From Podarcis liolepis (taxonomy: Eukaryota): 64,000 bases of DNA. Under the pieces are notes generated by a model. That model saw only the letters and a program-made list of their open reading frames with translations. It did not search any database and had not been told where the DNA came from. Every line of letters begins with the position of its first letter. The stretch's first letter is position 1. The position numbers were made by a program, and so were the translations under genes. Below are positions 1 to 64,000 of the stretch, piece after piece. The stretch lies in assembly GCA_965112155.1 (NCBI GenBank), contig OZ218109.1. One strand, written 5' to 3'.

Positions 1-1376
1 TTACGATTTCACAGAGAGCTAACATTAAAAGCCACTTGCAAAAGGCAAGTCCTATAATTTGAACTTGTAATACCTTGTTGGCTGGGCCTCTGGGTAAGAG
101 AGGAGAGACTGTATGGGAAAGTGGGAAGTACACTGGCTTCCCATTCCAGGAATAAAAGGTTCCTTTCCCAGAGGAAAGGAAAAGGCTTTTATTGAACTCT
201 GTTGCAGTCCCTTAACACATTTGTGGCTGCATTCCCGCCAAAAGAAATGTGCCCACAATCATTTGCAACATCACAAAAATAGGGTGTACTTGGCTTCTGA
301 ATCACTACTCGGGTTTTTAGCCTTTGGGTTATTTTACATATGTAGCTGCTTCTCCAAGTTATGGAGATGTCTAGGAGCATTTTCCTCCAACTTCTCTTGG
401 TTGGATGACTCAACCCTATTTTCATCACTTAGAGTGGGGGTAGCCATCATAGAGCTTTCCAGGTATTGTTGGACTCCAACTTCTATCTGCCCTGCTCAGC
501 ATGGCCAATAGTCAAGGATAATGAGAGCTGTAGTCTATCAATGTCAAGGGGGCACAAGGCTGGCTATCCCTGACCTAAGGCTAGACTGGGAATGGGGAAC
601 TTGTGGCCCTCAGTATGTTAGAATCTAATTACATTTGGCGGGCCACAGAATATCCCAACTAGACAGATATAATACAAGATATAATACATAGATACATATG
701 AGGCTTACATATGAGGCTTACCTGGAAGATAATTGAAAACCTTAGCTTATACAAACTTTGATGGTTGCTTGCTTTGATTGGAGCATCATGCTGAGAGTCC
801 ATGGATTTGTCTAATCCTTTTAAAAATCCTCCTTTGCACCAAACTAGATGACATAAAATGACTAGTTGCAAATGTAAGATTTGGGGGAATGATTTCTTTA
901 AGGACCACAGGAAGGGAGGAGAGATTAAACTCCCTGCTCACTGCCTCCCGTGATCCTAATAATATCAGACATCTTCCCATGGCTGCTATTTACATTTAAA
1001 ACAGGTGCATTTAATGCAAAGGTGTAGTTAGCATCTTTGTATTTGCATGTCTAGATTGACTCTAATCCCAGGATATAACCCAATGCCAGTTGAGAAAATA
1101 GATGGAATTGAAAATCCTGAACAGCCAAAATGGTGTGTTTTCTTTCAACCAGTGTTGAATATTCAGTGTTCTGAATTTTTTTTGATAGATGTTGTTTAGT
1201 TTGGTCTTTTACCATTATTTATGCAAGTTATGTTACATACATTGAACACAATGTAGTACCTTTTTATTTTAGATTGTGCTACAGTTCCTGCTTTAATTTG
1301 ACTCTAAGCCAGGGGGCATCCATGCATCTTGGGGCGGCTAATTCCTTTAATTGTGCATTGTTTGAAGTACTGGGTT

Positions 1377-1905
1377 TTGTCTGTTCTGAATCTATTGCTA
1401 TTAACTTCATTGGGGGATATATAGTTTTCTAAACTAAAAAGCCTTAAACTTTGGCCTTTCCTCGTGGGAAAGTTATTCCAATCTCTTGATAATTTTGGCT
1501 GCCCTTTTCCAGCTCTTTCATTGTTCTTTTTGAGATGAAGCAACCAGAATTATATTCCAGATAGAGCCATTATGGTTTCAGTTGCTTTCCTAGTTACTTC
1601 TGGCATAAAACTAGATTATTATTTTTTATAAATAAAAATCATAGTTAAAGTTCTCTACTGTGATGACAGGGTCTCTGTTCTGGTTAGTCACTGCTAGTTC
1701 TTTCATCATTTTATATGTGAAGTTGGGATTTATTTATTTATTTATTGCTCCAATATGCAACTTAGACATTGGGTAACAAATTAGTAAGTAAGATTGAGCC
1801 ACCTAATTTTTAGACATCTGGTTGGGGATCTTCACAGTCTGTTTGGGATTTCACCACCTTACATAATTGGGTGTTATCCTCAAATTTGGTCACCTTGCTG
1901 CTCTG
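1377..1905 (-). mobile_element. Degraded CR1 LINE ORF2 fragment
   Basis: Minus strand 1851-1899 reads SKVTKFEDNTQLCKVV, a decayed form of the CR1 RT motif KFADDTKL. CR1-like 3' sequence continues toward 1377. Boundaries are approximate. Confidence 0.65.
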
Positions 1906-2832
1906 TTTTGAAGTCCATGTAACAAATAACTGAATAACATAACAACATTTTATTAATAAACATCTGACAAGACCACCAGCATTTTCTCTTTTATCTGCTA
2001 TTTATCATTTTTCTATCCTAACATAACATAAAATAAAATGTAACAACAGCTAAAGCTGGCCATTTTGAGTGATAAAGAAAAGTAGGAGAGAATATTTGTA
2101 TTAATTAGCAAGAAAATATCAGTCTAAAGTGATTTTATAACATATGTTTGGCCAATAGGACTATGCAAATCAGAGGGACGTGTGACATACTTTCTGGTGA
2201 TTCCCCGGAATCCATCAGTGGCAGAAATGTTAAAAATCTAGAAAAATATTTTTGGATCAGCTGTAGCTTTAGCCAGCTCCCAAGTTGCTGCTGGGAGAGT
2301 TCCAAAGAGAAGCAGCAATGCAGCCAAAAAGAAATAGGAATGGAGAATGCTTCATCCTTTAAGGAGAAATAATTTTTCAAAAGTGTAATATGCACATTTT
2401 TCAATAGACAGCTACTGATAATATAGAAATCCCAGTTCTTTGATCATGGCTCACTTTTCTTCTCTTAGATATTGTAAACATGGGTTCACCTGAAGGCTAA
2501 GCAAAGTCCAACCTTGTTATCATTAATAATTGACAGTGAATATGGGCATTGAAAAACTCACTTCTGTGATTCCTCTGAGAACAAAAAGATAAAAGATACT
2601 TTTAAAAAAAGTTTATTTATGTTGTTCTTGGGTGGGGCTGCCAGTGGTTTCCCATTCAAGGGATGGATCAGATTAATTAATACTTGCTTAACTTCTTCAG
2701 TGCTGCAGCATCAAACATTTCTGGGACCTCCAATTTGAATAGAACACTTCCTACTTCCAAAGATGTACATTCATTTGCTCTCTGGTTGTTGCCTTCAAAG
2801 AATTAGATTGTAACCCTGGAAAGATACTTATA

Positions 2833-3074
2833 CAGTCGTACCTTGATGGACGACCACCTTGTGAGTCAAACATTTTGGCTCCCGAATGCCGCAAACCTGG
2901 AAGTGAGGGTTCTGGTTTGCGAACGTTCTTTGGGACCCAAATGTCCGGTGTGGCTTCTGATTGGCTGCAGGAGCTTCCTGCAGCCAATCAGAAGCTGCAC
3001 CTTAGTTTCTGAACGTTTTGGAAGTCAAACTGACTTCTGGAACAGATTCCATTCAAGCTTCCAAGGTACGACTG
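2833..3074. mobile_element. Tc1/mariner (Tigger-like) MITE
   Basis: TA flanks on both sides. TIRs CAGTCGTACCTTG / CAAGGTACGACTG. Internal 20-bp-arm palindrome at 2953-2995. Confidence 0.85.
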
Positions 3075-3946
3075 TATCAGGGAGTGAAACTGCAGCTGAC
3101 TTTATGCGTGGGCATAACAAGATACAGGGAGGTACAAGGACAATTTATTTATTCATTTACGACATGTATAATTCTAGCCAAAAAAGGCTGTCAGAGTAGC
3201 TTATGTATCTTTACATATCTATATCTAGTGCACCACACCATATTTAAGATACAGACCTCTTCATTTGGTCTGTGTTTTGAGTTATAAGTATGTGGTTCTC
3301 ATGTTTATGTTCTCTTAATTTATAGTTGACATTCTTGTTAACAAAATTTTCTTAACCACAATGTTTTAAAATAGCTACTACTTTGTGGAACATGTTTGCT
3401 GTGCAGATGGCACAATGTCGTTAGAAGTTATCTTCAAACAGAAATCTAATTCAGCTGCCAATTGTGGCATGAGGCTGCAATACTGTACCTAGCTTTCTGG
3501 GAATAAGTAACAGTCATATCCATGGAACTTACATTTGAGTCAACTTTTGATATGTTTGCATGGTACGTGTGGTGTCTGTTCTCTGTTTTAACATCTAACA
3601 AGGGGCTGAAGAACTGGAAATTGTAAAATCTGTGTGGTGGAATTCTGTATTTTACGTGTACATGTTTTTTAATTGTTGTGTTTTACACACACATCCCTTT
3701 CTGAATGTGATGCAAGAGGCACATCACCTTTTATGTTCTTTGAGGAGTTGGCTGTGTCTGCCATTGGTGTGTGACAAATTGCCATTTAAGGGGGGGGGGA
3801 AATCACCCTGTTTCAAATAGGAATGTTTAAGCACAAAGTTGCTGGATTGAAAATTGTACAAAAATTGTGCATTGTTTTTGAAAGTGAGATACTAGTTAAA
3901 ATAATTATAACTACTTTTAAGCTGTAGTAAACTTCTACACACAGAC

Positions 3947-3951
<5 letters not shown>

Positions 3952-3982
<31 letters not shown>
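3952..3982. repeat. (GA)n microsatellite
   Basis: Read directly from the sequence. Confidence 0.95.
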
Positions 3983-3986
<4 letters not shown>

Positions 3987-6961
3987 TTCAACACATTGTT
4001 TAGCATTTGGATTGTTTAATTAATTTGGATTAATGTTTATAGTATTGCACCCTTGTTCTGCAGTTATGGCCACTTTACAAAACCAGTAGCTCTTAGTTTC
4101 ACAGATAAAGGAAGTTGCAGACAAGTATATATCACCTCCTTCTCTCTCACACACATAATGCATTGCAGCCATGGGTTCACATTTGCTCCTCGTTTTCTAA
4201 TGATTACTGCTAATGACCAAACATAAATAGCATTGCGATGTGAAGCCAATTGTAGATTTCATTGAAATGGAGATTGTAGAAGTAATCTGCTGTAGCCTAG
4301 AATAAAGGATAACATAATGGGTGTGCTTCAGGCTGCTGTTGAAAGCACCTTTGTGTGCAAGTTTCAAGGTTAAAAAGTCAACTAGAATTCATTTCTAGCT
4401 TTGATGCTATGTCAATAATAGTGTGTATGGAAGGAATCAGTGTACTCCAAGAGGGAAGAAGTCTTCAAGCAAATTCATTTTTTTAAAACTAAAAACAACA
4501 AAAATATGGTTTTACTAAAGATCTCTTGAGGGACCTCGGGCTTTAAAGGAGCTAAGGTTTAGTAATGTTCTGTGTACAGTGCATGTATAAAAATAGGTTT
4601 ATTGCTAAAGCGTCATGTTCTCATCTCAAATGGAAGAGATTAATTCAGCTTTCGAAATGTCCTGAAGAGTGTACAAGTTCTAAGAAACTTGAGCTTGAAG
4701 TGCGCAACAAAACCTCATCCAATTTTGGACATTCTTTCTGCAGTAGCTGAGCAGGGAGTTTGGCTCAAAAAGGGGCAGGGAAATTTATCTTGGAGGAAGG
4801 GTGACTTGTTTGGCTTTAAAGTGAATTTCCTCTACCCACTAAGGGGACCTCTTCCTATAAGCAAAGTCATCAAAACCTTTCCTTACTTACTGAACAAAAA
4901 AGTACACTTGAATGAAGTCTCTGAAATTTCAAATAATAGTTGCTTTATTGTCTTGTGTGAGGAACAAAGAAGTCAAAGTATAAAGTTGCTTTCAGAAATA
5001 TCAAAAAAGGAAAGGAAAAGAAACTGTGCGAGGAGTAAGGGGGGTTTATAGCCCATATTTAAACTATTCTGTTCAAATGGGCAAAAGTATAATGCCTTTC
5101 TGCATTCTAGTACTTTCCTATTAATTTGGATCTTGAAATATATTCTTTGTCTGCATCTACTGTTGGTAAGTAAAGCAAATATATTGAAGCAGAACGCAGA
5201 ATCAAATAGTAATAAAACTAAATATGCATTTTGCATATTGAAACATGGTACAGTACTAAAGTTAATAATTCTTAGTTAATGTTGAAAGTGAAAGGTTAGT
5301 ACAATTATTTTACTGACCTTTTAACCGTGGCTAACTAGAATTTCAAAGTCGTTTCATACCCTAGCTTCAAATCAAGATTAATAGTAAACCTTGGTTAGAA
5401 TTAACTGTGGTTAAGTTTTGTGCTACCATAAGTTTTAATTATGGTATAGTCTGGTGAAGATTTGGAGGGAGTAGTGGGGAAGGGAGTCAGTGATGCTACG
5501 CCTCCTCACAGATCCTTAACCCAGAGTCTGCAAACTTTGACTTGCTAAATTACCAGGGTTTATTTATGACTCCTCCTTTTCTCCAAGTCCTGTGGCTTGA
5601 TGTCTGCTGCAAGTGGAGAGTTATTTTTTCTGTCTTAATGATGGGTTTTTGTAGATTGCAACACAGTGCAAGGAGTTCCATCACCTGGAGCTGAGAGCAT
5701 TCAGATTTCAAGAATACATCAAGAACAAGGATATACTGATCCATATCAGCAATGTATCTACAAAAGTATATACAAACAGGCAGGAAGGCACGAGACCTGT
5801 GACTTCACTAAAAGGCATACAAGGTTTTAAACTGAGCAGAGGGAAAATCTGTTGTCAGAATATGTCAGTGGAGAGAGACAAGGTAGCTCACTAGTTGAGC
5901 AGACAAATTTTGAAAGATGCCAGTAGATGCTTCACTTGAGGTTGTTGCTTTGGGGATCCTGACTTATATTTGCTTCAGGAAAATGACCCATACTTTTCTT
6001 CTCAATGTCTGGAGGTCTTTAGGCTGAGGATGAAAATGCTTAGCTAGCAACAAAAAGGATAGAATGTGCTGGTATATGCCTCCCCTCCTTCCAGATGTTA
6101 TCTAGGGTTGTCTTGAAGATATTGGAGCAGCAAGTGGAAGAAGTCCTCATGGTACCTGGTTAATCCAGAAAGTTCAGAATACCAGTTCAACAACCTTGAA
6201 AGCTACCATTCCCTCCAGAGATTTTGATTCAAGCTTCAGTTGTGTTGCTTCTCTCTTTACATTACTGCAGAAATACGGCCCTTCCTTTGTTTCCTAAAGG
6301 TCTACTCCATACTAGTTCAGGGATTGCCAACCTGATGCTCACAGGTGTCATGGCATTGTCCCCACTGGTGGCAGCCAGCTGAATACATTAAGGATGAAAT
6401 CTTATGCATATATACCTGAGATTAGGCTCCATTGAAAACAGTAGGACTTACTTATAAGTAAACATGCATAGGATTGCACTCTTAAGATTGTCTTTATAAG
6501 GAAAAAAATTGGGGTTATACAATGAAATTTTGCTTCAGACAGGTAAAGGGAGTACTGTTTCATACAATTGATAATGAATTAATAGATATTGTTGCCTTAA
6601 GGTGTGGTGATGGCTACATTTTTGACTTGGCTTAAAAAAGGCTGGGGCATATGGATTGAAAGAAAAGACGTAAATGATAAGGAAGGAAATATGTGAGAAA
6701 TATAAGTCCAGAAAACCTAAAAGAGGGAAAGGAATAGCAAATGTTTAACTTTTCTGTGGGTTTGTCTACATACTCAACATTTTTTCCATCTGACTTCATA
6801 CTCTCAGTGCTTCACTAGAAGCTGATGATGAATTATATCTACATGTTCACTGCTAAATGCTTCCGTAAGTTTGTTTCTTTGCAAATGTTTAACTTGCCAA
6901 CTTATGTTGTCAGACTCTACTTCTACTGCTAAGTAAACTTCTTTCTTCCATTATCTCCTAG

Positions 6962-7039
6962 ATCCATGAAAAACTGCATTACTATGAAAAACAGAGCCCT
7001 GTGCCCATGTTGCATGGCGCATCAGCCTTGGCAGATGAT
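6962..7039 (+). CDS. MPP7: MPP7 coding exon (L27 region), [26 protein letters not shown]
   Basis: Acceptor ctcctag, donor GAT|gtaagt. 78 nt, phase 0/0. Translation closely matches recalled vertebrate MPP7 ([19 protein letters not shown]...). The upstream coding exon(s) are outside the window. Confidence 0.96.
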
Positions 7040-8081
7040 GTAAGTGTCCCTGATGAGACCATTGGCACCATATTTCCCCAAACTGTCTGAAAGCAGAGTA
7101 TAGAATCAGTATATGAATGGGACCGTGTGAGCTGGGTGTGCAAAGGTTTCCAGCGATTTGTCATCACAGGATTGCTAATGTTGTTTTGATTTTTATTAGA
7201 CATGTTTCTTTTATAATAACACAGCATCTAGATAGACTCTTGTTCAGCCTTGGTACCACAAAAGAAAAATGGCAGGTTAGAAGTCTACAGTGAAGGTGAA
7301 GCTGTTAGCTTCTGGTGTGTTATGAGAGTCATAGTCAAGAGGAATGTTTTCTAAAAATAAAGATAAATGATATAGCTGAAGTGCTGACAGAATAAGAAAA
7401 ATGACTGATAATACTAAAAGAAATGAGGCTTATGAAAGATATAGGAAGGGGTTGTCAGAAAATAGCTGTTTAAAAAAGAAGCAGAGATTTATACATATTA
7501 AAGCTTTCCAAATTACTTTCATAACTAAAAACTAAAATCTAGACGGGTTGGCATTGATAGAGTATTTAATTTCCTGCTACTATAATTTTTATTAATAAAA
7601 ATCAAGCCTGCCTTTTCTGCATTATATGGTGAATTCTACAACCCTGATGAATTGTGTGCACACCTGTATAAACTATGACAGAGCTTGAGGTAGGCAGAAT
7701 AAAAAATAAGTTAAACTGATTTAAGTGAAACTCATGCATGCTTGACACAGTGGGAGCACACTCAAGGGCAATATTTGGTACAGTACAGTTTTTTTGTAAA
7801 CAATCTATAGAGAATACATTGATGGTCTGTGTGGTTGCCCATTGTAATTTCTTGTAGGTAACGGCACTCTAAAAATTTATTTGACCATAATCATACACAG
7901 AATTGCTTCAGGCCAGTAAAGATATAGACACAATTTTGCAGATTCACTTTCACTGTTGCTGGATGTTCCATCATTGTGAGGTGTTGCAAAATTCAGAACA
8001 AGAATGTTTCAAACTGAGAGACTCTCTCCCGAGAACTTAAAATATACCCTGTAATTTGTCCTTGTTTCCTTTATTCAAAAG

Positions 8082-8217
8082 CACGGATGGAGAACCTGTA
8101 GACCTCCAGATGATTTTAGAATCCAACTCCCATCACCCCCAGCCAGCATGACTAGTGGTCAGGAATGAAGGGAATCATAGCCTAGCAACATCTGGAGGGT
8201 TAGATTCCTCATCTCTG
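8082..8217. mobile_element. Degenerate short hAT-type MITE (ctccagatg...aactcccatca...catctggag family)
   Basis: Internal inverted repeat ctccagatg / catctggag. Similar to the copy at 35855. Confidence 0.6.
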
Positions 8218-8973
8218 TTCTAATCCTGTAGCAGGCATAACATGTTAACATGTTAAACTAATTTTCAGATGAGTTGAGTAATCCTGGCATTTGATTAACC
8301 TGTCGTATTTTCAGGGTAGTGTGATACAGCCCATATATGATTCGGTTTCTTATTGAAGGTGATCTTTCAGCCTTTAGAATGCTTTTATATCTGGTAGGCT
8401 ATATCTGGTAGGTTATATCTGGTAACCTAATACAAGCCATTAGCTTGTCTGACATTTAACAAGCTACTTGTCCTGTGTATGTAAACATGATAAAGTTGAG
8501 AACACTAGCACTATATGGGCACTCTGCTTCCTTATCCCAGCCCTAAACAGAATAGCTACTGTGGCGATTTGGAAGCAATGTGGATTTCTCCACTTCATTC
8601 AGAAGCTGTTTTTTATAGACAGTGTCAATGGTTGATCCAGTCATTTTTACAAGCAGCCCTTTGTCTGCACGCAAAGGACCATTCACTCAGATGAAGTGCA
8701 GGGATTTGCCCCCATTGCTATAAATCAGAATGTGATCTGGGTGTGCTGGTGCCAGATATGATTACTTTAGTCAAACTCAGTTGAAAGACCTGAGCAGAAT
8801 TTAGCATAAGGGCCAGAAAATGAAGAGTAATGATTGATAGTCTGTTTTTCTTCATGCTGAACACACTGGAAAGTAATAACCTTGAACAGGATTGATTCCT
8901 GGTTGTCACTGACACGCTGAGTAAAACAATGCTCTTGCTAATGTTCTTTGTGTCACTTCAATCCCCTTTGCAG

Positions 8974-9054
8974 CTGGCTGAGGAGCTGCAGAGCAAACCA
9001 CTAAACAGTGAGATCAGAGAATTGTTGAAACTACTGTCAAAACCCAATCTCAAG
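8974..9054 (+). CDS. MPP7: MPP7 coding exon (L27C), [27 protein letters not shown]
   Basis: Acceptor cctttgcag, donor AAG|gtgagg. 81 nt, phase 0/0. Confidence 0.96.
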
Positions 9055-9746
9055 GTGAGGATGTGTTGCTTGCACCTGTTGAAATGAACACATGGTTGCT
9101 TCGCTCAGCTTTCAAAGTCTGCTAAGGATTTTCCTGTATATTTATTGAGTCCATGTGGATATGCAAAATTGCAGGATTTCCTTAAGTAGTTTAAAAAGCG
9201 CTCTATCACACATTATGGTTAGTTATTGATATTTGCAAAACACTTGTAGTGTATGAGTGCAATTGGATATTCTGGTGGGAAAAAAGTCTGTGTTGCTTCA
9301 TCAGCAGATAATCATACCTTGCATCTAAGCAAGCCTTTGGGGGAGTGCTAAGTCGAAGCAACTTCACATTTTTTGTTGCATGACAAATATGCCAATAAGA
9401 AATAACCTGACAAATAAAACTTTTATTATGAGTATTTTGCTTGTTACCATTGTCTGCAAGACGCAGGTAGCAGCAGACTACATAGTTGCAGGGAGCCTCC
9501 ACTTGCTTGTATTTGTAGCTAATTCCATTAAGACACATTTTGCGCTTGTTACTCTCTGTTCTGCTTTTTTTCTGTAGGAGTGCAGAAACAAGGAGTGCTG
9601 GCAAACCACTGTGGCATTCTTGGGAGAAAAAGTAAAATGGCATAAACAGTTGTACAGATCTAACATTGCCTGAATATGAAGGCAAGACATATGCTGCATA
9701 TAATACCTTAAGGCAGTCTCTCTTCCATACAGTTTTCTATCATAAT

Positions 9747-9748
<2 letters not shown>

Positions 9749-9787
<39 letters not shown>
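9749..9787. repeat. (AC)n microsatellite
   Basis: Read directly from the sequence. Confidence 0.95.
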
Positions 9788-9790
<3 letters not shown>

Positions 9791-12667
9791 CCCCCAACAA
9801 CTGGGGAAACAGCCAAGTTCTTCCATTCAATAAATTTATACTGATTAAAGATATACCTCTGTTAAATTTCAGTGTAAATTGTGCCAAGTTTAATTTTGTT
9901 TTAAAGCAAATTCCTTCTCAGTTACCACTCTGAATAGATTTAATGAACATTTTAATAAAGCACCAAAGCTACTTTGCATATCAAATTCCATATATTCCTC
10001 AAAGGACTGTGTGCTGATATTACTTGCACCTGCCATTTCTAAGAATGGGGCAGCTCTTACAACCACTGCAGTCGCAGAGATAGCTGCTGCAGGCTGTATC
10101 CCAGTAGAAGCTGGTTTACACAGAAGCCATTCCATACAATCCTGTGCATGCTTCCACTGAAAGAAAATGCAGTTGTTTTGCATGTATGAGGCAGCCAGAA
10201 GCTGAACTGAGTCTCCTCCTTCAAGAATTGTCACAATAGGGTCAGCAGAGACACACAGAGGTGTATTTGGCAGCTATGGCTTAGTGTAGAACTCTTTGTT
10301 GTTTGGAGCCAGACAGTAAGACTTTTGGCTTTTGATAGGTAGAAATAGAGAGGGTACAGTTCTATTGCCTCTTTAAATTGTAATTATTTATCCTGAAATC
10401 ACTTGCTAGGAGTTGCAAATAAACATATTTTCAAAGGCCCTTTATACTCTTGCAACTCACCACTCTGGGAAATTTATCTAAATTAATTGCCTGAATATCT
10501 TAAACAGTGTTTGGGGTGGAAGCACGTTAATTGGGCAAATTGTTGGGAAATGTATTGGGGGGGTATTTTTGTATCCCCTAAGTGAATCCTGGGTAATCAA
10601 TATGAACTGGGATTAAAATTCCAAATAAACCATACCTTCACAGAACGACATCTAAGCCAAAGAATCTAGTGGATTTCAAAATACATGCCATCCTTTGCTG
10701 GATGAGCTTCATGGTTAATTACAAGTTTTTGCTCCAAGCCAGGAAAATACTATTACACTATTGGCTTGTCTCCCCCTCAGTGGTTTCTTTTTGGCTTCAG
10801 TGGATTCATAAGAAACTTTGGGTAGATTATTATAAGCATTAATTACAGGCCAAAGCAGAATGTTCCATGACATATTTGTTAATCATACCCTTATTTGAAA
10901 CAAAGATATTACACTTTCATAGGAAGCAACTAAAATAGAAACATTATTCGTGTAAAATACACTTTGGCTGTACTGCTTAATACCAAAGAAGCCTATGGCC
11001 CTGATGCAGTAGTTGGCAAGGATAGAAGTGATCACAGTTTAACCTGCTGCAAAACCAATTATTTGTGGTTGCTGAGCTCATACGCAAAGTCTATTGAAAT
11101 GCTTGTGGATTTCTGGATCTGGATGTTAATGAGGCTGGTGCATACCTGCCTGGAGGTTGTCACAAGTGTCGATAAAGTGGAAGTTGCATTGGTCTTCCCA
11201 GGATCAGTGGTCTGCTAGTGGGAGAACTGCTACTGCCTTTGATTAGCTTTGCACTTCAGCTCCTTAAGTGTTCTACCATTATATATAAAAAGATGTTGTA
11301 TGAAATGACGTACACTGTTTTGACCTGTCTCAGTTTGGTATATGAATTGCCTTTTGTGGAGTAAAACATAAGCTTCTTATGTCATATTTATTTATACATA
11401 AATAACTGGGTACTCATGGCGTGTCAGGTTGCTATGAGTGAATTTGAAAATCTGTGCACATAAATCAAGCAACAGATCTGTCTCTTGGAAAACTGTAAAG
11501 CCAGAAAACAACAAATCAAATATCTATCTCAGATCACTCAGGAAGGAAAAAGAAAATGACATAATTTTCCTCTTGGATATTTTATTTTAAGAAATTAACC
11601 CCCAACTATGTACAGATCATTTAGATGGAACAGCAAAAATGATGTTCCCTTTATTGCAACATTTATATCTGTTACAGATTCAGGTGTCCTTTTTATTTTA
11701 TATAATATCATAATTGCAGAAACAATTTGCATACAACCAGAGCAAAACAACCACAAGTAACCAAAATGCTTGTTTTCTCCTCGAAGCAATTTACAAGCCT
11801 GCAGAAATTGTCTCACTAGGGATCATGGCAACATATATGTCTGCTTCAGCTGTGAATGGCTCTACAATGTCATTATTTAGGGTTTGGTTTTGTTTTATAA
11901 AAAGGAACTTGATAATTAAAGGACAAAGGATTCTATCAGATGCAGTTGTCCCATTAGCACAATGGCCTCTACCTGTGCAACAGGGCTGCTCCCCCTTCCC
12001 CTTCAAATCTGAGAACCCTCAGAACAGCTTGGGGTTGGGGAGAAGAGAGAAAGAGGGGAAGTCTTACTGTACAGACAGAGGTCCTTCTGCTTCGGGGAGA
12101 ATTTCATTGGACACTACCCAAAGCACCTGATGTTTGAAAAACTCATTTTTATCCTTCTGAAAGAATGGAAAACTGAATTAGTAAAATGGTGGCAAGAGGT
12201 GCAGTCGGGAGGAATTTTAAACAGATGGCATGAAGTGTGAACTTTAAGAATAGCTAGACAGTCCAAAGTATATCCTCAGGTTAGTAGCCCTGAGCAGGAG
12301 GGAGCAGGAGTGTAAGAAGGCAAAAGTCACTACTTTTGTGTTGACTATCTCTGTATGACTAACAGTTCTGACTGGTGGATGTAAAACGTTCAAAATATTT
12401 TCAGGATGGGAAATCGCCTTTTTTGTTACAGGAAGTTACATGCAACAATAAAACTGAAATAGTTAAAGGAGAAAATAGCCTAATATGATTTCAAATAATA
12501 TATATACAAATATGCAGCTGAGTTACACTAGTGGCATTTTAATACCCCTAATCAGTATTCTTTTGACAGTATCAGGAGCAAGTAATAGCATTGGAGTGGA
12601 GTTATTGTGATCATCCTCACTTTGTAAACTTCTGAATTAGAATTAGGAACAGGCATTTTAAATGTTT

Positions 12668-12799
12668 CAGAGAATTGTAGATTTTGGAAGGGACAATAAG
12701 GGTCTTCTGGTCCAACCCCCTGCAGTGCTGGAATCTTTTGCCCAAAAGTGGGGCTTGAACCTATTACCATGAGATCAAGAGTCTCATGCTCTACCAACT
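12668..12799 (-). mobile_element. tRNA-Lys-derived SINE with CR1-type 3' tail
   Basis: The reverse complement reads gttggtagagcatgagactcttgatctc...ggttcaagcccc, followed by a CR1-like tail (ttggaccagaagaccc...cccttccaa). Homologous to the copies at 33679 and 37807. Confidence 0.75.
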
Positions 12800-13640
12800 A
12801 CATTATTCTTCTTTACAGATCTATGCATTGTGAAATGATAAATGATCAATGCTTTAATCTGAAAAATATTGTACCACATCTAGACATGGCAAGGTTTCTC
12901 AGTACTCATCTCCAGCTAGATCATGTCTAAGAATTTAGTTGAACATCAATATTTATATTTAGGTAGTATAGGAATTTGAATCATACCTCCTTTAAAGTTC
13001 TAAATATGGAACATGTTTATATTAATGAATCATACACATAGAATTGTAGCTAAAACAAAATAACTTTTCCAGAGCTGCCTGTGTGAATATGATCTTACTT
13101 TTAGATTGTGAAACTGGAAATGTAGAAGATTTTCCAATAGCATCCTCTGATGTAAAGACAAGTTGTAAGGTACACACAGTCTTTGTTCATGGAAAGAAAA
13201 TGAAAAGATTAAAGACTTCAGCTTGCATGGGATAACTTCCTCTTTATTCATGCCTAAGGAATTTACAATTGTATTATAGTTTTGCCAACTTTAATAAAAG
13301 GTGTCCTCCAAACCAAATGAAGGACAAGATGTAACAAATATTCTTTTGCTCTCTCCCTGCTATGTTCAAACAGTTTCAGGGTGTGTTTCCACTTTCTTTT
13401 CAAATTGGTGTAGCTTACTCCAGTAGTAACTTAAGCAGACAAGTACTTCACTACTGTACTGTTCACACTTCCAGTTAAGAAAGAAAGTACTGTCCATAGA
13501 CTGAGACAAGAACGTAGCACCAGACAAACGGTCAGATGTGAGCCCTGCAATAGTAATAGCAAAACTGCATTAGTGGTAAACTTCCATTTTATCAAGGTCC
13601 AATTGTGAATTGGGTTGTTTTTTAATATGATTTTTTTCAG

Positions 13641-13772
13641 GCTTTGCTTTCTGTGCATGATACTGTTGCCCAAAAGAACTACGACCCAGTGCTGCCTCCC
13701 ATGCCTGATGATATTGATGATGATGAAGACTCTGTGAAAATAATCAGGCTAGTGAAAAATAGAGAACCGCTG
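13641..13772 (+). CDS. MPP7: MPP7 coding exon (L27C to PDZ start), [44 protein letters not shown]
   Basis: Acceptor tttttttcag, donor CTG|gtaagt. 132 nt, phase 0/0. Confidence 0.97.
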
Positions 13773-13999
13773 GTAAGTTGTTTTTTTAAAAACCAATAAC
13801 AATAAAATCATACCTGACACTCAAAAATATGAGCCAGTGTCATTGCACAGTTGTGCACAAATTATGCACTAATAAGGGGGAGTTTGAAATAACATTTCTG
13901 TATGTTGGAGGAAAGGCTATGAGTGTCTCTTGGAGTGGGGTAGGAAATGTAGGAAAGTGATGAGGTGCTAATAAATATGAGTGGTGCACAAAATTTGTG

Positions 14000-14590
14000 C
14001 TCCATTATGACCAGCAACCTTTTCATTGACACTGAGCTGAACAGACATATTGGTAAGGCAGCTACGGCAATGGCTTGCCTCTCCAAAAGGGTATGGGAAA
14101 ATGTAATGCAATGGCTAATACCAAGATTAAGATCGACCATGCTTACATATTAAGCATGCTGCTTTATCAAAGTGAGTTGTGGTCAACTTCCAGGAGTGAT
14201 GCCTCAGCACTTTCCAAATACGCTTCATCAGGATGATTTTGGGCATCACATGGCAGGACAAAATCTCAAACAAAGATGTACTCTCCCAAGCCTCAATTCC
14301 CATGATGTTCACACTTCTGTCTCAGTGATATCAACACTGGCTTGGCCATGACCGCAGAATGGAAGATGGCAGGCTCCCAAGGATGTGCTTTATGAGGAGC
14401 TGGCTTCAGGCACCAGGTCCATTGGCAGATCAGCTCTGCCATATAAAGATGTCTGCAAATGTGACATGAAGGCTGGCAACTTTGACACCGCTGTGTGGGG
14501 GATCCCTTGCAGACAACTGCAGTGCCTGGAGACAGGCAGTCAGGTTGTGTATGCACAGCAGTGACCAGAGGGAAAATGACCGCTAGGCAA
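14000..14590 (+). mobile_element. Decayed RTE-clade LINE ORF fragment (C-terminal region)
   Basis: Translates to DTELNRHIGKAATAMACLSKRVWEN, then (with frameshifts and stops) ILGITWQDKISNKDVL, WLGH..RMEDGRLP, and YKDVCK.DMKA. These are characteristic RTE motifs. Confidence 0.85.
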
Positions 14591-15489
14591 TAGAAATTAT
14601 TGCAGTTCAGAGAAATATTCCAGCAGCTAGGGGAAAGCACTTCAGCAAGGCTGGTTAGGTATATGGTCTGGGGAGAGAGGTGTGACCTGGGAAGAGTTCA
14701 GAAGGATATATAGGGAGGCCTGGAGGGCTGCATTGGGTCTCTGAACCTGATATTCCCCACCCCTGGTTTACTGGCTCTCTGGGCTGATAGGAGATCTGAT
14801 TAGATTTAGATTACAAAGTTCAGTTTCCATTTCAACCCATCTCTGTTGCCACAAATCACTGCAGAGAAAGCTTGGTGTTGGTAATTTGTAGTGTGAATGA
14901 AAGTAGTAACTCATTCCTGTAGGCTTCCACACCAGCCATCTCCTACATATGTCTTTGTTCATGCTGCTGCACTTGTCTTGTACCTGTTTTATAATTGTAA
15001 AAACAGTTACCGTAATGTAAGAAATATTCCACTTTTTAAAAACACTGAATCCTTCACCATGTGTTTTCCAAAGCAGTACTGAAATGTAGAATGGTTTTCA
15101 GGTCACTTAATTTTGCTTGGTGAAACTATCCAAGATTCCCCAAGACTCTTTAGTCCAAATAGTAATTACTGTGTTCTAAAGTGGGATGTTCTTTTAAGCG
15201 CAGATAATGTGGGAGATGTGGAAAACTCCTCTGAATGTAGTCTTTTAGAACAAAAACAAAATCTAGACCTTTGCAGTCTTCTATATGTAGTGTTAATGTT
15301 TTCATTGTTCAGTACTCGAACACAAATACTTTAACACCCAGGGAATAGAGGGGTCCAGATAACTTCATTTGTAAAGACAGGAATCTCAAATATAGTTACC
15401 TTCCTCAAGTTACTGAAAGGTTGCTGGTAGAAAACTGTTCAGTGTAGCCCAGCATTAAATCATAATAATGTTTCAATTTATTTTTAAAG

Positions 15490-15571
15490 GGAGCTACTAT
15501 TAAAAGGGATGAACAGACTGGAGCTGTTGTTGTTGCTCGAATAATGCGTGGAGGTGCTGCAGATAGAAGTG
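15490..15571 (+). CDS. MPP7: MPP7 coding exon (PDZ), [27 protein letters not shown](G)
   Basis: Acceptor tttttaaag, donor GTG|gtaaga. 82 nt, phase 0/1. MAGUK p55 PDZ motif [13 protein letters not shown]. Confidence 0.96.
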
Positions 15572-15962
15572 GTAAGAATATTTAAAAGTGTGATTGCTGA
15601 GATGTGATGGCCAGCCTGGTTCTTCAAATGAATTCTAAATTGCTTGGTAAAAGTAGGTAATTGCATCCAGAAACCTTTTTGTGGTTTCTGCCATGTATAT
15701 TATTTTAGATTATTGTGATAGGATCTCTGATAGGATTTTGGTATTATGGATGCAATTTAGCAGTTTGAAAATTATCTCATTAGTGAAATACATTTAGAAA
15801 CTCAGCAAGAAGGAAGGTATCAAATCAGCCTCTCTGTATCGCAGTTTCACAGTTGAGCACTTCTGTGCACTAAGCATTTGTATGCTCTCCTGTAACAAAG
15901 GTTCTCTGGGCAGAAAGATTAAAAACAATCACATTACAATAAAACTATAGTAATATTAAAGT

Positions 15963-16314
15963 TAGGAATGCGGGTGGCGCTGTGGGTTAAACCACAGAGC
16001 CTAGGACTTGCCAATCAGAAGGTCGGCGGTTTGAATCCCCGCGACGGGGTGAGCTCCCGTTGCTCGGTCCCTGCTCCTGCCAACCTAGCAGTTCGAAAGC
16101 ACATCAAAGTGCAAGTAGATAAATAGGTACCGCTTCAGCGGGAAGGTAAACGGCGTTTCCGTGTGCTGCTCTGGTTCACCAGAAGCGGCTTAGTCATGCT
16201 GGCCACATGACCCGGAACCTGTACGCCGGCTCCCTCGGCCAATAAAGCGAGATGAGCGCTGCAACCCCAGAGTCGGTCACGACTGGACCTGGTGGTCAGG
16301 GGTCCCTTTACCTT
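15963..16314 (+). mobile_element. Full-length Sauria SINE
   Basis: tRNA-like head with A box (tggcgctgtggg) and B box (ggtttgaatcc). Bov-B-type tail ending ggggtccctttaccttt. 12-bp TSD TAATATTAAAGT (15951-15962 and 16315-16326). CpG-rich. Confidence 0.93.
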
Positions 16315-16528
16315 TAATATTAAAGTAAACAACTACAAACACAATTCTTTTTTGCCTTCCCAAAGAGAGAGAGACAGAAAGACCTTGCTATAAAATTGCA
16401 TTTGGGTAGAAGAGAAGTAGAAATCTGTTGTGCTTTGCGGAGTAGGAATGACCATGACTTGAAACAATGTTAGATATGCACAATTGTATTGAACTTTAAA
16501 ATGGTTGTTAAATAAATATGCTCCACAG

Positions 16529-16614
16529 GTCTCATTCATGTTGGCGATGAACTTAAGGAAGTTAATGGAATTCCTGTAGATGATAAAAAACCAGAAGAAA
16601 TTATACAAATTCTG
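16529..16614 (+). CDS. MPP7: MPP7 coding exon (PDZ), (G)[28 protein letters not shown]
   Basis: Acceptor ctccacag, donor CTG|gtaggt. 86 nt, phase 1/0. PDZ GD..EVNG motif. Confidence 0.96.
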
Positions 16615-17113
16615 GTAGGTTACAAATGGAATAATTAAGGCAGTTGATGATGAGCTTAATGGGTTGTGTTACAACCCCGGCACGTGATGGAGGCAGGAGC
16701 AAAGAACTCTGGGAGGCAGGCACAGTTCCCAGTTTTTTCCTCCTGCCTGACTTGGCCTTTCTTCTTGCATTGGTTATTTTTATATCCTTTATTTCTTGGT
16801 TCATTAACTCTTTGATAGATCAGGAGAGGCTATTCACTTCTTTATTTTATGGTTTTGTTTTTTAAAATCCATAACAATTTATACACCACTTGATTGTAAA
16901 CACTCTGTTAACAAACTTTTGCATAAATTATCAGAGCGTGTCTGTTTTTAGGACAGAAGAGAATATCGTAGCACAGCCTATTATAAAGAGGTACTAAGAT
17001 GTTAATCACATCAAGTTAACTAGCACTACAAGTTGCATTAGCTCTACCTTCCTTATTGTTTTTCTTTAACTTGTACTGAATGCTTTGATAATTTGTTTTT
17101 CACATCCTTTTAG

Positions 17114-17188
17114 TCCCAGTCGCAAGGAGCCATTACATTTAAAATTATACCCAGTATCAAAGAAGAAACTGCATCTAAAGAAGGAAAG
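17114..17188 (+). CDS. MPP7: MPP7 coding exon (PDZ end), [25 protein letters not shown]
   Basis: Acceptor ccttttag, donor AAG|gtaaga. 75 nt, phase 0/0. Confidence 0.95.
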
Positions 17189-17377
17189 GTAAGAGGTCCT
17201 TTCCTCAGAAAAAGGGACTTACTCAGATTGCTGGCTGAAATATATTTTGTACCCATATGTAAATGTGTTTTACAATTGTATTTTTACGCATGTTGTTTGT
17301 ATGCCAATAAGCAATAAAAACGGAGACTGAGGGTTGTAATAAGACATTTAATTACTAATAAGGCCGTCTTCTTCCAG

Positions 17378-17574
17378 ATCTTCATGAAAGCTCTGTTTGA
17401 CTATGATCCCAGTGAGGATAAAGCAATTCCCTGTAAAGAAGCTGGACTTCCTTTCAGAAAAGGTGATATTCTTCAGATCATGAGCCAGGATGATGTAACT
17501 TGGTGGCAAGCCAAGCTTGAAGGTAATGCCAATCCCAGGGCAGGCTTAATTCCATCAAAGCATTTCCAAGAAAG
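17378..17574 (+). CDS. MPP7: MPP7 coding exon (SH3), [65 protein letters not shown](R)
   Basis: Acceptor cttccag, donor AAG|gtgagc. 197 nt, phase 0/2. SH3 signature ALFDY..WW..GLIPS. Seen in the ORF track at 17384..17578. Confidence 0.98.
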
Positions 17575-18077
17575 GTGAGCAGTTTCTGATTTCTCTGATA
17601 CTTAAAATGTGATCACTATATCTTTGATATAATTGTTATGCCTGACCTTATGGATTATAAGGTCAATCAACTTTCAAGTTTTGTCTTATGGTAAAATGTC
17701 TGAACTTTGTAAGTTGTTGCCCAAGTAGTTTGGTTTTCTTTATTTGTCTATTCACATTAATAATGACAAAACCTTATAGAATATTTGTGATCCACCTTGG
17801 AAAGGAAAAACATATGGAAAATAGTACATTGGTATCTGTATCTTTATTGATGTACTATGCATGAATAACAACTGCAGCTGTGTTTGGAGAACATAAAAAA
17901 ACCCTTCTAGGATTTAATTTCATAGACTTTGAGTAGACTGTATTGTTTAGGAAAATGTCTTCTAAAAATCAGGATACTTTGGAAAAGACCGATATGGAGT
18001 GTTAATCTCAAAATAGCTATGAAAATTATAAAGAGTTTTGCTTCTCTCCCCCCCCCTTCCCTCAAATCATTTTATAG

Positions 18078-18142
18078 GAGGCTTGCACTAAGAAGATCAG
18101 ATGTACAGGTTCAGCCCTTGAAAGTTTCCAATAGAAAATCAT
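18078..18142 (+). CDS. MPP7: MPP7 coding exon (HOOK N-part), (R)RLALRRSDVQVQPLKVSNRKS(S)
   Basis: Acceptor ttttatag, donor CAT|gtaagt. 65 nt, phase 2/1. The exon ends in a single T. Confidence 0.95.
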
Positions 18143-19498
18143 GTAAGTCTGTTTAGAAATCATATTACTTCATTCACACAAATATGGCTTGTATTAGCTC
18201 TTTTTAAGATATGGCGCTGGTATCTTAAGATATATCAGCAGGCCAAAACCTGTGATGCTGTAGGAATAGGATTTTCGTTAAAGAAAATTGTTTACCCCCG
18301 CTTCCGACATCAATACTTATGTAAAACCTATTCCCTACAGTGAATAAAATAATAAATATACCAATCTCTAATTATTGGAAGGGCATTCTTAATGACTCAC
18401 TGGGTATTTAAATACTACACAAAAGGGGACACATGTGAAGTCAGTGCTTTTTTCAGGCTCAACCACCTACTTTTGAAGCATAGTCCAACAATATCTGGAG
18501 GTTGTGTGAAGCTGCTTTGGAGTATGTTTTTAGAACATATCAATAAATATCATGCTGATATATGATCTGTTACCACTCATATGCTTATCAAATTTTCTGT
18601 CTGCTTTTCTTATTAGAACTGAATTGGACTTATAAGAAGTGGGTTTGATCCAAATTATGCAAAAACATTAAGGCATATGTTTTAAAATGTATCAAAAATA
18701 TTCTAGCAAGTACTTTTTCTGTGTGCCTAATTAGAATTATATCAAAAGCAAATGATGTGAAAGCACAGTATCTCTCATCATGGACTAAAAATAGCATGTT
18801 TGAAGGTTTCAGAGTTCTAGTTTAAAAAAAAAACACAGTAGTTCATTCTTCTATAGAACAAAGACAGTAACATTACTCTAAACCAAATCATTTTATTGGT
18901 ATACTTGAAGTTGGACAGCAAGATGATGAGCCACTTTCTGTGGGGTTTTGGAAAATTAATATAAAATGGTTGCATGGAATTATGTGTGTGTGTTGCGGGT
19001 CAGGAGCATGGAGAAGCAGTCATTTATATTTGTGAACTGGCTCTGTTTCTGACATAGGATAGCACTGGACTACATTTGCATGAAATTGGTGACATTTGTT
19101 ATATGGTGTAACTTATGCACGTGTCCTTAAACTTGTCATTCATTTGATGTAATATGTCTTCAAAAGAGAGCATGAACCATCAGTAATTAAAATCAGTTAG
19201 ACTAATTCTGGCCAAAACAGCTTCTTTCCAACAGAACCATGATTTTTACCATGGTAGTTTGCTTTTATATTTAAGCTATATCACATGTCTTCTCATTCAT
19301 ATGACTAATAATAATTTAATATTGTTAATCCATAATTAGCATTGTGTAATGGATAGGGTGGTTAATCTCTGAAAGACCTAGCTAAGTGTATAACCAAAAT
19401 AAAATAGTAATTTTGATATTAAATATAAACTGAATTATGTACTTTTTAAAATTTTCACTAAGTGTGAGAGAAGAAATATTTAATCACTGTCAAATATA

Positions 19499-19784
19499 CA
19501 GTGATACCTCGCAAGACGAATGCCTCGCAAGACAAAAAACTCGCTAGACGAAAGGGTTTTTTGTTTTTTGAGCTGCTTCGCAAGATGATTTTCCCTATGG
19601 GCTTGCTTCGCATGACGGAAACGTCTTGCAAGTTTGTTTCCTTTTTCTTAACACCGCTAATACAGTTGCGACTTGACTTCGAGGAGCAACTCATAGAATG
19701 CGGTGTGGTAGCCTTTTTTGAGGTTTTTAAAGACTTTGGTGATTTTTGAAGCTTTTCCAAAACTTTCCTGACACCGCACCACTG
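19499..19784. mobile_element. Tc1/mariner (Tigger-like) MITE with truncated right TIR
   Basis: TA|CAGTGATACCTCGCAAGACGAA...GCACCACTG|TA. The left half is shared with the element at 49984. Confidence 0.8.
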
Positions 19785-21814
19785 TATTTATATAGTTCAA
19801 TATCAATATCATGTGATTTAGTATGGTGTGCATTCAAGCAAGATGGAACCTATTTTATAATTTTGAGAATTAATTGTGCACAATTCAAATTTTTATGTGG
19901 CGCCCAAACACTGAAAGTAAAACTCATTTTGTCAAATTCTACACTGTAACTCCTTATACCACTATCTGTTTTGTCAGCAAGCCAAACACATCTTCACTCT
20001 TCTTTCAAACCTAGTATTCTTCCTGACATTTAGTGAGGAGTCTTCCTCTAATAATCCCTACTATTGCAAGGACAGCAGACTTTGACCTCACTTTTTATGA
20101 CTATTTGCAGTCCTAAATTATATAAAGTCAGTGTCATCTTGTCTTGGGTCACTTGCTGCTGTGGTGACATCATTAATACAGGCTTCATCTTTGCAGTCTG
20201 CGGTGTCATCAAACAGAAGAGTGCATTTGAAGAATTTCAGTATTTTTGCCTAAAAGTTATTCACTTAAAAAAATACATTAGCATTTTTTGTTTTTATACT
20301 TTCTCATGCAAATCTTTTTACGTACAAATTTTGTTAAATATTTTCATTATAGCTTGGAAATTCAATTGTATACCTTAAGATCTTTATACGTCCATGAAAA
20401 TCTTAGTGATCCTGCTTATGATAGTTTGTCAATTGATGCTCATTTATAAAATGGAGCTGCTGTGCATTGTGATGCAGGCCAGTGACTGAACTGAATGACT
20501 CCTGCTTTCCCCCAAATATACTGGATAGAGTCATGCATCTGTTATGCATAGCAAACGGCAAAGCAGTTGCATGTTCAACTAATAATGAAACAGATCCTTG
20601 ATATAAATCATCAGTTGTGTTCCAATTTACATTCAAGTAATTTGTGTTACTTCATCAGCCCAGTTCTTTTGTCAGTTTCCTTTCTGTGCATCTTACAACT
20701 ATATTTCTTTTGCGTGCTTAATTTTTTCTTTATCCATTCTAACCAAACTTGCCTTTCCATCTTAGAAAAATATATAAGAAAGTGGAACCACAATTATTCT
20801 TATTTGCAGTGTGGCATGCTCCGGTTCAGTACACACATGTACACAGCCTTTTTTCCTCCACCCCCAGTCAGCCAAGATTTTGTTTCAGTCACATTTTAGT
20901 AATTTTGTATTGTATATTGTTTTAAAATCTACTGTTTATTTTATTTTAATCTTGTCAAGTTGCTTTGAGATTTTCAATTGAAAGTGACTGAATATTCATT
21001 AACATAATATTGCTCATTGAGCATGCCCAGTCTTCAGTGTGCTGTTTCTTGGCTATTTCCTTCCATAATGCCCCCCCCCCATCTCCATTTTGTGCTGTTT
21101 TAGCTGTATGGGCTTGATATCTAAGAACTGAGATGGCTAACAGTATTTATAATTCATGCCAAATATAAGTAGGCAACGTTATAGAACTGAAATGTTAGAT
21201 ACTTTGGTTCACATCAAAGTAGCAGGTACCCACATCGGCGACTAATAATAATGCAACTTCATGGATTGCGCTCCATGCGGGAAGCTTTCTTGTTGATGTA
21301 GCCTCCAAAGGGGTCCAAGCATGCCAATGGAAATCTGGTCTCTCCTTGTGAATGCAAGGGGCTTTCATGGTAATGAGCTGGCCAAGTTTTGTGTTAACAG
21401 ATCTCACACACTGCTCATTTCATAAATGCAACACCCTTAATAGTTCAGGTGGGAAAATTTATCCTCATTGAAAAAATAAATTCTGAAGGAGGCTTTTCTT
21501 CCCCAGTAAGTATTTGTCCTCTTCTTCATTTCTTTCTCAGCTAAGCAACTAAGCTCTTCCTGGGTTGGTTCAAAGAAGGTGGGCTATGACAAATTTAACA
21601 GGGCCTATAATTTAATTCTTTCTTAACAGCGCAATCCAAAGTGTTTGGATTTGGCAGATCTTGGGCTTTCTTGGCTGAGAAGATAATGGTATTGTTCTGT
21701 AAGAGCAACTCTCTCATAATACATTGTATCAGTTGTAAAGAGCACATATATGAACTATTATTAATCCTTTGCCTCTTAAGAACGCATTCAAGTAGGCGTC
21801 CTGTCCTTTGTGAT

Positions 21815-21977
21815 CAGTGGCGTAGCGTGGGTTGTCAGCACCCGGGGCAAGGCAAGTAATTTGCGCCTCCTAACCCGTGGATTTGCGCCCCCTAACCCGT
21901 GGATTTGCGCCCCCTAACCCCCAGATGTTGCGGCCGGTGCGGCCGGCCCCCCCTGCACCCCCCACGCTACGCCACTG
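21815..21977. mobile_element. Young hAT-superfamily MITE
   Basis: Perfect 17-bp TIRs CAGTGGCGTAGCGTGGG / CCCACGCTACGCCACTG. Perfect 8-bp TSD TTTGTGAT (21807-21814 and 21978-21985). Internal 22-bp tandem repeats. Confidence 0.93.
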
Positions 21978-22272
21978 TTTGTGATTGCAACTTCCTTGTA
22001 TTGTAAAGGGACAAGAATCTGAATAACTACATGAATGTGCCCTTTAAAACTGATATGCATGTGTGTTGTGCCCTGATATCTGTATTTCATCAGAATCTAC
22101 CTGTGTAAAGTAATGATGCTTGATCAAGGAGCAATAAAAGTGGTACTAGCAGAAGTTGTGTCTTTGGTGGGAGGGGAGACTTTGATGGGCAAGCAGGCAT
22201 AGAAATGAGCCCAAAGAAAGTTTGTTCTAGTGCATTGTAAGTTGGCTTTGGGATGTGTCTAATAAACTAGGG

Positions 22273-22409
22273 CAGGGGTGGGGAGCCTGTCGCCCCCATA
22301 TGTCACTGAACTACAGTTCCCATCCTTCATGACCATTAGCCATACTGGCTAGGGCTGATGGGAATCAGAGTCCAGCAACATCTGGAGAACCTCAGGTTCC
22401 CTCCTTCTG
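22273..22409. mobile_element. Short hAT-type MITE (aactacagttcccatc family)
   Basis: caggggtggggagcctg...caggttccctccttctg termini with an internal hairpin module. Confidence 0.6.
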
Positions 22410-22417
22410 GGCTCAGA

Positions 22418-22614
22418 CAGAGCTTTCCAAACTGTGTGCCACGACACATTAGTGTGTCAGCTGCAATGTGTAGGTGTGTCACACAAACACTCCCTGTGCT
22501 CTTATAAGGGGTTAGTTTAACCTCTGGTTTGCTAGTAAAACTGAATTACTACGTCTCAAAATGATGCATGTCTAAAAAGAGTGTCACCAATATGAAAAAG
22601 TTTGGAAAGCTCTG
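22418..22614. mobile_element. hAT-type MITE
   Basis: 16-bp TIRs CAGAGCTTTCCAAACT / AGTTTGGAAAGCTCTG. Imperfect 8-bp TSD (ggctcaga / ggctagag). Confidence 0.8.
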
Positions 22615-23060
22615 GGCTAGAGGAAGTCTCTGGATGAAAGCAACAACCTGTAGAAAACTTAACTTCAACTTAAGAGTGTAACCATTTCAAAATTACAATT
22701 GAAAACCTAGTGACTCTTACTTATGATGCTAAGCAGAACATGACTAGTTAATGTGTTGTTTTTTCATCCCAGGGCTGGTGCAAACCTTTCTGTCTCTTAA
22801 ACAGTGTTAGGGGAACATAGCCTTTGCATACGCACCAAAAAACTTTACACATTTTGAAAGTGAGGTTCTGTCATTTCCCACTCCCAAAAAAGAAATTGGG
22901 GTACAGGCTTTTGCAGCAAAACGCTGAACGTGCCGTGCATCATACTTCTGCAAAATATGCTCTTAACCTGTTCTTTATATTACTCAGCTCTGCTTTTCCC
23001 ATTTTATTATGTGCTGAATATAATGTAAATCATGTCTGCTTGTCTTTTGGCTGTTCTAAG

Positions 23061-23081
23061 CTGAGGAAACAGTTGAGTGTG
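23061..23081 (+). CDS. MPP7: Putative alternative 21-nt microexon of the MPP7 HOOK region, (S)EETVEC
   Basis: Pyrimidine tract tgcttgtcttttggctgttctaag, exon CTGAGGAAACAGTTGAGTGTG, donor gtaggt. Phase 1/1, frame-preserving. Same length and position as the short exon recalled in paralogs MPP3 (YDQPCDK) and MPP4 (DEETFES). Confidence 0.72.
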
Positions 23082-23172
23082 GTAGGTGTTTCCCCCCCTT
23101 TTATTCTTCCATTATGTCTTCAGTCCATATAATCACTTTGCATCCTATTTTTCCCCCTTTTGCGCTTCTCAG

Positions 23173-23184
23173 AGGAAATTGAAG
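23173..23184 (+). CDS. MPP7: Putative alternative 12-nt microexon of the MPP7 HOOK region, (E)EIE
   Basis: Long pyrimidine tract tttttccccctttTGCgcttctcag, exon AGGAAATTGAAG, donor gtacat. Phase 1/1. Lies 91 nt after the 21-nt exon. Resembles the recalled MPP4 segment EELS. Confidence 0.62.
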
Positions 23185-23893
23185 GTACATGTACAAGTTT
23201 CCCTGCTGGGCTGCAAGTGATGGCTTAAAAACTAAGTATTCTAGGTCATCACTGACTTAGAGGCAATTAGAAAATAATCCATCTAGATAGCAGTATATGT
23301 AGTCACAACAGCCAGTTGCTTTGTTGTTGTGGGAATTGTTGTTCCAGTCCTGAGAATCGTGGTAGTAGAAGACTGTGAACATGTTGCTTTCTGCACGTAG
23401 TTCCTACAGCACAGTACTGGCATGTGTGCATGAAGATTCCTGTGGGGTAAGGCACAGGGATCCACATGTGTTATCCCATTGTCAGATGTGATTTCTTCCT
23501 TTGTATTTTTCCTTCTCCTCACATAGCAGGAATTTTGGGGGCCCAACATAACAGATCTGCCTGTTTCTGCACATGGGTCAAGTATGCAGAACAGAAGCGA
23601 ATGTGTGCTAAAACCTCTGAATGTTAGCAAAGTAACATAACTGAAAAAAGCAGATATGTTAACACAAGACATTTCCATGGAGCTAAAGATGATGTCAGTC
23701 CTATTGCATGGCTCTAATAGATTATCTTTCTTAAATTCAAACTTTGACACTGAATAAAGTGGATCTTTTCCAGTCATTAGGGGTGCAATTTTGGAACACA
23801 GCTTGACAGATGCTTTACTGCTGTGGTGTCAATCTTTGGGGGACTTTTCACTTGCAGCATACAGTTGTAGCTCATTGATTTCTTTAGATAGGT

Positions 23894-23935
23894 TATCTAT
23901 CTATCTATCTATCTATCTGTCTGTCTATCTATCTG
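23894..23935. repeat. (TATC/TGTC)n tetranucleotide microsatellite
   Basis: Read directly from the sequence. Confidence 0.9.
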
Positions 23936-24429
23936 TATATACCCAAAAGCTGTAAAGTATTTTGTTAGACATTTGGTATATTAAAATAGGCACCAATACT
24001 ATTTTATACCTAAGAAGTTATATTCATTAAAAATACCCTTTCTGTCCGATCCATTGAGCCAAATACAAAAACTCCTGATATTCTTTGTAGATTTCTTTAC
24101 CTTTGTGTTTCAGCTGTTGTATATTTTATCCTACATTAAAATATAAAGTAGAACACCTTTTAAAATCACTTCTTTATTTTCTGTCATGAATAAGGCAATA
24201 AAACAGTGAAAAGTTAAATATGCATGTTGCTGTACTCCAAAATCTCTTGCTCAACTTCAGAACAACACAGTGATTTATTTTTAAGCAGTGGCATATTGAA
24301 GGCTTTTTATGCTGTGCTTTCTGCAGTTGTCATTTTTAAGTAACTCTTCTTTTGCATTCATGGCTGGGCATCTAACTATTCTGCTTTATTTCTTGGCTTT
24401 TGTTCTGTACGCTTTTACACTTCATCCAG

Positions 24430-24471
24430 AGGAAGCTGAATGTGCTGGTCACAACAGTGGAGCCCACATAG
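24430..24471 (+). CDS. MPP7: Putative alternative 42-nt exon of the MPP7 HOOK region, (E)EAECAGHNSGAHI(A)
   Basis: Branch-like ctaac at 24372, long pyrimidine tract ending ttcatccag, donor TAG|gtgagc. Phase 1/1. Aligns with recalled MPP3 ETCDCEGYLKGHYVA-GLRRSFRL, directly before GFRRSFRL. Confidence 0.78.
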   Translation, partial: RKLNVLVTTVEPT

Positions 24472-24787
24472 GTGAGCAGTTGCTTACAAAAGACTCTCTT
24501 TCTTTCTCAGCTTTTTCCTGGATGGCTACAGAGTTTGCAGGTAATGGGCATCACTGCATGCTATGAATCTGCTAGATTAAAAAATGGCTCACTGGATTTG
24601 ACACAAAGGATCTGCATCCTAACCGCAACATATGTTACTAACATTGAAATATAGAATGCATTGAAATGCTACCTTGAATATGAGGAAATAATTTACTTGG
24701 GCAGAATTTGCAAAGAAATTTAAATACTTGTTCTGGACAAAATGTTAGGCTGGCTATATTCCATCTGACTACATTATTTTTCTATCA

Positions 24788-25030
24788 CAGTATTCTTCAA
24801 TCTTGGGTCCCCAGATGATATTGAACTACAACTCCCATAAACCCTTATCATTGACTAAGCTGATAGGAATTGTGAAAGTTGTAACCTCGTGACTTAGTGT
24901 AGGGATAGCCATTGTGGTACCTGACACTTGTTGTGGGCTACAATTTTCATCATCCCTGGCCATTGGCCGCTCTGACTTGAGTTGGTGGCTCCATAACATC
25001 TAGAGGGTACCACGTTGGCTACTGCTGACT
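24788..25030. mobile_element. Two partial short hAT-type MITE copies (aactacaactcccat family)
   Basis: ccagatg...aactacaactcccat...gttgta and gctacaattttcatcatccctggccattggc...aacatctagaggg modules, similar to 35855. Confidence 0.55.
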
Positions 25031-25659
25031 TACAGGGAAGTAAGTTAGTACTGTTGGATAGCTGGGATTGCTTTCTTGTCAATGAGCCAAGTAATAATAC
25101 CATGGACTGGCTCATCTTTGCTCACCTATTCTTGAAGTAGTTTACTGGTAATTCCTTAGAAGATGCTACACAAGAACCATTGTAAGTTGAACATACCATA
25201 TTAGGTTTTCTTTATTCTTCAAGGAAGGGATGTGGGAAGAGAACACAAATGATTGGTAAGAATTGGCCCATATTGGGGTATAAAATGTGGTAGAATAGGG
25301 AAGGAGGTTGAGATCCTGGTGATGCAGGAACTACTCAGGGTAAATCAGCAGCACAAGAGTAGGTGGAAACTAATTGAGGGCATGCTACATAATTTATTAA
25401 TATATCCATGTCACATGTTTTATTAAAGGGGAAGGTGACACTGCAGATAGGTAGACTGGTAGAGAAGTTTGTGTGTAACCATGCTTCAAGATAGATTTTA
25501 GAAGCTGTGGTCTAAATCTGTATGCCTGACATTTGCATGCCACAGGAGGCCTACCAATCCAAACAGAATAGCTGTCACTGTTAAAGCCCTTCATGATTTG
25601 GGACCTCAGTAGCTGAATGATATTTTCTTCCCAGTTACATTTATCTGTGCCTTGAAATA

Positions 25660-25914
25660 CAGTGGTACCTTTGTTTACATAGTTAATTCGTTCCGGAGGT
25701 CCGTTCTTAACCTGAAACTGTTCTTAACTTGAAGCACCACTTTAGCTAATGGGGCCTCCTGCTGCTGCGCTGCCTTTGTGCAATTTCTGTTCTCATCCTG
25801 AAGCAAAGTTCTTAACCTGAGGTACTATTTCTGGGTTAGCGGAGTCTGTAACCTGAAGCGTATGTAACCTGAAGCGTATGTAACCTGAAGCGTATGTAAC
25901 CCGAGGTACCACTG
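25660..25914. mobile_element. Tc1/mariner (Tigger-like) MITE
   Basis: TA|CAGTGGTACCT...AGGTACCACTG|TA. Internal 16-bp tandem repeat tgtaacctgaagcgta x3. Confidence 0.87.
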
Positions 25915-28900
25915 TAATCATCTGAAACTCTTCTCCTAGTACCCCTTGCATACTGAGGTGCGGAGAGAATAGTCACAAGGGAAAAGGCCTTCTGGTTGTG
26001 GAATGCCAGAGAGGCCCACCTGACACACATTTTAATGCCTTTCTGGTGCCAGGCAAAGAACTTTTTTTATTTTCCCAGGCATTTTAAAATTGATTATATT
26101 TATTAATTGAAATAATTAATTCTTTAATCTTTGCATGTTGCTGTGATTTTAGCATGGTCATTTTAGTTCTGTGAAATTCATTTTGGGAGCTCTGTCTTAC
26201 TGATTATTGCTGTGATTTCTAATCTTGTGGTCTCTGTTTTATGGTTGTTTTATTTACTTTAATGATTTCTTGTTTTGTTTAAATAGTTTTTGATCATTGA
26301 CATCACTCAGGGAACTGCTGTTGGGAGACTGATGAATAATAGCAGTTCCACTGATGACATTCAAATTAGCAACTTTAATGCCAGACCTTGCTAGTTGATC
26401 TCTTCTGTTGAAATATATATTTTCTTTAACTTAGTATAATTGAGTAGGATGGATTATCAACTTTAACTCACACTTTTTGTCATACAGAATAAAAATGCAT
26501 AACTAGGCAGTTATCATAAGATTATTCTGAGTAGAGCATGGGATGTGTGGAGATACGCCATAATTCATAGATAATGAGAGGGGGAGAAAACTCCATCACT
26601 ACCTTGGCCTTCCTCCTACATACCTCTACCAGCAGGGCTCTATGAGCCTCCATGTAGGTGCTACTTACATACCCTGAGGTATCTGCAGTCAGCTTGTTCA
26701 GTTTGGTATCACTCTTGGCCCAGTATGTTCACTGATCTCCACAACAAGAATCTGAAGCAGGTTAACAAACGTTAGCTTAGAAGGGAACCTTGCGAGTGCC
26801 AATGCAGATGCACTCTAAGCTAAGGCTTGGAAGGATACTTTTGCTGGAAAGTTGGAGGAAGAAGGGGAGACCATTGGGTCACTCCCAGTTTCTTAACTGT
26901 GGATACAGGGTGGAAGTGTTATAGCTTCATTCGGTTTTCATGAAATGTCATTTCTGGGATTCATAATGTGAAACTACAGTGGTATCAGACATACAGAATA
27001 AAAACTATTTAAAAGCCCTAGTCATATTTCAGGAATTGGGTGTACTGTTATAAGGTGGCCTCAGAAATGAACTTCCTACAAACTGGAGTTGTCCAGAAAT
27101 AATTAACAATGTTTTTACTGTGCTAGTCAATGATATGGTGTTGGTTTAACAGAGAACTTGCTATTTGTCTATAATGTATGTCAAACTGTATTAAATTTGA
27201 CACGCAAAGCATGTATATCATTGTAGATTGTGAGCCTGTGGGACGGGGCTTTACCATTTAGGTCTAAATGATACCTACTTTTGTGAGATGTTTGCTGTTG
27301 ATACTTATTGGAAACAATGGCTTGTCTTTTTCTCTATATACATTGAAGACAAAGGGTTGTCTTCAATGTATATAGAGGAAAAAGTGCATACAATTTTGAA
27401 AAACAGTGATTGGTATTAAATGGGTAGCAGTGAAGGACAGAAGTTGAACTAATTTTCATGTAGTTTAATGGTTCAAACCATGTAGTTAAACTATTTTGTT
27501 GGTAGTAAACTGTTTGCATACTATTAAAAACAATAATTGGTTTCACCCTTTTGGCGAAAACTATTTAAATAGCTATTTATTAGCATACTTAAAAACTCTA
27601 TAAACTCAATATAAATACCAGTTTTAGTCTCCAAGAGGAATGGTGTGAGCCATTACCAGAAGAGGGGGTGTTGCTCCCTTTTGTTTCTACAGCTAGTTGC
27701 TAGGAACATGTTCAGTGTGTAGCATTTCTAAAGTGGTTGATTGCACTTGGAATAGTCTAACACTTTAACCTGACCAGGAAGAGGGGATTAGCATTAGGGT
27801 GGTGGAAAGTCCTGTTCAGTGTTTGCTAATTTGTTACAATCTAGTTTGACCATGAAATGGGATCAATGCAAAGGGTTCTGCACCCAGGAGCTGGCTTAAT
27901 TTTCAGTGCCTTTCACTGATGATCTGTGGAACAAAACAGAGGGAAGTTTTTGCTTTCCCTCAAGTATGTACTTCTAGAGGGGAGCCTAAACCTTTTGAGC
28001 AGCAGCTATTCTTTTGTAGAGTAAGGAGGGCATTCAGATACCCTCCAGGAGTGCCTTTCCCACCAGCAGGAAACAGGGTTAGCTTGCAAAGTTGACTCCT
28101 CTATTGGAAGGAGCTACCAGGCTGCCATAAGCCCCATGGAACCAGTGAAGGCCTTATTTGGTGCCCCAGCTTTCATTTTTCAAAAGTACATGTCTCTACC
28201 CCTCCTAGGAAAAAATTATAATCAAAGTGTGCAGGTACCCTTCTAAGCACCAGTAATTTCTGTGAAATGATTAGCCAGTGAGTGAAGTGAGAGCTGTGAT
28301 TGATAAGTGAGCTGTTTTGACACCAGGCAGTGGGAAAACTTGGGGCTCCAAATAGCTGCTGTCCCCCTTTAGTGCCCTTTTCCTGCTTCTGTCTTATATC
28401 CTAGTCTTTGGATTCACCCAGTTGCTGCTCTGTTTGCTTCACTTTGCTTCCTGCCATCCATATAGAGCAGCTGCTTCAGAAACTCTTTGAAAATGTGGGA
28501 GATGAAATCTGGGGGTCCTTCCCATTGCTGCTTTGTTTGTTTTGCTGCCTATTGGAATGTAGAGTGGATGGCTGCTTGATAGCTGCCTCAGTAGAATACT
28601 GGGGGGTGGGGGAAGGTTATGACAACCATTTGTTGTTTCTGCTGCATACTGTACAATGGGGGTTGTTCCAAAGTTGTTTGGGTGAGGGCAGTTCAGAGGC
28701 TTCATATTGATGGTGATAATAATTATCACATTTTTCCTGGTTCTTTTTTATGAGTGAGCAAGTGCATAAGTATTACTACTACTACTACTACTACCACCAT
28801 CACCTTTTCTCTGCTTGTTCTCAAGTGTTGTTGTTTTGCCAGGGGTGGGACATTTCCAAAGAATCATTCTCATCATCACCTTTTCCTCTTGCCTGGCACA

Positions 28901-30653
28901 CATCAAGGATTGTTCCCAAGTTGTTTGGGAAAGGGAGTGCTCAGTGCAAATGCAGAAAAACTATTACTGCCATCTCTTCATACACCCCTTATTTCAACAG
29001 CTACTCTGATGAGTTTTTTAAATGACTTTCCTTTGCATTTTCCTTGCATTTCTATTTGTTGTTGTTGTTGATATTGTTGTTTATTAAATTTGTATACCAC
29101 CCTTCATCTGACAATCACAGCTTTAAATTTTTGCCTATTCAGGTGTACGGCTGGCTGTAGTGATTCAGGATTCTTCCTGCTTTCAGTTATCTTTTAATTT
29201 CTAGCTCTGATCTACAGCAGCACGTCAGAAGTATTGTATTCTCTGGCAGATCAGCATGCTGGGATGCAGTTGTGACTGGAGTTCAGGGTGGGAGTGATAG
29301 AATTCTTAGATGTTTATCTGTGTAACTCATTCATTTAAGGGACAAGACATTCCTGTGGTTCTATTAAAAGCAGTCACTATTGACTCTGAGCACTACCATT
29401 TTGTCTCACTGCTGCTCCCATGGTGTTATGAAGGTTCTGGTCATACCAATAGTGCACCAGAGGATGCAAAGTATTGAAACATAAAGAAGTATCAAGTGGC
29501 TTGAATTAAAGGTGATCATACTGATACATTGGGCTTTTCTAGGCAACATAAAGGCAAGCAGATCTTGGTAAAGACAAGCAACAACTCAGTGAAGATCTGT
29601 CTCAGCAGGCAAGGAGGCATGAGATCTATTTCCCATCATAAGAAGCCTGTCCTGGATTGCTCAGAGTAGAACATCTGACTCAAGTGACAAACACAACTGT
29701 AGACTGGCTGAGCTATGTTGTTTAATATATTGACTGTTTCTCTCCGTAATTATATTTTATCTTATGCCCCATTTAATGATGTATGTGTTATCAGAACAAA
29801 GCATATTGGTGTTGCAATGATTAAAATTGATTTTTAATGTAATTCAAGACTGTGAAGCTACTAATAGGCATAGCTGTCAGCGTTTCCCTTTTTTAAAGGG
29901 GAAATTTCCTTATTCCGAATAGGATTCCTTGCAAGAAAAGGGGAAAGTTGACAGCTATGACTAATAGGTTTTTAGAAACATTCATCGCTGTTGTTGACTT
30001 TCTTTGAACCAGTGTGGATGTCAAATATATGATCTCAGCTGGGAACATATTTAGATAAAGAATGAGTGTCTTCTGTTGATTCTGCAAGCACTTTTTAAAA
30101 TGATCGGTATCTGGGAGTTGGGGTAATTATCAGTATTTTGGGGGTAGGGATATCAGCAAATTTTGCAAGTCTGTATTACAAATGTGACATTTCCTCATAT
30201 TTCTGTTCTCAGTGCTTAACAGAGATCTAGCCTGCTATACCAATATGATGTTTTTGTTTTTTTAAAAAATACATCATTCCTAATTTTCACCAGCAACCCA
30301 TACACTTTGAAATTGGCACCTTTTGAATAAAAATAATTTGGTAATGTGATTAGGTCACAATCCTATCTAAAAACAGGGGAACTTCAAAAGTAAACACAAA
30401 ACAATGGAGATTAAAAAGACGTCAAATTTCACCCCATATGGCTCCCATATGCTCTTGCATGAGCCTAATCAAATATATATGGAAAACAATTTGGACTTTG
30501 AATTTGGTCCTTCAAGATATAAGGAAGAAAAATTACTAAGTAACAAAAGTAACAGATGCCCATATGAAGGAGCGTTTGTTGCAGATGGGCTACTGGCTAG
30601 TCTGATGACAGTAACCCCTGCTTCTGCTTTTTTTTTAAATCTCGTAACTACAG

Positions 30654-30824
30654 CTGGTTTCAGGAGGAGTTTTCGTCTCAGCAGAAAAGATAGAAAAACA
30701 AACAAGACTATGTATGAATGCAAGAAGAGTGATCAGTACGATACAGCAGATGTCCCAACTTACGAAGAAGTAGCAAAGTATAGACGACAGCCCAATGAGA
30801 AATACAGACTTGTTGTCTTGGTTG
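30654..30824 (+). CDS. MPP7: MPP7 coding exon (HOOK to GUK start), [56 protein letters not shown](G)
   Basis: Acceptor aactacag, donor TTG|gtaagt. 171 nt, phase 1/1. TYEEV motif. Confidence 0.98.
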
Positions 30825-33678
30825 GTAAGTTTTAATTATTTGAATTAGGAACCTAGGTTGTTTAAATAAAGACTAAACTGTTTTGTGTTTCGTGTTATCT
30901 TTTTGGACTTTAAAAATCATATGCCAAAGCAACCTGAAATGCTCAAAAGTCTCAAGAGGCTCATGTGGAAGCAGATGTTTCCTGAGGTCCATATATTCAA
31001 GTATATTTATAAGGAACCACAAGGGCAGGCAGGTACTGTACAAAGATAAAAATGTACATTAGTTGCTCTTTTGCCTCTGGCCTCATCCACCACTGGCATG
31101 TAACCCTCAGAAAGCTGATAGCTGAAAAGTTCAGAGGTGCCCCAGCACAATGGCAGCTAGAACATATGTGTCTATATGCATATCTGAGAACAGTAAGCAT
31201 CCAGCATGAAAGTCTCATGGACTAGCCATATTGACCAGATTGCATGAATATTCATCATATTTATCCTGGGCCTGAAAGCAAGAAGGATATGAGAAGGCTC
31301 TCCTCAGTATGTGAGGCCCAGAAGCAGAGAGAGTGAACTTCTGTCTTTACAGCTTCCATCATTCTTTTTCCTGGCCTGACAGCCTGTGCATTCACCTGCT
31401 GAAAAGATGATTTTCATCCCTTTTCAGTCACATACATTGTTTTCCCACATGGAAAAGCTTATAGCCTTTCTGTAAAGTTTCTCTCCCTATCACGCAGATG
31501 TCATGTGTTTCAGTTCTTAGTTAAGGATTGTGAGCTCCTCTTTGCCGAGCACTTAGAACTTGATTCAAAATCTTGCCCGGTTGGGTGAATTACACTGCAG
31601 AGGGGGAGGCATTATAAGCTTTATTCGGCTTTATTTTACCTGTCTCAAAAAGACAACATAAGAAGAAGCCTCCTGACTCAGGCCAAGGCTCACCTAGTCT
31701 AGTTCTCACAGTGGCCAACCACATACCTAGCAATAGCACTCTCCCAAGTCGTAATTCCTGCCAAATGGTATTCAGGTCATAGTCAACAAATAGTCAACTT
31801 GTATTCATAGTCAACAAATGCCTTGAGATGGTTCACAATACATTTATTTAGCTAGCTCGCTTGCTCCCCTTTTCCTGTGCTCTTAAATCTCATCACACTG
31901 TAGGGATAGCTAATCACAAGCAGATCTGCAGTCATGGTGCAAGACTTATTATTATTATTATTATTATTAAGTGATTGACACATAGCCACAGCAGATTTCA
32001 TCAGTTTTGCTTCCGTTTGCTTTAGAGTGCCATTCTATTTGACTCCAGGGTAAACTCGTCAGAGTTTTATTATTTGCCAGTAGCCAATAAAAAATACCCA
32101 CTATTACATCAATTATGAAGCTAAGGAACATAACTATGAAGCAATCAATATACCAAACACTATTTGCTAATGTGTTACATAAACAAGCTACCCTTTTCTT
32201 CCAAACAGATTCCTAGTCTTCCTTAACTGTGTTTTATCAAAACTAAGTGTGGCCAATGTAGACTAGTAGCTGACTATAGTTGCAGGGTAGCCCAAGCAGT
32301 GTTCTGTTCTGTTCTTGTGTTGGGTGATTCCTATATTACCTCAGCAGTTAATTCCAGCATATGCTCAGGACTGGTCACTTGCAGAAACTTAAGATATGGT
32401 CCAGAACATAAATTAGGATGGGGTTATGGTCTTTGAATCTAGTCAGCAATCTCAGCACTTGATAACCAATTTAGAGATCTTACAAAAGCCTTTTAGAAAT
32501 ATTTTCCAATATACTCCATTTACAATCCAACAATTATAAATTGTTCTTGTACTTGTTGCACTACATTTTAGTTTCTTTTGCAGTAGTGTATAGGCCAATG
32601 TTTCATTAGCAGATTTTCTTCCATTATAAAAAGTTGCAGACCAGAAGAAATATGACCCTCTATCAGGGACTGTTATGAACTGTAGAACTGCTGTTTTTAT
32701 ATAGCTCATATCCAAGGGAACACTTAAAATCAGTTTTTAATAAACAGCTTTGTCATTCTCTAACGCAGAAGTTCAGGCACCTACTACTGTGAGCGAGAGA
32801 TTGTGGGTTCTACACAGCAAGTAATAACATGCTTGAGTTGATTTTACACCTATATCAACAGAGTTCTGTGAAATGTGTGATAAGTAGACTTTTTATAACA
32901 AATCACATATGCTGGCTCTGAGGGATATCTAGAAATTTCGTTTTATTTTGGTGGTACTAAATCAAGTGAAGAAAGTGTGCTTTTACAGTAACAAAAGCAG
33001 CTCACAAATTTATTGCAGACTTCAGTAATTTTGATGTTTTTCTCTTGGTATTAGAAGCAGCATAAGTCTGGCCAATATCATAAAAATGTCTTGGGTAAAA
33101 TGTGGAAAAACTGGCACTGTTAATATAGGTACAGTAGAAATGATCAGATTTAAAAGCTTTGGACATGCTAGTAGCTGCATCCAATACGATGTGTGAAATA
33201 CAATTTTGATGTTAGTGCCAGGAAATACAAGGACAAATAATTAAATTTTCACATAATTGGTTGTGGCAAAAATGTTCAGTTATGAAAACACAATTTATTA
33301 TTGGAGTCTATTTAAAAAATAATTGGCTGCCAAGTAGATGTTTCACTTAAACTTACTTTAAATAAATGAATTCTAATTCACAGAATATAAACTCGATGTA
33401 GAGTTTAGACTATCACTGTTTTGGGATGCGATTCTCCTTTCTATCTAATCCCAGCTCCCGCACATTTGCTGCCATCTGCCTTTTTTCTCTCTTTTCTACC
33501 TAGCAGGCCGAGATGGAGGCTCTAACCAGTTTTGGTTCACCCCAGTAGATAATTTGGATAGTGAATGCTTATTTAGCTGCATTCTAGTCCCTAAAATAAA
33601 AGTAGCCATTGTTTTTAGGTAAGTGGGCCCTGAGCTATGGGGTGGTGTGTTAACCCACTGGAGAAAGCACAAGTCTTG

Positions 33679-33808
33679 AGCTTGAGACTCTTAATCTCAA
33701 GGTTGTGGGTTTGAGCCCCATGTTGGACAAAAGATTCCTGCATTGCTGGGGGTTGGGCTAGGTGACCCTTGTGGTCCCTTCCAACTCTAGAAGTCTGTGA
33801 TTCTATGA
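33679..33808 (+). mobile_element. tRNA-Lys-derived SINE with CR1-type tail
   Basis: gagactcttaatctcaaggttgtgggtttgagcccc (tRNA-Lys-CTT-like), followed by the CR1-like 3' end ggtcccttccaactct...tgattctatga. Confidence 0.8.
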
Positions 33809-34525
33809 CTGATTAACTGTTAGGAGTATTGATATTCAGAAGGGCATTGGAACTGATCGGCTGACAAAATAAAGCGAATGCTAGCAGGAATGGTGCTTTG
33901 TCTAAGAGACAAGCAGAACTCCAAATGCTGCAGGTCTGAATTTAACATTACTGTACATATCCTGACTGACATTTGCTCCAGCACATAATGATGAGCTGTG
34001 ATCTCCCCTCCTCATTGCAGGGAATCAGGGAATCAGAAGGAGTATGAAGGCAGATTAGGCAGAATATGGATCACCAGTATTAGATTTACAGCAAGAGGGT
34101 TTCCCCCAGCTTGCAAACATCTTGCTCTAGTTGCACCTTGGATATAAACCATAAAATGATATCTCCTCAACAACTATGGAACGAAAGGGGCAAAAGTAAT
34201 TATTTAAACCTAGTAATGGTGTTTGTGGTAGGCAGCTGGAGATTTTTAATACACAAGTGGGGTACACAGGGAAGGCTGAAATTAACCCCTTAACACTCAT
34301 TTCCTTTCTGGGAAATGTGTCGATTGATACTTCAGTGCAAAGGTTTAATCTTGGCGTGTTAGGAAAGATGACCAGTTTGTACAAGAAAAGCATCCATTTG
34401 GGTAAGATATTCTGCAGAATGTCAGGGAAAAAAGCAGATGAATTTATTTGGGTTATTTTAAATTCTAATATCATAGTCCTGTGGTCCCCGTATGTCACTT
34501 TATCCTAGGTAAGGGAGAAGTTGGA

Positions 34526-34663
34526 GCAAGAACCAGCAAGCCACTCCAGTATCCCTGCCAAGAAAACTCCATGGACAAAGACAACAGGCATATGTGCCTG
34601 GCGTTCTCTTGTCCATGGGGTCACGAAGAGTCAGACACGACTAAACGACTAAACAACAACAAA
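34526..34663 (+). mobile_element. Short Bov-B-derived (Bov-A-like) retroposon
   Basis: ccactccagtatccctgccaagaaaactccatggac...gtccatggggtcacgaagagtcagacacgactaaacgact plus an (AAC)n tail. 15-bp TSD aagggagaagt[t/a]gga (34511-34525 and 34664-34678). Confidence 0.85.
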
Positions 34664-35854
34664 AAGGGAGAAGTAGGAAATTGTGTAGAATACCTTAATA
34701 GAGGATCTTGATTCAGAGTAGTGGGGGGAGGAGTCTGAAGTGGGCCTTTACATGAAATGTTAACATGATTGAACCAACTAGTTGTTTAAATATTATGGCT
34801 TGTATCCTAATTTTGGGGTCTGTGAATGGAAGGAAAGTTGGAATCATGGGAGCAGTTCTTCTGTATGCTCAACTCTTTCTGTGAAGCAAAAAATGAAGCA
34901 AAAAAGTTTGTATCCAAGCCAATAAATTTTACTGAGTTTTATTTCAGATATAGCTGTTCAAACCAAAAATAAATTAGATGAAGTAAGCTGTTACAGATGC
35001 CTTGCCATGGTTGCTGATCATCTAGATACTCAAAGCACTGAAGACTGTTAATATAGCGTTGATTCAGTTAAAATTTCTGAAATGGCTGGATTTCAAGGCA
35101 AAACAATACAGCAGAACAGCAAAACAAGACAACAGTCATTTTCAAACACCTTGAATGTTTCACAAACCTTGTGAGGAAGACCATGAATAAGTGGAAATCA
35201 AATATGTTTTCATAGCTGTGCAGAGCTTTGATACTACCTTTCTAGAAGGCTTTATTCCTAGTGCTCATGAAAAATCCGTTTTCAACCTACCAGTGACCAT
35301 TCCATTTCCATAGAGATACGATTGTAATTTACTTTCATAAATCACTGTTGTCTGGAGGTGCATAATTGAAAGAATGGTAATACAAGAACAAAAATCTAAT
35401 GCTGATAGTTTCACAGTCATTTTTAATTTTCAGACTGCGCCAACAAATTTTGTTTACATTTTAGACATTCATCTACAGTAATAAATTATAGTTCATGCAA
35501 AGCAAAGATGAAACTTGCCATGCCATTTCTTGCTTAAGTGCACATGGTGTAAATTCAGCAACAGCTTGGCTTTTCTGGAGAATCTATAGTTTGGAAATAA
35601 TGAAAAGTATTTGGCCTTCATTAGTACTTCTTTACTGCACATATGGGTTGGGGTGCAACTAGTCAAATCTGAATATTTAATAACTGTGATGGGTCTGAAT
35701 ATATTAAGCTATTCAGAATATTTATAAATGGCTCACACTCTGGCCCCTTCTATATCAAATTATATAATCTGGAGCTGAGAAGAGAAACGCTAATCACTTA
35801 AGTGTCTCTTTCAGCCTTTCCATCTATGCAGAGGATGGGCTAAACATAATACAC

Positions 35855-35991
35855 CAGGCTTCCTCAACCTTGGCCCTCCAGATGTTTTTTGGCCTACAAC
35901 TCCCATGATCCCTAGCTAGCAGGACCAGTGGTCAGGGATTATGGGAATTGTAGTCTCAAAACATCTGGAGGGTTGAGTTTGAGGAAGCCTG
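35855..35991. mobile_element. hAT-type palindromic MITE
   Basis: 13-bp TIRs CAGGCTTCCTCAA / TTGAGGAAGCCTG. TSD taatacac / aaatacac (7 of 8 match). Near-palindromic body. Confidence 0.9.
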
Positions 35992-36487
35992 AAATACACC
36001 TTTCAATTTTGTGTGTCTTGAGAAAGCTAAGAAGATGAAACAAAGTCACATGAAATTGCTGCCTGTATTCAAAGTACAGTGGATCCTAAATATGTTGGTG
36101 GGAAGATGGATATCCAGTCATGATTCTTGGGTATCTCCAATAATCTCTGCTCTGTCAGATTCATATTTTTGTATATTTAGTAACTGTGTGTGTATCATTC
36201 TTCAACAAAACTGGCAGCGGGTTGTTCATTTTCCAGGTAATGTAGAACTGCAGTTCCTGAAGCCCACAGGTCACAAGAATGAACAACCTGCTGCCTATTT
36301 GGCCAGATTATGATATACACAGAGAGTTACTTGATGTAAGGGCAATCTCTTTATCTCTGCCTAGAGAATGCGGATGGTGCTGAAGTTACACATCTTGTTC
36401 TGGCCTTGTGTCTTTTAAATCTCACATCATAAGGTGTTGCATGATCGAAATAGTAATCGAAGGATAATTGATTACAATGCATTTTAA

Positions 36488-36580
<93 letters not shown>

Positions 36581-37806
36581 TGACAATCAGTTCTGTATAA
36601 AGTTCAGTTTTACTTAATCTGGCATAAGGTGAACATGTTTGAACATATAGGGTATGCCTTTTAGGAGTGCTCCCCTTGAATAAGAATGTAAAGGCTGTGC
36701 TTTTTTCTTGCTGTCGCTAAACACTTTAGAACATAAAAGCTCTCACTTAAAATCTCTGTGAGAGATGGGGTAGGTACTCTTCCAGCATTGTGGAGCTTTG
36801 TCCAACCTGTAGAGGTTGTGCCATAAATGGCACAGAGAGTAGGGATTTGTGGCCCTACTGGACAGAATTGGAGTGGCCCAGGGGCCTGTTATGCCATAGT
36901 CGGGTTTGCACTCCCATCTGCACCTTTAATGCTGACTTGGTGCTTCCACATCACTTCCCAACTTGCTAGAATAGAGGCAAAACCATTCCAAGGGATGACT
37001 AGAACTGATCCATATTTGATATTTTTGCTGTGTTAACAAATTTGAGCAAGCCACCCATTTGCTGAGTGTTGATGCAGCTGACTGACAGGAATGAGTACTT
37101 TAATTATTCTAGGGGTAGGGAGGGAGCATGCAGGCTTAAGGCTCAAAACAAGCCTTGTTGCATCTGAGCAAGGCCTGAATCTGCTCTAACTGTTGAGAAA
37201 ATCGAAAATAAAGTTATCTATAGCGACAAATGAAACACTGAATTCAGTAGCGCAGGAAGTAAATAAGGAACTATTGAAGCAGGGATTAAAGCACTTGTTT
37301 TCAATATAACTTGAAAGGTTATTGAAACTCTCACAAAATTTTATGAATGAAATGTGTGTGGTACAGCACATGTGTAATACCAATGCTTTAATGTGACTGT
37401 TTTTATTGGGTATATTGCTCAGATATTACAAAAAGGAATAAGCAGTATTGGCACTAAGTTTTGCAAGCGTTCTAATTTTTAGGATGTAGTTTTTTCATGA
37501 ATTGCAACAAAGATATCAACTTGAAGGATGTCCAAAAACTGAATTAATTCTGTGCCATGAGATCAATAATGGTTCTTGGACACACATGCTTTCTCATATG
37601 TCCTTCTGAATATTGAAACCACTAGAGAAAGGAGATTTGATATCCTGGGTTGCTTTCAAAAACTCTGGGAACACTTCTGTATGTTATGAAGGGAACACGA
37701 ATGAGGAGAGAATGCATGGAACCTAAGCCAATTCCTGATCTTTGTCAGAGGAGGGAGGAGCTTTTGTGTTATATTCCCCCCTCCACTCACATTGCAACAA
37801 GCTGAT

Positions 37807-37938
37807 AGCATGAGACTCTTAATCTCAGGGTCATGGGTTTGAGTTCCATGTTGTGCAAAAGATTCTTGTATTGCCAGGGGGTTGGACTAGATGACCCTCG
37901 TGGTCCCTTCCAGCTCTACAATTCTATGATTCTGTGAT
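37807..37938 (+). mobile_element. tRNA-Lys-derived SINE with CR1-type tail
   Basis: agcatgagactcttaatctcagggtcatgggtttgag...ggactagatgaccctcgtggtcccttcca...attctatgattctgtgat. Confidence 0.82.
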
Positions 37939-38021
37939 CAAACAGAAAAGACTTCTGTTGGTTTTCTGGTTTTGTTTGTTCATTTGTAAACTGTTTCTTA
38001 TTTCTTTCCCAATAAAACCAG

Positions 38022-38115
38022 ACACAACAAGACCAAGAAGAAGCCAAGAAAGTGATGGCGTTGAGTACATTTTTATTTCCAAGCACTTGTTTGAGACAGA
38101 TGTACAGAACAACAA
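38022..38115 (+). CDS. MPP7: MPP7 coding exon (GUK), (H)[30 protein letters not shown](K)
   Basis: Acceptor aaaaccag, donor CAA|gtatgt. 94 nt, phase 1/2. GUK signature TTR..R..E.DG.EY.F. Confidence 0.97.
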
Positions 38116-38738
38116 GTATGTGGGAAAGCAAGAACTTTTGTCATAACAATGTTTTTTTGTCAGTTTGTGGCTAGACAAATGGAAGGTGCCTCCTCTTCTA
38201 AATATTCAGATCAGAACAAACTTGATTTGAATAGGGGGGGCATCAATGTGTATTCAGATTCTCTTAAATATCTGCTTACTTCCCTACCTGTGATCTGTTG
38301 GCTTGCCTGAACCACTTATTTGCTCATTAACTGACAACTGCTGACCACTAATGGAAAAAATTAATTACCACTAATGGGAATAATACAATTACATATACTG
38401 TTGCCCTCAACTATGATTATAATCCATATGAACACAGTAGCAGTTCTAGACAGCAGATCTCCTGTTCTGGGTTTGAGACCTCTTCTGAAATGTCCAGGAC
38501 AGATGTCAGAAGTTTTAACTCTTTTTATTAACTTCAAAAGTGACTTCTGTATACAGCACCAGCAAAGTCCTGCTTCTGTGCTGAGGCTATGGGTGGGAGG
38601 AAGAGGGAAGGGCCTCACTGACTCTCGTTTGCAAACTTGTTCAGTATTAAGCTGATGCAGTGTTACATAAGATAATGTTATACTCCCCCCCCAAAAAAAA
38701 ATTTGTATTCTTTCTATATAAGAAGTTACATTGAACAA

Positions 38739-38800
38739 TTGGACTAGATGACACTCATGGTCCCTTCCAACTCTATTATTCTATAATTCTATTATTCTAT
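38739..38800 (+). mobile_element. CR1-type 3' end (5'-truncated LINE or SINE tail)
   Basis: ttggactagatgac...ggtcccttccaactct followed by ATTCTAT-like terminal repeats. Confidence 0.7.
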
Positions 38801-39000
38801 TTATTTGTGTGATAAAACAGGTCAGATGTGGAAACAGATGTGGAAACAGCGTTTAATAATCTATTGTTTAGATTATTCACGTTTGCACTTCATTAGTTTC
38901 AAATGAGGATGATAAAAAAAACTTTAGCGGGCTATTTGTTCTCTAGGTCTTTTCTCTGTGTCAGTGAAATAAAAGCAGGTTTACTGTGTGTGTGTATGTG

Positions 39001-39250
39001 CAGTGGTACCTTGGTTTATGAACTTAATCTGTTCTGGAAGTCTGTTCTTAAACCAAAATGTTCTTATACCAAGGTGTGCTTTCCCATAGCAGCGGGGACT
39101 CAATTTACAAATGAAACACACTCAACCGGAAGAAGAACATGTTCTGCTTCCAAGGCAAAGTTCACAACCAAAACACCTCCTTCTGGATTTGCAGCACTCT
39201 TAATCCAAGTTGTTCATAAACTAAGCTGTTCTTAAACCAAGGTACTACTG
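39001..39250. mobile_element. Tc1/mariner (Tigger-like) MITE
   Basis: TIRs CAGTGGTACCTTGGTTTA / TAAACCAAGGTACTACTG. The flanks read TG and CA instead of TA. Confidence 0.8.
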
Positions 39251-39362
39251 CATATATATAATCTCAAAGCAAAAAAATCTGTAATAGACTCTCACACAGA
39301 AGTGAAAAGAACTGGATTGTGTGAATCATCTCTGTATAATGCTACGTTTGGGGAGTCTTTAA

Positions 39363-39548
<186 letters not shown>

Positions 39549-40057
39549 TGATTTGCATTGCTTTGTAGAAACAAATAAGATACTTTAGGCGGGTAAGAGC
39601 TGAAATGTGAAATCTTATGTTCTACCGGCCACCTTGGGACTGAACTGCTAGTAGAGGGGAAAATGGACCTGGGTGCTAAAAGACTAGCTGCTTACCACTT
39701 TAACTATGAAAACAGATTTATTTTTGCTAAATTATTCTAACTTGAGAACTTTTACCTGCCTGTTCAGAACTGGACTCATTCACATACACTCCTATATAAT
39801 GGAACTAGAATACATGATACATGACTGATACTTCAGGAAATACTATGGAGGATCCTTCTGAATGAACGATTGTAAATTACTCTGCACAATTAAAATGCTA
39901 TATAAATTATGCTTAATAGCAGTAGCTCTGGGGGATGAGGGAGAAAAATATAGAGAAGTGCCAGATGTAAACTGGAGAGGGCCAGGTGACTTGCCTTACT
40001 CAAAGTAAATAAATTTTGAAACAAGCTGCTCATAACTTAGCATTTTCTTCCCTCCAG

Positions 40058-40201
40058 ACAGTAAAGCATTTAAGGACACTAGAATTTAAACCGTTTGTCA
40101 TCTTTATAAAACCTCCTTCAATTGAGCGTTTGCGAGAAACGAGAAAAAATGCCAAGATAATTTCAAGCAAGGATGAAAAAGGTGCTGCCAAGCCTTTTCA
40201 A
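40058..40201 (+). CDS. MPP7: MPP7 coding exon (GUK), [48 protein letters not shown]
   Basis: Acceptor ccctccag, donor CAA|gtaagt. 144 nt, phase 0/0. Confidence 0.97.
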
Positions 40202-40471
40202 GTAAGTAACTTCTGCGTTCCTGCAAATATGACAAGGTGCCAGGGGGGCTGTGTCTGTCAGTGAAGGTGACTACACACCCTTGTTCACAGTGCACATAAT
40301 ATTTTTTCAGCATAACTTTTTTTTTTAAGTATTGGAAACAGAATCAGAGAGGCCGAACCACCACCACCACCTCCCTCTCTCTTCTCCCTTCATTTCATGT
40401 TCTTATTGCCTGTCCTTTAGGCAGTGACAGAAACAGTGTCACACCTAACATGTTAGGGATGGAGGCAGTTA

Positions 40472-40645
40472 CTGTATTTTTCCGTGTATAAGACTAGATT
40501 TTTTTTTAACCCAAAAAAAAAAAAGGTTTAAAATTGGATCTCATCTTATAAACGGGTAGTGCTAAGGGGTGTTTTCTTAATTTGGAGTCCCCCCTAAATA
40601 GGGGTGTCTTATACATGGGGGTGTCTTATACACAGGAAAATACGA
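40472..40645. mobile_element. Tc1/mariner (Tc2-like) MITE
   Basis: TA|CTGTATTTTTCCGTGTATAAGAC...GTCTTATACACAGGAAAATACGA|TA. Related to the element at 58773. Confidence 0.75.
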
Positions 40646-41868
40646 TATGTCCCCTCCCACATTCTTTTCAGCTGCCACTGCAAGATGAGTGAGTCACAAG
40701 TCTGGCCAATTATAATTGTATCAGGTTTCTGTAGATTTAGCTCTAGTTTCACTCCAGATATGCACCTAAACTATAGGAATAAGTATGGGTGACAAGGAAA
40801 GGCAAAGGTGGTTTAATAAATGTATTGATGCACAGGCTCCGTGTCCGGCAATATCATGTGAACGCAAGCAAGAATGTCTCTCAGGATTGAATCCTGTGGA
40901 GGTTGTTGGAAAGGAGTATGTGTAACAGTGTAAATGCCTAGCAAGGATGCAAACTGTGGATATTGTCAGTTTGTTTCTGACAAAATTGTTGTAAATGTTG
41001 TTTTTTTAAAAAAAATACATGAATTTGGAATAATCAGGCTAGTGAGACTTCACAAGACTATTAAATAGATAAATAGTTTCTTAATTTGTAAAAGTATAAC
41101 ACAGTCCTGGGTACATGCTCTTCTTAGGATTTTCTGTCTTAATTTTATGTAGTTACATTCTATGTTTCCAAAAACATGAGCAAAAACCTACTGAATGAGC
41201 CCTAGTAAGACCCAGGAATCTGAAAGGAACGATTCTTTTGGATTTTTACCAAACTTTCAAAAATACAGACTGTGTTCTAGTAAATCCCTTGCTAATAGCA
41301 GGCAGAGTCTTAGGTAATGTAGTTGGTCAGTACATCATTAAAGTAAATAGCTTAAAAACATTTTTCCAGTGCTTTTTCTAGCATAGAGGCATTTCTTTAA
41401 TTATCAGTTAGTGACTAATAATGCTGATATGCGGATGAAGAGGAAGGATTTGTAAATTGCAAAATAGAGTTTTTAAAACAATAACAAAATAGTTTGAAAT
41501 GAAGATTTGTGTGAATTTTGTAATAAAGAACATATAATTTTATTCACTGTTTTATGAACAATTAGCTAAGCATAGGCTTTGATCCAAAATCCTGGTATGT
41601 TAGCATGTCTACTTATGCAGGAGGGGCACAGATCCACACCCACACACACCCCAGTGGCTGCTGAGGGTCAGGGGACTCTTCAGAATAGTTTTGCGGGGGG
41701 ATTCAGGAAATTGGCAGCTTCCCCCCGCACAAATGGAAATGCCTTCTACTCACACAGCAAGATCCTTGGAAGCAGGCCATAAAACCTGATTCCTTGTTAA
41801 CTCTGAGTTCGGCAGATTTGTAACTTGTTTTGCTTTTCCTTTTGAATGACTACTTCTCTTTCTTTTAG

Positions 41869-42048
41869 GAGGAAGACTTTCAAGAAATGCTTAAATCAGC
41901 ACAAATTATGGAAAGCCAATACAGCCACCTTTTTGACAAAGTTATAGTAAATGATGATCTTACTACAGCTTACAATGAGTTGAAAACAACCTTTGACAGA
42001 CTGGAGCGAGACACCTTTTGGGTTCCAGTCAGTTGGGTGCATTCATAA
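41869..42048 (+). CDS. MPP7: MPP7 last coding exon, [59 protein letters not shown]
   Basis: Acceptor ttcttttag, stop TAA at 42046-42048. C-terminal WVPVSW MAGUK motif. The 14 canonical exons sum to 524 aa in one frame. Confidence 0.98.
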
Positions 42049-43611
42049 CACTAAACAAATAAAATGTTTCATAATATTTTAATAAGGTACTCAGTTGGAT
42101 CTAAATGGACATTTTGTTGGTGGGAAGCTTTTCGAGCTTTGGCAAACTGGTGCATTTACAAACTTGGTGCAGTGGAATGTTGATCTTATTTTTCTGTGTG
42201 TAAACCTTCCTGTTTGGAATAGGGGTTCGGAGGCAGAATATCACAGTGAAGCCTTATTTTTTAACAGATTCAATTTTACTGGTTTTTGAAGTGAATCTTC
42301 AGCTATTACGATACCACATTTCATCAATCCAGTATAAGCTGAGCATTTATATTAAAAAGTCTTAAGGTCTGATATCAGTGTTGAAGTGGCTTCCAATTTT
42401 GCTACTTCCAGACCTGGATAATAGTTAGCACTTTAAATTTTTAAAACTGGGGATGCAAAAGTGGCTACTACTTCTTTAACTAAAATACAAATATTTGAAC
42501 TTGCTTACGCTCAATCCAAATTTTGTGTGTGTGCTGAGTATTGTCTTCCACATCCAGACTGACTTTTACCACAACAGCAAATTTTATTTATGTTGGTGGA
42601 AAAACTTTCTTGGATCTTTTCAATAAGCAATAATATTGCTCTGCATCTTGAGTATTTGTAGATTACCCTTGGGGAGTATTCAAAGCAGTGCATCAAAGCT
42701 TAGATTGGGGTAATTCTAACAAAGATAACAGGGTGGAGGGTTAGTCTTTGGGAAAGAGGCAGTTGGGTAAATGGATTTTATTTATATAAGTGCTTCATTG
42801 TTTTAATTATAAACCTTTCTAAAACAGGCTTTGAGAAAACCCAGAACCTATTTTTTTATTTGAAAATTTGTAATTAAAACTAGTGGATCATTCTCATTTT
42901 ACACTGACCCAGAGCTGTGTTTTCTGGAATGAAGAAAGTATTTTTTTTGCTTCTTCTTGATTTCCTCTTGACACAAAGTTTATTAGTAGATGAAAAGAGA
43001 AATACTTGTTGTGTTCAAGCGAATTTGCCTTTCCAATTTATACGTGACACTGATGTATCAGAGGCTTAGTATGCAAACAGGAAGTCTAGTTATTTTATGT
43101 TAATGTATAAAAGGGTTAGCTGTCTTATTTAAAGGCAAAAGAATTTAGTGAGACTATATATATTTATGAAAAGGGGTGAGAAGGGATATATTAATTTTTT
43201 GCATTTCTTGTCAATGTGATCATTTATTAAACAGATCCCTAGGTGTCTGTGATTTGAAACACTGGCTTTATAAACTAAACATTCCATGTAAATGTTTTAG
43301 TTTCGATACAGATAAACCACCAGGTCTTTGCAAATGTAGTCTAAATAGATGGTTGGTTTTTTGGTTCATTGCATTCATGTTTTAAAATTGTGTAATACAA
43401 GGGAAGTGCCAACAACCAAAATATCGTCTTTTGGAAACATTTGTGCTAGAGTGACGCATGTAGCCTGGCCCTGAACATCCATCATGTAATGTTGAGTGTC
43501 TCAGGTTTTACTGTTTTTGGTGATCTATGGTTGTACTTCAGCACCAATTAATTGCATGAAAAATACTGAACTGGATCCCCTCCCTCCCGGCTGTGTTTCA
43601 GTACTGCTTTA

Positions 43612-43617
43612 AATAAA
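43612..43617 (+). terminator. Candidate intermediate polyadenylation signal AATAAA
   Basis: AATAAA followed by GU-rich tgtggttgtttgtttgtttgg. Confidence 0.4.
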
Positions 43618-44478
43618 TCACTGTGGTTGTTTGTTTGTTTGGCAGGCATTATGTGTCTTTGACATTCAGTGCGTACTGCAAGAGCCAGTGCCAAGAATGC
43701 TGGGTATCTGTCAATATCTACATTTTGTATATGAGAGGATCAAAACACTTGTTTAGAAATACATTTGTCCTGTTTGTCAGCTATAGTTTGTGAGTCTATT
43801 CTTACCATATATTTTTCTTGAAAACAAGGGAAAATTGGGCATATGGGTTTCAAATGTTGTGACATCCCAGAATGCTGTTTGAGAGGAAACTCTCTCCCTT
43901 TCATCCTGATTGTCGCTCCAAAGACAGCATTTCGGCACTGTGCTCTTACTGGCAATAATTGAGACTATTAATCTTTGTAAGCTTCCCATGTTCTTTTTGT
44001 CAAGAGAGAATTTACTATCATTTGAGTTTACTAGCTTTGAAGCAGCAACTGAGTCTGCAGTGACCTTGGACACCTTTGTTTTAATAAGAGCATGATCCAA
44101 AAAGCTCTGGAGCTTTGCATAAGTAGGAGTTGCCTGTCCTCTCCAATGCTGCGGCATGTTCTATGTGTGCACACTGAAACTGTGTGGAGCCTTGGATCAT
44201 ACACATAGCATGGGTATATAGTTCAGAAAAACTTAAGTCAATTTTTGGCTCAAAGTGAAACTGACTTTTTTCAGCCTTTTAAAATTGTACTGCATGGGTT
44301 TGAGTACAATGGTTTTATGGTTTTAAACATAAATATCCTTATTGTATTTTTGCTGTTTTGTCATTGTAAAGCAAATGTTAAAAGTTTTTATACTATTGGA
44401 TTCAGAGCAATACTTGAAGTTGTCATCAGTTCACTTACAGATGATGTGCCTGAATTGCAACTTTATCAATCTTAAATC

Positions 44479-44484
44479 AATAAA
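44479..44484 (+). terminator. Candidate distal polyadenylation signal AATAAA
   Basis: AATAAA with upstream TGTA motifs (about 44286-44368) and downstream GU/U-rich sequence. Repeat-rich DNA resumes further downstream. Confidence 0.55.
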
Positions 44485-46333
44485 TTATTGACAAAATGTA
44501 CTGTGGGAAAGCTTCTTTTTTTAAAATAAGGAACTCAAATCTATCATCTTAAAAAAAATTAAATTGTGCTTACAATATCTGTTACCATTATCACATTCAA
44601 ATAAGTAGCATAACTGAACGAACCAACTTAAAGAGCTAACTTAAGCCATGATTTTGCTGTAGAAAACAATTATTTTGTTGAAGCATACTAGTCAATGCAG
44701 CAGAGCCATTTCTGAAATGCCTGGGGCCTGTAGCCCAGTATATGTTTTTATGTTTAGGACCCAAATATTTAACTTGTCCAGAGATTTAAGATTTTCTTCT
44801 TTGTCCTGTAATTGCCCGCATCTGCACACAGAGCAAATATAAAGAATACAAATGACCCCTAATTCAGATGTGACTGTGTAAACAAATTGCACAAGATTCT
44901 GTCCTCATTTTACAAGTGAGGACAAAATATAATGACAAAATAAAAGCAACATATTACAACATGTGAGTTTAACAGCAAACCAGCAAGTTTCTCCTTGCAT
45001 AGTGCATATTCTGGGGAGCTTTTCATAATAATGGTGTCACCACACACCCTATGATGGCATATTCACAATCAGCTCTAAACATCTGAACCTTAGAAGCCTT
45101 CACTTGATTTAGAGTAGACTTTCCTTCTGGAAAACCTCTAGGGGTTTAAAGATGAACCCTAAAGTCCATTTTTTCTCTTACCACTTCCTGAAAGCCCACA
45201 GCTTGTATTGCATGCATTGGATTCATGCGCCATTGGTGCAGAGTATTTCTCCTTGTTGCATGCTACTGTGCTGTGGATAATTTGAATTGCATACTTGAAT
45301 AAGTTGATTAATCAGCTAAAGATAGAAAAAATAAAGGCAGATTTTCATAATTAAGGCAGCAATGTCTATGTTCTAATGTGTCACAGCAAAAGGAGGGAAA
45401 GTAGCCTTTTTACAATGGGAGAGAGTCTTGAAATTAATTGAAAATCTTTGAATAAGTTTTCCTTTACAATAAGGTGTCTAGAGATTCTAGAATAGGTGAC
45501 AGTTTTGTGATTTCTTTTTAAAAACAAGAACAACAATTTTTATTGGTTTTTAAACAAATACAATAATTATTTCTATCATCCTAGAAGGGGACACAAAATG
45601 TATTTGGATAACAGACTAAAACTGGGTATATGTTGATAATATGTTGATCACATTTTCTTGTTAAAGTGCTTAGTTAAGTCAGCATGCTGACTTCTTAGGA
45701 TGGATTTACTGAGCTAATCCACATACGTTTTTTTTTAAAATTTGCGACATAGAAACAAAACTTTTACTATGTCACAATGACTCCAACTTAACAAGTGTGT
45801 TACTTCAAGTAAATACTTTACTGCTTAGTCAATTGCATGCATGTGGGCACCCACAAAACTTTTTTCCAACTGCAGTTAGGACTGTAGATATTTTAGTTTC
45901 CTTGGAAAAGCATGCCTACAAGAGTTCCTTTCTTGCCTAATTGAATGAGTATAGCATTTTCCTGTGCAGTGTAGCAGTGAAGTTATAGGTGGAGAAAGAT
46001 ATATGTTCTACACAAGTGGAACATTCACACATCTCAGGAAGCTTAGAACTGTGTATTTCCAAACACTGCCTTTCCTTATGTTGCTGGAGCTGGGAGTCTG
46101 ATGGAACCCAGGTTGCAAAACATCTTTACAAACTCAGGTTAAGATTTTACCCCCCACCCCACCCAAGAGATTAATGCAATTGTTCAACTAAAAAGGTTTC
46201 TTTGCCCACTTGGTAATACTTTATGTAGGCCAGATACAAAGGAATGTGAACCTGCCAAGAATTGAAATTCTTTTGCCTGTGTGACAGCCAAACTACCAGC
46301 ATGCTCATTTTTACTCACACAAAAGGGATAAAG

Positions 46334-46509
46334 TAAAAAAATTCCTTCCAGTAGCACCTTAAAGACCAACTTCAGATACCTGAAGAATATCGTGTGCATG
46401 CACACGAAAGCTCATACCAAGAACTAACTTAGTTGGTCTTTAAGGTGCTACTGGAAGGAATTTTTTTATTTTGACTATGGCAGACCAACACGGCTACCTA
46501 TCTCTAACT
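46334..46509. mobile_element. Penelope-like element terminus with inverted repeat and hammerhead-like core
   Basis: 38-bp perfect inverted repeat (46334-46371 / 46431-46468). 13-bp TSD AAAAGGGATAAAG (46321-46333 and 46510-46522). CTGAAGA...GAAA core between the arms. Confidence 0.75.
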
Positions 46510-46756
46510 AAAAGGGATAAAGGACTCCAAGAGGCACCAAATTATCTTTTATTTTCCTGCCCAGGTTGAGCTGGTCTGACGTGACTAAGAAATAGATGAT
46601 AGTGTTAACACCATATTCATGAGAACTAGTATCTTCAGAGATGCCCTGGAATCTTCGGATGAATATATAAATTTAATAAATAATAACAACAATAATGTTA
46701 TTAGTATGAGACTACTTATATCATGAAACTCACTGGGTGACCTTTAGCCATTATTA

Positions 46757-46874
46757 GGTAAGGTAAAAAAAAAAAAAGGTAAAGGACCCCTGTACGGTTA
46801 AGTCCAGTCAAAGGAGACTGGACCCCAGAGTTGTCCATGACTAGACCTAACGGTCAGAGGTCCCTTTACTTTTA
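46757..46874. mobile_element. Two inverted Bov-B/Sauria-SINE 3' tail fragments
   Basis: A reverse tail (aaaggtaaaggacccctg...gtccagtc) abuts a forward tail (ccccagagttgtccatgactagacc...gtccctttac) that matches the end of the SINE at 15963. Confidence 0.7.
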
Positions 46875-48621
46875 AGGGGAGTGAAAGGTGGGATATCAAG
46901 TTCAAACTCCTCCTCTTTTTCTTCTTCTACAATATGAGGAAGAGCCTTATATACTGCCACGAGGGACTTGGAGAGGGGCCAAGGCATAAATCTTATAAGC
47001 AAATGACTTTCAGATCCACTTCTGACATCTAATTCAGAGAGATGGTTGTTCCTGGCTGCTTTGGAAGACCTTGAAAGTGCAGATAAACCATTCTGCCAGT
47101 AGAGGATGATGCAGCCAAATCAAATTCTGTGTGTGTTCATATTTAACTGCTTTATAGGTATCTCTAACACCCACATGGCTTAGTGTGGTGTGTGTGGTAA
47201 TAACATATGGGGGGGGGCAAGGGAAGACAAAGCAGGCCAGGCTGATTTTACGGGCTTTCCCACCCATGCTTTCAAATAAAACATATAATTTTTCTTCCTT
47301 TTTTAAAATATTACTTCTCCTACTATATCTCTCAATTTGTTTGCTTAGTACTAACACTTCTCTAAACCCAGCCCTTTATTGTATTCTAGTTTAAAAACCA
47401 CCTGGATATTCTTATTCTTTGTTAAATTCCCCCCTAAGCCTCTTTTATATGCTTGTCTGATGTATAAGACAGGCTCCTGCGACATGAAAGCTTCAGAACT
47501 CTTGTGCAGCTGGCAAGTTTTTCATTCTTATTTTTTTTAAAAAGTGCAGTTCTTCTATATAAGTGTAGATATTAACTCTGAGTAAAATGGCCGTTGTCCT
47601 AAATGTTAGCAATCTGCTTTTTTCAAATGTGGCATTAACAGTTTCAGTGGCATGCTTACACCTGTAAGCTTGTTATATCACACCTTGTTATATTGAAGAA
47701 CAGCAGAGTGTAGCAGACACATGTAGGCATAAGACGGGAGAAAGAACGTGAAGGTGGCCTTGTAAATCTTTGGTATTGGAGTGTGGTGTGATAGCTTCAA
47801 AGAACAGCAGATGAAAAGATCATCAGGTGTTCTTTAGATATTTATGTCAAAATTTTATACTGGATTCTTTAAAATGTGAAACCCTTAAAACACACAGTTA
47901 TGGCTAGCAAATGTTAAGAAAGGAAAACTCTTCTTTAAGATATCAAACTTCAGCTGAGACCAATATTTTTTCCTTCCTGAACACTGGTGGCTTTTCCCAC
48001 TCTTGGCGTTGCAAATGACGAGAAGGCTTTAATCTGGGAAACTAACTGCTGAAAACTGACATCTTCTTCAGGCTGGTGCTTTTATTACAGTGGTTTATTC
48101 TGCAACATGTTCTTAACACAATAATCTGCTTCAGTTTGGGCTCACCCACACTTCCACTTGCCGTGTGATTTCTAGGCGCAGGTCTGAGACGTTTTTCTTT
48201 TGTCCCATTACTTTCCTTGAGAAAACCCACTGTTTACTGCTAAATTGGAGCAAATGTCAATCTGCAGAAAACCCAATTGATATTTGTTCCAACTCAGCAG
48301 TATACAAGACAGAGAAAGCAGCAAGACAAAAGAGAGGGGGGAAACACGCTTGAACCCATACCTAGAAATCACAGGACAAATGTGGACGAGCCCTTTGTTT
48401 TGTGATGTTTCCCCAATGCTACCGCATTATTGCTCTCTTGAAGGGCTATAGTTCAAAGAAAGCAGGGCAAAACTAAATGAGAGCATTTGTGGTGTTAAAA
48501 AGTGATGGGCTTTCAGCAGGAAGTTCTGGGATATGCACTGTTTGGAAGGGAAGCAATGTGCCTGCCCCAAAACTTGCAGACATAAACAGAATTGGAAGCA
48601 GGCTCTACCTGTGACCATCCC

Positions 48622-48622
<1 letters not shown>

Positions 48623-48669
<47 letters not shown>
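48623..48669. repeat. (AAT)n microsatellite
   Basis: Read directly from the sequence. Confidence 0.95.
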
Positions 48670-49983
48670 TTTTATTTATACCCCGCCCTCCCCAACCAAG
48701 GCCGGGCTCAATAGCATCAAATCATCATGAATCTGCAATAAACAGAATATATGGAGAGGCCAACAGTCTCCTTTAAATGCAGGATTTCTTACCAATGGTC
48801 CCTCCCTAGGAGGGAGAGAGGAAGGAGGTGCATCCCCACTTATCTTTTCTTCCTTCTCCTGAGGTAGCTTTCTGCTTTAAAAAGGAACACTGGCTTGATG
48901 TTACCTGTAGAAGAAGTTTGTGGCATCTAGTTTAGTCTTAAGGCTTTGTACCATACAAGTGTCTGCCAAAGTCCAAAGAGAATAAACCAACTGTCCTTCC
49001 TAGAGAGCAGTTGCCTCTGATGGAGTTAAAGGACAGTGAGAAGAACCATTTCCTATCCCACATCCTGGTCCTAATGCAAGATGGCATCTCTGGCCCAGCA
49101 GTTTTGTAATGTTCCCGTAAAAAGTGAGAGGGGGGGGAGCATTTTCACAAATCTAAGAGACCACAACAAGACCATCTGACAATACTCCCAAAATAACATA
49201 GCACATGCTTTCTGAATATCCACAGCAAGGCTGACATAATTCTGGCCCAAGGCAGGCTTCTCCTCGCTGTATCAGTGTCACTGTTTAAAAATAGGTCTCT
49301 TTTGTCATCTGTGGAACTGGTGGCCAGGTTGAGTCATGATTGATGTCACCAGAAAGAACACTCTGAGCCTGCAAAACTGACAGCAGGCTCCTCTGAACGC
49401 GGTAAGATTTACACAGCTCTTAGAAGTTGTGTCTGGATCTGCGTCTTGTTGTAAATCCTAAAAGCTACTTTGTGGACGAGGGACAATATGCTGTCAGAAC
49501 AGGAAGGCACGCTTCATCCAGAGTAGAATTGCAAATGTCCAGGCTCCTTTTGAACAAAGCATTAAAATAGATATTTCCTCCATATTCGCAGACATTTTCT
49601 ATTTTGAAGGTAAGGCTGGCTACTTATGCGTGACCAAAAAAGTAGAAGGAAAACATCTCTGCATAAAAATGCCAATGGATGTGTGTAATTGCAGATTTTG
49701 AAAGAATTGGTAGAATTTACATACCATTTTCTATACCACACATCTCGCCATAGTGAGGAAGACTGGGGCCAGTTGGCCTTGTGTGCCTACTCAGTCTGGC
49801 ACCTCAAGGCCCCGCTCTCTCTTCTTAAGAGTTATTTATCTTCAAAGTGGTCATAGACTGGGAATCCCTGCAAACGGTGGGTTCCTTCAAACAGCAGAAT
49901 GTCCTCTGATAGCCCTTCAAATAGAGGAATGCCCTTTGTAAAATAGGAGGCATGGTCATCCTATTCAAAGGTAGAATTATATA

Positions 49984-50280
49984 CAGTGGTACCTCGCAAG
50001 ACGAATGCCTCGCAAGACGAAAAACGCACAAGACGAAAGAGTTTTCCGTTTTTTGAGTCGTTCCGCAAGACGAATTTCCCTACGGGCTTGCTTCGCAAGA
50101 CGAAACGTCTTGCGAGTTCTTGCGAGTTTGTTTCCTTTTTCTTAAAGCCACTAAGCTGTTAATAGCCGCTAAGCCGTTAATAGCCGCTAAGCCACTAATA
50201 GCTGTGCTTCGCAAGACGAAAAAACCGCAAGTCAAAGAGACTCGCGGAACGGATTAATTTCGTCTTGCGAGGCACCACTG
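49984..50280. mobile_element. Young Tc1/mariner (Tigger-like) MITE
   Basis: TA|CAGTGGTACCTCGCAAGACGAA...TTCGTCTTGCGAGGCACCACTG|TA (21 of 22 TIR match). Repeated CGCAAGACGAA subterminal motifs and internal taatagccgctaagcc repeats. CpG-rich. Confidence 0.92.
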
Positions 50281-50649
50281 TATTAGCTGACTAAAAGGGT
50301 ATCCCTTGAGCTTTTTGATGCTGCTCATTCCCTCAATTCCTATCCTCCTTACCCTTGACATAAAGTAAATCAAATGACTGTATTCTCAGGCAAATGATTA
50401 TGCACAAGATCATTTAACTGCTGGATGAATATTTCTCATAATGCAACCTTTTCTCCATAGCTCCTTAATGGAAGCATCAACATCATCGTTGGGAAATTTG
50501 ACCGGCACTGAATCCATGTATTATTACTTTTTAAAACGATTGAGAGCATTTTAAAAAAAAACATTTCACATGAGCATACAACACAGAATAAAGTGTAGAA
50601 TGTGTAGAATAGACTTGTCCCACTTCAGCCACAAGTTAGGAAATATATA

Positions 50650-50876
50650 CAGTGGTACATCGGTTATCGAACGTAATCCATTCCGGAAGACCGTTCGACT
50701 TCCGAAACATTCGAAAACTCAGGCACAATGGGCAGTTGGCAGATTCAATTAGAAAAGAGAGAAATGCGCCTTGGAAATTGAACGGTTTCCAAGGCGCATT
50801 CAAAAACGGAAGCATTTACTTTCAGGTTTTCAGCGTTCGGAAACCGAGACGTTCGGCAATGGAGACATCCGAAAAC
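50650..50876. mobile_element. Truncated Tc1/mariner MITE (left TIR only)
   Basis: TA|CAGTGGTACATCGG start, CpG-rich ttcga/ccgaa motifs. No right TIR was seen. Confidence 0.65.
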
Positions 50877-52006
50877 ATATATATATACAGTATATACACA
50901 TATATACAGTATTATCTAACACTGTATATAATATATTTAATTTCAAATATTTCCCAGGTGGCAGGCTGAGCTATAATCTTTCTCCCTGAAGGGTGAGCTG
51001 TTTCACTTGCAGGAACATTTTGTGGAGAAATATTCAAAATGCCTCCCCTCTCCTGCCCTGCCCACCACAAAATGCTGCCAGTAGTGTCACAGTCCACTCA
51101 GACGCCCTCATTCTGCTGCAGGCCTAAGCCAGCACCTCATTTTCAGAACCACCTCAGTAAGAGCGGCAGGGGGAGGAGAGACCAGGTGCTGTGGAAAAGA
51201 TGGCTTTATGTAGTAGGAGCAAGAGAAGTGAGACTGAGAGAATGGAAAATCCCAGGTGAGGAGTGGGTAAGGGTGGGATTACGCGATGGCTGCCTAAAGT
51301 CCTAGACTTCCCAGTTCCTGAAGATGTGTCTGACTGTTCTGCCATATGTTGTTATTAGTGCTACAGTCAGATGACAAAGGGCAGGTTGTGACTGAAAGTG
51401 TATTCAGAGGCACACACAGAAAGAAGAAGCCAAAAAACAGCTAATCATAAAAATGGTAAATATGTGGAACAGTTTGCCATGCACAGCTGTAATACCGCAA
51501 GCTCTCTGAGTGATGCCAAGCTTTTGAAATTAGCAAGATCCCCAACCTTCATTTGATTTGAAGATGGAAAATATTAACAAATTTATTACATTTGTTTAGC
51601 ATTCATGTTGCCTTTATTGCATGCTGAAGGTATTGCCAAGCCATTATTTATTTGATGCAGAAATAGCTTCCCATAAAGCACAAATAAACAATAAAAACCG
51701 AATAAAAAAGCAACAACAAGTACAGCACAGATACAGACTGGGATAAGAATCTACACTTACTTAACTAAGCAGTTAACTTCCTCCTGTACCACCTTCACAA
51801 ACAGATCTCTCTGTCTTTATCTGATGCAATAGGCATCAGATGTCAGGCATCAGGTGTCACGGTTTTAGATTATATTACTGTCCTCAAAACAAGAATACAT
51901 TTATGATCATGTATGAACAGGATGAACAGTTCCTTCAAATACTTGAAAAATCAGCAGGGGATGCAGGGAAATAAGAAGTAACAGCAAGAATGTTTGTGTA
52001 TATCCA

Positions 52007-52008
<2 letters not shown>

Positions 52009-52094
<86 letters not shown>
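52009..52094. repeat. Compound microsatellite (GT)19(GA)24
   Basis: Read directly from the sequence. Confidence 0.95.
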
Positions 52095-52101
<7 letters not shown>

Positions 52102-53973
52102 TGAGCACACAAGAAGGTGGAATTAAGCCCATAACCACTTAGACTGAAGATATTGAGGGGAAACCATGGCTTGTTATCATACACTGTATTTCATTCTTTA
52201 AAATGTACTGCAAAGGCACCTGGGAATGCACTGCCAAAGCTTGTGGGATTGCTAGCCACTGTTTTTGCACAATTTTTTTTGCCAATTCTGCACTCTTTTC
52301 GCCCCTTTTTGGGTTCGTGGCAATGCGCACATGCACATGCCTTGAACTCACATAAATGGGGAGTTGCCTGCAATGTATTTGGTTAACTATGCAATAAATA
52401 AAATAATCCAAATAATGCATTTGGAAGCTGAACTTTCATCCATGGTACAAACCCAGCAAAAGCACACTCATAATTCTTTTTAGTAGCCAACGCCAGCGGT
52501 GGGAGCTGGTGGGGCACCAATTGCCAAGCCTGCTGGGCTTGTACAGACAGGAAAGAAGGTGAGAAAAGGCCTGTTTCCTTTCATTTGGCCTTAAAAAGAG
52601 ATATTTTGTTTCCCATTGGTCCCAGCATGCCAGGAAGATCAGTCTGTCAGCCTCTGTGTACTGTTTCCTCTTGTCTGAGGCATGTCAGGGAGACGGAAGA
52701 TCTTTGCTATTGGATCTGTGATGGCTCATTCAACTCCAGTAACTGCCTGATGTGGTAACTCCGTCACAATGCGCACCATAATGGGAAATTAGCCTGGAGC
52801 AACTATATATTTCTTTTACTACACATTGCATAAGGTCCTTGTACTTTTTCAGTTGGCTTCTATAAAGTACCAACAATGGGAATCAAACCTGATGTTACGC
52901 ATATAAAAAGAATACTGTTACTATCTGGCAAAAACATATGTAATCCAGTTTTACTATTAAGCTTCTAATGCCACCATTTCAAACAAATCAGAGTAAATAA
53001 CTTTCTGGAACTGATCACGTGACTTTTTGGAAAAGCAGCATGCAGAAATAAAGAACTTTAAAATAAATGCATCTCCAATTCTTCAATACATTACTGGGCG
53101 TCCAATGAAAGAGTCTGGGAGTAAATCTCTAGTGCTACATAAAGTCCTAATTGAAGAAAAAGGAAACCATTCGATTTGTTTCTTCCAACAATAAAATATG
53201 TAATTACCAAACCTGGAAGGCGTTGGTTCCTTCAGCATGGCTAGAATGGCTCCAGTTTTTTCAACGAAAAAGCTTGATTTAGAATAGTTATTACCAGAAA
53301 AGGAAATGGAAAAAAAATGAAGAGTAAATGTACCCATATGGACGATTGGAATATCCATGGCAGAGACTTTGAGAAAAATACCAGAAAATTGGCTGAATGA
53401 AGAGTATCAGAATGTACACTATGCAGGAAGACACGTATTGTAACACATACTTCTGCTCTGGTTAAACAATATAAACCGCGTTGATAAAAGGGCATCTTTT
53501 GTTCTGCAATTTGGCCACCTAATTGAGATGGATGTAGAATGAAACCTGTAACCCCATTTTAACTTCCTTCATCAACAGCATCCATATGTCATCCAAGATA
53601 GAGGGTTAGTATTGGGGGAAGTATTCCTTGGCTTTAACATAATATTTCTTTATATTTCACTTGACTGCTGACATAATATGATCAGTATGGTGACGGAAAC
53701 CAGATACAACTGCAAAGGATCCCCCACCCCTTAGCAGCTCTTATTTAACCAAGCTGCAACCAGTCCAGTTTATTTTAGAACCTGCTTTCTTAGTGGAAAT
53801 AAAGATTGATTTTTGTCACCACCAAAATCTTGCAGTTGCAAAATGTTACAGTCTGCTTTGCAATTGTACATTTGCCTCTAGCTCCTTGAAGGAAAACTGG
53901 GAAGACAACATTGCAGCTACACATTTTTATTGTGCCTGAGAAGATTAGTGCATATTTATTTCTGCTTAACGGG

Positions 53974-54260
53974 TCAGCCTTCCCTAACCTGGTGCCTTCC
54001 AGATGGTTTAAACTACAACTCCCATCAGCCTGAGGTTTTCTGCACACTACACATTTCAAAGCATGTTTGAAGCGCATTCTTTCCCTCAAAGGAATTATGG
54101 GAATTGTAGTTTACCCCGCATAGAGCTACAATTCCCAGCCACCCTTAGCAAACGACAGTGCCCAGAATTTTTTGAGGGGAATAATATGCTTTGAATGTGC
54201 TTTGAACATGTAATGAGCATGCAGCCCAGTCAGCATGGCTGTGCTGATATAGGGTGATAG
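53974..54260. mobile_element. Nested MITEs: a palindromic element (about 54034-54227) inserted into a hAT-type MITE
   Basis: The outer element cagccttccctaacctgg...aactacaactcccatcagcc resumes as cagcatggc after an inner fold-back (ttcaaagca / tgctttgaa and ttccctcaaa / ttttgagggga arms). Confidence 0.55.
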
Positions 54261-55844
54261 ATATCTGTTGAGAGTCAACATTTTGCAGAGCAAGCTGCTG
54301 TCCCAGGGCCTCCTCAGAAACTCAGAGCATAACTGCAGCTTCCCAGTGGTAAGGGAGACATGCTCTGCAGTTGCTGAGAGGCACTTCCATGCTATCATTT
54401 TCTCTTCTTTCAGGCTGAGCCCCAGTCCAAAATAAATCTGTTTGATGCACCTATCTCTACCTCTGCCGTGTTGTGGGGATGGGAAGACGCTGGACCAGAG
54501 CCTGCAATTTGACTATATTTTGAATAATTGACATTGCATGTTAACAAGATACCCCAAGAGATCATATGAAAAACAGGTTTTGCATGTCAATTATGTTGGT
54601 TTTAGCTCATATGCTTAACCAAAGGTCTCTGGGAGCTCCTGATTTTCTCCTTGTTTAATCCCTTGTTTCATTCCACTCCAAGAGAAGCAATGTAACTCTT
54701 AAGAACAGCCACAAACCAGAATACTGAAAGGGGAGATTCACAGATTGTTTATATTGAGATGATCACATAGGTTCCAATAAGACCATAAAAGGGTATGTTT
54801 CTGCTAATCACTCCATTAAGAATGAAAACTAATCCCATTTTGGTCATTTTTTCCCCACCTGATCTCTCTAGCCACTCTCCTTTTTTGAAATATGTACTGA
54901 AGCAGTAGATTGCATAATGCCAAAGCAAATAAAGCCACAGAACGAGGAAGGTAGAAAACAAGAGCACAATATTATTCTGATTTTGAAACGTGCATCATCC
55001 CTCCTTTTTTTATTGGTTAAGCTCTCCCTAAATCACATTAAGTCTTGGATAGTGTGCCCTGCATTCCCATCTGGAAGCCATTTCAAGAAATGTCCTGCAA
55101 AATCTCATTCCCTGTCATTGTGAAGAAAAGCAACTGCCTGAATATTATTAATCCTCAATTTATTATTCCAAATATCTTGTCTCACTTTAGGCAGCCTTTA
55201 TTCTTCTTGAAGATTGCTGAAAGCATCATCTCTTGGCCAGACAGCCTCTTCTGAAAATCGCATACTTTCCCCCCATCATGTTGAATCCCATCGGAAAAGA
55301 CTTCATTCCCCCCCCCCCCTCCCTTGAATTCACAACTGATACCTTGAGCTGTCTGTTGTTCAGCCCTTAAACCATGTTCCAGTCCAGGTCATCTGACCTG
55401 TAGCATGTGTTCACCCAATCAAAAAGTAAACAGGGATTTACTTATTTCTTCCAAATGCCATAATGGTCAAGGATGCAGTTGCTAAAGACTGCTTGGATAG
55501 TTCTGAAAGATGCTGGTTTTGGAAGTAATCTTGACTGTTCCTAATAAATAACTTACAATGTCAAAAACTGGAAATAAGTCAATTTTCAAGGAACAGAAAA
55601 TACTGTCTCTATCTGGAAAATATCAGCTGAAGCTTGTAAATACATGCTTTCCCAGTCTCATAGTCAATCTCATGACATGTGCTCAGTTGACACTTTTTTC
55701 TTGTTATGAGGAATGTCCCATGCCTGATTACATTTTTAAATAGCTGTTCCACCTTTCTTCATCAGCTTTGCAAAATGACAGCACTACCTTGGTATCTTCA
55801 TACAGAAAAAAAGGCAAATCAGAGTTTGTCTAATGACTGTGGTG

Positions 55845-56175
55845 AAACTTACCGAAAGAATCAGAAATCAAGAGAACAAACTTTTTAGAAAGGAATAGAA
55901 ATGTTTTCTTGAGTGTTTACAAACAAATTGTAAACAGATCAAGACATTGGCAGGATTATTGTAAAAATCTGCAGTTTCAGAAAAAATGTATATGAGATGT
56001 ACATGAGAATAGAAGAAGAAAAGAATAAGTTAAGATAATTTGGAGTATGCAGGAAATGATGAAAGTAAATGTAAAGAACTGCAGAAAGAGGAGGAAGGGA
56101 GTCAAAATTTGAAATGTTTGAATGTTTGTTGAACAATTGTTGTAAATGAAAATTATAAATATAATTATATTTTTA
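55845..56175 (+). mobile_element. L1-like LINE 3' end remnant
   Basis: Decayed ORF end (LTERIRNQENKLFRKE*KCF), then a purine-rich 3' UTR and an A/T-rich tail. Confidence 0.5.
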
Positions 56176-57039
56176 AAAATGTCTGTGGCTACTAAGGTGG
56201 TATCCCATTGATTATTTCTGTTGCCTAGATGAGTGGCCATTGTAGTAACACCCAAAACCTCAGAGTGTTGCAGCGCTTCAGAGACTTTCTAGTCTATTGT
56301 GGCATGAGTTTTCAGAGACATTTGCTTTCGCAAAGTAGACATTATGAATGCATGCATAAATTGCCAATTAAGCGTGTGTGTAAATAGAATTCAAGTGAGA
56401 CCTACAACAAAGTCTTGCAGTGTGAGGCGAGTGATCCTGTTCAGCATTCCTGACAGCCATTTCAGCCCCCCACATTTCCCCCTCCCCACCCAGCACTCAG
56501 CATTCTATGACCACTTAGCATGCTGAGTTTTCTGTGGGCATTTCCCCCCTAAATATTTTTATGTAGCTCTGCAAACCTTGAGCTTCCCCTAAGCCTGCTG
56601 GTAACCTGCTTCTTCTTATGTGTGGATGTTGCTGCTTTGGCTACACAAGGACCCATACCTGGAGAATGAGTTTGCTATTAGTATACAGGAAAGCTTTCCA
56701 TGCCAGTCTCTGTCTGCCTCGCATTTAATGAAAAAGACAGTTGATTGACCAGTTTATTGTGGTGTGAACTTCCAATAGTCTCTGAGGTGCATCCAGATGT
56801 TGAAACTTGTTTTCAGGTTCTGGAAATACTATATCTAAATACATAAGAAATACTTTTATACTTTCCCTCTCTTATACTATTGAAGCAGGATCTTGGATTC
56901 TTCTTTTTTTGTAGCGTTTTAATGTTTACCTGCTAAATTTGGCACAACTGGCAAAGAAGACTTTGTTTTTCATAATACTCGATATTGTGGTGTAAGATCC
57001 TGGTGGTACTTGGAACACAAGACCCAATGGCTAAAGTGT

Positions 57040-57520
57040 TTGTGGCTTTTAAGAAAAGGATGACTAAGGGGGAAAACATGAATAAGGTTTATGAAAGTAT
57101 GTATGGTGTAGAGAAAATGGAGAGAGAGAGAATTTTAATTTCTTTCCTGCAATATTAAAATCTGGGGTTCACCGAATGAAGCTGATTGCTGTAGATTCAG
57201 GACAGACAAGAGACAATCCAACTGATGTATAGAATTCACTGCGACAGGATATGGTGCTGACTCATTTGAAGGAGTTTAAAGGAGATTTAAGCAAGCCCGT
57301 GGATAACAAGTCTATTTGTTATTTAGTAATGAAAACAAAATGGAGCCTTCATATTCAGAGGCAGTGCAAAGCTTGCTAGAAAGCCACATCATAGGAGAGC
57401 ATCCAACCTTATGCCCTGCTTGGTGGGTTTCCAGAACCATACAACTACCGGTACCTACTTTGGAAAACAAAATACCTGGAACTTTGGTCTGATCCAGCAT
57501 TACTCTATTTCTGTTCTTAT
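57040..57520 (+). mobile_element. Degraded CR1 LINE 3' region
   Basis: Motifs gactaaggggg...aaggtttatgaaagtatgtatggtgtagagaaa, gtagattcaggacagacaa and ttggtctgatccagca are typical of CR1 3' ends. Confidence 0.6.
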
Positions 57521-58555
57521 GTTATAGCTGGGATGTTTAGAGCCTCCTCAGCAGCCCCATCTCCCAGTCTTGCTTCCTTCCCCATTCTTCTCTCAAGCAA
57601 TGTTTTTAAAGCACTACAGTTATTTGCATATTGGCAAGGAAAGCGGTGGAAGTTGTGTAATTAACTACATCACCTAGTCTCTCCCTAAAATCTATGTGCA
57701 CAGTTGCTCTGATTTGTGCATAACACTGCTACCTATATGCCATGTTAATGATGAAAAATGAGCTCAAAAATACCTGTTCAATCCAATCTGGCTTCCATGA
57801 TGATTTATTGGTGTAGCTCACTTTATTAAAGAAACAATCTATTTATATACACACACACACACCAACACACACATGCACCAGCGGCTATGCTTCATCACTG
57901 ACTGATAAAGGTGACTGAGGAAAAAATGAATGAGTAGTGTTGCCAGTGTGAAAAGAATGTGTATGTGTGTGTTTTAAAAAGACTGATTCTAATAATGTCG
58001 GTAGAAACATCTCAGGTGCTTAAAATCAACAGACCATATTTATATGACAGTTACATCAAGGATAGATATTACCTGTTTTATTGCACTGAACAAGGAATTT
58101 ATAGGCATAATGTTCCAGATTTGAGGCTCTCTCTATTTCATAGTGGTAAGTTGTTGACACTGGCTGAACGTTTGATTTGAAATAGTGTTTTAACATCTAC
58201 TCCCCATTCACTGATATGTGCAAACTCAACCAGCTTTTCCATTCAGCCACCCTATTTATGTGTCCCTCCCTCTCCCCGTTCATGTACTAATCTCTTCCAA
58301 GCAACGTAACCCATTCATAGTTAGTCACATAACCCAGTCATACACTGTACAGTCATGCATCTATTCACCTTAGCCAATCTAACACTGCCCTGTCTACTGT
58401 CCTGGGGGAAAGAGCCTGTGTTATATATTTGTATTGTTGGCCCATGGATTTTAAAATGCTGTGGGGTTTTTTGTAACTTGTAAGCTGCCTTGAAAGAACT
58501 GGTACCCTGAAAGGTGGGATATATCAGTGTTGTTTTTTTTAAATCAGCGGTTGTT

Positions 58556-58557
<2 letters not shown>

Positions 58558-58598
<41 letters not shown>
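58558..58598. repeat. (TAA)n microsatellite
   Basis: Read directly from the sequence. Confidence 0.95.
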
Positions 58599-58772
58599 TA
58601 TTTATTGTCATTGCCCCCTCTCGGGGACAACGAAATTACTTGGCTGCTCCATCCACCCAGGTAGGGCACTCCACACATCAAAACCATTTTTAGGTGGGCT
58701 GTAGTGTAATTGCCATAAATAAGTAAGAAGTACCTACCAATTTGCTGCCATCCTTTGGTGGTGATGAAATTA

Positions 58773-59122
58773 CCGTATTTTTCCCATGTATAACACACAC
58801 ACCCATGTATAAGATGCCCCCTTTGGGGGAGGGACTCCAAATTAAGAACCTACTGTCACTAGCGTTGCAAAAGCCATCTATTGACTGTCCCCTCACCAGC
58901 AGAAGTCGCCGATCGCCTGCCCAATTGCTGCAGCAATGGCCAAACAAGCCCAGCCCTTGCCACAACCACCAATAACATGCCCAGTAGACACTGACAATCT
59001 CCGGCTCCCAGCAGCAACCAATAACACGTCCCCACTATGCACTATCCGTGTATAAGACGACCTACACATTTTAGCATGAAATTCTAATATAAAAAACTTG
59101 TCTTATACATGAAAAAATACGG
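58773..59122. mobile_element. Tc1/mariner (Tc2-like) MITE
   Basis: TA|CCGTATTTTTCCCATGTATAA...TTATACATGAAAAAATACGG|TA, with internal gtataaga repeats. Confidence 0.85.
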
Positions 59123-60466
59123 TACTTGAAAATTACTTTAAAATGTGACTGGATAAATTCCTTGAGGACAGAATGACTAGCAGTCAGGATGTGTATAAGG
59201 AACATTCCAGTTCAAATGTAGCATGCCAATGGATTCCTGTTAGTGGATGAGGGCTACTGTCTTCCTGCCCAGCTTGTTGGCTTTCTAGGGGCGGGTGGTT
59301 CAGAGAACAAAAATGCTGGGCTAGATGGAGATTTGATCCAGCTAGGCTCTTTCGTATGTTAATTCTCACCACCAACAGCCCCATCTGGCTCAAGGTCTTC
59401 AACAAGGGCGATTATTTTTTAAACTCAGCAACCAGAATGGCCACAAACCATTCCACAGCATGTAAGCAGTTAAGGCAAAAGGGACGAGTTGAGTGTTCAA
59501 CAATCTAAAAGTTTCAAACAATGTAGTTTGCATCTACTCCATTTTTTTGTCATATTTATCTGATTGGGGCAAATTGGCAAGCCACTATCTTCTGTCTGTG
59601 CTCTTTAATTTGATATGGTTTCCGTACAACCATAGCCTCGACCTAGCTAATTATACAAAGTTGACTTTGATTTCAAAAACAGATAACTATTTTCACTGCT
59701 GGCTTCTTGAAGGTCAACAATATAGAATATTTCTTGGCATTATAGTGCTTTCAATACATGCAATATACAGACTGGGGGTGGGGGAAGTATGTCTAGCAAA
59801 AAGACATATTGCTGGTTCTCTGACAGACAGTAATTTACCACTGATTAACTCGGTGTAACAGTTTGGCTTCAAGATGAGCTCTTGAGAATCGGTGAGAGTG
59901 TGGGGCCCTCCATGAGGTCAGTAATCAACTTTTCTAATTGACCACAGCTGGAGCAAAACATAGGGGGAGATGAGACACAAGGCCCACACTGTTATATGGG
60001 GGGAAACCCACGAGGATTTTAGGGATAAAGAAGGGGAATCTCTTCCTGGAGAATATGCTCCTTGTCAACTCAAAGGCCAAAATTAGGGCCGGAGGTGAAT
60101 GATGCTGTAAGGAATGAGCATTTGGAAGCCTGAAATATCCCATGAGGATTTTATTTCCATGCAATACGCTGGAGTTTTAAGTTGCTTTGAGAGGCAATGC
60201 TTAATCACTTATTTCCTGCATTTGTGTAATGATGAATGTTGAGATGTTAATATTTCTTAGAAATATTACCCAACTATTTCCTAGTCAAGAGGCCGTGTTT
60301 GCGTAGAGGAAAATATGGGTGTTCTTGTTTCTCTATAAATGGCAGTGGGTACCAAAAATGGGCACCTTGAATGGTCAGCTCCTGCAACCAATGGTCTTTA
60401 TTCCTCTGGGGAAAAGCAGAGGTATGATAGGCTCAGGTGGTGGGGTCATGTGGCTGCTGCTATTGG

Positions 60467-60708
60467 TGTTATGTACTGAAGTTCTCACCCTGGGCCAGCA
60501 GGGGGATACTGTGGATAGTTATGCAAATAAGGGATCGAAAGTGACATTCAGTGATTGGATGGTTTTAGAAAATTGTTACAGTTATGTTGTACTGGAGCTC
60601 TATATAAGCAGGCTGACTGAGCCCTTCAGTTCTGTTCTGGCCTGTGAATAAACAAGAGCTGTTTGAAGAATCGCTGTGTCGTCTGATATGTTCACCCACA
60701 ACTTAACA
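60467..60708 (+). mobile_element. Solo LTR (TGTTA...TAACA)
   Basis: Inverted termini TGTTA / TAACA. Octamer ATGCAAAT (60521), ATTGG (60554), TATATAA (60601) and AATAAA (60647) occur in LTR order. No clear TSD. Confidence 0.7.
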
Positions 60709-61492
60709 CTTTGTGTGATCATGTCAGGTGCCAGTTCACACAATCAATGCTTCCGCATGACCCCAAAATCCACAAAACCCATTCCTCTGGTGGAATATCC
60801 TCAAAACATTGTGGCTACCTCTGAAAATAATTGACCTCAACCAAGCATAAGCTTGAATAAAATATGTCATATTATTACATCCATGCAGCATTTGAATTGT
60901 TAATGTGTTCTAAGAATGTTTCCTTTTTGGTTTAGGAAACCTTTTTAAAATATTTCATTTGCATTTGCCAGGTGTGGGGAATTTTGACTGAAAGAGCATG
61001 ACTTGTGCAGTGACTGTAGGGCTGTGAAGATCTGCACAGACTGAAGTCAGTGGACCACACCAGTTGACCTACAACATCTGAGGTTTATGGCTCCATGCTA
61101 GCTGTTTTAAAAACAGGTTATAACTTGTGGTGTTCCACTGCCTGGATGCCTCAAAGAAAAATATACAAACTTGCCTCTAGTTCTAAGTTAAGAGCCTCCA
61201 AGCACAACTTGACTCATAAACAGATTATGAGCCAGCAAGAAGTTGTTTACTTAAGCCCCATGATGCTAATTGATATTTTTTAACCTAGTAGGGAAAAGAG
61301 CTGCCTTCTCTTCACTTTTTAATAATGTTAAGTCTAGCATTCCTGTGAATTCAGCCATGCCCTATATACTGGTAAATTAAATGCCAATAACCGTGTCATC
61401 TTCAGAGCATAGTGAGTAGTGTAACAGATTTCATTAGAAAAAGCACTGTGGCACTTTAGAGGCTGACTGATTTATTGTCGTATTAAGGCATA

Positions 61493-61775
61493 TTTGGTTA
61501 AAAAGCACATAAACTACTCCCGGAAAACCAAAGAATTCTAATTTTACCTTCTGAAAATGTCAGATAATACTAAATAATACTAAATAATAATAATAATAAT
61601 CAATAATATAGAATGTTTCAACTTTAAAAAATGAAGGGTGCTAAAAAGTTGTAACATGACTTAGGAATTCAAAAGATATTTGGGTTAAATTAATATAATT
61701 TTGTTTTGTTTGGTAAGTAAATGTGTGTAAAATTGCTTGGACACCATCAAAAATGATTGCCAAGTACTTGAAATT

Positions 61776-61809
<34 letters not shown>

Positions 61810-61897
61810 GTGTTATTTAGTATTACCTGATATGTTCAGAAGCTAAAATTAAAATTCTTTGGTTTTCCGAGAGTAGTTAATGTGCTTTTTAACCAAA
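61493..61897. mobile_element. Fold-back element / MITE with about 125-bp terminal inverted repeats
   Basis: tttggttaaaaagcacataaactactcccggaaaaccaaagaatt... mirrored by ...aattctttggttttccgagagtagttaatgtgctttttaaccaaa. Confidence 0.8.
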
Positions 61898-62229
61898 CTT
61901 AGATTTACCAAGCTAAATGTTGTCCAATCACAAAAATAATAGCAGTTGGGAATTCCTCACACCCAAAACATATTTTTAAGACTCCTCCCTGAAGAAATTT
62001 GCAAAAATTAAATTTCACCTCCTGAAATGATATACCCTATTTTGCCAATGGTCTTTCATAGCATATTTCTCCATGGATACTGAAAGGTGACCAACTGAGG
62101 CAGTGAACAGAAAAGAACTGACAACTTGGCTACAGAACAAAATGAATGTGCTGCAATGATTATTGTATACTTATCTCCGGATATTTTTAAATCTGGACAA
62201 CAGACATAAATCAGTGGATAGGGTTACCA

Positions 62230-63300
62230 TACCCGATGGAAATGGCGGAACTGGCAAGCCAATTATTCACCCGACTATATCAAGGCAAATTTTGTCTGGG
62301 TGAACACTCATACTGACAAGCACTGAAGGGATTTTGAGGGAAATAAAGAACAACTCTCGCTATGTTTGCTCGTATAGAGAAAAGATACAAGCTTATATCA
62401 TCAGCTTGTGGATATAAGCAAAATATGCATAGGGGGCAAATCTATGTAGGTGTCCAGAATTTCTCAAGAAAGAATTTTTGTAACAGATGTGGGTTGGATA
62501 CATTTTGATATATTATCAATCAATTTAGAATATATGAGAAATAATCATGTATGGTAAAACATATCAAGCTTCATTTTCCCAGTGCCTGCCAGTGAAGAAG
62601 CACTTTGTAAAAATGAAGTCAAGTAGATATTTGACTAGGTCTGAGCACTTGTTGGGGGCTGCTAAGTAGATTTGAAGGGTTTGGTTTCAGAATTGAACAA
62701 GTGTTTTTTTGCAAAGCACTTTAAAAAAGAAAAGAAAACAACATATGTTAAGCTTGGAGAAGGATTTGGAGATGGAAATAACTGAGGAGGATTGGGCAGA
62801 TATATGGTACAAAAACAAACCCATTTAAGTGCTTCTCTGAGGGAAGTTAATTTATAAGATTTTGAGCAGGTGGTATGTAACATCTGTGCACATTCAATAC
62901 ATATGTAAAAAGAGTAATAGGGTCTGTTGGAAATAATGTGGGAAGGGAGGCTCCTTTAAGCATATATGGTGGTCTTTTAAATAAATTCAAGGATTTTGGC
63001 AAAAAAAAAAGTATAGGAGTGGATTAAAAATATCAAAGGCCATGATATTCACCTAGGCCCCACATCTTTTTGAAAGATACTGAATGTTATGCTTTTAAAG
63101 AACTTTTAATTTTGTTAATAGCACCAAAGTTTCATATAGTCCAAATTGGAAAATTACTCAGGCATCTACATTTATACACCTGGTATACAACTATTGGGAT
63201 ATTTCAGTCATTCATTAGGTAATGGATCTTATGCAGACAGTACAAGCTCTTCAGATGGAAAGCGCATTTCTTGAAAATTGGAAACCCTTTTCCTGAGGCT
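62230..63300 (+). mobile_element. Decayed L1-clade LINE ORF2 C-terminal fragment
   Basis: Around 62853-63002 it reads YKILSRWYVT...CWK*CGKGGSFKHIWWS..*IQGFWQ (zinc-knuckle region) and ends near NWKPF. Multiple stops. Confidence 0.75.
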
Positions 63301-64000
63301 TGCAGATATTGACAAATTGCTTAGCCATTAGAACATAGCCTCCATGACGCTACAAAGAATGTAGTAAAAGGTAAGATAAGAATTCGTTTCATGCCTGGCG
63401 GGAGTATCCAGTGGCATAAGGTAATATAAATTTAATTTCATATAAATGTAGTGAAAAGGTCCTGCACTGGTCTTATTACACTAAATTGGTCAAAACAATC
63501 CCTTGGTCTCCTACAATGTCTGTATCTTCCATTTGCATCTCACAGCAAACATTACATGGGCAAAATTATGCAAACAGCTCAGAGACTGGATGGGTATGAT
63601 TCTGCAGCAGCTTTCCTGCCAAGTCTGAGCAACTCAAAGTGAAGAGAAGCAATTTTCTATTATTACCACTTGGTTTTCATTCCTTCTCTATACTGTATAG
63701 AGAGATCATGCACAATACAATATAAATTAGTCTTTTTTATTAAGTTTTTGTGTTTTATTAATGGCTACTTTTTGTTTTTTGTGCTCACACAGGTAATTAG
63801 TCTAGCAGTATGTAAATAGATTTCTTCTCTTACACTATCACGTGTTTGTTCCGTTGTGTCTTTCCCTCCTTGTTACACACGCTTGAGCAGTGTGAAGTTT
63901 CAGTGATCCCAGCACATACCTTGGGGTTGGTTCTCTTGGAATGAAGATAAATGAGACTGGTAGTATTTTTATGACATAATGTTTATTTACACACATACAC

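What the first reader, a model, noticed from the sequence alone, without database searches (positions are those of the whole stretch)
18142..24471. Built-in splicing dependency: the 21-nt microexon licenses the other two
Seen in the sequence: the upstream constitutive exon ends in a lone T (18142). The 12-nt and 42-nt exons both begin with AG, so splicing either directly to the upstream exon makes T|AG = TAG, a premature stop. The 21-nt exon begins CT (T|CT = Ser) and ends in G, so G|AG = Glu keeps every downstream combination open. Of 8 possible combinations, 5 are coding and 3 carry a stop far upstream of the last junction. Established: such stops normally trigger NMD. Inference: this acts as an AND-gate that either forces ordered inclusion or couples splicing to MPP7 dosage. 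Any escaping transcript would encode a GUK-less L27-PDZ-SH3 protein.
Basis: partly seen in the sequence, partly recalled or inferred. Interest (0 to 1): 0.75.

Follow-up and report, generated by a model that had tools for sequence, protein, structure and literature searches.

The report
Junction stop codon gates MPP7 microexons
In this lizard's MPP7 scaffold gene, two small optional exons would create a stop codon unless a 21-base exon is spliced in ahead of them, an old layout shared with the sister gene MPP3 that likely works as a passive RNA-decay filter on nerve-cell isoforms rather than as a dosage switch.

Summary
The arithmetic is right. The upstream exon ends in T, the 12- and 42-nt exons begin AG, and 3 of 8 combinations carry TAG at least 599 nt before the last junction. 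The gene is lacertid-lizard MPP7, and the exons lie in the flexible SH3-GUK linker. They are old: orthologous peptides occur from amphibians to mammals, and the mouse 21- and 12-nt exons are catalogued as neural microexons. The paralogue MPP3 has the same 65/21/42-nt layout, and its 21-nt exon is already listed as 'NMD when skipped' in mouse and human brain (predicted; no cycloheximide response recorded). The gate is only partly conserved. Outside squamates the 42-nt exon is annotated alone through a +3 tandem acceptor giving Tyr (30 proteins), against 0 of 28 squamate proteins that carry it. NMD can filter finished mRNAs but cannot order splicing. No stop-bearing junction was seen in RNA, and that test was weak. 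Verdict: a real feature and a variant of known AS-NMD, most likely a passive isoform filter. The squamate tightening is the new part.

The parts
17378..17574 (+). Constitutive exon encoding most of the SH3 domain
   Evidence: Spliced match to Podarcis MPP7. Junction to the next exon seen in 10 and 6 raw reads and in contigs of 2 further runs.
18078..18142 (+). Upstream constitutive exon, 65 nt, phase 2 to phase 1, ends in T
   Evidence: Covered by RNA reads. Mouse and human MPP3 have a 65-nt exon at this place.
23061..23081 (+). Microexon A, 21 nt (S-EETVEC), begins CT, ends G; keeps B and C coding
   Evidence: Peptide in 33 of 96 squamate proteins (A, A+C, A+B+C). Mouse 21-nt exon listed Neural / NEURAL-UP.
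23173..23184 (+). Microexon B, 12 nt (E-EIE), begins AG; stop if joined straight to the upstream exon
   Evidence: TGC at -12 of the acceptor. Peptide identical in birds, turtles and a gecko. Mouse 12-nt exon listed Neural. Not annotated in any lacertid protein seen.
24430..24471 (+). Small exon C, 42 nt (E-EAECAGHNSGAHI), begins AG; stop if joined straight to the upstream exon
   Evidence: Annotated behind A in Podarcis muralis and P. raffonei.
24434..24435 (+). In-frame AG six bases into exon C: possible alternative acceptor that would give T|CT (Ser) and avoid the stop
   Evidence: Open in silico; used in 0 of 28 squamate proteins that carry C.
24511..24540 (+). Fourth cassette exon D, 30 nt (S-FSWMATEFA), begins CT, 39 nt behind the donor of C; likely mutually exclusive with C
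   Evidence: Found by splice-site scan. In 10 proteins from Podarcis muralis, P. raffonei, Zootoca and Lacerta, and in no other group.
30654..30824 (+). Downstream constitutive exon, 171 nt, begins CT (T|CT Ser, G|CT Ala); basic HOOK motif [11 protein letters not shown] and start of GUK
6962..42048 (+). Span of the 14 constitutive coding exons of MPP7 that were located (the first ~50 codons were not placed)
   Evidence: Domains L27, PDZ, SH3, GUK in the matching Podarcis proteins.

Best explanation
This is a cluster of small in-frame exons in the SH3-GUK linker of MPP7 in which the 12- and 42-nt exons give a junction stop codon unless the 21-nt exon precedes them; the stop is likely an inherited by-product of coding constraint, and nonsense-mediated decay would passively remove the off-pattern transcripts, fixing which likely neural isoforms exist rather than ordering splicing or setting gene dosage. 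Shown: the junction codons, the distance to the last junction, the conservation of the peptides and of the T-requiring residue, and the same layout in MPP3. Inferred: all introns here are phase 1. The main skip isoform needs T|CT (Ser). The acidic inserts start with Glu, and every Glu split as G|AR becomes T|AR, a stop, behind a T. Neural splicing factors of the SRRM3/4 type likely raise A and B together, so stop junctions are a minor leftover. In most tetrapods C escapes the stop through a +3 tandem acceptor (Tyr). Squamates likely lost that escape when the second codon of C changed from Asp to Glu, so here C survives only behind A. Lacertids also carry a new CT-starting exon D that is coding alone.
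For: Junction codons and 5/8 versus 3/8. At least 599 nt and 6 junctions downstream. Codon table: G|AA and G|AG are Glu, T|AA and T|AG are stops, and only T gives Ser or Tyr. Junction residue S or Y in 257 of 257 classified proteins. Mouse Mpp7 21- and 12-nt exons grouped Neural, the 21-nt exon at PSI 0.13-0.40 in islets (supplements of PMC8797185 and PMC8395343). MPP3 proteins of parrots and a catfish show Y-DQ(S/A)SDK then E-DCDCEG. MPP3 65/21/42-nt event flagged NMD_ex in mouse and human but without a cycloheximide effect. C-first Tyr forms in 29 of 161 bird/crocodilian/turtle/mammal and 1 of 10 amphibian proteins, versus 0 of 96 squamate proteins. Insert lies in a low-confidence loop, residues 302-373.
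Against: The T is invariant while the residue just before it varies (S 228, I 14, T 6, A 1, L 1), which could mean selection on the stop itself. The layout has lasted in two paralogues, and the MPP3 event changes during mouse and human brain development, which fits regulation as well as tolerance. No RNA evidence for or against stop junctions in the lizard was obtained. Database isoforms are mostly predictions and cannot show stop-bearing forms as full-length proteins, so the absence of B-first forms is circular. The +3 acceptor and the Asp-to-Glu change are read from protein sequences, not from orthologous DNA.
Confidence: 0.55

Rival explanations
1. Regulated AS-NMD switch. Some cells include C (or B) without A on purpose, so that MPP7 mRNA is destroyed. 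In squamates C has become a conditional poison exon and A is the rescue input.
For: C is included independently of A in other tetrapods (30 C-first proteins), so the same splicing choice in a squamate would hit the stop. The homologous MPP3 event is dynamic in developing mouse and human brain and predicted NMD in both. Another MAGUK gene, DLG4/PSD-95, has a validated NMD_ex exon (PMC13078869 passages).
Against: MPP3 event: delta-PSI 0 under cycloheximide in iNeurons (P not available), not flagged in the mouse cycloheximide column, pLI 3.5e-6. Mpp7 has no row in that paper's mouse (S2) or human (S4) splicing-event files; its one hit is a gene-count row. No stop junction seen.
Confidence: 0.22
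2. The gate is moot in this lizard. B is rarely or never included, and C without A is rescued by the +6 acceptor (T|CT) or replaced by exon D, so no stop-bearing mRNA is made.
For: B appears in only 4 of 96 squamate proteins, all from one gecko, and in no lacertid. The +6 form is open. D is annotated in 4 lacertid species, and the newer P. muralis records seen list D forms but not A+C.
Against: 0 of 28 squamate C-bearing proteins use the +6 acceptor. B keeps the exact EEIE peptide, canonical sites and a TGC at -12. 12-nt exons are easily missed by annotation (recalled).
Confidence: 0.13
3. Stop-bearing transcripts escape decay and make a truncated L27-L27-PDZ-(partial SH3) scaffold that competes for LIN7/DLG1.
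For: A GuK-less MPP3 splice form lacking a 21-bp exon is recalled from Kantardzhieva et al. 2006; only its reference entry was seen. Skipping the 21-nt exon in parrot MPP3 gives 315 aa, which matches the recalled length.
Against: Six junctions lie downstream of the stop. The product would lack the post-linker strand. A search among shorter proteins with the MPP3 linker returned 5 of 5 hits that are not such N-terminal products.
Confidence: 0.1

Closest known systems
MPP3 21-nt exon (mouse chr11:102010207-102010227; human chr17:43816676-43816697), flagged NMD_ex in PMC13078869 supplements
   Same: Paralogous gene, same place, same exon sizes 65/21/42 nt. Tyr at the first junction and Glu at the second, so skipping a frame-preserving 21-nt exon gives a junction stop.
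   Different: In MPP3 the 21+42 form is the commonly annotated one and no 12-nt exon was seen. In MPP7 the full-skip form is common and there are three or four cassettes.
Mouse Mpp7 neural microexons MmuEX0029562 (21 nt) and MmuEX6000123 (12 nt)
   Same: Orthologous exons in the same order with similar spacing (A-B intron 122 nt computed from the listed mouse coordinates, 91 nt here).
   Different: The tables list them as neural cassettes and say nothing of the junction stop. In mammals C also has a coding C-first form.
NMD-enforced exon choice (FGFR2 IIIb/IIIc type), as summarised in PMC6071210
   Same: Decay removes forbidden exon combinations after splicing.
   Different: That mechanism relies on frameshifts, and the paper says it does not apply to exons that are multiples of three. 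Here all exons are multiples of three, the stop is made by the split codon, and the logic is 'B or C needs A', not 'either/or'.
DLG4/PSD-95 NMD_ex exon
   Same: AS-NMD in a MAGUK scaffold gene in the nervous system.
   Different: Validated dosage control by one exon, recalled as frameshifting and PTBP-controlled. Here dosage control is unshown.
NAGNAG tandem acceptors
   Same: The E-D / D and Tyr forms of exon C outside squamates are what a +3 tandem acceptor predicts.
   Different: In this window the +3 site is absent (AGG) and an AG sits at +6 instead.

Membership tests
MPP7 (MAGUK p55 subfamily) | L27-L27-PDZ-SH3-GUK architecture and orthology to named MPP7 | tested here: met
   Exons match Podarcis MPP7 proteins at about 90-100% over true exon bodies; Pfam domains in those proteins.
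Neural (SRRM3/4-type) microexons | Very short (about 27-30 nt or less; cut-off recalled, 30 nt in the PMC11648925 abstract) and frame-preserving | tested here: met
   A 21 nt and B 12 nt meet it; D is 30 nt; C at 42 nt does not meet the size limit.
Neural (SRRM3/4-type) microexons | UGC near the 3' splice site and a long AG-free zone (PMC8797185 passage) | tested here: inconclusive
   TGC at -12 for B and -24 for A, none within 30 nt for C. No AG in -60..-3 for A and C, one at -51 for B. No background rate was computed.
Neural (SRRM3/4-type) microexons | Neural-biased inclusion | tested here: inconclusive
   Mouse orthologues listed Neural. In the lizard the two raw runs of unknown tissue show no depth over A and B.
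AS-NMD event | Premature stop more than 50 nt upstream of the last exon junction | tested here: met
   At least 599 nt, 6 junctions; rule as stated in PMC13078869.
AS-NMD event | The stop-bearing isoform is actually produced | tested here: inconclusive
   No joint from 18142 to A or B among the 15 joint rows shown (11 not shown). About 10 reads per raw run. C not covered.
AS-NMD event | The isoform rises when NMD is blocked, and gene output changes with it | not testable with these tools
   No NMD-inhibited lizard RNA. Paralogue MPP3 shows no recorded cycloheximide effect.
Sterically exclusive exon pair (C and D) | Intron between the two exons too short to splice, and no isoform with both | tested here: met
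   39-nt gap; 0 of 16 lacertid insert-bearing proteins hold both. Principle from PMC6071210; the minimum intron length is recalled.

The most novel reading that the evidence does not exclude
Squamates converted a freely coding cassette exon into a conditional poison exon without changing its length. Point changes at the start of exon C removed the Tyr-giving tandem acceptor, so C now destroys MPP7 mRNA unless the neural 21-nt microexon is co-included. This would be a two-input, split-codon NMD switch on scaffold dosage, inherited in outline from the MPP3/MPP7 ancestor, with lacertid exon D as a newly born stand-alone replacement.
Probability: 0.2. Interest if true: 0.65.

Novelty: new variant of a known kind. 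Interest (0 to 1): 0.38.

Why it matters
Exons whose length is a multiple of three are usually treated as harmless, independent modules. This locus shows that split codons can make them conditional on a neighbour, and that one or two base changes at an acceptor can switch that condition on in a lineage. If the stop junctions carry real flux, microexon regulators would set MPP7 levels as well as its linker sequence, in a region reported to bind MPP5 (SH3-D5; PMC7662862). If they do not, it is a tidy but passive constraint on isoform lists, already noted computationally for MPP3.

Tried and rejected
No whole genome is held for the window, so orthologous DNA and intron conservation were not examined. 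The RNA run search listed no holder on record as RNA. Reads and contigs of 4 runs (of 24 listed) were laid on the part of the gene holding the SH3 exon, the upstream exon, A and B, but not C, D or the downstream exon. The constitutive junction was seen. A and B had zero depth in both raw runs, but depth was about 10 reads, tissue is unknown, and 12-21 nt pieces are at or under the shortest sides the aligner reported (21-22), so this is no test of the gate. An obligate intervening exon was sought with a crude splice-site scan using recalled weights. The top hit, 21541-21578 (38 nt, frameshifting), and the other hits apart from B, C and D appear in none of 271 proteins. As a baseline, 0 of 7 phase-matched split-codon skips among this gene's constitutive exons give a stop; too few for a rate. 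Literature searches (listings only) showed no paper on an MPP7 junction-stop dependency; most subscription papers are not held. Kantardzhieva 2006 is not held. Supplements: PMC11648925 unreadable; PMC8355340 no hit, files 12-20 not searched; PMC13534637 no hit; file 4 of PMC13078869 was cut when stored. Unseen supplements may list Mpp7 events. Earlier scan notes: none matched. 'Ordered inclusion forced by the stop' was rejected on mechanism. 'Gate universal in orthologues' was rejected for C by the Tyr forms and for teleost mpp7b by the Ala junction.
Full report
1. Observation. The window holds the MPP7 gene of a lacertid lizard on the + strand. Fourteen constitutive coding exons from 6962 to 42048 match Podarcis MPP7 proteins, which carry L27, PDZ, SH3 and GUK domains. 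The upstream exon is 18078-18142 and ends in T. Exon A is 23061-23081 (21 nt, CT...G), B is 23173-23184 (12 nt, AG...G), C is 24430-24471 (42 nt, AG...G), and the next constitutive exon, 30654-30824, begins CT. Joining in silico gives 5 open and 3 stop-bearing combinations out of 8, all three by T|AG. Six constitutive exons follow, with 599 nt between the stop and the last junction, well past the 50-nt rule stated in PMC13078869 (passages).

2. A splice-site scan with recalled weights found a fourth exon D, 24511-24540 (30 nt, CT...G). It is annotated in 10 proteins from Podarcis muralis, P. raffonei, Zootoca vivipara and Lacerta agilis and in no other group seen. It lies 39 nt behind the donor of C, so C and D likely exclude each other (principle in PMC6071210 passages). 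C also has an in-frame AG at +6 that would give T|CT. Enumerating these options leaves the rule unchanged for B-first and normal C-first joins, but D alone and C(+6) alone are open. No obligate intervening exon was found.

3. The exons are real and old. I classified the linker in 271 MPP7 proteins; 14 could not be classified, 2 of them only because of my pattern. Squamates (96): skip 49, A+C 24, D 10, A 5, A+B+C 4 (one gecko), unclassified 4. Birds, crocodilians, turtles and mammals (161): skip 53, A+B+C 62, C-first 29, A+B 6, A+C 4 (2 look mis-predicted), unclassified 7. Amphibians (10): skip 6, A+B+C 2, A+C 1, C-first 1. Four unnamed proteins: skip 1, unclassified 3. The two amphibian A+B+C proteins come from unnamed 5.8-kb assembled contigs that cluster with newt MPP7, which implies spliced RNA. 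These rows are not independent, since relatives and several isoforms per species are counted, and most are database predictions. In mouse, the 21-nt exon (MmuEX0029562) and the 12-nt exon (MmuEX6000123) are grouped Neural (supplement of PMC8797185). The 21-nt exon has PSI 0.13-0.40 in islets and is marked NEURAL-UP (supplement of PMC8395343). An AlphaFold2 model of a gecko A+B+C isoform puts the insert in a low-confidence loop, residues 302-373 (mean pLDDT 72.3).

4. How far the gate is conserved. The junction residue is Ser or Tyr in 257 of 257 classified proteins, and both need a terminal T. B always starts with Glu, and G|AA or G|AG become T|AA or T|AG, so B-first is a stop in every species seen; its absence from protein databases is therefore circular. 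C differs. Outside squamates it occurs as E-D-A and D-A behind G and as Y-A straight behind the upstream exon. This is the pattern of a +3 tandem acceptor (inferred from protein, not DNA). C-first forms occur in 30 such proteins and in 0 of the 28 squamate proteins that carry C (10 species). Squamate C starts E-E, so even a +3 acceptor would give a stop, and in this window the +3 site is gone (AGG). The dependence of C on A is thus likely a squamate acquisition. Teleost mpp7b has Ala at the skip junction, which implies a terminal G and no stop.

5. The paralogue precedent. Parrot and catfish MPP3 read Y-DQ(S/A)SDK, then E-DCDCEG, then GLRRSF in the parrots, with a skip form in Ser. PMC13078869 supplements list the mouse and human MPP3 21-nt exon, flanked by 65- and 42-nt exons as here, as NMD_ex, dynamic in brain development and conserved between the two. 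The flag is a prediction. Delta-PSI under cycloheximide in human iNeurons is 0 with no P value, the mouse cycloheximide column is 0, and pLI is 3.5e-6. Mpp7 has no event row there. I recall a GuK-less MPP3 form lacking a 21-bp exon from Kantardzhieva 2006, but saw only its reference entry. The 315-aa truncation computed for parrot MPP3 agrees with the recalled length. Characin MPP4 has similar acidic short segments but a further exon ahead of them. The layout likely predates the MPP3/MPP7 split.

6. RNA in this species. Four runs were laid on the stretch holding the SH3 exon, the upstream exon, A and B. The constitutive junction was seen in 10 and 6 raw reads and in contigs of two more runs. 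The bin with A and B had zero depth in both raw runs, and no joint from 18142 appears among 15 rows shown (11 hidden). C, D and the downstream exon were not covered, tissue is unknown and depth is low, so this neither supports nor refutes the gate.

7. Mechanism. Most likely (0.55) the stop is a by-product. Phase-1 introns, Ser in the main skip isoform and Glu-initial acidic inserts make T|AR unavoidable. A and B are likely co-induced by neural splicing factors (B has TGC at -12, A at -24; motif from PMC8797185 passages), and NMD would clear what is left over. NMD reads finished mRNA, so it cannot force the order of splicing (established knowledge). A regulated dosage switch (0.22) stays open, mainly because C can be included without A elsewhere and would be fatal to the mRNA here. 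The gate may also be moot in lacertids (0.13), or yield a truncated 317-aa protein (0.10). Against my reading: the T is invariant while the neighbouring residue varies, and the layout has persisted in two paralogues.

8. Novelty and verdict. AS-NMD, neural microexons in MAGUK linkers, tandem acceptors and the MPP3 event are known. I found no paper on the MPP7 dependency in nine searches (listings only, open-access library). What seems new is the reading of the cluster as a split-codon dependency among frame-preserving exons, its tightening in squamates and the lacertid exon D. It is a new variant of a known kind, interest 0.38. Papers seen: PMC8395343, PMC8797185 and PMC13078869 as passages and supplement rows; PMC7662862, PMC6071210 and PMC2148059 as passages; PMC8355340, PMC11648925 and PMC13534637 as listings, with supplement look-ups that gave no hits or no files.

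Noticed in passing
window 24511-24540: Lacertid-only 30-nt exon D, 39 nt behind exon C. Read-through from the C acceptor to the D donor (111 nt) is also open behind A, but no protein seen uses it.
   Followed up: partly
window 21541-21578: Strongest acceptor in my crude scan, with a GT donor 38 nt later: a possible frameshifting cryptic exon. No read depth in the two raw runs, and it is in no protein seen.
   Followed up: partly
window 19493-19776, 21815-21977, 22330-22600, 25661-25916: Repeat copies in the intron. The first three draw very deep off-target RNA coverage. Short tandem arrays lie at 19506, 21859 and 25847. The last has inverted ends by eye and looks like a small DNA-transposon derivative.
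   Followed up: no
proteins P0251, P0444 (mouse Mpp7 isoforms X5/X6): Short predicted isoforms start with a different upstream exon joined to A as Asn (implying a terminal A), then A+B+C and GUK. Behind that exon B or C first would read Lys, not stop.
   Followed up: no
proteins P0244, P0249, P0254, P0257, P0261: Some mammals carry a further 6-residue piece (DAVCAT-like) behind C: another short exon or a longer donor.
   Followed up: no
PMC8797185 supplement: The fly relative metro has a 30-nt pan-neuronal eMIC-dependent microexon ahead of a 168-nt exon (171 nt here), and mouse Mpp4 has an 18-nt neural microexon. Whether they sit at the same linker position was not checked.
   Followed up: no
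proteins P0110, P0190-P0194 (Sphaerodactylus): One gecko shows five linker variants, including a Gly-Thr addition behind B (likely a +6 donor) and both long and short starts of C; both starts would still give a stop behind the T.
   Followed up: partly
window 48001-52000: CpG count is raised (77 against about 20-55 in other 4-kb bins), possibly the promoter of a neighbouring gene.
   Followed up: no

What the first reader, a model, noticed from the sequence alone, without database searches (positions are those of the whole stretch)
23061..24471. Hidden three-exon cassette cluster (21 + 12 + 42 nt) in the MPP7 HOOK intron
Seen in the sequence: three short exon-like segments inside the 12.5-kb intron, each with a pyrimidine tract, AG acceptor and GT donor. 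All are phase 1/1 and multiples of 3, matching the phase of the flanking exons. Joined, they give ...[38 protein letters not shown]... From recall, canonical human MPP7 reads NRKSSGFRRS with no insert, while paralogs carry segments at this position (MPP3 YDQPCDKETCDCEGYLKGHYVAGLRRSFRL, MPP4 [32 protein letters not shown]). Inference: this is an ancestral MPP3/4/7 microexon module retained in this lizard MPP7. It would place 9 Glu and 2 Cys next to the polybasic HOOK motif and could switch SH3-GUK or HOOK ligand binding in a tissue-specific way. It may already appear in predicted isoforms; I cannot check that here.
Basis: partly seen in the sequence, partly recalled or inferred. Interest (0 to 1): 0.85.

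Follow-up and report, generated by a model that had tools for sequence, protein, structure and literature searches.

The report
Known alternative microexons in lizard MPP7
The three tiny exon-like segments are real, very old alternative exons of the scaffold gene MPP7 that add an acidic stretch to a flexible linker, but they are already in public gene annotations of lizards, birds, mammals, frogs and fish, so this is an ordinary, known feature.

Summary
Observation confirmed. Segments A (23061-23081, 21 nt), B (23173-23184, 12 nt) and C (24430-24471, 42 nt) are AG/GT-bounded, open and phase 1/1. They lie between two MPP7 exons (18078-18142 and 30654-30824).

They are not chance. Exon-wise translations match inserts in annotated MPP7 isoforms from sharks to mammals. 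A+C is letter-identical to Podarcis muralis/raffonei isoform X1 (597 aa). A+B+C matches gecko isoform X2 (600 aa) except for the last residues. MPP3 carries the homologous A+C-like segment at the same junction.

So "ancestral module" is supported, but "hidden" and "retained in this lizard" are not. Mammals, primates included, have the exons too. A mouse islet study lists a 21-nt Mpp7 microexon as neural-up.

Only B is missing from the lacertid annotations I saw. Its intact sequence and splice sites (chance about 3e-6) argue that it is still used.

D starts 39 nt after C, so the two probably exclude each other.

The scan's own notes hold only this same stretch.

Function (charge tuning of the disordered HOOK linker) is inferred, not shown. 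Interest is low.

The parts
18078..18142 (+). Constitutive MPP7 exon upstream of the cluster (encodes ...RLALRRSDVQVQPLKVSNRKS, ends with a lone T, phase 1)
   Evidence: tblastn to Podarcis MPP7
23061..23081 (+). Cassette microexon A, 21 nt, S-EETVEC. It starts with CT, so the junction codon T|CT gives Ser (Tyr in non-squamates)
   Evidence: Peptide identical to Podarcis muralis/raffonei X1 (P0118/P0222). A alone is annotated in Anolis X2 (P0215). Same length as the mouse 21-nt neural-up Mpp7 microexon
23082..23172 (+). 91-nt intron between A and B, with a pyrimidine tract and a TGC at 23161-23163 (12 nt upstream of B)
23173..23184 (+). Cassette microexon B, 12 nt, (E)EIE. It starts with AG, so joining it directly to the upstream exon makes T|AG, a stop
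   Evidence: EEIE/EEIK/EEFE/EEME sits at this position in gecko, turtle, bird, mammal, frog, paddlefish and shark isoforms. Chance expectation 3e-6. Not seen in any lacertid isoform retrieved
24430..24471 (+). Cassette exon C, 42 nt, (E)EAECAGHNSGAHI(A). It starts with AG, so it also gives T|AG if A is skipped
   Evidence: tblastn 14/14 identity to P0118 residues 325-338. Annotated in Podarcis X1
24472..24510 (+). 39-nt spacer between the donor of C and the acceptor of D. It is shorter than usual vertebrate introns, so C and D are probably mutually exclusive (inference)
   Evidence: No retrieved isoform carries both C and D
24511..24540 (+). Cassette exon D, 30 nt, S-FSWMATEFA-A, phase 1/1.
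   Evidence: Found by the crude splice scan. Peptide equals the insert of the 586-aa isoforms of Podarcis muralis, P. raffonei, Zootoca vivipara and Lacerta agilis (P0214 cluster). tblastn
24555..24560 (+). TGCATG (RBFOX-type motif) 15 nt downstream of the donor of D and 84 nt downstream of the donor of C. A lead only
   Evidence: 12 TGCATG in the intron against about 2.9 expected from composition, 4 of them in 22900-24700
30654..30824 (+). Constitutive MPP7 exon downstream ([24 protein letters not shown]...YRLVVLV), carrying the polybasic HOOK motif (10 K/R in the first 26 residues)

Best explanation
Segments A, B and C are the lizard orthologues of a conserved set of alternative cassette exons of MPP7. 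MPP7 is a membrane-associated guanylate kinase scaffold. The exons lie in the intron that splits the HOOK linker between the SH3 and guanylate-kinase-like domains. A fourth, lacertid-annotated exon D belongs to the same cluster.

Shown: the exons sit at the exact junction where annotated isoforms of other vertebrates carry the same peptides, and all are phase 1/1. A+C and D-only isoforms are annotated in lacertids, and A+B+C in a gecko. Transcripts with and without the A+B+C block exist in a salamander.

Shown from the sequence: the upstream exon ends in T, while B and C begin with AG. Either one joined directly to the upstream exon therefore creates a TAG stop. Only A, D or the downstream exon can follow the upstream exon productively.

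Inferred: C and D exclude each other because only 39 nt separate them. B is still used in this lizard because its 12 nt and both splice sites are intact.

Inferred mechanism: the exons add 7, 11, 21 or 25 mostly acidic residues (up to 9 Glu and 2 Cys), or a 10-residue hydrophobic alternative (D). These go into a disordered linker directly in front of the polybasic [15 protein letters not shown] motif. That would tune the motif's net charge and its access to partners (FERM/4.1-type proteins, calmodulin, acidic lipids) or the SH3-GUK intramolecular contact. Inclusion is probably enriched in neural or neuroendocrine cells, as reported for the mouse 21-nt Mpp7 microexon.
For: Sequence and phases. 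Homologous inserts: of the retrieved isoforms my script could parse, 31 had a 26-residue junction-to-junction stretch (A+B+C), 10 had 25, 8 had 22 (A+C), 34 had 14 (C' only) and 2 had 12 (A+B). The alignment runs from shark to mammal. Podarcis X1 has SEETVECEEAECAGHNSGAHIA, equal to the window's A and C. Gecko X2 has SEETVEC-EEIE-EEAECAGHNSG.... D equals the insert of the lacertid 586-aa isoforms. MPP3 shows the same junction. Salamander transcript contigs of 4-6 kb occur with and without the block. The mouse 21-nt Mpp7 microexon has PSI 0.13 vs 0.40 and is listed NEURAL-UP (PMC8395343 Table S2). TGC lies 12 nt upstream of B. The insert lies between SH3 (231-294) and GuK (392-584), in a stretch with pLDDT below 50 (residues 287-376). 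Precedent for splice inserts in MAGUK HOOK linkers: SAP97/hDLG I2/I3/I4/I5 and CASK exon 23L (PMC9307800, PMC8208546).
Against: No lacertid isoform with B was retrieved, and predicted isoforms are models, not proofs. The acceptor of A and the donor of B score low on my crude matrix. The functional part is inferred from charge and from analogy with other MAGUKs. The AlphaFold model is poor overall (mean pLDDT 62), and low confidence is only indirect evidence of disorder. The mouse 21-nt event was matched to A by length only, not by coordinates.
Confidence: 0.82

Rival explanations
1. A, C and D are used in lacertids, but B is a decaying relic that the spliceosome no longer recognises in this lineage. 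The cluster would then work as a two-exon (A+C) or one-exon (D) cassette.
For: None of the 17 lacertid isoforms retrieved contains EEIE. Anolis, Pogona, Crotalus and Paroedura isoforms in the hit lists also lack B. The donor of B has the weakest score of the four (5.8).
Against: The 12 nt still encode EEIE exactly as in gecko, turtles and birds. They have an intact CAG acceptor, a strong pyrimidine tract (acceptor score 7.3, the best of the four), a GT donor and a TGC at -12. A chance match is about 3e-6. Annotation pipelines and ordinary aligners often miss 12-nt exons.
Confidence: 0.3
2. The segments are chance exon-like strings in a long intron, with no biological role.
For: 495 open AG..GT phase-1 segments exist in the intron. 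Two other segments that pass the crude splice score (22417-22473, 28209-28226) have no homologue support.
Against: A and C are identical to annotated Podarcis isoforms. B and the whole block match gecko, turtle, bird, mammal, frog and fish isoforms at the same junction.
Confidence: 0.01
3. The main role of B and C is as poison exons. If either is spliced directly to the upstream exon it gives T|AG, so inclusion without A would send the mRNA to nonsense-mediated decay and lower MPP7 output rather than make a protein variant.
For: The upstream exon ends in T, and B and C start with AG. Squamate exon C begins (G)AG GAA or (G)AA GCT, where other vertebrates use an alternative acceptor giving T|AT = Tyr for a productive C-only isoform. 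No squamate C-only isoform was seen among the hits.
Against: The coding sequence of B and C is conserved at the peptide level across vertebrates, and productive A+C and A+B+C isoforms are annotated. A poison exon needs no conserved peptide.
Confidence: 0.1

Closest known systems
MPP7 isoform X1 of Podarcis muralis / P. raffonei (597 aa; XP_028607220.1, XP_053266571.1; UniProt A0A670J7G2)
   Same: Same gene, same junction. The insert SEETVEC-EEAECAGHNSGAHIA is identical to the window's A and C.
   Different: It lacks B. The window's other exons are close to those of P. muralis and P. raffonei, but the tblastn matches run past exon ends, so the species cannot be named from them.
MPP7 isoform X2 of the gecko Sphaerodactylus townsendi (600 aa; XP_048366530.1)
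   Different: The last residues of C differ (VLLA vs AHIA). The gecko also has variants with shifted acceptors of C (X1, X3-X6).
Lacertid MPP7 586-aa isoforms (P. muralis XP_077792931.1, Zootoca XP_034986307.1, Lacerta agilis XP_033021951.1)
   Same: Same intron and same phase. The insert SFSWMATEFAA equals window exon D.
   Different: A different exon, hydrophobic rather than acidic. Among the hits I retrieved it was seen only in lacertids.
Mouse Mpp7 21-nt microexon (chr18:7430395-7430415, 'NEURAL-UP', PMC8395343 Table S2) and mouse predicted isoforms X5/X6 (XP_017173497.1, XP_006526392.1)
   Same: Same gene. A 21-nt alternatively included exon, with isoforms carrying EETVEC-EEIK-(E)DTGHDGNNSGTYIA.
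   Different: The 21-nt event was matched to A by length only. Mouse X5/X6 start from a different N-terminus.
MPP3 HOOK segment (YDQSSDKEDCDCEGYFNGQYIA before GLRRSFRL)
   Same: A paralogue with an A+C-like acidic, Cys-containing segment at the same junction. The same Ser (skipped) / Tyr (included) junction codon and the same closing Ala point to equal phases.
   Different: No B-like piece was seen. The sequence is only loosely similar. Exon boundaries were inferred from protein isoforms, not from DNA.
Splice inserts I2/I3/I4/I5 in the HOOK linker of SAP97/hDLG (DLG1), and CASK exon 23L
   Same: Works alike: alternative exons in the disordered SH3-GUK linker of a MAGUK. In SAP97 they change localisation and binding of protein 4.1 and calmodulin (PMC9307800, PMC8208546).
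   Different: The exons are not homologous. The DLG1 inserts described there leave the HOOK net positive, whereas the MPP7 inserts are acidic. No functional data on the MPP7 inserts were found.

Membership tests
Annotated MPP7 HOOK cassette exons (A/B/C of vertebrate MPP7 isoforms) | Located between the exon ending ...NRKS(S) and the exon starting GFRRSFRL | tested here: met
   isoform alignment
Annotated MPP7 HOOK cassette exons (A/B/C of vertebrate MPP7 isoforms) | Peptides EETVEC / EEIE / (E)xAECAGHNSGxxI(A) with lengths of 7 / 4 / 14 codons, all phase 1/1 | tested here: met
   A and C are identical to Podarcis X1, and B is identical to gecko, turtle and bird EEIE
Annotated MPP7 HOOK cassette exons (A/B/C of vertebrate MPP7 isoforms) | Usable splice sites | tested here: met
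   AG/GT at all ends. Crude scores fall within the range of the constitutive exons
Annotated MPP7 HOOK cassette exons (A/B/C of vertebrate MPP7 isoforms) | Inclusion in mRNA of this species | not testable with these tools
No spliced lizard fragments turned up in the protein collection
SRRM4/nSR100-type neural microexons | Length of 27 nt or less and a multiple of 3 | tested here: met
   A is 21 nt and B is 12 nt. C (42 nt) and D (30 nt) are above the usual limit
SRRM4/nSR100-type neural microexons | UGC motif close upstream of the 3' splice site (established knowledge of the family, from memory) | tested here: inconclusive
   TGC at -12 of B but at -24 of A. A single trinucleotide is weak evidence
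SRRM4/nSR100-type neural microexons | Higher inclusion in neural or neuroendocrine tissue and dependence on SRRM4 | not tested
   Only a mouse table lists the 21-nt Mpp7 exon as NEURAL-UP. Nothing is available for this lizard
MPP3/MPP4/MPP7 shared ancestral HOOK module | Homologous segment at the same junction and phase in the paralogues | tested here: inconclusive
   MPP3: met at protein level. MPP4: no sequence was retrieved, so not tested. The amphioxus MPP7-like protein P0066 shows no such insert in the one isoform seen

The most novel reading that the evidence does not exclude
In lacertid lizards the old MPP7 HOOK module has been rewired in three ways. (1) A has become an obligatory gate, because B and C give T|AG without it. 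The productive C-only isoform of other vertebrates is lost: the Asp codon GAT, whose AT completes a Tyr codon with the upstream T, is replaced in squamates. (2) The unannotated 12-nt exon B is still used. (3) A lineage-restricted 30-nt exon D, 39 nt after C, excludes C sterically. The linker would then switch between an acidic state (A, A+B, A+C, A+B+C) and a hydrophobic state (D) in front of the polybasic motif.
Probability: 0.3. Interest if true: 0.4.

Novelty: already known. Interest (0 to 1): 0.22.

Why it matters
The practical result is a correction: this is not a hidden exon cluster. It is a well-conserved alternative-splicing module that public annotation already holds for the same lizard genus and for most vertebrate groups.

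Three modest points remain of interest. The module is as old as jawed vertebrates and is shared with MPP3. In the papers I could search, nobody has tested what the acidic inserts do to the MPP7 HOOK linker. The lacertid locus also has small lineage-specific twists: dependence on A, the unannotated exon B, and the extra exon D. These could be settled with one RT-PCR. For genome annotation, B is an example of a 12-nt exon that pipelines tend to miss.

Tried and rejected
(1) Reads. The look-up of sequencing runs listed four RNA runs of a close relative (X21-X24). The crude acceptor score of C (repeated locally) does use some of those letters.

No DNA-level conservation profile could be made.

(3) A third protein search for short spliced fragments (finch model P0001, residues 48-118) returned only intron read-through ORFs and skipped forms, none from lizards with A, B or C.

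(4) MPP4 homology: no MPP4 sequence was among the hits, and the candidates turned out to be MPP7-like proteins of fish and amphioxus. Left untested.

(5) Literature: no paper on MPP7 HOOK splice variants was found beyond one mouse table.

(6) The AlphaFold model gave only low confidence for the linker, and no solved structure covers it. Neither tells how the insert acts.

(7) TGCATG enrichment is intron-wide, not specific to the cluster, so I keep it as a lead only.

All searches used one exon by reference or database protein ids.

(9) Chance explanation rejected (see rival explanations).
Full report
**1. What is in the sequence**

The window carries most of an MPP7 gene on the + strand. A local tblastn of lacertid MPP7 proteins places residues about 45-542 on exons between 6.9 kb and 40.2 kb. 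The finding lies in the 12.5-kb intron between exon 18078-18142 and exon 30654-30824.
- Exon 18078-18142 encodes ...QPLKVSNRKS and ends with a lone T.
- Exon 30654-30824 begins CT GGT TTC..., which reads [26 protein letters not shown]....

- A: 23061-23081, 21 nt.
- B: 23173-23184, 12 nt.
- C: 24430-24471, 42 nt.

Each has an AG acceptor, a GT donor and a pyrimidine-rich upstream stretch. Each is open and in phase 1/1. Read exon by exon they give EETVEC, EIE and EAECAGHNSGAHI. The junction codons are Ser (T|CT), Glu (G|AG), Glu (G|AG) and Ala (G|CT).

All comparisons used single exons by reference or database proteins.

**2. Is it more than chance?**

Splice-site shape alone is weak evidence.
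- The intron holds 495 open AG..GT phase-1 segments of 6-60 nt.
- With a crude splice matrix (frequencies from general knowledge, good for ranking only), only five pass 4 bits at both ends. B and C are two of them.
- A has a weak acceptor score (0.5), but so does the genuine downstream exon (0.1). All four cassette exons fall within the range of the window's constitutive exons.

Homology settles the matter.
- I ran phmmer with the downstream exon (window:30656-30823) against 1.8 billion representatives, and two word-index searches seeded with database MPP7 proteins.
- These returned a large set of annotated MPP7 isoforms. I read each one at this junction.

**3. What the homologues show**

Annotated isoforms fall into clear classes at exactly this junction. 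The lengths below run from the junction residue (Ser or Tyr) to the Ala before GFRRS. The counts cover the isoforms my script could parse.

| Class | Example insert | Exons | Count | Where |
|---|---|---|---|---|
| 26 (or 25) residues | YEETVEC-EEIE-(E)DAECAGxNSGTYIA | A+B+C | 31 + 10 | turtles, crocodilians, birds, marsupials, placentals, frogs, salamander |
| 22 residues | SEETVEC-EEAECAGHNSGAHIA | A+C | 8 | squamates, pig, burrowing toad (Rhinophrynus) |
| 14 residues | YAECAG... | C from an acceptor 3 nt further in | 34 | turtles, crocodilians, birds, mammals |
| 12 residues | YEETVEC-EEIE-A | A+B | 2 | marsupials |
| 1 residue | S | none | 5 | frogs, one bat |

Isoforms the script could not parse, read by eye, fit the same classes. 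A+C also occurs in Anolis, gar, tarpon, white shark, bowfin and a second bat. A+B also occurs in a monkey and a mole.

Further points from the same data:
- The aligned block runs from catshark (YEESLES-EEFE-DAEYGDLVSGLYIA) and paddlefish to mammals.
- Podarcis muralis and P. raffonei isoform X1 (597 aa) read SEETVECEEAECAGHNSGAHIA. This is letter for letter the window's A plus C (tblastn 14/14 for C).
- Gecko Sphaerodactylus townsendi isoform X2 (600 aa) reads SEETVEC-EEIE-EEAECAGHNSGVLLA, which is the full A+B+C arrangement.
- Primates (Carlito X1, Cebus X3/X4, Microcebus) and mouse (X5/X6) have predicted isoforms with the inserts.
- Transcript-length contigs (4.2-5.8 kb, complete ORFs) of one salamander exist both with the A+B+C block and without it. 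This is RNA-level evidence of alternative use in another vertebrate.
- A mouse islet study lists a 21-nt Mpp7 microexon with PSI 0.13 vs 0.40, classed NEURAL-UP and 'not annotated' in its reference (PMC8395343, Table S2). I matched this event to A by length only.

MPP3 carries KKPV-YDQSSDKEDCDCEGYFNGQYIA-GLRRSFRL. Shorter MPP3 forms read KKPVS-GLRRSFRL. This is the same Ser/Tyr junction switch with the same closing Ala, which implies equal positions and phases.

**4.

My crude scan also flagged 24511-24540 (30 nt, FSWMATEFA). This is a real annotated exon.
- The 586-aa isoforms of Podarcis muralis (two annotation releases, plus a UniProt entry A0A670J4X2 carrying the same sequence), P. raffonei, Zootoca vivipara and Lacerta agilis all read NRKS-SFSWMATEFAA-GFRRS.
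- I call it D. Its acceptor lies only 39 nt after the donor of C.
- That is shorter than ordinary vertebrate introns, so C and D most likely cannot both be spliced in. This is an inference, but no retrieved isoform has both.
- Among the hits I saw, D occurs only in lacertids.

**5. Anatomy and built-in rules (from the sequence)**

- The upstream exon ends in T.
- A, D and the downstream exon begin with CT, giving Ser.
- B and C begin with AG, giving TAG, a stop.
- So B and C are productive only behind an exon that ends in G, which in practice means behind A. This agrees with the scan's overlapping note s1-847468.

Other vertebrates escape this rule for C. They use an acceptor 3 nt further in, which gives T|AT = Tyr; this is the common 14-residue class. 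Squamate isoforms have Glu where the others have Asp (EEAEC vs EDAEC). None of the squamate isoforms I retrieved is C-only.

Regulatory hints:
- The A-B intron is 91 nt.
- There is a TGC 12 nt upstream of B. That is the position typical of SRRM4-dependent microexons (family knowledge from memory).
- TGCATG occurs 12 times in the intron against about 2.9 expected from composition. Four of these are in the cluster, and one lies 15 nt after the donor of D. These are leads, not evidence.
- Finch and rattlesnake gene models that read through the intron upstream of C agree in 16 of the last 20 codons and then diverge. This points to a conserved intronic element of about 70 nt before C in sauropsids.

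**6. How it probably works**

Location of the insert:
- Pfam places SH3 at 231-294 and the guanylate-kinase-like domain at 392-584 of the gecko A+B+C isoform.
- The insert (about residues 314-342) lies in the HOOK linker between them.
- An AlphaFold2 model built on a 62-sequence alignment gives pLDDT below 50 for residues 287-376, while the GuK domain reaches 85-90. The overall model is weak (mean 62), so this only suggests disorder.
- No solved structure covers this linker. The closest entries, PALS1/MPP5 4WSI and 7M4R, align from residue 374 on.

Charge:
- The first 26 residues of the downstream exon carry 10 Lys/Arg and 3 acidic residues.
- A+B+C adds 9 Glu directly in front of them.

My best reading is that the exons tune the charge and accessibility of the polybasic HOOK motif, and thereby its partners or the SH3-GUK contact. 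D offers a non-acidic alternative. This is inference by analogy:
- In SAP97/hDLG, alternative HOOK inserts change localisation and binding of protein 4.1 and calmodulin (PMC9307800).
- CASK has an alternative exon at the start of its hook region (PMC8208546).
- I found no experimental work on the MPP7 inserts.

**7. What could not be done**

- RNA evidence in this species was not obtainable.
- Afterwards I sent none of those letters to any search tool and masked them in scripts. The local splice score of C does use some of them.
- A search for short spliced fragments found none from lizards.
- Hence the use of B in lacertids rests on conservation. The 16-nt pattern (splice dinucleotides plus the EEIE codons) is expected 3e-6 times by chance in the A-C interval.

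**8. Verdict**

- The reading 'ancestral module shared with MPP3' is supported.
- 'Hidden' and 'retained in this lizard' are not supported. A and C are annotated in the same genus, A+B+C in a gecko, and the module in nearly every vertebrate group, mammals included.
- Novelty: already known.
- What remains mildly new is that B is unannotated in lacertids, that lacertids have an extra exon D placed 39 nt after C, and that squamates seem to have lost the productive C-only form.
- The scan's earlier notes contain only this same stretch. It was not found before on other DNA.

Noticed in passing
It equals the insert of the 586-aa MPP7 isoforms annotated in Podarcis muralis, P. raffonei, Zootoca vivipara and Lacerta agilis. 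Among the hits retrieved it was seen only in lacertids.
   Followed up: yes
window 24472-24510: Only 39 nt separate the donor of C from the acceptor of D. That is too short for an ordinary intron, so C and D are probably mutually exclusive. No retrieved isoform has both.
   Followed up: partly
window 18142 / 23173 / 24430: The upstream exon ends in T, and B and C start with AG, so skipping A while including B or C makes a TAG stop. Non-squamates avoid this for C with an acceptor 3 nt further in (T|AT = Tyr). Squamate isoforms have Glu instead of Asp there, and no C-only isoform was seen.
   Followed up: partly
finch model P0001 and rattlesnake model P0206 (intron just upstream of exon C): Two gene models that read through the intron before C agree in 16 of the last 20 codons and then diverge. 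This suggests a conserved intronic element of about 70 nt upstream of C in sauropsids.
   Followed up: partly
window 18143-30653, e.g. 23427, 23705, 24221, 24555: TGCATG (RBFOX-type motif) occurs 12 times in the intron against about 2.9 expected from base composition. One copy lies 15 nt after the donor of D.
   Followed up: partly
window 23889-23936: A (TATC)n microsatellite, with TGTC variants, in the intron between B and C.
   Followed up: no
window 22417-22473 and 28209-28226: Two further phase-1/1 open AG..GT segments pass the crude splice score, but no homologue or annotated isoform supports them. Probably chance.
   Followed up: partly
proteins P0143, P0150, P0195 (marmot, mole-rat, false killer whale): Some mammalian MPP7 isoforms carry an extra ...DAVCATA piece after C (32-residue class). 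This suggests one more small cassette exon in mammals. I did not look for it in the lizard.
   Followed up: no
proteins P0013, P0070 (mouse Mpp7 isoforms X6, X5): These 363/364-aa predicted isoforms start with an unrelated N-terminus and join straight into A+B+C. This would be consistent with an internal start in this intron that yields a HOOK-GUK-only protein.
   Followed up: no
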